NCBI RefSeq assembly: GCF_947568905.1
Contig: NC_079173.1
Location: 19,282,001 to 19,346,000, forward strand
DNA: 64,000 nucleotides
From: Ostrea edulis
Lineage: Eukaryota
Direction of reading: 5' to 3'
This document shows, in pieces, positions 1 through 64,000 of this stretch (position 1 is its first letter; the number at the start of each line of letters is the position of its first letter). Position numbers and translations under genes: made by a program. The notes under the pieces were generated by a model. It did not search any database, was not told the origin of the DNA, and worked only from the letters and a program-made list of their open reading frames with translations.

Positions 1-1536
1 GGAAGCTTGGGTGGACTAACCTAAAATTGGCGACCAATCGTGTCCACCTTCACGGCACGTTCGGTCGTCCGGCAACGATACGTGTGGCACAATTGGTCGC
101 TGGCGATCAAACGTGCCGAAACCAGCAAACGTGCCGTAACATATATGTATTTTGGTAGGTATGTAGAATTGTTAGTTTTTCAAAGTATGTATGTGGGGAA
201 GGGATATGATGGCGCAGCTGACTTCAATTGTCTAAAATTTTTGGCAAGCCAAAATGAAAAAAAAAAATAAAGATGTTTTTTGCCCAAACGTCAACATCTT
301 AGATTGTGAGGAGGGCGCCCTCTTTCACTACATACATGTAGGTTCAATGCATCTGGTCGATCTTGCAGCCATACCACTAGATTCTACTATTAAACTGATG
401 ACTTCTCTAAAATTATTGTCAAGTGAGACAAAATAGTAATAATGAATTGTGATTTTCCCAAACATGAAAATGCTAAAATAATAATGGGGATTGAGGTATT
501 TACATGTATTAACTGAAACTGTCTCAATGTTGTACATGTACCAGCACACGTTCTTTGGAACCTGTACATGTATAAGGGTTGAATTCATAATGCATGCTCT
601 TACAATATTCTCTCATTCAGAACTTCTCCCCCCTTTTAAACAAACAATAGTTATGCTTTGTAATAATAAAGATGATTTATTCTATTCTTTAATATTGGTG
701 AGTGATAAGCAATATTTCTTGAATTTTCACAGGTGATTTTCCTGACTTTTGTACTTTAAAAATCTAATTTATGATATGATAAGAAAGTTTAATTTACTTT
801 AACTCACGCGCACGTTCCTTTTTCATTTTTGCCTCTCTGTGAATATCAATCCTTTCACTTTCCGTGTTCCGAATGAAAGTGAACGGTGAGCGCCCGATGA
901 ACGAATTGTGAACTCAAAACTGTAAACGGAGAGCCCATGGTGAACGCACGGAGAGCGCACAGTGAGCGAACGGGAAACTGGTGAAGTAGAACATTTCAGG
1001 AACTGAGAAAGAGAGGTCGTAATTATATTTTGAAGAAAAGGTTGCAAACAGCAGGACTTATATTACCTTTGAGCCCGTATATCTCTTTACGGTCATGGTC
1101 AACCATGATAAGATTTATGAAAAAGTGTTCCCTGTAAAATTCCAAACAAAAGTATACGTCATATGCCTCCCTCAAATCAGACACATATATATTCAAATCT
1201 ATTTTAAAATATTCTCATTTAGTTTTTGGGAATTCTAAAATGTGCCGATAGAGAAAGGGTTAATGTTTTCGGACATTTTACGAAACAAGAATTAACTATT
1301 TGAATGTGTATTGACGCAGAGTACATGGGGGATAAATTGTCGGGTAAATTGTAGCAATAGACAATAAAATACACATGTATACACATACAGTCTTATCTAG
1401 GTTGTAACCTGCTGAGACTGTAGCCAATTTTACATCGGGGAGACGGGTATCACATTGCGAGCCAGAATATATTTTCATAAACAACAAATTCAAGTCCCGG
1501 AATACCGGAAAATAAAATCAAGCGAACGTCTAGATG

Positions 1537-2218
1537 CAAGGTGCAGATAACGAACAGTGATCAATCTCATAACTCTTACAAGCAATACAAAATAGATAGT
1601 TGGGCAAACACGGACCCCTGCACACACCAGAGGTGGGATCATGTGCCGAGGAGGAGTAAGCATCCCCTGTTGACCTGTCACATCCGCCGTGAACCCCATA
1701 TCCTGATCAGGTAAACGGAGTTATCCGCAGTCAAAATCAGTGTGCCAAGAACGGCTTAACAATCGGTATGAAACACGTCAGACAGCATTTGACCCAATGC
1801 GAGGTTGAATTGACGAACTAGATCGTTATAACGACCATAGAATTTTCGAAATGCTGACTTCAATCGAGACTGTTGAAACCCCTGTACCATCAACTTGCTT
1901 GTCAGTAGCTTACCTCGATTTAAAAACTGACTATACCCAGAACAAGCTCTTGCATATCGAATCAGTTGAGATATATAAACACCATATGCAGGTGATGATG
2001 GAATATTGCTACATAAATGTGGGAAGTTGACGATGGAGAAGCTGAAATCATCCCGTTTGTCATACAGTTGAGTTGTTAGTTTGCCGTTAATGTCTACTTT
2101 TAATAAAATATCTAAGTATGAAGCAGAAATGGACGACTCTGTGGTGTACTTTATTTCGAGCTCACAGGGATATATCAAATCGACATATGAATGAAATCTA
2201 TCATTGTTAATAGACAAA
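1537..2218 (-). mobile_element. Penelope-like retroelement (probable Naiad clade), 5'-truncated, young copy
   Basis: ORF 1756..2217: RT palm/thumb LYDKRDDFSFSIVNFP...PAYGVYISQLIRYARAC ending HTDC*, followed by a ~220-bp 3' terminus shared by many copies. Confidence 0.85.
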
Positions 2219-3361
2219 TATATGCATATACTGTAGCGGATATTTCAAAACATCCACACTTTACAAACTTTATACGGACAATGTTATACAAGGAAGAGAG
2301 CAGGAAAATATTCTAAATGTTAAAACTAGGTTGAACAGTTTAAGATTTTTATGGAAATACAAATTCTAAAATATCTGAATAGATCACGCTCTTCTCAAAT
2401 ATTTCAATGTAAATTTGAAAGTGAAATAAATTAAGCAGACGTCAACATTTTGTGAATTTCCATGGTGGATTATTTTTATTTGATACATTCTTTCAAAATG
2501 ATATGATTTCAAAAACCATACGATTCATTTATTAAAAATGAAATATGTTCATTATACATTGAATACCTTTAAAATAAACCAAAATCTTTAATTAGAAAAA
2601 CAAATCAAGAAAGAAAATATGAAAACAAATAGTTCACAAAGAATCAATGGAAAACTCAAAACAGCAAACCATGTGGACCAACCCATGAAAAAGTGTATGA
2701 CTTTGTCGTTTACAGTTACTGATTTGGAATTTTTTAAGGTAGAATACTTGAAAAACTTCCGAATGTTTAGAGTTATTTAAAACGCATGGTATCATAATCG
2801 AGCAAAACTCCTTTATGTTTAGCAGAAAAAAATTACAACATGATGAAAATACGCCATTCCGTCGACTAAAAATTTGCGGAAAGACCTGGACATATGACTA
2901 AATGACAGAACTCTACTATTCATTCACCTTTCAGCAACCATTCAGTTCCCTTTCAGTTTATTGAATAACATAGTTTCACCCTGTATACACTCTTGGATTT
3001 GCAGTTCATACTGACATAGACTTTGCGGATTTCCCCGGACTTTAAAGTTATGCGTTCCCATGTCCTGCAAAGTGGGTCACAGCATTTTATCATGCATATA
3101 GCCTTATCCGACCTGAAGGTTACTTTTATGGGAATTTAAAAATTGGTCATTCTTCGTTATCGTCATTTTTTAAAAAGAGGAATGCAGTACTAAATACCTC
3201 TATTGCTATCAGTGTATTGAATTCTGAAGTATAAACCATATATATTGATGGGTAAATTATTTCCCTGTATTTTCACGTGTCATGATATCAGGTAATCATT
3301 TTTTTAAATTCCCGTAATGTGTCATATGGAGTTGTAAAACTTATACGGTACCAATTTTGAT

Positions 3362-3405
3362 GCACCAGATGCGCATTTCGACAAATAATGTATCTTCAGT
3401 GATGC
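3362..3405 (-). ncRNA. Minimal type I hammerhead ribozyme motif (PLE-associated), with G10.1 mutated
   Basis: Minus strand reads gcatca-CTGAAGA-tacattatttgtc-GAAA-tgcgca-TC-tggtgc: 6-bp stem I and palindromic stem/loop III. It lies in a ~140-bp insertion (3337-3478) flanked by AGTTGTA direct repeats. Confidence 0.6.
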
Positions 3406-3494
3406 TCAACCGAAATGTTTGAAATCCGAAATAACAATGAAGTTTTAGACCTGTGATAGGGAACAACATTGCCAAAAAAGTTGTATGTAATTCG

Positions 3495-3686
3495 ACTTCC
3501 GTAGCCGAGTGGATAGAGCATCGCACTCAAATCGGCGTGGGTTCGAATCCCGCTCGAGCTGGTAAGTGAGAAAGTTTTCCAGTTTACTTGCAGAACGTCG
3601 GTGGTCTCTTCTCAGGTACATTGTATCTGGGTTTTCTCCTCCACCATTTAAGTGTAGTGGAAAACATCAATCAATCAATCAATCAA
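3495..3686 (+). mobile_element. tRNA-derived SINE (internally deleted; same insertion as 11450)
   Basis: A box gtagccgagtgg, B box ggttcgaatcc, (TCAA)n tail. Confidence 0.8.
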
Positions 3687-3851
3687 TTCATTAGTTTCTG
3701 ATTTCGTATCAATAACCATTCGTTTACTTTTCCGGTGGATATCAGTGGCACCAATGTTTTCATTCATATTTTCAAGTGTAATACTATTAATAGCTTTTCA
3801 ACTACTCAGCATTCCTAAATTCATGTCAAACAGATATTTCTTTTAATTCAG

Positions 3852-3923
3852 AAGTCTGTGGGGGAATGATATAGCCATCTTACCGAATGGGATTTTTGAT
3901 GTATTGACGAATTTACAATTCCT
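3852..3923 (+). CDS. LRR exon, type a (SLWGNDIAILPNGIFDVLTNLQFL)
   Basis: ttcag acceptor, gtaagt donor, 72 nt, open frame, typical LRR consensus. Confidence 0.8.
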
Positions 3924-6900
3924 GTAAGTATACATGAATATAATTTACTTCTGTGACAGCTAAACAGTACCTGTGTTTCAGGAAATCTGATCAAGAATGC
4001 TACACTAGAAATATTATAGATTTAGAGACATAAGAATATGAGTCAATGTCATTGCTTGTAATGATCTCACTTTAATCTAAATTAGTGTGTTAGAATAGGT
4101 CCTCTCATTATTGGATGGAAGATGTACTGAGAGTGTCAATTTTGCTTAAAATTACTGTTATCATGCTGTTTGTGCTGATCAGTTCTTGTAATTACTGCTG
4201 ATTCTGAAACTTTCTGTTAGTGCTAAGAATTATTAATATTTATTGTGGTTTGCACTGTGGGTTCTGATATTTACTGTGGTTTGCACTGTGGGTTCTGCTA
4301 TTTACTTATCATTGCTGGGGAATGCACTGTTGGTAGTGTGAAGTGCTGATAATTACTGTCACTATCAATGGCCTTGCAGGAGGAATGACATTTTTCATTT
4401 TAATCTTCGAAAACCAGGTTTTCTCATAAATATGTATAGTGGTTGGTATCTTTGCAATCGTCTCAATAAGCTGAAAAACAATACACATATCAGGGGATTT
4501 TATCAAAACCTCGTTTTTAAAAACCCACTTTTATTATCTGTATTTAGCCCGGGCACATTTTAGCACCCCTTGCAAGGTCATCGACAGTCACAGCATGTAT
4601 CAGCATTTCACAATATCGACAGTACTTTCCTCACAGCACTTATCAGAACTCACAGTACAAACCACAACAGGTGTCAGCAATTATCAGCACCAATAGAAAG
4701 TTTCAGTACCAACTGCAAAGATATCAGTAATTATCAAAACTTTCACCAGAGAAAAATTCTCGATATCATTATTCGATATACAATCAATAAATCAACGATA
4801 ATTAGAACATTCACAATGGTGTCAGATAAACGGATTTATTCTAAAGTTTTACTACATGCCATCAATGAAAGGTAAAGATAACGAATATTGATGAAAGGTG
4901 AAGATAGTGAACAACGAACAGTGATCACTCATAACTTCTATTTACGATGCAAAATAGAGAGTTGGGCACAGACTCCTGGATATACCAGAAGTGGGATTTG
5001 GTGCCTAGGAGGAGAAAACGTCCCCTGTCGACCAGTCACTCCCGCCTTAAGCCATATCTCTTGATCGGGTATACGGAGTTATCCGTAGTCAAAATCAGTG
5101 TGCCAAGACCGACCTAAAAATCAGCATGAAACACGTCAGACCGATCTCCAAACTCCTATAAGCAATATAAATAGAGGGTTGGGCAAACACATATCCCTGG
5201 ATGTACCGGAAGTGGGATCAGACGCCTAGGAGGAGTAAGAATCCACTGTCGACCGGTCACACCAGCCATGAGCTCTATATATTCACCAAGTAAATGGAGT
5301 TATCAGTATTCGAAATCAGTGCGCCAAATATGGTATAACAATCGGTAAGAAACAAGTCAGACAGCATTTGACCTAATGATAGGTTCTATTGGCAAACTGG
5401 ATCGTTATAACGACCATATAATTTGCTGACTTAAAAGAAAATGGTTGAATCCCTGCGCCATCAGCTAGTTTTTCAATAGCCTGCTTTGATTTTAAAACTG
5501 AACAACCTCTTATGTATCGAATCATTTGAGATATATAAACAGCAAATCCAGGTGATGATGGACTATTGCTACATAATTATGGAAACTTGTCGATTGAGAA
5601 GCTGAAATCAACCCCTTTGTCATAAAGTTGAGTTGTTAGTTTGCCGTTAATATCCACTTTCAATAAAATATCCACATATGAAGCAGAAGTAGACGATTCT
5701 GTGGTATTTTTTTTATTTCAAGTTTAATGGGATATATCGAATCGACATATGAATGAAAATCATTATTGTCAATAAATAATACGTCGTCGATATACAGTGT
5801 ACGTAAATGTCAAAGCGCATTTTAAACAACTCAAGACAATCAGAGTATATCAACACTTTTTTTCAAAATGAATAAAATTATGCTTTTTCTTTTGTGAAAC
5901 TTACACATCATTGCAAACCTTTAAAAAGGTTTTATTAAAGCCGCTAATCTAACACAAAATTGATAAAGAAAACGTGATGTGACAGTTATTTTTCAACATT
6001 GGTTCTCATTATAATGCAAATTGCATATAAGGTGTTGCCACCCGTGCATCTATTACACTATATGTTGGGAATTTGTTTTGAGTCAATGAGAAATTGCAAA
6101 CCAAATTGATCATACGCAGGACACGCAGTGTATCGAATCATTTGGGCGACCTAGATATCATGCACAGGTAATAGTGCAATATTTCTACATACATATATGA
6201 AGTTGATATTGACGGACCTTAAATTGTCTTAGCTACCATAAACCTTATGTGTTTGTTCACCATCATCAGTAAAGAAATAGATTCAAATATAAAACACATA
6301 CAGAGAATTATGTGATGTTTTTTATATATACATGTATAATATATTTCATCATTTGAGCGTTGATCAATTAAGGTTAATAAGGAAATCTTTTTGATTCAGA
6401 CACTTGTGGAAAAATAAAATAGCAACTTTACTAAATGGAATCTTTGATGCATTGACAAAGTTAAAGAAACTGTAAGTATATATATAAATATCTACATACA
6501 AAACAATTATTTGTATTCAGAGGTGAAGATAATGGACAATGTTGAAAAGTGATGAGTTTGTATATCTATTCTAAGCAATACAAAATTAAGAGTTGGACAA
6601 ACATGGACTCCTGGGTAAACCAGACTTGGGAACAGTGTTTAAGAAGATTAAGCATTCCCTATCGACCAACTAAGCATCCCCTGTCGACCAATAAAATCTA
6701 CCATGAGCTCTATAAACGGAGTGCTCCGCAGTCAACATCAGTGTGTAAAGAAAGGCCTACCAATTAGTATGAAACACATTAGATACAAGGTGAAGATAAT
6801 GAACAGTGATCAATTTCGTAACTCCTATAAGCAATACAAAATAGATAGTTGGGCAAACACGGACCCCTAGACACACCAGAGGTGGGATCAGGTGCCTAGG

Positions 6901-9900
6901 AGGAGTAAGCATCCCCTGTTGACCGGTCACACAATTTGACTCATCGGCAGGTTGTATTGGTATATTAGATCTTGATAACGAGCATAGAATTTGCGAAATG
7001 TTCACTTTAAACAAGAATGCTGGAACTCCTGCGATACCACCTTGTTTGTAAGAAGCTTGTCTTGATTAAAAAATATCATAAGAGAACAAAGTTTTGGGTA
7101 TGGAATCAGTTGAAATATACAAACACCATAATACAGGTGATGATGGAATACTCTACATTCCGTGTGTCGTTAGTTTGCCGTTAAGATCTATTTTCAATAA
7201 AATATCTAAGTACGAAGCAGATGTAGATGTATATGTGGTGTCTTTATTTCAAGTTCATTTGAAAATATCCAATCCATATATGAATGCAAATGATTTTGTT
7301 GATAGTTAAAACGACGTCGATATATCAAATTGTAGAGATGAAGGCCTAACAATTGTAGTTCTGAGTTATTACTAGTCATTTTTCAACATTGGTTCTCATT
7401 AAAATGCAAATTTGCATGCAAGGTGTTGCCACCCGTCCATCTATATCAACTCTAAGTTGGGAATTTGTTTTGAGTCAATGCGAATTTACAAACCAAATCG
7501 ATCATACGCAGAACATGCGCTTGTTTATTGAATCAGTCGGACGACGTAGATATCATTCCAGGTGATAGTGGAATATTTCTACATACATGCAAGGTGAAGA
7601 TAACGAACAGTGATCAATCTCATAACTCCTACAAGCAATACAAAATAGATAGTTATAGGAAGTGGATGGTGGCCGACCATATTTTTCCTAGCTGCCATTG
7701 ACTTAATGTGTTCGTTTACCATTAACGTTCCAAATCAATACAGATTCAAATATAAAACACAGATAGAGGATGGTGTGATGTTTTTCTTTCGAATTTACTG
7801 GATAAATTCTGATCAACTTGTTTAATGGAAATCACTGTTATGAGAAAATGAACAACTCGTTCATGATGGATTTAAACTACTTGTTTACAGCCACATTTAG
7901 TGCAAATAACATGCTTTCGCATATTGGATAACTTTAGAAAATTGAATATTTCATCGTTGGAGCGTTGATCAATTAAGGTTACGAGTAATCAGGAAATCGT
8001 TTTGATTCAGAGGCTTGCAGGAAAATGAATTAGCAACGTTACCAAATGGAATCTTTGATGCATTGACGAAGCTAGAGACACTGTAAGTATATCTATATAC
8101 ATAACAATTATTTGTATGCAGATGAGGTGAAGATAATGAACAATGTCAAACAGTGATGAATCTTATATCTATTATAAGCAATACAACATTTAGAATTGGA
8201 GAAGCATGGCCCCTGGGTAAACCAGACATGGGAACAGGTGTTAAAGAAGAGTAAGCATTCCATATTGACCGACTAAGTATCCCCTGTCGACCGGTCACAT
8301 CTACCGTGAGCCCTATAAACGAAGTTATCCGCAGTCAATATCAGTGTGTAAAGAATGGCCTAACAATTCGTATGAAACACATTAGATATAATTTTACTTA
8401 GCGGCAGGTTGTATTGGTAAATTAGATCGTGATAACCAGCATAGAATTTGCGAAATGCTGACTTTAAACAAGAATGTTGGAATTCCTGTAGTACCAACGT
8501 GTATGTAAGAAGCCTGTTTTGATAAAATAAAAAAAAAAGAAGTTCGTAAGGAGAACAGGTTTTGTGAATCGAATCAGTTGAGATATATAAACATCATATA
8601 CAGGTAATATTGAAATACTGCAACATGTTATGTAGATATGGGAAGTTGATGGAGAAGCTGAAATAATTCCGTGTGTCGTTAGTTTGCCTTTAAGATCTAT
8701 TTTCAATAAAATATCTAAGTACAATGCAGTCGTAGAGGTATATGTGGTGTCTTTCATAATATTTCAGGTTCATGTAAAAATATCAACTCCACATATGAAT
8801 GAAAATTATTTTGTTGATAAGTAAAACGGAGTCGATATATCTAAATGTAGAGATGAAGGCCTAATAACTGTAGTTATGACATATTACTAGTCACTTTTCA
8901 ACATTGGTTCTTATCATAAAGCAATTTTGCATCCAAAGTGTTGCCACCCGTACATCTATATAAAATATAAGTTGGGAATTTGTTTTGGGTCAATGGAAAA
9001 TAAAAACCAAATCGATCATACGCAGAATATATGCTTGTATATCGAATCAGTTGGGCGACGTAGATCTCATCCCAGGTGATAGTGCAATATTTCTACATAC
9101 ATATAGGAAATTAATGGTGGCGGACCATAATTTTTCCTAGCTGCCATAAACCTTATGTGTTCGTTTACTAATAGGGTCTCAAATCAATAAAGAAATAGCT
9201 TTAAATATAAAACACAGATAGAAGATTATGTGATGCTTTTATTTCGAGTTGACTGGATAATTTCTGATCAACACGTTTAATGGAAAATATAATTATCAGA
9301 TGATAGACTAACCGTTCGTGATGGATTAAAATTAATGGATTCGCTGTCCCGAATTGCAGTAGGTTAGAAAATAATATATTTCATCATTGGATCGTTGATC
9401 AATTAAGGTTAATCATGAACTATTTTTTATTCAGTAACTTGGGGAGAAATAAAATATCAACGTTGAAAAACGGAATTTTTGATGCATTGACGAAGCTAGA
9501 GATACTGTAAGTATATCTAAATACATAAGAATTATTTATATGCAGAGGAGGTGAAGATAATGAACAATGTCGGACAGTAATGAATCTGATATCTATAATA
9601 AGCAATGCAAATTAAGAGTTGGACAAACATGGACCCCTGGGTAAACCAGACATGGGAACAGGTGTTTAAGAAGAGTAAGCATTCCATATCGACCGACTAA
9701 GTATCCCCTGTCAACAGGTCACATCAATCATAGGCCCTAAAACAGAGTGATCCGCAGTCAACACCAATGTGTAAAGAATGGCCTAACAATTATCATGAAA
9801 CATATTTGACATAATTGACTGAAATATCGAGGGAATTGGTGGTTTAGACAAGAGGCAAAAGGGTCAACTTTTCAATACCCGAAACGGTTCATAATCCGAC

Positions 9901-12900
9901 TGAAAACGCATTTGTCTAATGTCCTATCTCCTGAATCCTGCTGATTAAGTGATTCCCAGTCCGCTCTTGTGTTTAGACTTCCTGGTATAAATTTTGCTAT
10001 GAAAGGAAAATTTATTTCTTTGGCACCAATTCCAAATTTGCTTTACCAGCTGAGTTAACAATTGGAATTTTTTACCAAAATTAAAATATTTCTTTTTAAT
10101 TTTACGAATGACTGGTGTGCCAAAAAGATGCCAAAAGTGTCATTGTATTTATATGATAAAATTGCTGTGCGGAGGACCAAAACCCTTCTGTATTTTGTGT
10201 TTCGCATGTACCCCCCCCCCCCCCCCCACTGCTAGGTCTTAGGCATTTGATGTAAGAATCATTGATACCTTTCAAACGATTATTGATTTCCCGTTTGAAA
10301 CCTCCAGTTAATCTATCTACCATATTAAATCTATTTTCCCTCTCCCGAAATGGGAATCACTGCTTCGAAATGTTTATTTTCTAGCGAACCATTGATCTTG
10401 CATGTAGCGGCAGTATAATTTGGCTGCAATTACAGCCTGAATTATTGAAATTAATTTTGTTATCGGTTGACATATTTCTTTTACAGACATAATTCCTTTT
10501 TTCAGAACCTTATTGGATTCGTCTTTCATTTTTTGAACTTTTTTGTTTGTAAATTCGAAGAGCATATCTACGGAGTTTATTTCGAAACCTAGAAATAAGA
10601 TGATCTGAACTATATCTGATATGTATTTTTCTCCAGGTTAACAATCAATCAATCAATTTAATTTGAAAAACAAAATAAATATAAGAAAATATGAATAAAA
10701 TATTTGATCATCTTCTAAGGTAGAACGACTATTTCTTGAAAGACTTCTGGATGTGTAGAGTTGTCTGAAAACATGAGTGGTAATAAAGCAAAAATCCTTC
10801 ATGCTTAACACAGACAACTTACCACATAATGAAAATGTGCCATTCTGTCGACTGAAAGTTCGCTGAAAGACCCGAGCAGGTGAGTGAATGACAGAGCATT
10901 ACAATTCATTCACCTTTCTGTAACCATTTAGTCACCTTTCTGTACCCATTCAGTCACCTTTCTGTAACCATTCATTCACCTTTCTGTAACCATTCATTCA
11001 CCTTTCTGAAACCATTCAGTCACATTTATGTAACCATTTATTCACATTTCTGTAACCATTCAGTCACATTTCTGTAACCATTCAGTCACCTTTCAGTTTA
11101 CTGAATAACAGTTTTCCTGGGCTTTAAAGTTATGTGTCACCATGTCCTGCAAAGTGGATCACAACATTTTATGCATATAGCCGTATCCGACTTGAAGGTT
11201 ACTCTTTATGGGAATTTAAAGATTGGTCATTCTTCGTTATCGTCCTTTTTTCTAAAGTGATTTAAAGGGGAATGCAGTACTAAATACCACTATTACTATT
11301 AGTGTATTGAATTCTGAACAATATCCTTAGATATTGATGGTTAAATTATTTTCCTGTATTCTCACGTGTAGAACTTGCATGGCATGATATCAGGTAACCA
11401 TTTTTATCTAAATTCCCGTCATGTGTCATATGGAGTTGTATGTCATTCTGCCTTCGTAGCCGAGTGGTTGGGGCATCGCGCTTAAAATCACACGTGGTCT
11501 CACCTCTGGTCGGCGTGGGTTCGAATCCCGCTTGCGCCGGTAAGTGAGAACATTTCCCAGTTTACTTAGAAAGGTCGATGGCCTCTTCCCATCTACATTG
11601 TTTCTGGGTTACCTCTTCCACCAATAAAAACTGGATGTCACCATATCACTGAGAACTTGTTGAGTGTGGCGGAAAACATCAATCAATCAATTCATTAGTT
11701 TCTAATTTCATATCAATACTCATTCGTTTACTTTTCTGGTGAATATCATTGACACCAATGTTTCCATTCATATTTTCAAGTGTTATACTACTGATAGCTT
11801 TTCATTTACTCAACATTGCTAAATTCATGTTAAACATATATTTTTTGTCATTCAGAATCGTGAGTGGGAATGAGATAGCCATCTTACCGACTGGATTGTT
11901 TGATGTATTGACGAATTTACAATTCCTGTAAGTATAAATGAATATCACTCACTTCTGTGACAGCTAAACAGTACATGTTTTTTTCAGAAAAACTTTTCAT
12001 TTTAATCTTCGAAAACCAGGTTTCCTCATACATATGTATAGTGGTTGGTATCTTTGTAATCGTCTCAATAAGCTGAAAAACAATATACATATCAGGGGAT
12101 TTTTTTTAAACCTCGTTTTAAAAAAAAGCACCTTTATTATCTGTATTTACCCCGGGACACATTTTAGCACCTATTGCAAAGTCATCGATAGTCAAAGCAT
12201 TTATTAGCACTTCTCAGTACCGACAATACTTTCCTCAGCACTTATCAAAACTCACAGTACAATCCACAGTAAATGTCAGCAATTCTCAGCACCAACAGCA
12301 ATTTTCAGTACCAACTGCAAAAAGATCAGTTATTATCAAAACTTTCATCAGTGAACATTTTTCGAGCAGGACGTGAAACGATATACAATCAATAAATCAA
12401 CGATAATTTGAACATTCACAATGGTGTCAGATGAAGGGATTGGTTATAAAATTTTACTACACGTCATTAATGAAAGGTGAAAAAACGAACAGTGATGAAA
12501 GGTGAAGATAATGTACAGTGATCAATCTCATAGCTCTTAATATCCGCGGTTGAGTTAAGGCTTTCCCCATAAACACCAGTCCTGTACATAAATGTACTTT
12601 ACCGCACTGGGATATTGCGCGACGTCACAATGAAAGATACGTCATGATGAAGGTCATGACGTACATATCTACAGTCCTTTTGTGGTTGGAAATGTCAAAA
12701 TATTGTTTCGTTATTTACCACCGCTGTCAAACGGTAAACTGTAATCGCGTAAAAGTTTCTGTCAAATGGGTTATATTAATTATCTTTGATATTGAAAAAG
12801 TTTCAATTTCTTTTCTATATAACATACATGCTAAAGTAATATCCATATTATATTGTGATCTTGATATTGCCCCTAATCTGCACGTATAGTTACTTTCACA

Positions 12901-15900
12901 ATGGACTCATTTACATAAACAGGGTTTCCGTATATAAAAATTTCATTATTGGCACGACACCCCGAGGTTTTTAAGTGAAAGATGTTTGATTTATGCGACA
13001 TGTGAACTTCAGTGCAAAAGGAAAGTTAGGGGAGCAATTTCAGGCTTCAACAGAAAATATGTTTTTCAGGCTAGATTCAACTTCGTATGTGCAAAAATCG
13101 CTTCATCTTGCATATTCAATGCAAAAATTAGACATGTTGCAAGTTGCAATAAACTTGGTCTCAGCACTTTTCAAATTAAGAAATTAATATGCTTTGAAGT
13201 TATATTAACTTCAACTTGCAATGATATCTGGATATCGTGCCAATTCAACGATTTATGCATACACGATACGTTTTTATCTTGATATTTGATCACGTGATAC
13301 AGAGTTGATGTAGAGACTGTCGGTCTGGTGAAAAATGTATAGGATGTCAATATACACTTAATGATATATACATATTGTTTTTGTATAAAAGGGTTGTTTT
13401 TACAGAATTGGTCACAAATTGATCTGTTTATTAATGCTTTTTTCCTGACATATTTCTATGGCCCTACTTAACACAACTGCGTCAATATAAAATAAAGTGT
13501 TTGGCAAACACGAACCTCTAGATACACCAGAGGTAGGATCTGGTACCTAGGGGAGTAATCATCCCTTGTCGACCGGTCACACCCGTCTTGAGCCCTATAT
13601 CTTGATCAGCTAAATGGAGTTATCCGTAGTCAAAATCAGTGTGCCAAGAACGGCCTAACAATCGGCATGAAACACGTCAGACCGATATCATAACTCCTAC
13701 AAGCAATACAAAATAGAGAGTTGGGCAAACACGGATCCCCCGTGAATGTACTAGTGGTGAGATCAGAGGCCTAGGAGGAGTAAGCATTTCCTGTGGACCG
13801 GTCACCCCCGCGGTAAGCCCTGTATCTTGATCAAGTAATTGGACTTAACCGTAGTCAAACTCAGTGTGCCAGGAACGGCCTAATAATCAGTGTGAAACAA
13901 GTCAAACAGGATCTGATCTAGTGATGATTTGTATTGACAAAGTAGAACGTTATAACGACTATAGAATTTGCGAAATGCTGACTTAAAAGGAAACGGTTAA
14001 AGCCCCTGCACCATCAACTTGTTTTGTCAGTAGCCTGATTCGATTTAAAAACTGGGAAGTTAACGATGGAGAAGCTGAAATCACCCCACTTGTCATAAAG
14101 TCCAGTTGTTAGTTAGCGAATGATATACACTTTCAATAAAATATCTTAGTATGGTGCAAAAATGGATGACTCTGTGGTGTCTTTTATTTCGAGCTCACAG
14201 GGATATATCGAATCGACATATGAATAAAAACTATTGTTGTCAAGAGATAATACGTCGTCGATATATGTAAATGTCAAAGTGTATTTTAAACAACAAAAGA
14301 CAATCAAAGTATATCAACACACTTTTTTTTTTCAAAATGAACAAGATTATGTTGTTTCTTTTGTATAGCTTGTAAAAAAATTGCAAACCTTAAAAAAAAT
14401 CAATAATAACGCTAATCTAATAAAACTTTGATTAAAAAACACCTTATTCTAAGGACTCCCTAAATTCGAATTCACTGCTAAAGTCGACATAAGAACACCC
14501 CAAAAATATAAATAGCATAAAGTAAGTATAAATACAGGAAACGCAACGTAGATTACCAGGTTATCATTTAGCACTTAGATACTAAATCTTATAGATGTTT
14601 AGATGAGTAATTGAAGATAAATTCGCTTATTGTCCTTAAAGCACTTTTAATAGCTCTAATGTAGTCATTTATTACCTAAATTCCTTATCCAACAAAATGA
14701 CAAAATTTCAAACAATACAGAGTACGTTATAACCATCGAACATCAGACCTCTTTACTCTCTTACTTTAAACGCATACTTTGCCGTTGCTTTTCTTTTGTT
14801 TTACACTTGCAATTTTGGCAGGATTAATGGGTTCAGAGACTTTGTTATTTGCTTTAATTTATTTCGCACGTAGCTCACCAGGATTACCTCCAATGACCGC
14901 GCTCCTGGTAATGTTTCTGTTTTTCGTGCTAAAAAAGTAATGAAAGCTTCATCATCGTTTTCGTCAACATTAAGAAACAAACCTATAATTATCGCATCAA
15001 GCAGAAACATACTGACCCACATTAACTTCATAAAAGGTCTTCAGTCATTAAAATCATAGCAATGTTCTTCATGCGCAGGGCCCTCCGTGGTCGAGTAGTT
15101 AAAGCATCGCGCTTAATATCACACGGCCTCTCACCTCTGGTCGGCGAGGGTTCGAATCCTCCTCGCGGAGGTAAGTGAGAAAGTTTCCCAATTTACTTTC
15201 GGTATGTCGGTGGTCTCTTCCCATGTACAATGTACATAGGTTCTATTTTCCACCAATAAAAACTGGTTGCCACCAAATAACTGAAAAATTGTTGAGTGTT
15301 GCGGAAAACACCAATCAATCTTCATGTGAAATTCCCTTACCTGTTTTAGTGTCAACGGAATCAATTGTCGTCTTTTTTATTTTCTTTGAAGAAATACGCG
15401 TCTGTTGTATTGTGGTAATTGTATTTGTACAGTTGGAAAAGTAGGAAGAGGTTACCAACGTTGCTATTTTGCCTTTTTCTATCCCAATGTCACAATGTAA
15501 TTGCTTCTTTAACAAAAATGGAAAAAGAAAATGATCAGTCATCCAAAACTTACTTTGTTAAACATCACTCTGATCCCTCGCATATGTACTTTGAAGTTGA
15601 AATAAAAACAATACGCTAGAGTTCCTCATTGACAATATCTTCGTGGTCTTTGGTGATCAGGTCTCCCAACAGTCTCTTTAAATTCCCATGAACACGAATT
15701 GCGCTCCTTTGTAAGCTGACCTGTTTCTATATTCATACCAAGCAGAATTTATTCAAAAACGTATACGCAACAAAAAAGCTCGTGTTGTGGCCTTCAATTC
15801 GACATTAGTTATATCGACGACGTTTTGTCTATTGACAATGATAGCTTTAATTCATATATCGATTCGATATATCCCTGCGAGCTCGAAAAAAAGACACCAC

Positions 15901-17773
15901 CTAGTCGTCCACTTCTGCTTCTTACTTAGCTATTTTATTGAAAGTAGACATTAACCGCAAACTGACAACTTAACTGTATGACAAACGGGATGATTTCACC
16001 TTCTCCATCGTCAACTTCTCATATTAATATAGAAATATTCCATTATCACCTGCATATGGTGTATATATCTCTCAACTGATTCGATACGCAATAGCTTGTT
16101 CTGCGTATAGACAGTTTTTAAATCGAGGCAAGCTACTGACCAACAAGTTGATCGTACAGGGGTTTCAATAGTCTTGATTGAAGTCAGCATTTTGCAAATT
16201 ATATGGTTGTTATAACGATCTAGTTCGCAAATACAACTTATCATTGGGTCAAATGATATCTGACATGTCTCATACCGATTGTTAGTCCGTTCTTTGCAGA
16301 CTGATTTTAACTACGAATAACTCCGTTCATCATGATCAGGATATAGCCTCATGGTGGGTGTGACCGGTTGGCAGGGTATGCTTCCGCCTCCTCGTGACCT
16401 GATACCACCTCTGGAGTCTCCAGAGGTCCGTGTTTGCTCAACTATCTATTTTGGTTGATTATAGGAGTTATGAGATTGATCACTGTTCGTTAACTTCACC
16501 TTTTATTTGCATTGTTCCTATCACTGGGTAAATATTCAAGCTAATTCGTCTCGATTACTAGTATTTGTGCAATCTTCAGATTTTACAAACACATAATTGA
16601 TACTTCTGTGATATCGATAATTTAACGCATCTTTGATGGTTATCGTCCCCTGTTCCATAATGTATGACAGGATGAACTGTTCTATAAAGCTCGACTTACA
16701 TTGGCGACGATGTTCTTGCGATTAATTTGTCTGCTATTTTCTGCACGATTTATCACATCGTAAGAAGCTGGGACACTATTGTTTACATTTTAGTGTCATT
16801 TTACATGGTTTCTTGTAATGAGGTTTGGTAACATCTGTATGGTGGACGTATGGACATCTTTAGATTATCGAGTTCTTTTATAATACCACCTGCGCGATCT
16901 CCAGAAGTCGTTCGAGATCTGTGAAAAGTCTTTTGAATGTCCTACGACACTACACTATCTGTAAAATTAAATGTTTGCCCAAATGTCTTCAACTATAGAA
17001 GGTTTACTGTCCGATCAGAAACGTCCGTTCGTGAAATGATTGTGTGGAAGTCGCACAATACAATATACGACATGTACACGGAATGCTTGATTCTCGGTTG
17101 CAATCTCAGTCACTGTCCCCACACATAAAAGCTTAAAATTATCATCATTTTTAACAAGATAATTAGCGAAATACTGATTTTAAAATCAAGTTATTTCTTA
17201 GTGAGCTTCATCGGTATATACATTGGCCATGCTCCATTATCGAGTCAATTGGGAGACATCCATACCATACCCAGGTGATGATGTAATATTGTTACATAGC
17301 GTAGGAAAATGGCGATGGAGAACCTGAAATCAATCCATTTGCCAAAAAAATGTGTGTGTGTGTGTTTTTTTAGATATTATCGCATTTGTTCTGATGTGGA
17401 AGATTATGTGGTGTTCTTATTTCGAGTTGAATGGATACTTTCTAATCAACATATGAATGGAAATATCCATTGTCCAAAAAGTGGGTAAACCGTGTATGAT
17501 TCGTGTTCGTGTTTAAAGTCATATTTCATGCAAATGCCAAAATATCGCTGATTGAATCAGTCTACACAGTAATATATGTCATCATTGTAGCATCATTGTA
17601 GCGTTGATAAATTAAAGTTCCTCATGAAATCTTTATTATTGAGAGACCTAAGGTACAATAACAACTTTACAGAATGGAAAAGATGATGTATTGGAGTTAT
17701 GAGATTGATCACTGTTCGTTATCTTCACCTTGCATTGACATATTGATCCGTTTACCTGATCAAGATGCATATT

Positions 17774-17830
<57 letters not shown>

Positions 17831-20800
17831 GTGCCTTGTTCCAAAACTTGTCCGTAAAACATTTGTGGAACAAGTTTTGGAACAAAGCGCAGTTATACAT
17901 ATAACGATATGTAACACATATTCACACGCGTATACATATTTCAAATCTCGAAAGGTGACAAATTCACTTTGACATGTAATATTTAGAGTATATTATCTAA
18001 GGGAGCATATGCTCGTTGTCGTTTCCATCCGTCCGTCTATCCAGCCGAGCACATTTCCTTAACCTTGCATCAAAATTTGATGATAATTGATCACAAATAA
18101 TTTTAGGGACAGGGATTACAAACCAAATCGATCATACACAGAAGATGCGTTTGTTTATCGAATCAGTTGGGCGACGTAGATATCATAACCAGGTGATAGT
18201 GGAATGTTTCTACATGCATAAAGGAAGTTGATGGTAGCGGACCTTAATTTTTCCTAGCTGTTACAAACCTTATGTGCTCGTTTACCATTAACGTTCCAAA
18301 TCAATGAAAATTATTCAAATAGAAAACATGAATATCATTTTATTTATCATTATCAAAATTTATAACGCGCACACTTTTTCAAAAGTTTAAAACATTAAAA
18401 TTGACTAATTATCAACATAACAGTGTCCATGAAGTAATGATAAGTTAGTTGAAAGCAATGACATGAGTTGGCGCTTGAAAATATTATAATCGCTGATTGT
18501 TCTAATGTTTGTTGGAAGTTCATTCCACAAGGTAGGTTCTATATGGCAAATGACCTTGAAGCAAATCTGTTTGTGTTTGGCGGCAGGGACATTTCGTGTT
18601 TTAACAGCATTGCTTAGGGAGCGAATGTTGTATGGTGATCTTCGAATGCTCAGAATTTCTCTTAAATATGATGGGCTTTCGTTATCACTGGGACATTTAA
18701 AAACAACACATGCAACTTTAAACTTGATCAGAAAATGAACAGGTAACCAATGTAAATGATTTAAAGCCTCTGTAGAACTCTCAGCAGACTTCCACTTTAG
18801 CACAAGTTTTGTCGCACGATTTTGTAATAACCGCATCCATTTGATTGTACGTTTAGGCAATCCGTGTAGTACACTGTTGGCATAACCCTAATGGTTAGTA
18901 ACTAATTAACGATTGTATTAACTGTTTACACAAGTCATCAGTAAGATATTGACGAATGTGTTTAATGTAATGCAAATTCAGGGAAATTATTTTACATCTT
19001 TCACTTACACATTTCTCAAAGGTTAAATGTTTATCTAAAACACATCATAGATCCTTGATGCACGAAGACACTGATAACATTTTTTGACTTTCAAATAAAA
19101 CAAACTCTGTTTTACTTGGGTTTAATTTAAGTCTGTTCAAAAATACTGATAAAGGGCAATATGATGTTTTTATTTCGAGTTGACCGGGTAATTTCTGATC
19201 AATACGTTTAATGGGAATTGTTATTAGAAAATGGACAAACCGTTCGTGATTGATTCAAATTAGTTGTTTAAAGCCACATTTAGTGCAATGACAATGCTGT
19301 CATGTCTCAAAGCAGTTTATAAAATTGAATTAGTTTAGAAAATTATATATTTCATCATTGGAGCGTTGATCAATTAAGGTTAATCAGAAAAGCTTTTTGA
19401 TTCAGAGACTTGGGAAGAAATAAAATATCAACGTTATCAAATGGAATATTTGATGAATTGACGAAGCTAAAGACACTGTAAGTATATATATATATGTTTA
19501 TAACAATTATTTGTATACAGAGGTGAAGATGATGAACAGTGATGAATCATAAAGCTCTTATAAGTAATAAAAAATGAAGAGTTTGACAAACATGGACCCT
19601 TGGATAAAACCAGACATGGGAACAGGTGTTTAAGAAGAGTAAACATTCCCTATCGACCGACTAAGCATCCCCTGTCGACCGGTCACATCTACCACTAGAT
19701 CTATTAACGGAGTGATCCGTAGTCATCAGTGTGTAAAGAATGGCCTAACAATTAGTATGAAACACATTATACATTATTTGACTCAACAACAGATTGTATT
19801 GGTAAATTAGATCGCTATAACGAGCATAGACTTTGAGAAATGCCTATTTTAAACGAAACAATTGAAACCCCTGTAACATCAACTTTTTATCAGTACCTTG
19901 CCTTGATTTAAAAATTGATCATACGCAGAGCTAGCTCTTGTGCATCGACTCAGTTCAGAACATAAATAATAAATAAAGGTGATGATTGAATATTGCTAAA
20001 TATACATAAGTCAAGGTATACGATGGAGAAGCTGGGGTCATCACATTTGTCATCAGGTTGAATGCTTATTTTCCTTTTAAAATTTATGTTCAATAAAATT
20101 ATTAAGTACAAAGCAGAAGTAGAATTATATATGGTGTCTTTTATTTCGACTTCACTGGAATACATTGTATCGATATATGAATGAAAATAATTATTGTCAA
20201 TAAAAAAAGTCATCGATATATCTAAATGTCGATTGCAAGGTCAGTAAATATGTTATTTGTCATGTACAATCCTTTGAATAAATTCTGCCTAATCAGAATA
20301 TAAAAACAGGCCAGCTCAAAGGAGCACAAGTCGTGCCATTTGAATTCTAACAGACTCTTGGAAGACCTGATCACCAACGACTACGGAGATAGATTGTCAA
20401 TGGAAAAAATCCAGCATCGTTTCATAATCAACTTCAAAGTACGTGTTTGCAGTGGCATACTGGTGTTGAACAAAGTAATTTTTTTGATTTACTGATCAAT
20501 ATAGATTAATATTTCTTTTTTTTCATACGCAAAATGTACCAATAGAAAAACAATATCGATGTTTTACATCACACAAGGATGCTCTGGTGTGTCCAGGGGT
20601 CCATGTTTACCCAGCTATCTCTTTTGTATAGCTTATACGAGTTATGAGATTGATCACTGTTCGTTATCTTCACCTCTCTGTGAATGACATAAAATAGATA
20701 TCAGATTCCCATACACTAATCAATTGCACCTTGATATACAATCATTATTAATCTCATGAATCTGTTTAGTGTAACCATTCTCATATACATCAATTATGCT

Positions 20801-23800
20801 ATATTTGACATCTCGATAATTAATGGTGTTGTGATACCTTAGTTTCGATTAATCAGCGAAGAAACCGAACGATGATCAACAAGTGGTCAATTTCATAAAT
20901 CAGGAAAGTTGAATAGAAAAACGATCTTACGGATCTCGACAAAAGGTGAAGATAACGAACAGTGATCAATCTCATAATTCCTATCAGGAATACAAAATAG
21001 ACAGTTGGGCAAACAGAAATCCCTTGATATATCTGAGGTGTAGTTAAGTGACTAGGAGGAGTAACCATCCCATGTTGCCCAGTTGAAAATAAACATCTAC
21101 ATATATGTTGTAACAGAATAAAGTGCTAAACACCTTGTCTTAGTCATCTTAGGGTTTCGAAATGCGGAAATATAGGATGCATCTTCGCCAAACACGCAGT
21201 TAGGAAAGACTGATGCGTTGTCTGATTTGAATACTATACATCGTCGGCTTCGGGTGTTCTTTTCAGTACTGATAAATGTGAATGATAAACTATTACAAAC
21301 AACTTACGAAAGCACCGCTTGTTCATCAAGTAGAGGCTGGAGACGTGCAGTATGTCAAAAATGACAACTTCTGAAAATAGTTAATAGGCCATCTATCCAA
21401 CTGTAGAAGATGCATTGATGAAAATGCTATCAAAATAGTATGATGTTAGGTACATCCTTTCATTGATATTTTGAGATAAGTATCAGTATATACGTCGGTT
21501 GTTCCTTTTTAACATTGGACCACATTTTAAAGCAACTTTGCATACAATATATTCCAAACTGTACATCTTTTTTCATTTACAATTGTTTTTATTATTATGA
21601 TTTCAACTTTTCCATCCTCAACTTTTCATATTTAGGTAGAAATATTCCAGTATTACCTGCATGAAAGGTGAACATATGAAGTTTACATCTCCACTGATTC
21701 GATATGAAAGAGCTTTTTCTACGTATGGTCAGTCTTTAAATCGAAGCAGGCTACCAGCAAACAAGTTAATGGTGCAGGGGTTCCAACAGTATCGTTTAAA
21801 ATCAGCATTTTGCAAATTCTATGGTTGTTATAACGATCTAGTTTGCCAGTGCAATTTACCATTGGGTCAAATGCTGTCAACCTGTTCCATGCCGATTGTT
21901 AGGTCGTTCTTGGCACACTGATTTTGACTACGGATACCTCCGTTTACTTGATCAAGATATATGGCTCTAGATGACCTGTCGAGAGAGGATGCCTACCTCT
22001 CTTAGGTACCCGATCCTACATATGGTATATCACAGAGTGCGTGTTTGCCCAAAGTCGTGCTTTGTATTATTTATAGGAGTTATGAGATTGATCACTGTTC
22101 GTTATCTTCGCCTTTAATTGTTTGAGATGTTGTTTGTTTTTTTTGAGGAAGTGTACAATTACAATCCAAATACATCAGAAGCAAAAAATGCGGTAGTGAA
22201 ATGAATCATTTGGAAGACACAGGTACGATAACTAGGTGATAATGGAATATCGCTACGTAGGTACAGGAACTGATGTTGGTGAACCCGAAATTATCCCATT
22301 TGCCATCAAGTGTATGCGTTCAATTACCATCAATGTCTTTGTTCTGTGAAGAAAAATATCTAAATATAAAACAACATCTCTGTGCTGTTCTATTTTGTTC
22401 ACTGGGTTATCTCTATTCAATATATGTATGGAAATTATATTTGTTAGAAAATAAATAAATGGTAGGCGATGGATCTAAGTCCCATGTTTAAAGCCATACG
22501 GATGAGGTCGTGTATTAAATCAGTTTACATAATAATATATATCATCATTATAGTGTTGGTTAATTAAACTTAGTACATAGAAAATTAAAGAATAAATCCT
22601 TGATGCACTGACGAATCTAGGGATATTGTAATGATATCTATATAGATAGCAATTGTTTGTAGGAAAAGTGAAGATTGTCAATGCGAGGAATTGTGCGAAA
22701 AGTGTATTAATTTGAAAATGGTCTTGATTTTTGTTACTTTATCCTATGAAAGGTGAAGGTAACGAAGAGTCCTCTATCTCATACTGAATGATGCAAACTT
22801 ATTTCAGATGTTCATACAATTTAATTCGTCTGAAGAAATGATTATATCTGATATCTCATAAAATTGATGATATCATGGCATCTTTAAAAAAATTTTGATT
22901 TAAAGTTCACCTTCCTCCAAATTGTAATTAAAATGGTATTGATTTAAAACTAATACCATACCAATTTTTTATGCACCAGATGCGCATTTCGACAAATAAT
23001 GTCTCTTCAGTTATGCTCAACCGAAATGTTTGAAATCCGAAATAAGAATGAAGTTTTAGAGCTATTATAGAGAAAAACAGTGTGCCAAAAAAGTGGAGTC
23101 AAATCTGGAGATTCTCCTTGCTAAAATAAGGAGAAAGAAATATGACCTGCAGATGTACTCTGACATCATACTCACTACAACATACTGAACTTCTATGATG
23201 TTGAAAATTTTGATTATGTTGTTAGTAAAAAATAACGAAATATTACGGTTTAACAACATTTGATAGATGACTCAGTAAAGTGCATTTTCGGAGATTAGAG
23301 CATTGCACTCAAAATTATACGGCCTCTCACCTCTGTCAGCCCGGCTTCGAATCCCCCTCGCGCTGGTAAGTGATACATTTTTCCAGTTTACTTTCGGAAA
23401 GTCTGTGAACTCTTCCCAAGTAAGTTGTATGTGGGTTCTCTTTTCAACTAATAAGAGCTGGGCGCCACCATATAACTGAAACATTGTTGAATGTGGCGGA
23501 AAACATCAATCAATAAATCCGATAATTCACAATGAATGAAAAAGTGAACATAACGAAGAGTGATCAATCTCAAAGTTCCAATAATGAATACAAAATAAAA
23601 GAAAGTAAACACGAACCCCTGAATATGTGAATGTAGCTTTACTTCACCATTGTGTTATAGCGTACTCACACACATATATTGGATCCCGAAATTGTATAAT
23701 ATATAGTATATAAACTTTCAAACGATAGTGGAATAACTCACTCAATGAAAGGACACATCGCATGTGATGGTACAACAATAGTAATTTCACCGATGCATCT

Positions 23801-26800
23801 CCCCCAGCAAAAGCACCAAGATATCGCAGTATTTCAATTTTATATCATTTAATTATGCTACAACTTTGTCTTTTCTATCAATACATTATTTTTGTCTTTT
23901 TCAGTGGATTATATGAAAACCCTCTGCGTTGCAAATGTCCATTAGTCGACATTATCCGCACTGCGAAAACAAGACGATTGCAGTTGATTGATAACCCTTC
24001 CTGTAAAAATCCTGTGACTCTAAGAAAAACATTCCTAAAGGACCTGAAACTTCGAGACGTAGTTTGTGATTCAGGTATACCATCTACCCTTGGGGATACA
24101 GACACCGATCTGGTCTCCACAGCATGTATGTTCCCGATATATTTCATCTATGTACATGCAATTGTCTGAATACATGTAATCCTTGAATTGATATATATTG
24201 TATTATAAGTCATATATACGGGAGTCTAATACAACTATATGCGTTATAGAGACCATGAGGAACTCAATATAGATCCTGAATCACATCTCAAGTAGTTATT
24301 CACAATGCTAGGTGCATCCAACGTGTATTGCAGGATATGTCAACACTTGACCTCCTAAAATGATTTATACCTCAGTATGAAAGTCCTGTGCAACGCGTAA
24401 TCTGATTGGTTTAGGCAGTCACGTGCCTCCCAAACATCATATACTCCCCATCATATTTTACCTCTTCGGCAGCCTCGTGTATTTTCCATAAATTTTACGT
24501 CAAGGTAGACATAGGCTATTGTGATGTCACAATAAGGCCGAGTCGTTGTATTTACATAGTTCATAAGGTACATAATATGCCAGTCTCTGTTACACAGTTA
24601 AGTCGTCTGATTTTCGCTGATACAAAAACAAACAAGTACATCAGCATTCAACGATAATGGAAATACAAAAACTGGTTTTCATATCACCATAGTTCGTTGT
24701 TTGTTCCTTCTAATACGTTGACGGTGCGGTGTTACCGTTAGGGCAATCTGATCTACATACAATGTATAGATGAGCGGGCTCCAATTTCAAATGTATTTTG
24801 TAGTCTTGTTTTGTTTCGGTATAATAAACAATTTATTGCGTGAATGTTCGGGAGATGTGAAGATTTATTCACCCAAGAAAAAAGGATTGAAAAAATCGTT
24901 ATATCTCCCTCGCTGTCATGCAATAAATGTATAATGTTGATGGATTTTATTACGTTTTTCCACTGTTAGAAACGTACTCCTGGGGGAGGGTGTGTGTGTG
25001 CGGTATATGTGGTTGCACCTATATCAAAAGTATTATTAAAACTTTTAAAGTGATGGGTATTTGTTAGAGTAATGAAACAAATCTATATTTTAAAAAAGTA
25101 TATACTTTACAAAAAATAATATCACAGATACTTAATATTTACAAATTCTAGGTTCGGCGATCGGTCGCGGTAGCTCAGTGGTAGAGAATTCGCTTCATAC
25201 GATGGGCGTCTTGATGTTGAGGCCCACTCGATCGTGTCATGTCCACGTCAAAACTAATCCGTAAACATAGGTAGTGATTGTACGTCAACCACAGCTGGTA
25301 ACGTCTCAATATGAGTGATAAATTATCGACGAGACATAAAACAAGCAAGAACCAACAAACCGAGTTCAACAGTGTCCCCATCAGTTTTTCGTAATCAGTG
25401 CACACTACATTTGTACTGAATATAAAACCACCGACATATCATTTGCTTGATGATATTGCAGAAATGATAAGCATCGGTACAAATGTAGACGAGTGTCAAA
25501 TACATAGGATGTTAAAGCACTACTGATGTCTTTCCATGGGATTTTTATGACCCACAAACATTCAAACCAGTATTAAAAAGTCAATAGTCAATAGGTCAGA
25601 ATATAACAGAAAAAAATATTCTACTATGATATATTGGTCTTATCAAATGCAGCTGATAGACACAAACGAAGTATGTCTCAATCTGTAAAATGGAATGACA
25701 ACGTGTTTACAGTTCAACTTTACTGTCGAAAATGAATCGTAGTACATTATGAAAATTTCAATAAACAAAATAAATACAATTTCGTACATCTGCTGTACGT
25801 TGCAGAAGTCCAAGGTAAACAGTTATCCACAGTCCATACGTTTTATCAACGAACATGACAATGTTGTTCGCAGTTCTTCTATATCTCTATTTAAGGAAGT
25901 TAACTCCTGAGCTTTTGAGCACAACTGTGCAGGATGCTACAACTAAGAATTCAGTGGTTCAAAACTGATCCCATTCGTGCAAACATATTACACATCTAAT
26001 GCTGAACCCTATCCAGTTGATTTTTTTGTGTCAATTCAACTTTGGAAAGGGTTTGGCAGGGACTATTCTGTGGCGGAAGGATTCATTAAATAGATCAAAA
26101 AGTGTTAAGTGATATCACAGTTTCTGTTTCATCCAATGTATCGTCTATTTGTGTACTCCTATATACTTGTATCTAATTTGGAACTAGTTCAAATCTTGTA
26201 ATTTATTAACTTGGTTGACATATTAATAAATGTACTCGAAATTTTATTAACAAATGTAGTATTTTCGCCAATAATTGACCTCCACCCCACCCCCACTTTT
26301 TTAAGTTCCATTTTAAATTGTAAGATCATACCTTGAAAATTATGTAAAATTCTAGAAATTGATATTACTACTAGTATGTCCTTTTAAACTCTCAGTTTTG
26401 ATATAATAGAGTTTTTCGTATCTCAAGTGCAGAAAGGTCATTATTCATTTCCATTACTAGTATTATCTTTTTTCTGGAGTGTTAGAAGACGTGATTATGT
26501 ATCTATTTTGTGTAATGATTGATTTGTGTCGCTTATGTTGTTTTGACACCGACAGGCAATCAAGTTTAATTGAATAAATTTTAAGTGCAAAAAGGTCATG
26601 TTTGGAACACTGTAGCTCAATAACAAGCGTTGCATCCCAAGTTTTTTCTTATTAATTTGCTAATTCTCCTTCAATGTAGAAATCAGCAATACCCTTTAAA
26701 AAAAAATAGCGTTATTCCAATAATCTCGGGTGCGAACCTCTTTTTTTCTAAGTATTTCATGATATCAGACTATCCCGATAAAGGACTTTTTACAAGCTTG

Positions 26801-29800
26801 CTACATACTGTGATATGTGTGCTGCGAATGTCTGCGTCTATGTGCAAACCTGTAAAAAAAATAATTATCGACATTTTCAGCTAAAATGCTTTTTTTCCTC
26901 TAATATATTACTCCGTTTCGATATTTTTATTCTTTTTTTATCAGGATATATGACATTGTACTTCAACATGTCATGTGTTTCCCGTACACAATACGTTACT
27001 GTTGGAGATTTGCCCTGCTTGACTCCAAATAAAAAAAAAACTATAGTACGAGTATGACAAAAGATCGAGGGGAAATGGCGAAATTTCTCCTATTGTTTTT
27101 GCAGCTTTGTCTAATCAACATGTCATTAGAACTTTAATTTAGGAAATGTATCAGTTGACCATACATACTTGTTATTGATATCGTCATATCGCTATTAGTT
27201 TACTAATGCCTCCAAAAACCACAAACATTTATATCGAACATTGCGCTTCATGTATAAAGTACAAAGTAAAGTATTTATTTCTTATTCGAGCAATATTTAT
27301 ATTACAAATCGCATTTTCCTTTATGAACCAACCAATTTCAGCGCACGACACAATCCGTTCATATTGAATATGAACGGATTCTGAACTAGTTTAAAGCATG
27401 CAACTGAGAGAGCGTAATGGTTGGATAAAATACAACACGTGTTATAAAGATCTCGCAAGTCACAGCTCGGATTAAGATTGTAAACTTACGTGGATTATCA
27501 TCCCAATCTTCTGGTCTCTTACCTCCAAAGTACAGTGCACCGTGCAATATTGATAAAAGGCAGGGTGAGGCAAAGTGTGACGTCATGTCTATGTTGACGT
27601 ATATCAGTATTTTTAACTGATGTTATTGCTGAAAAGAGTGATATTAGAATATATTAGATATATAGAAACTGCGAGAATACATGTAATAAAAGCATTTAAG
27701 GTGGGTCCTTAGTCCTGGATTTTTGGGGTTTAGGTAGCATTTTTTTTTTTGGAATGAATGAATTAACATTCAGAGTAATGAAAAAATGCAAATTATTTAA
27801 GGATTTCCATATTAATTTTCATTACAGACACTACTGAAGTCATGTACCCCTATGTAGATTTTTATGAAATTCATTGGAAACAGTTATTTGTCGTTATTTT
27901 AAAATGTAAACAACAAGAAAATTATTTAATTGCATTTATTTATCAAAAAACATTTCAATAACTAAAACACATGTCATTTTCAATATGTTCATCAAGTTTT
28001 AGAATAATAAATGCAGAATTATTGAATTAGCGTTGTTCTCCAAAATGTTAAAAAACGAATAAATGTGGACACAGTTTCCTTATACCATGGTTTAAATATC
28101 ATTTTTTCTGTTTATATTAGTAGGTGTACATCTATTATACTTATTTATCGAAACAAAAATTCATACCTTTCCTTAATAATTTCGAATGTATAGCTTCTAG
28201 AGTATGTATACCCCCATAAAAAACCGACTTCTGGCACCATACAGATGAGCTATTTAAAATCACTAATGGATTAAAATTTTATGTAATTTCACAAAGACAC
28301 AGATAATGATTCCTTATCACCTTGGTAAAATGTTTGTGAAAAATAAAGGAAATATATCGCATAACGGGCTTGATAAATAATTTATTGAAAACGGAGCTAT
28401 TGTCCTTGGATTCAATATTTTGAAACATATCATTGACTATTCAAATATAACTAAGACTTTTGAAATGTTTTATGGCTGACATTTTTTTTAAAAATAACTA
28501 TTGAAAAACACTCCAACAAAATTTATGTTCAAGTCATTAAATCATTGACTTTGCAAAATCTTATGACGTCACAGGAGTGTGGAACTACGTTAATAAACAT
28601 CCAAAATCAAATTACACAAGAATGGTGTATGATACTCGGATATACATCCTTTTAAGCGACAGACCAAAGAAGTTTCTCTCTATATGAGTGCAAACCATAT
28701 AGTGCTTTGCGAAAATATATCCCGACACATGGTTTCGGCTCCTTTATGCGAATATTTGTTATGCTTGAAGCACTTTGTGTCGTTGCAATGGCCAACGACA
28801 AAAATAATTAAATTCTCAAATTTTCAGGATGACATGTCTCTTCCTCACGGCAAACAAATAGGTTTACATCAGATAGCTAAAACTGTCTACTAAAACACTA
28901 ACACTAAATTACACTAGAAATTCAAACGTATTCACTCTACAAAATACGTTTTTATTGGATTTGGCTTACGAATGGATGTTTTATAGGGAGCGAATTAGGG
29001 CACGTCCTACTCGTCCAATGCACTAATTCACAAGGTGAAGATAACGAACAGTGATCAATCTCATAACTCCTATAAGCAATACAAAATCGATAGTTGGGCA
29101 AACACGGGCCCCTGGACACACCAGAGGTGGGATCATGTGCCTTGGAGGAATAAGCATCCCCTGTTGACCGGTCACACCTGCCGTGAACCCTATATCCTGA
29201 TCAGGTAAATGGAGTTATCCGCAGTCAACATCAGTGTGCCAAGAACGGCTTAACAATCGATATGAAACACGTCAGACAGCATTTGACCCAATGCTAGGTT
29301 GTATTGACGAACTAGATCGTTATAACGACCATAGAAATTGCGGAATGCTGACTTCAATCGAGACTGTTGAAACCCCTGTATCATCAACTTGTTTGTCAGT
29401 AGCTCACCTCGATTTGAAAACTGACTATACACAGAACAAGCTCTTGCATATCGAATCAGTTGAGGTATATAAACATCATATGCAGGTGATAATGGAATAT
29501 TGCTACATAAATGTGGGAAGTTGACGACGGAGAAGCTGAAATCATCCCGTTTGTCATACAGTTGAGTTGTCAGTTTGCCGTTAATGTCTACTTTCAATAA
29601 AATATCTAAGTATGAAGCAGAAGTGGACGACTCTGTGGTGTCCTTTATTTCGAGCTCACGGGGATATATCAAATTGACATATGAATGAAAGCTATTATTG
29701 TTAATATACAAAACGTCACTGTACAATAGTGCTATAACTGCAACGTTTATTTCCATGTCATGGGAAAACAAAATGAATATACACCCAACAGTATATGTAC

Positions 29801-29882
29801 ATGTATATACCAAAAATTAATGGGAGTTGTACCATTTCAGATTCCATCACTGGTACTACTGGCGTCGAAACAACAGTTCCCG
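3852..29882 (+). CDS. Multi-exon extracellular LRR protein, 5'-incomplete: six 24-aa LRR exons + LRR-CT + Thr-rich stalk; join(3852..3923,6400..6471,8011..8082,9435..9506,11856..11927,19406..19477,23905..24074,29841..29882)
   Basis: Each LRR exon is 72 nt with AG/GTAAGT boundaries and phase 2-2. They splice in frame to repeats of the form xLxxNxIxxLxNGIFDxLTxLxxL, followed by NPLRCKCPL...CKNPVTL...C (LRR-CT). No signal peptide or LRR-NT exon was found in the window. Confidence 0.75.
4893..5800 (-). mobile_element. PLE with tandem 3' ends (pseudo-LTR-like)
   Basis: Two consecutive 3' termini (about 4893-5145 and 5148 onward) followed by decayed RT up to YIDD (gtcgtcgatata). Confidence 0.8.
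6080..6335 (-). mobile_element. Old, diverged PLE RT fragment (module 1, upstream of LRR exon)
   Basis: Diverged match to the RT segment of the young PLE (catacgcag...tatcgaatca...caggtaatagtgcaatatt); homologues at about 7490-7880, 9005-9320, 17230-17480, 18118-18325 and 19155-19250. Confidence 0.6.
6400..6471 (+). CDS. LRR exon, type b (HLWKNKIATLLNGIFDALTKLKKL)
   Basis: ttcag/gtaagt, 72 nt, open frame. Confidence 0.8.
6521..7340 (-). mobile_element. PLE 3' end + decayed RT (module 1) with a nested fresher 3' end at 6786-6930
   Basis: The terminus aggtgaagataa lies 50 bp after the LRR donor; RT remnant runs to just past YIDD. Confidence 0.8.
8011..8082 (+). CDS. LRR exon, type b (GLQENELATLPNGIFDALTKLETL)
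   Basis: ttcag/gtaagt, 72 nt, open frame. Confidence 0.8.
8125..8855 (-). mobile_element. PLE 3' end + decayed RT (module 2)
   Basis: Terminus 43 bp after the LRR donor; ORF-track 8464..8757 is RT-derived. Confidence 0.8.
9435..9506 (+). CDS. LRR exon, type b (NLGRNKISTLKNGIFDALTKLEIL)
   Basis: ttcag/gtaagt, 72 nt, open frame. Confidence 0.8.
9549..9815 (-). mobile_element. PLE 3' end (module 3), truncated next to the DIRS fragment
   Basis: Terminus 43 bp after the LRR donor; homologous to 8125 onward. Confidence 0.75.
9825..10625 (-). mobile_element. DIRS-type (tyrosine-recombinase) retrotransposon fragment, RT thumb / RNase H region, decayed
   Basis: Minus-strand frames give QIILFLGFEINSVDM...AVIAAKLYCRYMQ, DLIW*ID...NGKSII, TEGFWSSAQQFYHIN, KQIWNWCQ...FIPGSLNTRADWES and VDPFASCLNHQ, the motif order typical of DIRS pol; multiple stops and frameshifts. 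Confidence 0.75.
10905..11098 (+). repeat. 22-bp minisatellite (~9 copies; cacctttctgtaaccattcagt)
   Basis: Direct inspection; only about 2 copies in the paralogue near 2920-2960. Confidence 0.9.
11450..11690 (+). mobile_element. tRNA-derived SINE
   Basis: A/B boxes, body ccaccaataaaaactgg...gtggcggaaaacatc, (TCAA)n tail. Confidence 0.85.
11856..11927 (+). CDS. LRR exon, type a duplicate (IVSGNEIAILPTGLFDVLTNLQFL)
   Basis: ttcag/gtaagt, 72 nt; lies in the segmental duplicate of the 3852 exon; end of ORF-track entry 11749..11931. Confidence 0.8.
12541..13487. mobile_element. Non-autonomous DNA element (~950 bp) inserted into a PLE 3' end
   Basis: Absent from the paralogous segment near 4930; imperfect TIRs tatccgcggttgagttaa / ttaacacaactgcgtcaata; superfamily unassigned. 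Confidence 0.5.
13488..14275 (-). mobile_element. PLE with tandem 3' ends (duplicate of 4893-5800)
   Basis: Same double-terminus structure and RT remnant to YIDD. Confidence 0.8.
15078..15320 (+). mobile_element. tRNA-derived SINE, same family as 11450
   Basis: A/B boxes, same body and tail. Confidence 0.85.
15500..16502 (+). mobile_element. Longest PLE copy in the window, decayed, sense on + strand
   Basis: Reads through YFVKHHSD, FLIDNIFVVFGDQ, a decayed IPMxTNCAPL motif, YIDDVLSI, YDKRDDF and the full 3' terminus; frameshifted. Confidence 0.85.
17644..17687 (+). pseudogene. Decayed LRR exon (type b module)
   Basis: Module-type upstream flank (gcgttgataaattaaagt) then a partly deleted exon (...acaactttacagaatgga...gat), truncated where a PLE 3' fragment begins. 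Confidence 0.5.
17775..17826. repeat. (TA)n microsatellite; others at about 33925-33962 (TA), 35409-35446 (GA), 35862-35902 (TC), 41531-41576 (GA), 41906-41938 (TC) and 42016-42089 (TA then GA)
   Basis: Direct inspection. Confidence 0.95.
18325..18892 (-). mobile_element. L2/CR1-group LINE 3' fragment
   Basis: ORF 18405..18860: YANSVLHGLP...LHWLPV...FK...PSYL...LWNELPTNIR...FKRQL, with an L2-like tail (gtgcgcgttataaatt...ataaataaa); interrupts an old PLE of an LRR module. Confidence 0.8.
19406..19477 (+). CDS. LRR exon, type b (DLGRNKISTLSNGIFDELTKLKTL)
   Basis: ttcag/gtaagt, 72 nt, open frame. Confidence 0.8.
19521..20480 (-). mobile_element. PLE 3' end + decayed RT (module 5), extending past YIDD to the GIPMG-type motif
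   Basis: Terminus 44 bp after the LRR donor; 20300-20480 matches the RT region seen at 15600-15750. Confidence 0.8.
20578..22115. mobile_element. Cluster of PLE fragments in both orientations (20578-20675 +, 20941-21085 -, 21640-22115 +)
   Basis: Matches to the PLE 3' terminus and RT thumb (ORF 21661..21921). Confidence 0.75.
22570..22627 (+). pseudogene. Decayed LRR exon (type b module)
   Basis: Remnant cttgatgcactgacgaatctagggatatt (LDALTNLGI) with weakened donor gtaatg, module-like flanks and a PLE-terminus remnant (aagtgaagat) about 40 bp downstream. Confidence 0.5.
22973..23016 (-). ncRNA. Minimal type I hammerhead ribozyme motif (PLE-associated), catalytic core intact
   Basis: Minus strand reads gcataa-CTGAAGA-gaca(ttatt)tgtc-GAAA-tgcgca-TC-tggtgc; AUC cleavage triplet; one stem I mismatch; part of a repeat (about 22955-23110) shared with 3337-3478. 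Confidence 0.7.
23288..23514 (+). mobile_element. tRNA-derived SINE, same family, diverged
   Basis: B-box-like ttcgaatcc, same body and tail. Confidence 0.75.
23905..24074 (+). CDS. LRR C-terminal cap exon (GLYENPLRCKCPL...SCKNPVTLRKTFLKDLKLRDVVCDS)
   Basis: Pyrimidine tract + cag, gtatac donor; NPxxCxC...CxxP...C pattern; phase 2 start matches the LRR exons; inside ORF 23855..24169. Confidence 0.8.
25163..25360 (+). mobile_element. tRNA-derived SINE, second family, decayed
   Basis: A box ggtagctcagtggtag; 3' part acgtctcaatatgagtga resembles the tail of the 32553 element. Confidence 0.55.
27700..28589. mobile_element. Putative non-autonomous Kolobok-like DNA element
   Basis: Flanked by TTAA on both sides with degenerate TIRs (ggtgggtcc / ggaactacg); a related terminus ttaa|ggtagctccaccctcatgtgacatca occurs at 59746. 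Confidence 0.45.
29031..29718 (-). mobile_element. PLE (probable Naiad clade), 5'-truncated, young copy
   Basis: ORF 29250..29813 carries an uninterrupted RT palm/thumb ending HIDC*; full 3' terminus. Confidence 0.85.
29841..29882 (+). CDS. Candidate Thr-rich stalk micro-exon (DSITGTTGVETTVP)
   Basis: catttcag/gtacgt, 42 nt, phase 1-1, compatible with the phase-1 end of the LRR-CT exon. Confidence 0.5.
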
Positions 29883-30179
29883 GTACGTATTTTACATCTA
29901 TTTAATCCAAGGTAGTGTATTTGATTTATGGTGGGAGCATTCCATTTAGGACAGTTAGGTTTTGTTCTAACTGTTCCTTCATCAACATTCCTATGTTAAA
30001 AGAGAAAATCACAGGTCTCTCAAATTAAACACCTCAAGAATTAACGCCCCATACTATATAGACGTTGGCATGATACAGAAAGCAATGTTGTGACCTTGAT
30101 CGCCATTCCTGCGACAAACGTTGATGCACTTCCCAAACAACTGGTGAAGAATCACTATGAGTTATAATTATAAAACTAT

Positions 30180-30320
30180 CAACAGGGGATGCTTACTCCT
30201 CCTATGTACCTGAAGCCACCTCTAGTGTGTTTAGGAGTCCGTGTTTGCCCTATTCTTAATTTTACATTCTTTATTTGATTTTTGTAGATTAGTCATTGTT
30301 TGTTATCTTCAATTTTCATG
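30180..30320 (+). mobile_element. PLE 3' terminus fragment (another at about 32240-32330, and one at about 23535-23620 on the - strand)
   Basis: caggggatgcttactcctcct...gtccgtgtttgccc match to the terminus. Confidence 0.65.
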
Positions 30321-31629
30321 AAATACAAGCGAATCAAGTCAACAGCTGATCTACAAGGGTTACTAAAAAAAAACACTTGTTTCTCCCTATCACTCTGCGT
30401 TGTTGGTTATCAAATACTGAGTGTTAAACTCCCGAAAGTCTCTCTTACTCTGAAATAAATGCTAGAAATGGTTTCGTCCTTCTCCCCTAGGAAATATATA
30501 TCCACCTTCGTTTATAAATTGCATTATCTACTTAGATTTCATCCCAGCCTCCACTGATGCAGATACTGTCTTAACTGCAATAACCGGATTCGGCAAGCAT
30601 TCAACATGATAAAAAAAAAATTGAACATTGTATAAAACACTGATTTATCAAGTAGTAATTTACAGTATACGTCAAAGACACTTGATGCATAAATTCATCA
30701 GCAAGGAATGACATAATATCTGTAGCCGCTAACATCATTGAAAACATCGATTTCAAATCGCTTTAAAGCATGAAGAATCCACCAGGTAAACTCCGTTTGT
30801 AGAGATTGGATTATTTTCTTTTATCTAACCTGCCCTTGACATCGGATGTAAGTTTGTTATATTATGTAGTATTTACAAATACATATATTATGAAATGCCC
30901 TACAAATGCATATACATATATATACTCTTACATATACATTTCTAATGTTAACAATTGCCCAAAATACGCCGCGAGAAGGATATAATTTAATGCGATTTCG
31001 AATTTGACTTTTGGACATTACAGACATCTAAAATATGTCTACATAATCAGATTTGTCTTGTTTGATGCTTCGCTAATTAAGGTGTTATCAGTAGAACGTG
31101 AAAACAGTCATATCATTCTCATACAGCTGACAATGCGAGTCAACTGAATATTTATGTGATCATGATAAAGTGTAAAGTTGTGATTTTGACTTGGGGTCAA
31201 CTTGCACAACAATTTACTATTAGTTATAGTTTCAAAGGTAGCATATCCTCATGTGATAAGGAAAAATGATAATACCTTTATATATTTCAAATAAATTTCC
31301 GTAACGTAACATATATTGCAAAACAGTAAAACACTATTTTTCATTCATGTATTGAAATACATCAAACGAACACACTGTATACAATGAAAAGTGATGAATT
31401 AAAAAAGCTCACAAATCAATACAACCACGGAGGATTCATCGATGCACTGCTACCTAGAGATCGTGAGAAACGTGTATCCCTGTCCTTATCCCTGGTGGGC
31501 ATTTATATCCATATATTCAACTCTGGTGTGTATTTATATTCCATTTGTCAATCCTGGTGAGTACAACTATTTCTTTCTCTATAGAATAAGCTACTATAGA
31601 ACTAAACGTCCATAAACTACACCACTATG

Positions 31630-31945
31630 TACAAGTTACACGTTTACCTTTTGCTTGGTATCTACAAGATTTAATTTTACTCGGTATGTGTATGCCATAC
31701 ATTTACTTTGTATAGATCTACATGGTTTATGTTTACTTGGTAAGTATAGGGTATAAGTGTTCTTGGTATGTATACGTCATGTGTTTACACCGTATACACA
31801 AGTTACACGTTATCGTTTTTCTTGGTATCTACAATGTTTAATTTTACTCGGTATGTATATACATGTATCATACATTTACTGTGTATCTACATGGTATGTG
31901 TTTACTTGGTAAGTACAAGGTATAAGTGTTCTTGGTATGTATAAG
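31630..31945 (+). repeat. Degenerate tandem repeat (2 x ~167 bp with internal subrepeats)
   Basis: acaagttacacgtt...gtgttcttggtatgtata repeated. Confidence 0.75.
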
Positions 31946-32552
31946 TTGGGGGGATGAGGGATGGAATAAAGAATTGCATTGCTTGCATGTTTATTGTACT
32001 TATTGCAATGACGGCACTAATCACATACATGGGATATCGTAAGTTTTCAATATTTATTTTATTATTTATTTCTATTATCGTATTTGAACATTTCAGGAGA
32101 TCAGAAAAGGAGATATGTAAACAACTGTTGGTTCAACAATGGCGCGATCTGCTGTGATCTTTTGTTTTTGGAGCGGGTCAGATACTGACGGACAGGTTAG
32201 TGTTGCCGGTTTTTCATACCGTTTGTGGTCAAAATATAAGACTCACAGCAGGTGTCCTCTTACGCACCTGATCCTACTTCTGATCTTTCCAGTGGTCCGT
32301 GTTTGTCTTATTCTCAATTGTATATTCATCAGGGAAGTCAATCAATTCAACAATAATACAACTGTGAAAGTAAATGCATAAGCTAGCTTTGGCCATCTGT
32401 ATTGTGTCCAGATTCCACTGTACTAAAGCATAATACTAATTCATGCCTTTAAGTTCATGGTGACTTGATATAACGAAAAAGGTACAACTATTTTAGTTTG
32501 AAATCCACATGTGGTGTCATATTATTTTACAGATTTTCAGACAACTACATAG

Positions 32553-32817
32553 TCCCTTGGGGATCCGGGTTAGAATATGTCCTCAGTACCCCCTTGCTTG
32601 TCGTAAGAGACGACTAAATCTGGCGGTTCTTCGGATGAGACCGTAAAAATCGAGGTCCCGTGTCACAGCAGCTGTAGCACGATAAAGATCCCTCCCTGCT
32701 CAATGGTCATAAGCGCCGAGGATAGGCATAAATTTTGCAGCCCTTCACCGGCAGTGGGGACGTCTCCATATGAGTGAAATATTCTGGAGAGGGACGTTAA
32801 ACAATATTCAACCAATC
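32553..32817 (+). mobile_element. SINE body (5'-truncated), central domain of Meta/V-SINE type
   Basis: cttgcttgtcgtaagag...ttcggatgagaccg...cgaggtcccgtg...gggacgttaaacaatattcaaccaatc; its 5' part recurs inverted near 63650-63695. Domain naming is from recall. Confidence 0.65.
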
Positions 32818-33916
32818 ATATAATTTTTCTGTTGAATTCAATTTTGTCATTTTCTGTAGATACAAATTTCTCACAATGCCTCTTTGTCACTATGGAGCTT
32901 TTACATTTTACCGAAATATCGTTGAAATTTTTATTTCAGATTAAAATTCAGACACACAGATGGGTTTTGAACATTACATTCTTCATAGAAATCAAGCCGC
33001 TGGCGTTGATGACATTTGTTGAAAAAAATAAACAGATGTTCTATATGCAAAAGTATACCATGTGATTACTTATATGATATTAGGATGTATATTTATAATG
33101 CATAAAAAAATCTCTATCCTCTTTAAGACGCTTAAATCTAAGTGGGTCAATATCCTCGTACCTCTCAAATCCTGAAAAGCAATGCACCCTTCCAGGCCTC
33201 GGTCCCATTACTGTTATGGAATGGATTGGTACTTGGGCATTACCCTATACGTAATATCACCGTCGTATCTTTTCTGTTAAAATACATTCCACATTTCAGA
33301 ATTTAAGAAAGTGCCTTGTTAAAAAGTTTCAATTTTTATTTAAAACAAGAATATGTAATAAAGTTCAAAAATAATAAATAGTATATCATTAACATTTTTT
33401 AATAATATACCACCCTGTTTATAGTTCTAACATATCAGACTACTGGCAAAATCAATTGGTGTGTTGTCAGACATAATCCTATACTGATTTACTTTTTTAG
33501 CGTAACCTGTTTGCAACATATGGAACCACTTCCTCTGACAGTCAAATTCTGCTGGTTACACCGTTCCCGGGAATATTTCAAGAACGATATGTTGAGAAGT
33601 GTTTACAAATGATGAATACTGGATAGTACGAGGTAAAATAAGCACCAATTTAAAAAAGGAAATGGATGTCCTAAGATTTTATAGGCAACAGGCGGAGAAC
33701 TGAGGATTTGAATTTCAGATTATCTTACAATATGTTGGAGTCAAAAGAAAATATTCATTTCTTATGTCACCATTACACTTCGTCACTGAATTTCTAATTA
33801 TGAATGACTTGTTTAAAATTTTCTAGCGTAAATCTTGACGATATGAAAAGAATACACCTACAAGGCTTGTGACTTCATTTTTGCATGTGAATATTGATAT
33901 ATCACCCATATACATG

Positions 33917-33961
<45 letters not shown>

Positions 33962-33980
33962 CACATCGCTGTATATAAGA

Positions 33981-35403
33981 ATTACATGACGAAATTAAAT
34001 TAAAGTGAAGGGGGGGGGATACATGTATATAGTGGAGAATTTAAAGGATAGAAGGAAAATAGGGTGTTTCATAATAAATGTTACGTTTTGAATCTATAAT
34101 TGAACAAACACAGGGAATAGATAAATAAAAAAGTTTATAACTATATGTATCCATTAGATTCATTGTGAATAATGCTGAACCTAACTTTCAAATTTAAGAA
34201 GACATTTGAATCATTAACTGAAAATCAAATTTCTGAATTAGACTACCTCATTTTTATCATGTTCAATCTCATAACGTCAAACTTTAAACACACACCTCTC
34301 CTCTCTCGTGACCGTAACACTGCTTACCAACACTGTGGATTTGCATTGTAACGTTTTACTTTTAGGTTTTTAATATTTCAAAATCAATTGATCATGTACA
34401 GTGCTGATCATTATTCATAGATATTTGCACTTTACATTTTTTTGATGTGCTGTTTATAATTCTAAAAATTTTATGTATACTTGAAATGTGCAAGTGACGT
34501 TTCGACTTGACAAACAAAAAAATATTGATAAATGTTTAAAATGGAGGCATGATATTATTTCTGCACACCACACTGAACCCCATATGCTTCCATTGTGTTG
34601 TGCTCCCATAATGCGAACAAACCGGAAAACATGCATGGCGTCCATCAGATTCTACAAGTATATTTAACATTAATATCTACGTGTAACACTTAGAAAAAAA
34701 TATTCAGAAACAAGTTGTGCAATGTATATGATTTATAACCTTTAATGAATCATTGATTTACAAATTAATCATGGGTAATTAATACAGAAATGACACAGGC
34801 ATTTTAAATTACTTTTATATAGCATTAACTGGAAGTTAGATTTAACTAACTTTTCTACAACTGTCCCATTTTAACTCACATTTAATCTGACGTTATCTCT
34901 TGCACCTCTATAGTGTTAACTAGATGTTAACTGTCAGTTAAATTTAACTAATTTTTGTGTAACTGGTTGATAAAGACACATAAAGTGCAAAACAGATGAA
35001 TGCAAGACAAAGAGTCGAGAAGGTCACATTGGTTAAGGGAAAGGCGAAGATGTGTATATTCCGTATACGCTAAAAGGCTGTATAGTTGACACCAATCTCT
35101 CACCAGAGGGCGTATTACGCTACGCTACAACACCTCTGTCAACATCTAAATGTCAAGATTCTTGGCAAAACTTACTTATTGCATCATAAATAATGATTTT
35201 ACCAGTTTTAGTTTTACGCTTTAAATCTTAAAGTGGGTTTACAAAAACACCTTGATTTCCTTAAAGATACATGTATTATCACTACAGTTTTGTTAACGTT
35301 ATATTCTGTATGGAATTTTAGAATTTTTGTGTTTTCGAATTCAATATATATTTCACCACGGGTATCTGAATTTTGATCGGTAAATAGATACAAAACGAAA
35401 ACA

Positions 35404-35449
<46 letters not shown>

Positions 35450-35857
35450 TTTTCTTGTTTAGTGTCTATTTATTGATCAAAATTCAGATACCTGTTATTT
35501 CACATGCAAAATGTATCACAAATTTCCTTCCTTCATTGCGTGGAATGAATTTAAGGAAGAAAAATAGTGACAGATCGGCCTCCTTTTTCAGACATTGCTA
35601 CATGAATGAAACATATGCTTCGATTTAACAGTTGAAAGACTTTTGGACAAAAACATGAAATTGTCCACTTTTTGTGGGAAATCTCAATCAATACGTAAAA
35701 TTAGCTTGTGAGCGTATTGTTGAGGAGCGGATAAAAAAAAATACAAGTCTGATTTTAATTAGATTGTAGGAAATCTCATCTGATATTTCATAGGACAGCG
35801 TGGATAAGTTGGATACAAGCCTTTATTAAATGTCTTGGATTAATCGACTCACTCACT

Positions 35858-35906
<49 letters not shown>

Positions 35907-35990
35907 ATAACATGTCAAAATATTTTTTCCGAAAGCTGCAGTTCTGCAGTTCTGCAGCTAGTACAAATCATGCGGACCTTTTTTTTTTTT
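33981..35990 (+). repeat. ~2-kb block, copy A (paralogous to 40031-42015)
   Basis: High-identity collinear match, including (GA)n and (TC)n tracts. Confidence 0.9.
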
Positions 35991-36012
35991 TCTTTTCGAG
36001 AGAGAGAGAGAC

Positions 36013-37853
36013 CAAGAAATACAATATATATTCCAATGGAGGTCATAGATACAGATGGAAATATCATTACTAATGAACGAGAAGTTTTAAATAGATGGCA
36101 AATTGATTTCCAAAATTTGTATAACGGTAACGTGAATACTGATTTTTTTCAAGATCATTACGATAGTTCAAGGCTAGAAAAAACAAGGTTGGAAAATAAT
36201 ATGAAACTTCAATCATTCATCTGCAATGAAGAATTAAATTATGATATATCGCTGGAAGAAATTTCTGATATTGTACTGCACTCTAAATCTAAATCTGCTA
36301 GTGGGTATGATGAAATTCCATATAGTGTTCTAAAATTCCCAATGATAATTAAAACATTACGTAATCTCTTTCAACTTATATTTGATTCAAGATGTGGGTG
36401 TAAATATCGCAGATGAAAAGCTGTCCGTTTTATTATATGCAGACGATATAGCCTTAATAGCTAAGACACCGGAAGAATTACAATGTATGTTACAAAAACT
36501 GCACAACTGGTGCAGGCATTGGAGAGTCCTTATAAATACTGAAAAATCCAAATGTATGCACTTTCGTAAAACTAGAACAAAAGGAACAGAGTTTGAATTC
36601 ACTATTGGAACAAATACATTAGAAATAGTAGATAGCTATAAATATCTTGGAATCATATTTACTTACACTGGAAATTTTACAAAAAATGCAGAAAATCTTG
36701 CTAAAGCTGGAGGACGGGCACTTGGAAAAATTATTTCTACAATACACAATAATAAAGAATTTGGATTCACTGCTTACGAAAAATTATTTTACTCTTGCGT
36801 TTTACCTATATTAGACTATTCGTCCAGTGTTTGGGGGTTCAAAAAATTCCAGTCAATAGATAATGTTCAAAATCGAGCCATTAGATATTTTTTGGGAGTA
36901 CATCGTTTTGCACCTTTATTGGCAATCTATGGAGATACGGGGTGGATACCCAGTCAATATCGTCGATGGATTAATATGATAAGATTTTGGAATAGAGTAT
37001 TGTTATTTGACAGTGAACGCATTACTAGAAAAGTGTTTGAAATGGATTATGATATATGTAGAAACAACTGGTGTAGTGCTCTGAAAGAAATTTTGCAAAA
37101 TTTGGAACTGGAAAGTTATTTTGACTCAAAATTGTTAATAGACATGAATGTTCTTCAAACAAATATGCATTACTATTACTCAAATATCTGGAAAAATGAA
37201 GTATTTAAAGTACCTAAATTACGAACTTATGTGTCTATAAAATCAACCTTTGGTCGAGAAAATTATGTAACATTGGATATGCCAAAATACTTTAGGTCAA
37301 TTATGTCGCAGTTTAGATGTGGTATTTTACCTTTAAGAATAGAGACGGGAAGATATTATGGGGAACCTGCTGTTGAAAGAATATGCTCATTGTGTTCATT
37401 AAATTGTGTGGAAGACGAAATTCATTTTTTACTCTATTGTCCATTGTATTCTAAACTCAGAACAACTTTGTTTGAAAACACGGGATTTAATCAAATGTCA
37501 ATGTCAGATGTAGAGGTTCTTCGAATGTTAATAACAAACTACCCAAGACAATTAGCAAAATACTTGTACTCCTCCTTTTCTCTTAGACAATCTATTATAT
37601 TTGGAAAAATCAACAACTGAGCTATTTATACATTATATACTTATTATACATGTATACACATGTATGTATATATAATTACAGAAAATGTTATTATGTGCAA
37701 TTATTTGCATTATATATTATTATATCAATGTTTAAAGTGGCATATAGGCCCGACGGGCCGGGTGTTTATTGATTTGTGTATTGTGATAAAATTGGATGTA
37801 TGAATATATGTACATATGCCACTATAATAAATAAAATTACTTACTTACTTACT
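36013..37853 (+). mobile_element. LINE, 5'-truncated with a large internal deletion in RT; intact 3' ORF part with Cys/His knuckle and (TTAC)n tail
   Basis: ORFs 35970..36416 (KSASGYDEIP) and 36382..37620 (LLYADD, YKYLG, ICSLC...EDEIHFLLYCPLY); 3' UTR hairpin ggcccgacgggcc; tail 37837-37853. Clade unresolved (RTE-X/CR1-group-like). Confidence 0.88.
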
Positions 37854-39233
37854 GTACATTTTCATGATTTTTGAAGTAATACTAATCTCTATGGTTTCTG
37901 AATTTTTTGAATATTTAGAAATCGTTGTTATGGGGCGGCGGTATATGTATGCACAATGTCTACACTCGGGCGGTAAGAAAACTCCTCTGAAACTTTGAAA
38001 TGTTTTAAATGTTATTTCTACATCATGGATTCCTTTAAATAATCACACAAAGCGAGTCTCTCCTTCTCTTTAATAAAGGTAACCTATATTTGTGTGCATG
38101 CACGAAGAACTGCCATGGATCACGACTATGAAGCCAATCTGATTAGAAATCGGGTATACACATGCATTCCGTATTTAAATATAGGGATTGTCTACTGTAT
38201 GAATTAAATATTTTTGCATAGGGGCAAAGTGATGATTTACAAAGATTTTCTTAACTGAATTGTTAATTCGAATCCTGATTCCCAATGCACTCTTTTAACA
38301 CCTAGTACGTCCAAGGTATTTTATTATCGGACTAAAAGCATGTCTCATGGATAATCGGATCGCCAGTCAATCTATCTTTAAGGGATATTTCCAAATGATT
38401 TCATTGGACTTCATTGTAATTAATTAGCAGAATAGTTCTGCGTTACAAAGGTTGTTAACAATATACTCAGTGACCACGTGTATATTAATGAGCAACCAAC
38501 GAAAGTTTTAGAACTTTGGTTCATAAGAGGATGAAGAACGGCATGGGAATAGTATAATTCATGATAAATAAAAAACATAAAAATAAAAAAGTATTAGAAA
38601 ATACCGAAAAATTTTGAGTGAATGAATATAAGACGATAGATAAATAAAATAGATGATCGTATTAACTAGCCTTTCGCCATGGAGTACACGGATGTTCTAT
38701 CAACTTGAAAGACGATTGAGTCACGTTAAGACAGGAAGTGTGCTGTCGATGTTAATGGAAAAAAATTCTCTTTTAAAGATTTAGATGATGATGATGCCAT
38801 GATCATTTTGAACTTATATCGTATGTTACAGGTTAAATCTAGGTAATAGCGATGTTGTAACTGAGCATATATTTCTTCAGCTTGACCAATTTATCTTTTT
38901 TCCTGTGAGTGATAATTTAATACAAGTTTGTTGGGTTTTTTTCAACGTGATATTGTAACAGTTTGAAATAACTGTTCCAGGAACTCAAAGCAAAAGTTGC
39001 ATTGATTGTTTAGTTACAACAGACGTGCAGGTTTAAATGTGTGAAAGCAGTTTGTGAACGGGGGGTTATTTTCCCAAGGTTACCAAAAATCGATACCCCC
39101 ATTGCGACTTTTGATCGTCTGTACAAGTAAGTTAATTTTCAAGAAGTTTGCAATTTTACTCATCATTTCTAACTAATTACTTTTTCGCCGCTACGACTTA
39201 CCAAACTTACTGGAATTCGTTTGTGCGTGTATA

Positions 39234-39897
39234 GATAAGATAAGATAAGTTTATTCCAATTTTGGGCCCAGAGGGCATAACAGTAAGACATTTTATAAAG
39301 AAGGAAATTCAAAAAAGAAAGAAAGTTTACAACATTAAATACAGGTTACATAGACTGCAAACTGCGTGTGGATGCAGCATGTTGGGGAAACAAGTACATA
39401 CATATATGAATTGCTGATCATGTATATATACAAGTAGATGGACAGTATCAGTATTATACCAATATATGAATAATAAACTATAATGATTTTTGCAGTTTTA
39501 AAGCATCACTTCTTTTTCTGAAAGTTTGCACTAAATATTCACTCAATTTGACAATTACTGGTTTGTCTTCATTAATCATCAACCAAGTAAATTTGTCCTT
39601 ATTTGTTAGATAGATAAAAATTTTGTTGAGCTTGTATATACCATTAAAAAACATATTTCTCTCTTCAACATAGAATGGACAATCAGTAAGGAAATGAAAT
39701 TCATCTTCAACACAATTAAGGTTACATAATTCACATATTCTTTTGTTTCTTTCTAAAGAAATCTTCTGGCCAGAATTGGTTTTTGTAAATTCATATCTTC
39801 CTCTTTCAATTCAAATCACTAGCGCTAGTTATTTTGGAACTGCATATTTTCCTGCTTTTTTTATTTAATCATTTTGACTGTGTGCACGTGATATCAA
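39234..39897 (-). mobile_element. LINE 3' fragment, decayed, cut by the gap
   Basis: Minus strand IERGRY...ICELCNLNCVEDEFHFLTDCPFY; (CTTAT)3 tail at 39234-39248. Confidence 0.8.
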
Positions 39898-40030
39898 NNN
39901 NNNNNNNNNNNNNNNNNNNNNNNNNNNNNNNNNNNNNNNNNNNNNNNNNNNNNNNNNNNNNNNNNNNNNNNNNNNNNNNNNNNNNNNNNNNNNNNNNNNN
40001 NNNNNNNNNNNNNNNNNNNNNNNNNNNNNN
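39898..40030. other. Assembly gap (133 N)
   Basis: Run of n. Confidence 1.
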
Positions 40031-41526
40031 ATTACGTGACGAAATTAAAGTGAAGGGGGGGGGGGGTACATGTATATAGTGGGGAATTTAAAGGATAGCG
40101 GGAAAATAGGGTGTTTCATAATAAATGTTACGTTTTGAATCTATAATTGAACAAACACAGGAAATAGATAAATAAAAAAGTTTATAACTATATGTATCCA
40201 TTAGATTCGTTGTGAATAATGCTGAACCTAACTTTCAAATTTAAGAAGACATTTGAATCATTAACTGAAAATCAAATTTCTGAATTAGACTACCTCATTT
40301 TTATCATGTTCAATCTCATAACGTCAAACTTTACACACACACACCTCCTCTCTCGTGACAGTAACTCTGCTTACCAACACTGCGGATATGCATTGTGACG
40401 TTTTACTTTTAGGTTTTTAATATTTCAATATCAATTGATCATGTACAGTGCTGATCATTATTCATAGATATTTGCACTTTACATTTTTTTGATGTGCTGT
40501 TTATAATTCTAAAAAAAATTATGTATACTTGAAATGTGCAAGTGACGTTTCGACTTGACAAACAAAAAAATATTGATAAATGTTTAAAATGGAGACATGA
40601 TATTTCTGCACACCACACTGAACCCCATATGCTTCCATTGTGTTGTGCTCCCATAATGCGAACAAACCGGAAAACATGCATGGCGTCCATCAGATTCTAC
40701 ACGTATATTTAACATTAAAATCTACGTGTAAAACTTAGAAGAAAAAAAATATTCAGAAACAAGTTGTGCAATGTATATGATTTATAACCTTTAATGAATC
40801 ATTGATTTACAAATTAATCATGGGTATTTAATCTGACGTTATCTCTTGCACCTTTATATAGTGTTAGCCAGATGTTAACTGTCAGTTAAATTTAAATAAT
40901 TTTTGTGTAACTGGTTGATAAAGACACATAAAGTGCAAAACAGATGAATGCAAGACAAAGAGTCGAGAAGGTCACATTGGTTATTAATTAAGTTGAAGGG
41001 GGGGGGGGTTAAACATGGGGAATTAAGGGAAAGGTGAAGATGTGTATATTCCGTATACGCTAAAAGGCTGTATAGTTGACACCAATCTCTCACCAGAGGG
41101 CGTATTACGCTACGCTACAACACCTCTGTCAACATCTAAATGTCAAGATTCTTGGCAAAACTTACTTTTACCTATTGCATCATAAATAATGATTTTACCA
41201 GTTTTAGTTTTACGCTTTAAATCTTAAAGTGGGTTTACAAAAACAACCGTGGCGAATTCCATGATTATTCTAGTATTATTGAATGAATGAATATTCATAT
41301 AAACCTTCGAATTTGCTCAGGTGTCTCATATTTACCATCTTCTGCTTTAAAAAAAATAATTCAGACAAGTGTTTGATTTGCTTAAAGATACATGTATTAT
41401 CACTACAGTTTTGTTAACGTTATATTCTGTATGGAATTTTAGAATTTTTATGTTTTCGAATTCTATATATATTTCACCACGGGACTATCTGAATTTTGAT
41501 CGGTAAATAGATACAAAACGAAAACA

Positions 41527-41578
<52 letters not shown>

Positions 41579-41902
41579 TTTTCTTCTTTAGTATCTATTT
41601 ATATTGATCAAAATTCAGATACCTGTTATTTCACATGCAAAATGTATCACAAATTTCCTTCCTTCATTGCGTGGAATGAATTTAAGGAAGGAAAATAGTG
41701 ACAGATCGGCCTCCTTTTTCAGATATAGCAACATGAATGAAACATATGCTTCGATTTAACAGTTGAAAGACTTTTGGACAAAAACATGAAATTGTCCACT
41801 TTTTGTGGGAAATCTCAATCAATACGTAAAATTAGATTTGTAAATCCGTTCCTTGTACAAGCTTGTGAGCGCATTGTTGAGGAGCGGATAAAAAAAAAAT
41901 AC

Positions 41903-41941
<39 letters not shown>

Positions 41942-42012
41942 ATAACATGTCAAAATATTTTTCCAGAGAGCTACAGTTCTGCAGTTCTGCAGCTAGTACG
42001 AATCATGCGGAC

Positions 42013-42015
<3 letters not shown>
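40031..42015 (+). repeat. ~2-kb block, copy B (starts at the gap edge)
   Basis: Match to 33981-35990. Confidence 0.9.
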
Positions 42016-42066
<51 letters not shown>

Positions 42067-42089
42067 GAGAGAGAGAGAGAGAGAGAGAG

Positions 42090-42421
42090 GATTCATCCAA
42101 GACATTTAATAAAGGCTTGTATCCAACTTATCCACGCTGTCCTATGAAATATCAGATGAGATTTCCTACAACCTAATTAAAATCAGACTTGTATTTTTTT
42201 TTTTTTATCCTCAACAATACGCTTCACAAGCTTGTACAAGGAACAGATTTACAAATCTAATTTTACGTATTGATTGAGATTTCCCACAAAAAGTGGACAA
42301 TTTCATGTTTTTGTTCAAAAGTCTTTCAACTGTTAAATCTAAACATATGTTTCATTCATGTAGCAATGTCTGAAAAAGGAGGCCGATCTGTCACTATTTT
42401 CCTTCCTTCATTCCACGCAAT
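42090..42421 (-). repeat. Inverted copy of about 35534-35845 / 41666-41905
   Basis: Reverse-complement match by inspection. Confidence 0.85.
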
Positions 42422-42964
42422 ATTCAGAACTTTATATTTGTTGATCCGCCCCTAGCTAGTTGTGTATTGCAATACGTCACGAACGGAGAAAGCCGAGTTT
42501 CTCCGATTTGCCGATCGGTGTATCTAGAGGGAAACATAAACATCGATTCGTCGAAAACACGTGTAGTGTTCAAGCCGGTAAGAATCTTCAATACTTTGTT
42601 TAAAATTATAAATTTTACAGATATGTGTAGTTCCCTGGGTTTGTTAATTCTCATAGTAATATTTTCCCCACAATTTAGTATTTTAAAATCTGTGGATCGC
42701 TTGGTTTTTCACGAAACATGATTTTCAATGGGTAACATCCATAGACAATCCCATATCACGCGTGAAGAAATTATATACACGCATGTCGTTTAATGAATCG
42801 TCTATCATAATCAATGAGTATGGTTTTTATAAACTGTTTTATTTCTTTAAAAAATAATTTCGTTCAATAGGCTAACTTTTTCAATTTTTTTAATTTATGG
42901 AATTACAATCATATTTAATAGCTGGTTTCAGCATTATTGATTCGTGTGTTTGCATCATCTAGAG

Positions 42965-43048
42965 GATTAAGTACTTGGCGCGCACTCCGCGAACGCGCGT
43001 AAACAGCACTTCCTTGCTGAAGGTGGAGGGAAAACACGTGCATTGAGG
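42965..43048 (+). promoter_or_regulatory. Candidate core promoter / non-coding first exon of the SLC28 gene
   Basis: Local CpG-rich patch (ggcgcgcactccgcgaacgcgcg) in AT-rich DNA, ending in the consensus donor gagg|gtaaga about 2.2 kb upstream of the first coding exon. Inference only. Confidence 0.35.
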
Positions 43049-43647
43049 GTAAGACAAAGAAACAGTGTTAACTAAAGTAAAATGAAAAAATTAATATATT
43101 TAGAATTCATAATTATTAAATTATCATTTTCATGATCTGCATCCATGACTTTTAAAAAGATTCATAATTTTGGATGTTTTTGTTGGGTTTTTTTTTTCTT
43201 ATTTTATTTCTGGTTTTATTTATCTTATTTTCTTTACTTTTTTTGTATTATTATTTGGGTTTTTATTTTTATTTAGTTTATTTAGCGTATGTACACGTTT
43301 AGAGTTTAACATATTAGCTTAAATGTTGTCATATCTGATATATACATATTTAAAACATGCTATAAGGGCCTATATCTCTCAAATAGCATATTTTAGCACA
43401 ACTTTAGAAACATTGAAGAATTTCTATTATTTAATTAAACTATGCCATCAATATGTAACAAAACTTTTTCCATTTTTTTTTTTTTTTTTTTGGTTAATTA
43501 CTGTTTTCTGGAGGGAAAAAATAAGCTTGCAAAAACAATACTATTTTATTTCTAAAGAATGAAATAGTGGGAAAATGCCTTCTCCATGTCATAATTCCAA
43601 AGATCAAATTGAGATGCATCAAGGTTTTAACACAAAACAGTTATTAA

Positions 43648-44000
43648 TTTTTATGCCTCAGATCTGAAGATCCAGACCACATTGTTTTTCTCTCCCTGCC
43701 TTTCTGTTTGTCTGAGTAAAACCTAATTTAAAACATAAATGATGAGTGATAAGGCTCTCATATTTCATATCTCAGCATTCCTTCTGACAAGACCATTCTT
43801 TTCATAAAGTTTATGACCTCAGTGTGACTCTGGAATTTGACCTGCATATAAGAAAAGTTAATTCAGTAAATATTTCCTGAATAATTTAGGTAGCTGAGAG
43901 CAATCATATTTTGTGTATATATATATTCCTTATGATATTAGGCCTCTCATTTGTTTCTTTGTTGGCACTGGGGGCGAAATGTCTTACAAACACATTTTGT
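43648..44000 (+). mobile_element. Putative Helentron-associated non-autonomous element (HINE-like), decayed
   Basis: T-rich start, short internal inverted repeat, ctgt-type microsatellite remnant and a terminal ...cacaaacacattttgt-like end; pattern recognition only. Confidence 0.35.
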
Positions 44001-44468
44001 AATACAAATTTGGAAGGCAAATAGAGTCCTTGTAATTAATATATAGTTCTTGTTATAAGATATGAACCAGTCGACATAATAGCCTATTGGTGTATTAGGA
44101 ATTTGACCTTCAAACACAAAGGTCACGTGTCACGGTAGGCATTGTCAACCTCCACAGCTACATCTTCAGGTGCCATTCTTGTGGTACTTCACATGAAGAG
44201 GGTGACATCTCTATACCTTGAGTGAAAATTTCTCATAACAATAAACACAAACAAAACGAAACATGGTTGATTTGTGATAAACCTAGAAATAATTATATAT
44301 CTAAGAACAGTAATGAATTATACTTATGTATGTGAATGTTTAATTTCGTAGCGATTATGTTGAAGCAAGGAATTTAGTAAGATGTTCAAAATTTTCAAAT
44401 GGTGTCTAAGTTAGATTAGTATTGTAACTCGCATGTTGTAGTTTAATATTAATGCATCTTATCAAAAT

Positions 44469-44650
44469 GCGGTATCTGGCTTGTGTAGTGGTTAATGCTC
44501 TAGTTTCTCACCACTGTGACCTGAGTTCGATCCCCGTGATCGGCAGTGGGTTGTATGTGAGAGGGTATGGTGGTCGCCCACTCTGACATTTGTTTTTCCT
44601 TCAGGTACTCCCGTTTCCTCCCACAAAAAGACCCTCTAGCTCCAGCATTC
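44469..44650 (+). mobile_element. tRNA-derived SINE, decayed
   Basis: A box gtgtagtggttaa, B box gagttcgatccc, then ggtactcccgtttcctcccaca. Confidence 0.65.
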
Positions 44651-45309
44651 ATGCAAGTTGGTAAATAGCTAGTATATAGCTAATGTTCATTGTTATTTGT
44701 ATGTGTGACTTTAAAAATAAAGATTATTATTATTTATTAAAATCCTTTTTATCAATTCAGTGTCACATTAGTACCATATTCATCGTACGGAGAGGCCTGG
44801 GCATTTAGAAAATCGGAAAAAGGAGACCAGTTATTTGGTACTTTGTGTAGATATATTTCCAATGAAATTTAAATTTAGACTTGAGAAATGTTTAAATAAA
44901 AATTCTAAATGAGTTATTGTTACACTTTCCTTTATGATGTTATATACATGTAATCTACATGAGTCTAATAGGGATTAATTGTGGCGCTCAATAGAATGAA
45001 TACGGTACATGACGTTGCTAGAAAGACTTCAGATCAAGTTTCCAAATTTACATTTACTAACAGCTTTCAGTTTCATTGCCTTCATTTTTTTTATGACCAA
45101 TGTCCATGCTAGCTGGTGAGTATAACCACTGATCAGAAAGATGAACATCAGAGGGCCGAGTATCTGATCCCAGATTTAGAAGCCCGGGTCTAAGCCCTTT
45201 TAATGAACCATCATCTGACACTTTTCCTCCATTCCAGATATTGTTATTTTACGTTCTGTAGAGGCAATTGTTATAAATGGTTCCTATATATACTTTACAG
45301 AGTTCCACC

Positions 45310-48300
45310 ATGTCCAAACCACTCGTCTCGTCCACCCCCATGAAGTATGAGAAGTCGGACTGCAGTTTGCTGACCAATTATACAGAAGTGCCCACAGAGG
45401 ATTCCATTGCCGGACCAGATGAAATAGCTGTCTGCATCGAGAAAAGTATGTTGTTTTCATTTGTCGTGACAATGAATTTAAACACATCTTCTAAGTTGAC
45501 ATCTTAAATTCTCCAGTTTTATACTGAAGTAACTCCATTTATTGTAGTTTTTTTTAAATCTGTATTTGAAGTAGGATGACTCCTTGAGTTTGCTATAATC
45601 ATTGAATCATCATTTACATTTGATTTATTGTCAGCTTGACTAAATAAAGTGTTGGCTTTGTTGAAACCAGTTTTGATTTCAGTTGCAGCAATGGTTTAAC
45701 TGTCAATATTCATAGCCAAAAATTCTCCCGATTCTTGGAATTGTCAATATTTACAGCCAAAATCCTCAAGGGTTGTGGAATTGTCAATATTTACAAGCAA
45801 TATCCTCCGAGGTCATGGAACTTGTATATGGTGAAAATTTTCTTTAGCAATTGTGTCCTCAAGGAAAATAACTCTGAATTTGCTTTCCTTTTTTAGTTCC
45901 AGTGAAGAGAGGTCTAAATGAAACTGAAGACAGCGACTCAACGTTATCGTCTGACGCCAGCAGTAACATGTTGTTCAATAGCTTTGTCCAGATTCATGTC
46001 GGGGTGTCCAACTTCTACAAGTCTAATCATTCCCACATCAAAACGGTAAGACTGTCACTAAAACATTCCCACAACAAAACAGTAAGACTGTCACTAAAAC
46101 ATCTGCACATCAAAACGGTAAGACTGCCACTAAAACATCCCCACATCAAAACGGTAAGACTGTCACTAAAACATCTGCACATCAAAACGGTAAGACTGCC
46201 ACTAAAACATTCCCACATCAAAACAGTAAGACTGCCACTAAAACGTTACCAAATCAAAATGGTAAGACTGCCACTAAAACATTCCCACATCAAAACAGTA
46301 AGACTGTCACTAAAACATCCCCACATCAAAACGGTAAGACTGTCTAAAACATTCCCACATCAAAACGGTAAGACTGTCACTAAAACATCCTCACATCAAA
46401 ACGGTAAGACTGTCTAAAACATTCCCACATCAAAACGGTAAGACTGCCACTAAAACGTTACCAAATCAAAATGGTAAGACTGCCACTAAAACATTCCCAC
46501 ATCAAAACAGTAAGACTGTCACTAAAACATCCCCACATCAAAACGGTAAGACTGCCACTAAAACATTCCCACATCAAAACGGTAAGACTGCCACTAAAAC
46601 ATCCCCACATCAAAACGGTAAGATTGTCTAAAACATTCCCACATCAAAACGGTAAGACTGTCACTAAAACATCCCCACATCAAAACAATAAGACTGTCTA
46701 AAACATTCCCACATCAAAACGGTAAGACTGCCACTAAAACGTTACCAAATCAAAATGGTAAGACTGCCACTAAAACATTCCCACATCAAAACAGTAAGAC
46801 TGTCACTAAAAGATCCCCACATCAAAACGGTAAGACTGCCACTAAAACATTCCCACATCAAAACAGTAAGACTGTCACTAAAACATCCCCACATCAAAAC
46901 GGTAAGATTGTCTAAAACATTCCCACATCAAAACGGTAAGACTACCACTAAAATATCCCCACATCAAAACAGTAAGACTGTCACTAAAACATCCCCACAT
47001 CAAAACGATAAGACTGTCTAAAACATTCCCACAACAAAACGGTAAGACTGTCACTAAAACATTCCCACATCAAAACAGTAAGACTGTCACTAAAACATCC
47101 CCACATCAAAACAGTAAGACTGCCACTAAAACATCCCCACATCAAAACGGTAAGACTGTCTAAAACATCCCCACATCAAAACGGTAAGACTGCAACTAAA
47201 ACATCCCCACATCAAACAGTAAGACTGTCACTAAAATATCCCCACATCAAAACGGTAAGACTGCCACTAAAACATTCCCACATCAAAACGGTAAGACTGT
47301 CTAAAACATTCCCACATCAAAACGGTAAGACTGCCACTAAGACATCCTCACATCAAAACGGTAAGACTGTCACTAAAACATCCCCACATCAAAACGATAA
47401 GACTGTCTAAAACATTCCCACATCAAAACGGTAAGACTGTCTAAAACATTCCCACATCAAAACGGTAAGACTGCCACTAAAACATCCCCACGTCAAAACG
47501 GTAAGACTGCCACTAAAACATTCCCACATCAAAACAGTAAGACTGTCACTAAAATATCCCCACATCAAAACGGTAAGACTGCCACTAAAACATCCCCACA
47601 TCAAAACGGTAAGACTGTCACTAAAATATCCCCACATCAAAACGGTAAGACTGCCACTAAAACATTCCCACATCAAAACGGTAAGACTGTCACTAAAATA
47701 TTCCCACATCAAAACGGTAAGACTGCCACTAAAACATCCCCACATCAAAATGGTAAGACTGTCACTAAAATATCCCCACATCAAAACGGTAAGACTGTCA
47801 CTAAAATATTCCCACATCAAAACGGTAAGACTGCCACTAAAATATCCCCACATCAAAACGGTAAGACTGTCTAAAACATTCCCACATCAAAACGGTAAGA
47901 CTGTCACTAAAATATCCCCACATCAAAACGGTAAGACTGCCACTAAAATATCCCCACATCAAAACAGTAAGACTGTCTAAAACATATATTGATGAACATC
48001 TGGGATATCTAATGAGAACGGTAAAATATACCAATCATGAATTGTTACGTTTGAATTCTTCTAACATTCGAGTCGAACTTTGGATAGATCGGTAGGGAAT
48101 TTAATGTAATGTAGCCGTCAGACAGGTTCGATCACTGTTGGCCAAATAATGCATTTGTTGGAGAACCTGCCTAGAGATTCAGGGAGTCTGGGTTCAAATC
48201 CTACTCTGGTCCATTGCATTTTCTCCCTTTTACATTTCATGCTGTAGACCAGCCCCTAGAACTGACAGGTGAAAATGCCTGCTTGGGGATAAAGATCCTG

Positions 48301-51300
48301 GGTTGATATCTTCAAGTGTAAAGACATTTAAGGATGGATTGAGGTGGTGGTCAGCTGGGTTTGATCGCCGATGGCCAGATAGCTCAATTGGTAAAGCACC
48401 TGACTAGATATTCAGGGGACCCGGGTTCGAATCTCGGGCTGATCCATTGCATTTTCTCCCTTCCTGTTACAGTAAATAGAGGCATTAAATGTGTACTTTC
48501 TGACATCTGATGTACTAATGATTCACAACGGTGTGTAGACAATTTTATTACACACATTATTCAATTTGTCCACACACCATTACGTGTCACATACATGTAG
48601 ACTTCAAAATATAAACATTTCATTCGTAAATACAAAACCTCTCAGATGGAAAGATTTTTTTTTTTTTTTAAAAACCAGAAGAACATTTGAACTTTAGAAA
48701 ATGTATGCTTGAGATCCGCTCTGTGAAAATGCAAGCTGTTGACAGACACAGTGACCTCCCCTTGCTTTCAATACATGTACATTGTATTTTTTTAATGGTG
48801 TCAATCAAAAGTGTTTTGAAAATCCCCTCCATTCTCGCAGGGCATGTACGTGTCCTTGGGTGTGCTGTACCTTGCCTACTTTGTGGCTGCCATGGTGATC
48901 AGTCAACAACAGAAGATCAAGGATCCAACACCTCTCATTGTTGTAACCATGGTTACGGTTGTGTGTATAACAATATGGCTGGTTAAAAAGATGTTCGGAA
49001 GGAAAATTTCAGAAAAACTGGTGTTATCCATCGTGAATGTTTTTAATCAACGTCAGAAGTTGATCCGTGTTATTCAAATGTAAGTTAGTGTGTCCAAAAA
49101 TGTTCAAAGCACTCCATTTAATTTGCATAGCCCACAAAATTTTCTTAACCTTGGGTGATATAATGATGAAAATATGAATGAGAAATCATTAATTGTGCTG
49201 ATGTAAATAAATATTGACACAACACTCTGCATACATGTATGTTACATTCTGTGTGATGTTTTGTTTATGTTTTTTCAGTGTCCTGTGCTTTCTGCTTGTC
49301 GTGGCAGCCATTATTGTTACCGCGTTCTCGGTGTGGGATCGCCCCAGGAACCTCGTCTCTATCTGCGGCTATGTCCTGCTTCTGTTTGTTCTTCTCGTCT
49401 GCTCCGTTCATCCCACCAAGGTATGTTCCAAATTCAGTCAGGGCTCCGTCTCACCAGGTATGCTCCGAATTCTGTCAGGGCTCCATACACATGTGTGTTG
49501 GGGGGGGGGGGGGGTATCTATGACACAGACATCCCACCAGGGTATGTTCCGAATTCTGTCGGGGTTCCATCTCACCAAGGTATGCTCTGAATTCTGTCAG
49601 GGCTCCATCTCACCAAGGTATGCTCCGAATTTTGTCAGGGCTCCATCTCAGCAAGGTATGCTCTGAATTCTGTCAGGGCACCATCTCACCAAGGTATGCT
49701 TCGAATTCTGTCAGGGCTCCATACACGTGTGAGGGGAAGGGGGGTATCTAAAACACAGAAGCATGACGGACATTGTCTGTCTGTTTGTCTGCCTGTCTGG
49801 AGTTACGCAGTAAAGCAATACCTGGGACGCTCTGGTATACAGTTTGATACTTGTACATGCAGTGTATATATATGCCAAGTATAAAAAAAAAACTTCGACC
49901 TCGATAGGACAGCCAGGCCTTACCCTTGCAAAAGAATTAATTTGGCCTGGATAATCAAAATGGAAGATGATATATACAGAATCTTTGATTCATGAATAAA
50001 ATTTTCTAATGTTTTAGAATTAAGAGTGATTGAGTTACACAATTAGTCGATTTCCATGATTGATGAAATAATATTTATCATTTCAAATGACAAACATGAA
50101 AGTTTATGAAAAGATAGACTGTACATATGTGTTAAATTTTCTGTTGTAGATCCATCTTGCTATCATACAAATGTATTTGAATATAAGTGTGTAAATATCA
50201 ACCACATTTGTGTTTCTCAGGTGATCTGGCGCCCAGTTCTTGGAGGTCTCGCCCTGCAATTTTTCTTCGCTGCTCTGATTCTGAAGACAGATGTTGGTCA
50301 AGCGGTGTTCGAGTTTCTTGGGACTCAAGTTCAAACCTTCCTTAGTTTTACCAACACAGGGACCAAGTTTGTGTTTGGAGACAAGTACACGGATCACCCA
50401 TTTGCTATGATGGTATTACTATTGATTGCATTCATTCATATTTTTATGGCCTTTGAATCGGTCTGTCTGTATGTCTGTTGCTAAAAACTTTAGACTTGGT
50501 CATATCAATTACAGAACATTAAAATGTCGAGCATGTGTGAGAAAGTTTAACTAAGAGATTACAATTATAGAGCTTTATGATATCTCGAGAGTGTGTGAGA
50601 AAGTTTAACTAAGAGATTACATTTACAGAGCTTTATGATATCTCGAGAGTGTGTGAGAAAGTTTAACTAAGAGATTACATTTATAGAGCTTTATAATATC
50701 TCGAGAGTGTGTGAGAAAGTTTAACTAAGAGATTACATTTATAGAGCTTTATAATATCTCGAGAGTGTGTGAGAAAGTTTAACTAAGAGATTACATTTAT
50801 AGAGCTTTATAATATCTCGAGAGTGTGTGAGAAAGTTTAACTAAGAGATTACATTTATAGAGCTTTATAATATCTCGAGAGTGTGTGAGAAAGTTTAACT
50901 AAGAGATTACATTTATAGAGCTTTATAATATCTCGAGAGTGTGTGAGAAAGTTTAACTAAGAGATTACATTTATAGAGCTTTATAATATCTCGAGAGTTT
51001 GTGAGAAAGTTTGAACTCTACTTAATTTGTCATCATTAACAAGTTAAGCAGTGAAAAGCAAGTGTATTAGACACTACACTGTGTACATGTAGATATAAAC
51101 CCTGACACTACACTGTGTACATGTAGATATAAACCCTGACACTACACTATGTACATGTAGATATAAACCCTGACACTACACTGTGTACATGTAGATACAA
51201 ACCCTGACACTACACTATGTACATGTAGATATAAACCCTGACACTACACTATGTACATGTAGATATAAACCCTGACACTACACTGTGTACATGTAGATAT

Positions 51301-54300
51301 ACACCCTGACACTACACTATGTACATGTAGATATAAACCCTGACACTACACTATGTACATGTAGATATAAACCCTGACACTACACTATGTACATGTAGAT
51401 ATAAACCCTGACAGTACACTATGTACATGTAGATATAAGCCCTGACACTACACTATGTACATGTAGATATAAACCCTGACAGTACACTATGTACATGTAG
51501 ATATAAGCCCTGACACTACACTGTGTACATGTAGATATAAACCCTGACATTACACTATGTACATGTAGATATAAGCCCTGACACTACACTATGTACATGT
51601 AGATATAAACCCTGACACTACACTATGTACATGTAGATATAAACCCTGACACTACACTATGTACATGTAGATATAAACCCTGACACTACACTGTGTACAT
51701 GTAGATATAAACCCTGACATTACACTATGTACATGTAGATATAAACCCTGACACTACACTGTGTACATGTAGATATAAACCCTGACACTACACTGTACAT
51801 GTAGATATAAACCCTGACACTACACTGTGTACATGTAGATATAAACCCTGACACTACACTATGTACATGTAGATATAAACCCTGACACTACACTGTGTAC
51901 ATGTAGATATAAACCCTGACAGTACACTATGTACATGTAGGTACAAATCCTGACACTACACTGTGTACATGTAGATATAAACCCTGACAGTACACTGTGT
52001 ACATGTAGGTACAAATCCTGACACTACACTGTACATGTAGATATACACCCTGACACTACACTGTGTACATGTAGATATAAACCCTGACACTACACTGTGT
52101 ACATGTAGATATAAACCCTGACACTACACTATGTACATGTAGATATAAACCCTGACAGTACACTATGTACATGTAGGTACAAATCCTGACACTACACTGT
52201 GTACATGTACATATAAACCCTGACATTACACTATGTACATAAACCCTGACATTACACTATGTACATGTAGATATAAGCCCTGACACTACACTGTGTACAT
52301 GTAGATATAAACCCTGACACTACACTGTGTACATGTAGATATAAACCCTGACACTACACTATGTACATGTAGATATAAACCCTGACACTACACTATGTAC
52401 ATGTAGATATAAACCCTGACACTACACTATGTATATAAACCTGAGTGCAGAACAGCAGTGTCCAGATTTTGATATTACATATGTAATCACTCCTGGGCAC
52501 TCCCCATCCTCTGATTGGAAGTTATCACATAGCTACATGTATTAGGGCAAGAGTCTTACAGTGAGTCCCACTGTATTAGATTTGTAGTGGTCAGACAAGT
52601 TTAATCACCGGTGGCCGGATAGCTCAGTTGGTAAAGCACCTGACTGGAGATTCAGGGAGCCCAGGTTTGAATCTCAGTCTGGGCCATTTTTTTCTCCCTT
52701 CCGGTTACATTTGATGATGTTGACCACCCTTGGACTTGCAGGTGAAAGTTCTGCCAGGGCCCAAGGAATCTGGATTTTGTGTTTTCGATAGTGAAAACAA
52801 TTTAAGGAGGAAGGAGTGTAGTGGGTCAGTCGGGTTCGATCGCCGGTGGCCAAATAGCTCGGTAGAGATCCTGACTGGAGATTCAGGGGGCCTGGGTTCG
52901 AATCTCCGTCTGGTCTGCTGCATTTTCTCCCTTCCTGTTACAGATTATTGATATTAATGTTTGTCTCTTATTTATAGGTGCTGCCAGTAATAGTTTTCTT
53001 CAGCTGTGCGATATCTGTGCTGTACTACATCGGGGCCATGCAGGTTGTCATCAGCAAGATAGCCTGGGTCATGAGGGTTGGCCTGGGTACATCTGCACCG
53101 GAATCACTGTGTGCTGCTGGCAACATATTCATTGGACAGGTACGCTTTCATCTTTACTGAAATGTCTTTGTGTGTATGTTTTGTTTGATTGATTACAAAC
53201 ATTGCAAGAGGAAAGTAGTTTCAAAAATATTAAAACTGTACAGAAAAATATTTTGTGGAATCAATAGCTATCCTCTCATTTGTAACTTATTGCTCCTGAT
53301 TTGATGGCTGCGATCCGAGTTTTACTCGCGACACGGCCATTAAATAAGCATTAACAGTCACCTATAACAAATGAGAAAATTTACGGTTATTTTGTTTGAT
53401 GTTTATGTCTTACTTTGTTGAGGTTTGCATTTTTGGCCGGGTTGCACAAAGTGCAAATCCGGTCTATAGTATGGTGAAGTGCGGGCGGGCGGTTGGGGAA
53501 ATTTTGTGAAATCAACTCCTCCTACAGTTTTTTATGTACAACCTTGAAACTTTGCAGAAAGTAAGTATATATATAGAAGTTATACACTAGGTTTTTTGAA
53601 GTCTGACCTTTGTCGAATATGGGCGCTACAGCAAAAAGTTGTTACTAAAAATAGAGTTCAACTTGAAAAAGGTATAAGTGAGATTATCTTTTGTGGTTAA
53701 ATTTAGTTGCACTACCTCTGAGGAAAAATTCAATTATATATGAATGTCAAATTTTCTGGGCATGAGTTGTAAATTTGCAATATAAATAGAGAAATTCTGT
53801 TTCTTTATCATATAATCATATACAATTTAAGCACCTGAAGTTATTGTTCATTTTAGTTATTATTACTTAATATTACATATATCAGCAGTGCTCCAAGTTG
53901 CGAGTAAAACGGTCGCATTTGCGACCAGAAAATCAATTTTGCGACTAGAGATTATAATTAAGTCGCATTTTCGCGAGTGAAGAAAATTTGGGCAACCAGT
54001 AAAATTTTAGAATCGGGATCGGAAGTCTGAATAAATATTTTTAGTCTCGGTCAAAACAATCAAGATGGCGGGAAAACGAGGTTTAGAGCACTTTGGATTT
54101 ATCAGTAGTAAAAAACAGAAGCGTCAGCCTTGTACATGTAACAAAGAAATTCAAGAATCACACGGGGAAAGTTCTGCATCAAAAGATGGCGTAGCAATGT
54201 CTAAAGAGAAATGCAAAAGTAAAGGAAGAACCCCAGTCCTGAAATGGCGGAGGAAATTTTCGTGATGGCAAAATGTTTTGCAGAATTTGTGAGGCCAATA

Positions 54301-57300
54301 AGTCAGCATTTCGCCACGACCGAGTGTACATCTTTCAAACGTTGAAATGTGACTATTCACGGTAACAGTAAGAGACATGTCGTTGTCCGTGACTGCATTA
54401 TTAGCAGTTAAGTCGATCGGGGCAACTGTTCCTGTTAATTTTCAAAGACAATCAAACTCGGGATGTAGTGTTCTTATTGATGCTGGTACTAATTGTTCAG
54501 CAAAAGATCCAACAAAACTAGGAGCTCTTATTCGCATAACATGATAAGCAGTGAAGGCCCACTTATTGATAACTTTTAAGCAAATCCTTGTGTAGAACGC
54601 TGGGTTTCTTCTCCAGAAGCGTACTGTAAAATATACAGGATGGCCCAATGCAATACAACTTTTGCCAGAGTAAATACTTGACTTGTTAGCATCCAGCATG
54701 TTTCAGAGTACATTTCTATTCAGTTTCAAAATATAAACAAACAAAATGTATTCATGGTGTTGATTTTTTACTTGCAAGATATTCATATTTTAAAAAAAAC
54801 CTTGTAAGTCTTATATTTACAAAAGCTTTTACTATGGCGAGTAGAAATTTGAAAATGGCGACCAGAAATATTTTTAGGTTGCCATTTTGCGACCTGATAG
54901 CAGATGCGACTTGGAGCACTGTATCATGGTTTTTTTTATTAATCAATAAAAGCCCTGTGGCAATATGTGATGTTTTTTTTATATATATATATCGGCATTT
55001 TTACAAGACAAAAATCCGTACCTGTATCCGGAAACAATCGTGTCCGCTCACGTTACCGATACGGAACTAACATTTTTTCCACTCGTCAAAACTCGTTTTG
55101 ATAATTTACTTTACAATTCTGCCTCCTTCAACACTAAGGCCATAACAAATCATAACAGTCCTCCAGATAACTACCACCAAATAAATCCCTACCCAAATTA
55201 TTTACTCTAAATATTGCAACCCGACCAATTGAGTCTTTGACCCATTTTTTATTTTGTACACTTGACCTTGTGTCTTTTTATCATTGTATTTTGACAGTAC
55301 AATAGCTTTCTGTTTCGTTAATGCTCAATTAAACTACCTCAAACCTCAATGCATTAGCCAATTAAAATGCAGATTACAAAACAGTTGCATTAGAATATAG
55401 ATCTACATGTATGTAACACTGTATGAAAATATTTGGATTGTATTGTGAATGTTCATTATCAGAATACATTGTATACAGTTATATTGGCATTTTTTAGGGC
55501 TCTGTGTATTTCTCAGGTGGCTGATGTATCATATTGACCTCAAAAATGTCAATAATTGTTTTATCACATGATGGAATAATTCGAAACATTGAAACTGGCC
55601 ACTAGAACCTATGAAAGGATACCTGGTCAGTCATTTTGTATACAGATGTAGCGGTCAGCCAGGTTCGATTACCAGTGGTCAGATAGCTCAGTTGGTAGAG
55701 CACCTGACTAGAGATTCAGGGGGCCCGGGTTCGAATCCTGGTCTGGTCCGTTGCATTTTCTCACTTCCTGTTACATTTGCTGCCATGACCACCCACTCCT
55801 TGACTTGCAGGTGAAAGTCCTGCCAGGGGCAAATAAGAATCTGGGTTGTGTCTTTAAGGGCGAAGACATTTAAGGAGGGAGGAATGTAGCGGTCAGTCGG
55901 GTTCAATCGCCAGTGGCCAGATAGCTCAGTTGGTAGAGCACCTGAATAGAGATTCAGGGGGCCTGGGTTCAAATGCCGGTCTGGTCCGTTGCATTTTCTC
56001 CCTTCCTGTTACACAGACATAAGGCAAGACTTACTCAAAAGTGATTAGAAATGGAAGTTTTTGTTTAATATGATATAACTAATAATTCAAAACATCGAAA
56101 CCAGCTGTTAGAAGTTTCTATGCGATGCCAGATCAGTCATCTTTAAATCAGGTTCAGTGTTACTTTAATTGAACAATAATTCTATAATCAAAAGTGAGCT
56201 GGAAGTCAGACTTAAGTTTTCATTGAACAAGTATCAAATTTAAAAATTTCCCAATCTAATTATGTTCATTTTAGTCTAATGTTGGAGAAATGAAATGTTG
56301 TATTCATCATTCTACCAGAAAACTCAGAATTATTTGATCATATGATAAAACATTTTGTTTAAGTTCATATGATAAAACATTTTGTTTAAGTTCATATGAT
56401 AAAACATTTTCTTTTATTGAGAAACGATTGTAAATCTTTTGATTGTAGAAGTACGTTTCCTGTTCACATATTTTCTTTTCAATGAATGTATAATTTTTCT
56501 ATTTTTAGACTGAAGCCCCTATCCTCATTCGTCCTTTCTTGGCTCTGATGACGAAGTCTGAGCTGCATGCTGTCATGACAGGCGGATTTGCCACCATTGC
56601 CGGCGGGGTGTTGGCAGCTTATATATCATTTGGAGTGAGTATCAAAAGTTGCTCAGAATCACTCTATATTTGATTTTTTATATACACATGCACTATATAA
56701 CCGGGTATTTTCTGGGTCGGACATTTATGCTATTCATCCATAAATGGTTGCAAATTGTATTCTGTGTTTTCAATTCCTGCAGTATGTACCTACAGTGTAT
56801 ATACATGTACATGTATATTTTTTTTTGTGATTGTAATTTTTGCAGATTTTTCCCATGCAAAAATGGACAACTGCAGAAAATCCCCGGTAGACATTATATA
56901 TTTAGGCACATGCAAATACAGAGTTGGGAATTGAAAGTTAAAACTATGTTGCAGAATAAAAGTCAAACCAAGATCTATACACTTTACAGTTTGTGATCTA
57001 TTCAGCACCATACATATGTATATAAAGAATTATTCCTGTGTATTTTCATGAAATTATATTGAATTAATTTACTACAACAGCAAAATAAGCTGACAGAATG
57101 AATAAAGGTTGGGTGATACTGGCGTGGTATTACTACCCGTAAACAATACTATAACCTTTCCCCTTTTGCAAAAAATTGGTATTTTGAAATTCCCTTTTAC
57201 TGGTAAAATGTTCTCTTCAGTAATTGAAAACTAAATTGAAGAAATTTCTCTACATAAAATTGTATATGAATTTTACCCCCCAAAAATTTCTTTAATTTAG

Positions 57301-60300
57301 ATACCAGTCTTCACGAAAACATTTAAAACTTGCTGGCCAGTCGGACCAGTGAACTGTCTGAATTTACTGGCCCACACTGAAATTTACTGGCCCCCTAAAT
57401 TTTATATGTTTATCACATATATTATGGAATGCATTGTAAAAGTGTACAATTAAATAACCGAAACTATGGTTATTACTCGTATTCATATCCACCCTAAGAC
57501 ATCCTTTCTGTCGATACCAGAAAAACAACACCGTAAACAGTATTTTCTCTTTCTCTTCGCCAGCAAACAACAAGACTAAAAATTCACGTATTTTTCACAA
57601 ACATGAAAACAGCCCGAATGCACCTTAGGAAGTAGCCTTCTCTAAGATAATTAATTCTATAAACTATAGAAATTGCATAAAATCAGAGATAACTGCAATT
57701 GACTAAGTTCATTTTAATTGGACAATGCCATAAACCAGCAATTACCGGTGTGCAGTGCGATACTGAACATAGCCATTTTTGTTGTTTCTACAAGTTCGTT
57801 TAATATTCACCTGATCAACGTACAAGTTATCTTGACAATTACAAGTATAGTTATCGTTCTTTACGAAATAAACAAACCACGATGTCCAAACACTTACTTT
57901 ATGTGTTATTTTTTTATTTATTTTTATTTTGATGGAAAATATAAGCAAATAAGACGTTTAGAATATCTAAATCCAACATTATATTTTATGTGACTTACAA
58001 AAAGTCTACAAGCCCATCGGACTTCCTGATTTTTAATTTTCACTGACCCGACCGTAAAATTCACTGGCCTCGGTCTTCGGACCACTGAGTTTTCGTGAAG
58101 ACTGAGATACATGTATATAATTCTATTATCATTTTCTATTATAAAAGTCCCAACATTATAGTGATAGTGATCATTCATTTATTCACTTGTTCTGAGATTT
58201 GTCATCTGAAAAGATCTGTCCCAGACACTTTTAAAACATGTATGTTTGATTTATTCTGAATGACAGAATTTACAATTCAGAATCGTAACTGATTTGTTAA
58301 CTGGTCCGGGTCAAGTGTTTTCTGTTTACATGACCAGTGATTACAGTTGATACACAGTTGTCTTTCCCTGTCATTGTAGGTGTCAGCTCAGTGTTGTCTG
58401 TTTTGACCCGTGATGACAGTTAATACACAGTTGTCTCCCCCTTGTTATTGTAGGTGTCGGCAGAGCACCTGTTGTGTGCCTCGGTGATGAATGCCCCCTG
58501 TGCCCTGGCTGTGTCTAAATTATTGTATCCTGAAACAGAGACCAGCAAACTCAACAAGGCCTCCGACTTGGACAAAGAGGAAAGGTATGTGTATAAAAAA
58601 AAAGAAAGATATCAAAGTGAATCTTCATTGGCGTTTATGCATCTGTGTTGATGGAGGCCTAATTCTCATCAAAAACGTTGGACAGTTGAATGGCAAAATC
58701 CATTCGTTCATTGAAGTCCTCCTATACTGTAAAAGGGATTATTTATAGGGGGGGGGGGGGGGTGTACATACATGTATGCGTTTTTCCACCCCCAACATTA
58801 TGCGGGGGGGGGGGGGGGGGGGGGGATACTTGGTAACTGGATATAATATTATATTATATCAAATGTTTATCATTATACGCGTGGGAGAAATTTCCACGCT
58901 TATTACTTGACCGCGCAATTAGTGTAAATTTCCCCTGCGTGTAAATAACCACTATTGTAGTTCTGTTTAACTTGTTTTGTTTTGTGCTAGCAATGTCTCA
59001 ACCAATGATGGTAATGTATTTACTGTTTATTTTTTGTAGAAAAGAAAGGAACATTCTAGAAGCTGCCGCTGCTGGTGCCTCATCTTCCATTAAACTGGTG
59101 GCCAACATCGCAGCCAATCTTATCGCCTTCCTTGCAATGCTGGAGTTTGTTAATGCCGTCCTGTCCTGGTTTGGCGGATTTGTGGGTTACCCAGAGTTCT
59201 CGTTTCAGGTAGACAGGCACAAAAACAAATCTGAATTTAGAATAACGAACAAAGAACTTACTGCTAAAAATATGCTTTGAATGGATTATTTTATAAAGAA
59301 ATTAAAAAGTTCTTGCTGAAAATAAGAGTTTTGACATGAAGAATAGAATTGAAATCCTTGATGATTTGCCATTGCAGTTGATCTGTTCGTATGTCTTGAG
59401 GCCACTGGCTTATCTAATGGGTGTGCAGTGGGATGACTGTGGAATTGTGGGAGAATTGATTGGAATCAAGACCTTCCTTAATGAATTCCTTGCATATGGA
59501 GAATTATCAACCTACCTTAAAAACCGAGAACTTTGCATCGGGCGAATTTTGGCTGTAAGTAATTTAAACTACTGTAGATGTTGGCAATGGATAAGATAGA
59601 AATACACGCATCTTTTTGTTTATCCCAAAACATAAAGTTTATTTGTTTCAGTATCACACATGAAGCAATGTCTGCTTGTAACATTTTTACATGTACCATC
59701 CTTGTCAATACCATCACTGTAGTGTGTATAGCTGATGTAATTTAAGGTAGCTCCACCCTCATGTGACATCATAGGTTTTTGTAAAATCTCGCGATATTAA
59801 GTACTCACGTAAAATAAGCACTCTACAGTAACTATACAGGAATTGTCATGAACATTTCAGCCCATGAGCTTTTAGTTTAACATATCACTTTATTTCAGGT
59901 TCGATCTGAGATCATAGCCACTTATGCCCTTTGTGGATTTGCCAACTTGAGTTCTATCGGGATTCAGCTCGGGGCCCTTGGTCCTATGGCCCCTAGTAGG
60001 AAGGGGGATCTGGCTCAGATAGTTCTGAGGGCTCTCCTAGGAGGAATAGTGACCAGTCTTCTGACCGCATGTATAGCAGGTATGATGATCCATCAAAACT
60101 AGACGTTACAGTTGTAAATTACCTCCCATTAAACATCATTAAAAGCCCATGCATTTGTGAACATTTTCTCTTACACAAATTGACAATGTTAGAGTTGGGT
60201 GTGCAGATTGTGAGTCGTTTTTGATAAGGTCCCATTGTCGCAAACCACTGTGTCAGGTTATAGTTTCATTCCATTGTGAAATGGAATGAAACAATAACCT

Positions 60301-61172
60301 GTGGTTTGCGACTATGATGAGGTCCAATTGCTTCGTGAAAGAGGACGGTACATTGATGTAGTTCTGTATATAGGTCTGCCTATTGAATTTTGGTTTTATA
60401 GAAAATATCTTCTCCCGAAATTAAACTTTGATAAAAGAAAGTTTGATATTGATATCAAAGATTAAACATCAGATCAATGCAGTTTTCTGTAGAACATTTG
60501 TGTATTGATTTCTGGATAACACTTTGATTGAGATGAAAATATAAGATTCTTTTGGCACCACAGGAAGATCAGTATTGATTATTAAGCGCAGAGTAATACT
60601 TAGGAATCATTTTAATTCATGGGGGCCAATGTTTATGGATAAGCAAAATTTTGCTGGTTCATGGGGACATCATTTTGTGGGTAAGCGATACATATCACTC
60701 GGAGAGATAACTCTACTTGATTTAAAGAAATGTTCGAGGACACGTGAATTTGTGGGTAAATCCACGAACAAAGATGATTCCACAGTAATTGAGTCAAAGG
60801 TTAAAATCACTATAAACTTTACTTTCCCCCACCAAGTTTTCTGCAAAATTAACATCAGATTTTGGTGAGTTAAAGTCAAGATAGATCTCTATAAATAGTG
60901 TATGATTTGTTTTTACAGGTCTTTTCTATGGATAATGTCTGATTTGTTTTACAGGTCTTTTCTATGAGTAATGTCTGATTTATTTTACAGGTTTTCTCTA
61001 TGAGTAATGTCTGATTTGTTTTACAGGTCTCCTGGTAACAGAACCAATCACTCAGCTTTCTTGTATAAACTCCACGGTTGTAAACGCTACAATGACTCCA
61101 ATGTTGAATACGACCTCAACCTTGACCTTTGTGACACGCATCATTGAGCAGACAACAGCAACATCTCTCTGA
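45310..61172 (+). CDS. SLC28: Concentrative Na+/nucleoside cotransporter (CNT, SLC28 family), 12 coding exons, 649 aa; join(45310..45445,45897..46045,48841..49079,49279..49420,50221..50412,52978..53139,56509..56634,58454..58584,59040..59208,59378..59554,59899..60079,61027..61172)
   Basis: All exons have AG/GT boundaries and compatible phases, totalling 1950 nt with no internal stop. CNT motifs are present: [101 protein letters not shown]. The ATG context is ccaccATG. Orthology to a specific vertebrate paralogue is not established. Confidence 0.93.
46028..47984 (+). repeat. 36/34-bp minisatellite (~55 units) spanning the donor of SLC28 coding exon 2
   Basis: Unit cattcccacatcaaaacg|gtaagactgtcactaaaa; the first copy is the real exon end at 46045. 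Confidence 0.95.
48110..48471 (+). mobile_element. TRIM with tRNA-like LTRs (Helenus-type), oldest copy
   Basis: TGTAGC...GTTACA termini, two decayed LTRs with A/B boxes, perfect 4-bp TSD GTAA. Confidence 0.8.
49408..49760 (+). repeat. 38-bp tandem repeat (7 donor copies) spanning the donor of coding exon 4
   Basis: Unit caccaag|gtatgctccgaattctgtcagggctccatct, with a higher-order G-rich spacer. Confidence 0.9.
50533..51013 (+). repeat. 58-bp minisatellite (~8 copies)
   Basis: gtgtgtgagaaagtttaactaagagattacatttatagagctttataatatctcgaga. Confidence 0.95.
51070..52443 (+). repeat. 34-bp minisatellite (~40 copies)
   Basis: gacactacactatgtacatgtagatataaaccct. Confidence 0.95.
52583..52942 (+). 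mobile_element. TRIM with tRNA-like LTRs (Helenus-type)
   Basis: LTRs 52583-52709 and 52817-52942, PBS-like tttgatgatgttgacc, PPT aaggaggaaggag, perfect 4-bp TSD GATT. Confidence 0.87.
53431..55250 (+). mobile_element. HINE/Helentron-like non-autonomous element hosting a nested hAT derivative
   Basis: Subterminal inverted repeats ggccgggttgca (53435) / tgcaacccgacc (55215), 5' hairpin, gcgggcgggcgg microsatellite and T-rich flanks. Confidence 0.55.
53886..54921 (+). mobile_element. hAT-like deletion derivative (1036 bp)
   Basis: 13-bp perfect TIR cagtgctccaagt, GCGAC subterminal repeats, remnant N-terminal zinc finger (W...F...[15 protein letters not shown]...CTSFK...H...H); flanks tatcag/tatcat. 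Confidence 0.75.
55647..56013 (+). mobile_element. TRIM with tRNA-like LTRs (Helenus-type), best preserved copy
   Basis: 129-bp LTRs 55647-55775 and 55885-56013 (about 12 mismatches by hand count), TG...CA ends, PBS-like tttgctgccatgacc, PPT aaggagggaggaa, perfect 4-bp TSD CAGA. Confidence 0.9.
56339..56410 (+). repeat. 27-bp tandem repeat (~2.7 copies)
   Basis: catatgataaaacattttgtttaagtt. Confidence 0.9.
57305..58104. mobile_element. MITE (800 bp), hAT-like CAG termini, 6-bp TSD
   Basis: 16-bp perfect TIR cagtcttcacgaaaac, ACTGGCC subterminal repeats, perfect TSD AGATAC. Confidence 0.85.
60234..60315. repeat. Near-perfect palindrome / hairpin (~80 bp)
   Basis: Arms gtcgcaaaccac+aggttatagtttcattccatt and aatggaatgaaacaataacct+gtggtttgcgac, with one mismatch and a 6-nt bulge. 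Confidence 0.85.
60597..60787. mobile_element. Short MITE (~190 bp)
   Basis: Imperfect TIRs tacttaggaatcat / atgattccacagta. Confidence 0.55.
60900..61031 (+). repeat. 36-bp tandem repeat (4 acceptor copies) spanning the acceptor of the last coding exon
   Basis: tgtctgatttgttttacag|gtct..., with AG ends at 60918, 60954, 60990 and 61026. Confidence 0.92.
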
Positions 61173-62083
61173 TGATGGATTTACGATAGGCAGCCATATT
61201 TATAATTGTTTAGATCTTTTTTACTTTGTAGAAATAATGTGCTTTGGGGATGGTGTCTTTTTTTACAATTTGTTCTAGTTATACATGTAGCTGTATTTTG
61301 CCCTAGATATTGTAAATGTATTCATGCTCAATTACTGTCTCGCTTTGATAGACTGTATTTATCATGTAATATACATATGATTCTCATCAAAGAGTTTACT
61401 CAAGAATCTCATTTTTAAATTACAAGACTTAGTGGTATTTATCAAGTAATATACATATGCCTTTCATCAAAGATTTTACTCAAGAATCTCATAATCAAAT
61501 TACAAGTTAGGCAGCTTTAAGTGCTATCAAAAGCTCTGTTTGAGATGCTTACAATCTAGTCCATTTTTTAAGGAATGTGTTATTTATAATGTGCTATTTA
61601 TGGAGAAGAATTATTGATGATGTATTCATGTTAATGAAATCCTAGTGCTGGTATCATATTGATACTTTGAGAGCTGTAAGTAAAATGTTATTTACATGAT
61701 TCATGGAAACACTCGTTTTTTATATCCTGTTGTTTCCACCCACTACAACTTGCATGTTGAATTTTTAGTTTGCTTGAAAACGTCATGTATGCACTGTAAA
61801 TTATGAACAGTTTAGTACACATGTTTATTTCAGTTTTCATGAAAGAAAAAAAAAGCCAAAACCGGCATATATTTTTTTTTATCATTGTTGCATTTGCTAT
61901 CCAGCCTACTTCTGAATTTTGTCTGCAATATGTATGAGTTTATGTCTCGGATGGAAAAACCAGTCAGCAATTTGTAAGAAAAATCCACCAATTTCGAAAG
62001 TTTGAACCAATTTTATGGACATTATTTCTTTCATTGAAATCATTTAAACGTTTCCTACAAAGTCTTATAAATATAAAGACTGT

Positions 62084-62372
62084 TGACAGCGATTAAGGTG
62101 GTATTATAACACACCTGAGGTAATTTTATTTGGGTGTTATTCCTCCTTAATTTGATTGGAGTGGACAGATGTGTAGCTGTGGAGTGTGCGATTCTGGGAA
62201 TGGTTACACATGCCCACACTCATCCTTCTGACAGCGATTAAGGAGGTATAGCATGCCTGAGATAATTTTATTTGGGTGGTATTCCTCCTTAATTTGATTG
62301 GAGTGGACAGATGTGTAGCTGTGGAGTGTGCGATTCTGAGAATGGTTACACATGCACACACTCGTCCATCTC
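62084..62372 (+). repeat. 145-bp tandem duplication (2 copies)
   Basis: tgacagcgattaagg...cacactcatccttc repeated. Confidence 0.9.
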
Positions 62373-63519
62373 ACATTCTCCCAATTCTTGTTATTTATCA
62401 TGAGGCTTGAGGACCAGACTCTAGAAAAAAATTTCAAACTTATAAGTTTGAGTTTTCTATTATTTAAACAGTCAAAATTCTAGTAAAATCTTGGACTTAA
62501 ATTCCAATTTTGACCTCAATTTTTTTCTTTGGGAAATTCAGACCTGGAGGTTATAAAACTTTTTTAATTCATACACAGTACTCAAACAGGTACCCTGGAC
62601 TCCAACCCCATACTCCTACTCAATATTCCACTCTAATTTATGTTTAACTTGAGATAACGAGTATGGCTTCAGAGCACAAATCATGGGGTCTGTGTATAAG
62701 GAGTACATACATGTACTCATAACATTTTATATCCCCCTCCCCCACCACCAACATCAAAGAAAGATTTTGGGGAGGTATATTGTGTTTTCAGTCTGTCCTC
62801 AACTTTAACCTTGGTAATAATTTAAACTATTCTTGATAGAGAATACATGAAACAGAAATGTCAAGGCTACATGTCTGATCAAGGTCAAATTTACCACATA
62901 TGAACTTGCCCATACTCCTAGACAAGGGGTCTGTTATTTTCTCGGATTCAGAATTGGTCAGAATATCACCAGTATATTGTCTCCAGTCTCTGCCTGCTCT
63001 TTGAGAAGTAGATGCTAGCGGCCTACCGGGGATTTCTGAACTGCAGATGAGCAAATTAGGATAACTTTTGTAGCTGTCCACCCAATCAGATGAATACACC
63101 CATTGTGTTGATCAAAAACGCATTTGAAACTTCTGTGAAATTAAGGCTGTTTAATCATATTGAACAATACTTGGTTTTGAGGATTTTTTTTTTATTCTAA
63201 CAGACTGGTATATGTAATATACCCATAGTATTGATGGATAGCAAATCTGATTCTATAAGAGTAGTGTGTTGTGTTGCATTGCTTTTTTTTTGTTTTTTTT
63301 TTTTGAGACTAATGCTTGAGAAGTGATTAAGTGAAGAACATGTTATAATCCTTGTATTATGAGTAATAGTATACGGTTTAAAGTTTTATCCATCTCACTT
63401 CGAAGATCCAGAAATTTACTATGTATGATCTCACAAGGCTGGAATAAAGAATGAAAAATGGATATTTGATGTTTTGAACATGTTGGATGTAGTTTGCCAT
63501 TGGTATTGCACATGTACAG

Positions 63520-63695
63520 TTGCGGTTGAGAGGTCAGAGTTATCGCTCTTTGAGCGGGCGAGCGGTAAATCTAGTACTGCCGACTACCGATGGTCCCGGA
63601 TTGCGATGTTTTATAGATAATATTAAAACCGGCGAATAGAATAACTTCTACGACAAGCAAGGGGTACTGAGGACCAATTCTAACCCGGATCCCCA
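63520..63695 (-). mobile_element. SINE-related fragment sharing its 5' segment with 32553
   Basis: Reverse complement reads ggggatccgggttagaattggtcctcagtaccccttgcttgtcgtag. Confidence 0.55.
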
Positions 63696-63704
63696 CGAAA
63701 GGAA

Positions 63705-64000
63705 AACGTCAGACAGCATTTGACCCAATGATAGGTTGTATTAACAAACTAGATCATAACGACCATAGAATTAGCGAAATGCTGACTTTAAATAAGACTT
63801 GAAACCCTGCTAACATCAGCTTGTTTGTCAGTAGCTTGCTTCGATTAAAAAAATTATCATACGCAGAACAACCTCTTGCGTATCGAATCAGTTGAGAGAT
63901 ATAAAGACTATGCAGCTGATAATGAAATATCGCTACATAAATATGGGAAGTTGACGACGGAGAAGCTGAAATCATCCCATTTATCATAAAGTTGAATTGT
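63705..64000 (-). mobile_element. PLE RT fragment running off the window end
   Basis: ORF 63754..63987 region: YISQLIRYARGCS...NKLM. Confidence 0.8.

What the first reader, a model, noticed from the sequence alone, without database searches (positions are those of the whole stretch)
5990..22680. LRR exons amplified as modules bounded by Penelope-like elements
Seen: four intact type-b LRR exons (6400, 8011, 9435, 19406) share one module layout: old antisense PLE RT fragment, 72-nt exon, then the 3' terminus of a younger antisense PLE starting 43-50 bp after the donor. The decayed exon at 22570 keeps a terminus remnant about 40 bp downstream; the one at 17644 keeps only the upstream flank. Modules 1-3 are head-to-tail (exon spacing 1611 and 1424 bp), with junctions near the PLE YIDD region. 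In PLE orientation each exon lies directly 3' of the element end. Inference: PLE copies drove LRR-exon copy-number gain, either by unequal recombination between PLE copies or by 3' read-through transduction, giving a retroelement-driven way to lengthen and diversify a surface receptor.
Basis: partly seen in the sequence, partly recalled or inferred. Interest (0 to 1): 0.75.

Follow-up and report, generated by a model that had tools for sequence, protein, structure and literature searches.

The report
LRR exon units carrying retroelement relics
Each small exon coding one leucine-rich repeat in this oyster-like gene does sit between two old antisense Penelope-like retroelement fragments, but exon and fragments were copied together as one 1.5-kb piece of DNA, so the fragments look like passengers, not drivers.

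Summary
Four intact 72-nt LRR exons (6400, 8011, 9435, 19406) each have an old antisense Penelope-like (PLE) fragment upstream (R1). The 3' end of a second antisense PLE fragment (R2) starts about 35-50 bp after the donor. Units 1-3 form a tandem array (5984-9820).

The causal reading is not supported.
- The PLE is a Naiad-type element with tens of thousands of copies.
- The exact spacer/PLE-end junction occurs 114 times in the genome. All 96 copies with up to 2 mismatches lie in two inverted clusters on contig C10. No dispersed copy was seen, which argues against 3' transduction.
- Trees from the PLE part alone and from exon plus non-PLE flank recover the same unit types, so relic and exon were copied as one piece.
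- No in-register R2/R1 hybrid was found.
- A sister gene holds 4.4 units that are 99.3% identical over the whole 1597-bp unit, as unit-by-unit unequal crossing-over predicts.
- The "junction near YIDD" (PLE nt ~3194) lies where independent copies of this family habitually end.

PLE relics make up about 80% of each unit, so they passively supply most of the homology. No RNA data could be obtained.

The parts
3852..3923 (+). 'a'-type 72-nt LRR exon (SLWGNDIAILPNGIFDVLTNLQF). It has no PLE directly next to it and lies in a 3.2-kb block (2729-5971) duplicated at 10710-14439.
5984..9820 (+). Tandem array of about 2.6 exon-plus-intron units (period 1390-1515 bp, 79-86% identity between units).
6103..6325 (-). 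R1 of unit 1: old antisense PLE RT-thumb fragment (PLE nt 3522->3292, 61%).
6400..6471 (+). b-type LRR exon 1 (HLWKNKIATLLNGIFDALTKLKK).
6514..7344 (-). R2 of unit 1: antisense PLE 3' part (nt ~3916->3194), split by a nested younger fragment.
6779..6932 (-). Nested young 154-bp PLE 3'-terminal fragment (95.5% to L014), seen only in this unit.
7345..7494 (.). About 150 bp between the last recognisable base of R2 and the first of R1. Its origin is unresolved: no significant match to PLE nt 3200-3040 or 3720-3523.
7495..7870 (-). R1 of unit 2 (PLE 3522->~3224), interrupted by the 71-bp fragment. The 3' limit is approximate, inferred from the sister-gene maps.
7584..7654 (-). 71-bp PLE 3'-terminal fragment (100% to L014), shared at the same site with units of sister genes.
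8011..8082 (+). b-type LRR exon 2 (GLQENELATLPNGIFDALTKLET).
8125..8859 (-). R2 of unit 2 (PLE 3907->3194, 71%); YIDD codons near 8833-8844.
9009..9315 (-). R1 of unit 3 (PLE 3522->3224, 64%).
9435..9506 (+). b-type LRR exon 3 (NLGRNKISTLKNGIFDALTKLEI).
9536..9816 (-). R2 of unit 3, cut off at PLE nt 3657 where the array ends.
11856..11927 (+). Second 'a'-type LRR exon (IVSGNEIAILPTGLFDVLTNLQF).
17238..17755 (.). Decayed unit: R1 (17238-17522, antisense), then an exon remnant from 17644 whose 3' half is replaced by a sense 63-bp PLE terminal fragment (17693-17755), followed by (TA)n.
18125..18328 (-). R1 of unit 4. It is separated from its exon by an 811-bp insertion (18329-19139) that holds a 151-aa antisense ORF.
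19406..19477 (+). b-type LRR exon 4 (DLGRNKISTLSNGIFDELTKLKT).
19513..20521 (-). R2 of unit 4, the long form (PLE ->2910). The same long form is kept in the last-unit type of sister genes.
22203..22690 (.). Decayed unit: R1 (22203-22478), exon remnant near 22570-22641, and a remnant of the R2 terminus about 40 bp downstream.
23906..24100 (+). LRRCT-like cap exon (NPLRCKCP...PSCKNP...VVCD), probably the end of the LRR ectodomain. Exon limits are not defined.

Best explanation
One ancestral exon-plus-intron unit already contained both PLE relics. R1 is an old 5'-truncated antisense Naiad-type PLE fragment upstream of the exon. R2 is a later 5'-truncated antisense copy that landed about 35 bp after the donor, in TA-rich sequence. 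This unit was then copied at the DNA level, first within a gene and then with whole genes. It now occurs more than 110 times in two inverted clusters on contig C10. Unit number changes by unequal crossing-over, and by deletion, between misaligned whole units. The relics are passengers. They make up about 80% of the unit, so they passively supply most of the homologous length.

Shown: the shared junction, confinement to the clusters, congruent trees and a near-identical recent array.

Inferred: unequal crossing-over as the mechanism, and the order of the insertions.
For: - The element is a Naiad-type PLE. A full copy (L057) has a 1025-aa ORF with GIY-YIG at aa 156-245 and RVT_1 at aa 764-875, and the ORF stops about 225 nt before the 3' end. 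The first look found more than 70,000 candidates.
- The spacer/PLE-end 35-mer gives 114 hits. All 96 with up to 2 mismatches lie at C10 18.46-19.29 Mb (+) or 26.25-27.53 Mb (-). All 100 listed of the 151 exon 29-mer hits lie there too, as do the best 40 DNA matches of the exon flank and of R1.
- In the unit tree, unit 4 groups at 100% support with the last-unit type of sister genes. The unit types are recovered both from PLE-only columns (4 changes, the minimum is 4) and from exon plus non-PLE columns (5 changes).
- A sister gene has 4.4 units of 1597 bp at 99.3% identity across the whole unit.
- 48 of 49 sampled units keep an open 72-nt exon.
- The 'a' exon block was duplicated with no PLE next to the exon.
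- Independent copies of this PLE end at nt 3214-3228, in 3 of the 16 independent 5' ends outside the units. Unit R2 ends at 3194 in the same zone, next to the YIDD codons (nt 3214-3225).
Against: - The founding duplication is too old (about 20% divergence) for its junction to be read. About 150 bp between R2 and R1 cannot be assigned.
- The tandem-type and last-unit-type R2 part company inside PLE sequence (nt ~3194 against 2908). A breakpoint within a PLE relic therefore cannot be excluded.
- 51 exon hits and 14 junction hits (2-3 mismatches) were not listed, so a rare dispersed copy is not strictly excluded.
- There are no RNA data and no population data.
Confidence: 0.8

Rival explanations
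1. The first duplication arose by unequal recombination between the two same-orientation PLE relics flanking one exon (R2 against R1). Later growth was by ordinary unit-by-unit exchange.
For: R1 and R2 lie in the same orientation and overlap in PLE nt 3224-3522. Tandem-type R2 stops inside PLE sequence, whereas the singleton type runs on to nt 2908.
Against: - Between exons both relics are present whole (R2 to nt 3194, then R1 from nt 3522). There is no single hybrid element.
- R1 and R2 are only 64-66% identical, which is poor substrate for homologous exchange.
- The 995-bp units join R2 at nt 3546 to the left edge of the R1 block, out of register.
- PLE DNA is about 80% of the unit, so breakpoints in it are expected anyway.
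Confidence: 0.1
2. Read-through transcripts of R2 carried the adjacent antisense exon along and were retrotransposed (3' transduction, possibly with head-to-tail PLE insertion), adding exon units.
For: In PLE orientation the exon lies about 35-50 bp beyond the element's 3' end. Naiad PLEs often insert as partial tandems (PMC8557442). PLE machinery has copied intron-bearing host genes in a rotifer (PMC3846280). A like idea was proposed for Tetrahymena LRR exon arrays (PMC6564038).
Against: - No dispersed copy was found. All junction copies with up to 2 mismatches and all listed exon copies are inside the two clusters, in gene orientation and in frame.
- All units share one R2 5' end and one R1, instead of variable truncation points.
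- R2 is old and decayed (about 70% to an active copy) in every unit.
Confidence: 0.03
3. Independent PLE insertions hit the same spot after each exon because of target preference, so the modules only look copied.
For: Naiads prefer microsatellite-like targets (PMC8557442), and the intron starts with TA-rich sequence.
Against: An identical 35-nt junction is found in 31 copies and a near-identical one in 114. Flanks are homologous on both sides. Partition trees are congruent.
Confidence: 0.01

Closest known systems
Tetrahymena LRR genes with arrays of 90-bp exons next to REP LINE-like retrotransposons (Xiong et al. 2019, PMC6564038)
   Same: One LRR per small symmetric exon, highly variable exon number, and retroelement copies physically next to the exon/intron repeat units. 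Unequal crossing-over was proposed, possibly together with retrotransduction.
   Different: Here the retroelement is a Naiad-type PLE present only as old relics derived from one insertion each. The units are confined to two clusters rather than dispersed. The retrotransduction branch was tested and not supported.
Naiad-type (N-terminal GIY-YIG) Penelope-like elements of bivalves, e.g. Penelope-2_CGi (Craig et al. 2021, PMC8557442)
   Same: [quoted passage not shown] Heavy 5' truncation, tens of thousands of copies, and no canonical hammerhead ribozyme found.
   Different: R1 and R2 are dead fragments. Nothing here shows activity on host exons.
PLE-mediated copying of intron-containing host genes in Adineta vaga (Arkhipova et al. 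2013, PMC3846280)
   Same: A precedent for PLE machinery multiplying host sequence with its introns retained.
   Different: There the copies are framed by PLE terminal repeats and target-site duplications at new loci. Here no new loci and no such framing were found.
Repeat-number change by unequal crossing-over in LRR genes (general knowledge, e.g. plant resistance-gene clusters)
   Same: Tandem repeat units, paralog clusters, and variable solvent-face residues.
   Different: The unit here is an exon plus a 1.4-kb intron made mostly of transposon relics.

Membership tests
Naiad-type Penelope-like element (N-terminal EN+ PLE) | Reverse transcriptase domain with a YxDD motif | tested here: met
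   RVT_1 hit at aa 764-875 of L057 (E 5e-4, below Pfam's cut-off) and at aa 429-540 of L013. FRYIDD is read directly, and YIDD is aa 533 of the 690-aa copy.
Naiad-type Penelope-like element (N-terminal EN+ PLE) | GIY-YIG endonuclease at the N-terminus and none after the RT | tested here: met
   PF01541 at aa 156-245 of the 1025-aa ORF (23.7 bits against a cut-off of 22.6 on the N-terminal 330 aa). The ORF ends in the RT thumb, about 225 nt before the element's 3' end.
Naiad-type Penelope-like element (N-terminal EN+ PLE) | No canonical hammerhead ribozyme; frequent 5' truncation; very high copy number in bivalves | tested here: met
   The Rfam gathering scan of the window found only tRNA-like hits. 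5' ends are variable. The first look found more than 70,000 candidates.
Naiad-type Penelope-like element (N-terminal EN+ PLE) | Phylogenetic placement within the Naiad clade and the CxC motif | not tested
   No tree with reference Naiads was built. Cysteine pairs are visible upstream of GIY-YIG but were not compared with the published motif.
TE-mediated exon duplication by recombination between flanking TE copies | A hybrid TE copy at the duplication junction, in register | tested here: not met
   R2 runs to nt ~3194, then about 150 unassignable bases, then R1 from nt 3522. The 995-bp variant joins nt 3546 to the left edge of the R1 block.
Retroelement 3' transduction of host sequence | Copies of element end plus flank at new, unlinked loci | tested here: not met
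   All junction copies with up to 2 mismatches (96) and all 100 listed exon copies are in the two C10 clusters.
Retroelement 3' transduction of host sequence | Target-site duplications framing element plus transduced flank | tested here: inconclusive
   A short AACAATT..TGT similarity at both ends of R2 lies within AT-rich or PLE-colinear sequence. It is not distinguishable from chance.
Extracellular LRR protein with LRRCT cap | LRR consensus LxxLxLxxNxL repeated in 24-residue units | tested here: met
   Exon peptides, and conservation of N5, L10, F15, L18 and L21 in 48 units.
Extracellular LRR protein with LRRCT cap | LRRCT four-cysteine cap, signal peptide, membrane anchor | tested here: inconclusive
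   The CxC...C...C pattern is read directly at 23906-24100 and is kept in about 18 sister genes. Pfam gives no hit even at E 10, and the Atlas gives only weak LRRCT-type leads at 0.78. Signal peptide and anchor were not located.

The most novel reading that the evidence does not exclude
The 1.5-kb units, made mostly of transposon relics, make this family a fast-evolving germline repertoire. The family has about 18 genes and at least 150 exons. Unit number would differ between genes, and perhaps between individuals, through frequent unequal exchange. Meanwhile the first 10 codons of each exon (the concave binding face) diversify faster than the introns. On this reading the relics matter as bulk homology that raises the exchange rate, not as active elements.
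Probability: 0.3. Interest if true: 0.5.

Novelty: new member of a known kind. Interest (0 to 1): 0.3.

Why it matters
A retroelement-driven way of lengthening a receptor would be notable, but the evidence points to ordinary DNA-level amplification of an exon-plus-intron unit that already held two dead PLE fragments.

What remains of interest is the family itself. One LRR per 72-nt symmetric exon occurs in at least 150 copies in two inverted clusters. Unit number varies from about 1 to 6 per local array, and one array is 99% identical between units. The binding-face codons vary more than the neighbouring introns. That makes it a good locus for studying how invertebrate LRR repertoires change, and a caution that tight, repeated TE-exon adjacency can come from a single insertion.

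Tried and rejected
- Hammerhead ribozyme or other RNA family in the PLE terminus: the Rfam gathering scan found only four tRNA-like hits, all far from the finding.
- R2's 3' part exapted as a conserved splicing element. Across all unit types, identity peaks from the exon's 3' part through the first 300 bp of R2. Within unit types, intron identity is flat at 0.85-0.95. The gradient therefore reflects differences between types, so the idea was rejected.
- The stretch 7374-7494 as the tail of R2 (PLE nt 3160-3100), as the 3' part of R1 (nt 3643-3523), or as a PLE terminus: none is better than shuffled sequence, so it is left unassigned.
- A target-site duplication around R2: not distinguishable from chance.
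- The 995-bp units at C10:26.667 Mb as in-register R2/R1 hybrids: they are out-of-register deletion variants.
- Pfam on the LRRCT exon and on window PLE ORF pieces: no hits.
The exons are not shown to be spliced or expressed.
Exons were handled one by one, by reference.
Full report
WHAT IS THERE

The window is G000:C10:19282001-19346000 of an 895-Mb, AT-rich genome. Earlier notes of this scan call it flat-oyster-like.

On the + strand there are open, AG/GT-bounded 72-nt exons, all in the same phase, each coding one 24-residue leucine-rich repeat.
- 'b' type: 6400, 8011, 9435 and 19406.
- 'a' type: 3852 and 11856.

An LRRCT-like open frame (NPLRCKCP...PSCKNP...VVCD) follows at 23855-24169. No further LRR exon was found in the 10 kb upstream of the window.

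THE REPEAT STRUCTURE

Self-comparison shows a head-to-tail array from 5984 to about 9820. It holds about 2.6 units of 1390-1515 bp, 79-86% identical to one another. A fourth unit lies at 18115-18328 plus 19140-20232, interrupted by an 811-bp insertion. Decayed units lie at about 17238-17755 and 22203-22690.

A separate 3.2-kb block holding the 'a' exon (2729-5971) is duplicated at 10710-14439. No PLE lies next to that exon.

THE RETROELEMENT

A 187-aa antisense ORF at 29250-29813 led to more than 70,000 first-look candidates in the genome. Natural long copies were fetched (L013, L014, L057).

L057 has a 1025-aa ORF with GIY-YIG at aa 156-245 and RVT_1 at aa 764-875. The ORF ends in the RT thumb, about 225 nt before the element's 3' end. 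This is the permuted, N-terminal-endonuclease architecture of Naiad-type PLEs. That type is reported to dominate bivalve genomes, to be heavily 5'-truncated, to prefer microsatellite targets and to lack canonical hammerheads (PMC8557442). Rfam found no hammerhead here.

MAPPING THE UNITS ON L014

Each b exon has two antisense fragments.
- Upstream, R1 covers PLE nt 3522->3224 at 60-72% identity.
- Downstream, R2 has its 3' terminus about 35-43 bp after the donor. It runs to nt 3194 in units 1 and 2, to 3657 in unit 3 where the array ends, and to 2910 in unit 4.

Two further fragments are nested in the units.
- A young 154-bp PLE fragment (95.5%) sits in unit 1's R2 at 6779-6932.
- A 71-bp terminal fragment sits inside unit 2's R1 at 7584-7654.

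Two corrections apply.
- Over the same PLE interval R1 is 64-67% and R2 67-75% identical to the active copy, and R1 against R2 is 64-66%. Both are old.
- The 71-bp fragment is shared with units of sister genes.

The exon at 17644 was destroyed by a sense 63-bp PLE terminal fragment.

THE FAMILY

The exon with its flanks has 306 first-look candidates. The best 40 are all on C10. A 29-nt exon pattern has 151 hits against 0 for the control. All 100 listed lie at C10 18.46-19.29 Mb (+) or 26.25-27.53 Mb (-).

The 35-nt spacer/PLE-end junction has 114 hits. The mismatch classes 0, 1 and 2 (31 + 41 + 24 = 96) are fully listed and lie only in those two clusters. R1 behaves the same way.

The LRRCT exon has about 18 close copies in the clusters. 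There are thus roughly 18 genes, each with many units. The window's gene is the last of the + cluster.

(a) 3' transduction. This predicts dispersed copies, and none was seen. All copies are in gene orientation inside the clusters. All share one R2 5' end and one R1, rather than variable truncation points. The caveat is that 14 junction hits and 51 exon hits with 2-3 mismatches were not printed.

(b) PLE-by-PLE recombination. This predicts an in-register hybrid relic between exons. Instead R2 is present to nt ~3194 and R1 restarts at nt 3522. Between them lie about 150 bases that match neither PLE nt 3200-3040 nor nt 3720-3523 better than shuffled sequence. Units of 995 bp at C10:26.667 Mb, a candidate for such hybrids, join R2 at nt 3546 to the left edge of the R1 block, out of register.

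The point where tandem-type and last-unit-type R2 diverge (nt ~3194, about 20 nt from the YIDD codons at 3214-3225) lies in a zone where independent copies of this family end. Examples are the 97%- and 95%-identical copies at 1531-2218 (to nt 3228) and 29016-29718 (to nt 3222), and the copy at 5139-5794 (to nt 3214). Counting the unit R2, this makes 4 of the 17 independent 5' ends in the window, against about 0.6 expected if ends were uniform (my estimate). The 'junction near YIDD' may therefore be R2's original 5' end. In that case the long form in unit 4 needs another explanation. I could not decide between the two.

WHAT DOES EXPLAIN THE COPIES

A tree of 49 units places unit 4 with the last-unit type of sister genes (100% support). 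The other units fall into types shared between genes.

The types are recovered both from PLE-only columns (4 label changes, the minimum possible is 4) and from exon plus non-PLE columns (5 changes). Relic and exon therefore have one history. The types were defined on the whole-unit tree, so the test is one of congruence, not of independence.

In a sister gene (C10:27.449-27.456 Mb) 4.4 units of 1597 bp are 99.3% identical over the entire unit. The high-identity block ends at indel differences between unit subtypes. This is what unequal crossing-over between whole units gives.

PLE-derived DNA is about 80% of a unit (my estimate). It supplies most of the homology, but only passively.

The window's own units have long end branches (0.1-0.38 against a median of 0.017). 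Two of its exons are decayed and its LRRCT is only 63-71% identical to its sisters. This gene may be a decaying member.

SIDE RESULT

48 of 49 sampled units keep an open exon. The first 30 nt of the exon (repeat positions 1, 3, 4, 6 and 8) are the least conserved part of the unit: 0.65 between types, against 0.87-0.93 in the adjacent intron. This agrees with earlier scan notes about binding-face diversification. I did not run a formal selection test.

COMPARISON WITH WHAT IS KNOWN

The closest precedent is the Tetrahymena LRR family. It has 90-bp exon arrays with LINE-like REP copies next to the exon/intron units. [quoted passage not shown]

PLE machinery has copied intron-bearing host genes in a rotifer (PMC3846280).

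The present case is a further example of exon-unit amplification with transposon relics aboard. It is not a new mechanism.

The scan found the same pattern before, 804 kb upstream in the same cluster (s1-274718), and reached the same verdict. I reached mine from independent tests on this window and the genome.

LIMITS

No RNA or population data were available. The N run near 39.9-40.0 kb was left alone.

Noticed in passing
G000:C10:18.46-19.31 Mb (+) and 26.23-27.59 Mb (-): The LRR family sits in two large clusters of opposite orientation about 7 Mb apart. Parts of the minus cluster are near-identical copies of each other: units at 26.83 and 27.45 Mb differ by 0.1% or less, and those at 27.04, 27.30 and 27.53 Mb are likewise close. 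This points to very recent large segmental duplications (or an assembly duplication).
   Followed up: partly
L046+L055 (G000:C10:27444000-27462000), array at about 27.449-27.456 Mb: There are 4.4 tandem units of 1597 bp at 99.3% identity, four of them with the identical exon peptide DLEGNQLGTLPNGIFDALTKLQT. This is a very recent gain of LRR exons in a sister gene.
   Followed up: yes
window 8011-8040 and the same part of all b exons: The first 10 codons of the exon (concave-face positions) vary more than the flanking introns, while the rest of the exon is nearly fixed.
   Followed up: partly
window 1531-2218, 5139-5794, 29016-29718; L004, L008: Independent copies of the Naiad element often end at nt 3194-3240 of the reference copy, next to the YIDD codons. 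This looks like a preferred 5' end, either a truncation hot spot or a short subfamily.
   Followed up: partly
window 7584-7654; L047, L048, L050: A 71-bp PLE 3'-terminal fragment inside R1 is 95-100% identical to the active element's terminus in several sister genes, although the sequence around it is only 62-75% like the PLE.
   Followed up: partly
window 18405-18860 (-): A 151-aa ORF (…LHWLPVHFLIKFKVACVVFK…SYLREIL…) lies inside the 811-bp insertion in unit 4. From memory it resembles the C-terminal end of a LINE ORF2. Pfam gave no hit.
   Followed up: no
window 17760-17860: A long (TA)n microsatellite follows the PLE terminal fragment that destroyed the exon at 17644. This fits the reported microsatellite bias of Naiad insertions.
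   Followed up: no
window 10879-11142: About 12 tandem copies of a 22-bp (11+11) unit, ACCATTCAGTCACCTTTCTGTA, lie between the b array and the second 'a' block.
   Followed up: no
window 48373, 52613, 55677, 55915 (+): Four tRNA-like Rfam hits (29-55 bits) lie in the region that another first-stage note describes as LTR mini-elements with tRNA-like promoters.
   Followed up: no
window 36349-37617 (+): A 423-aa open frame looks like the C-terminal half of a non-LTR retrotransposon RT (…YADDIALIA…), flanked by (GA)n/(TC)n runs. A similar flank is repeated near 40.2-42.1 kb.
   Followed up: no
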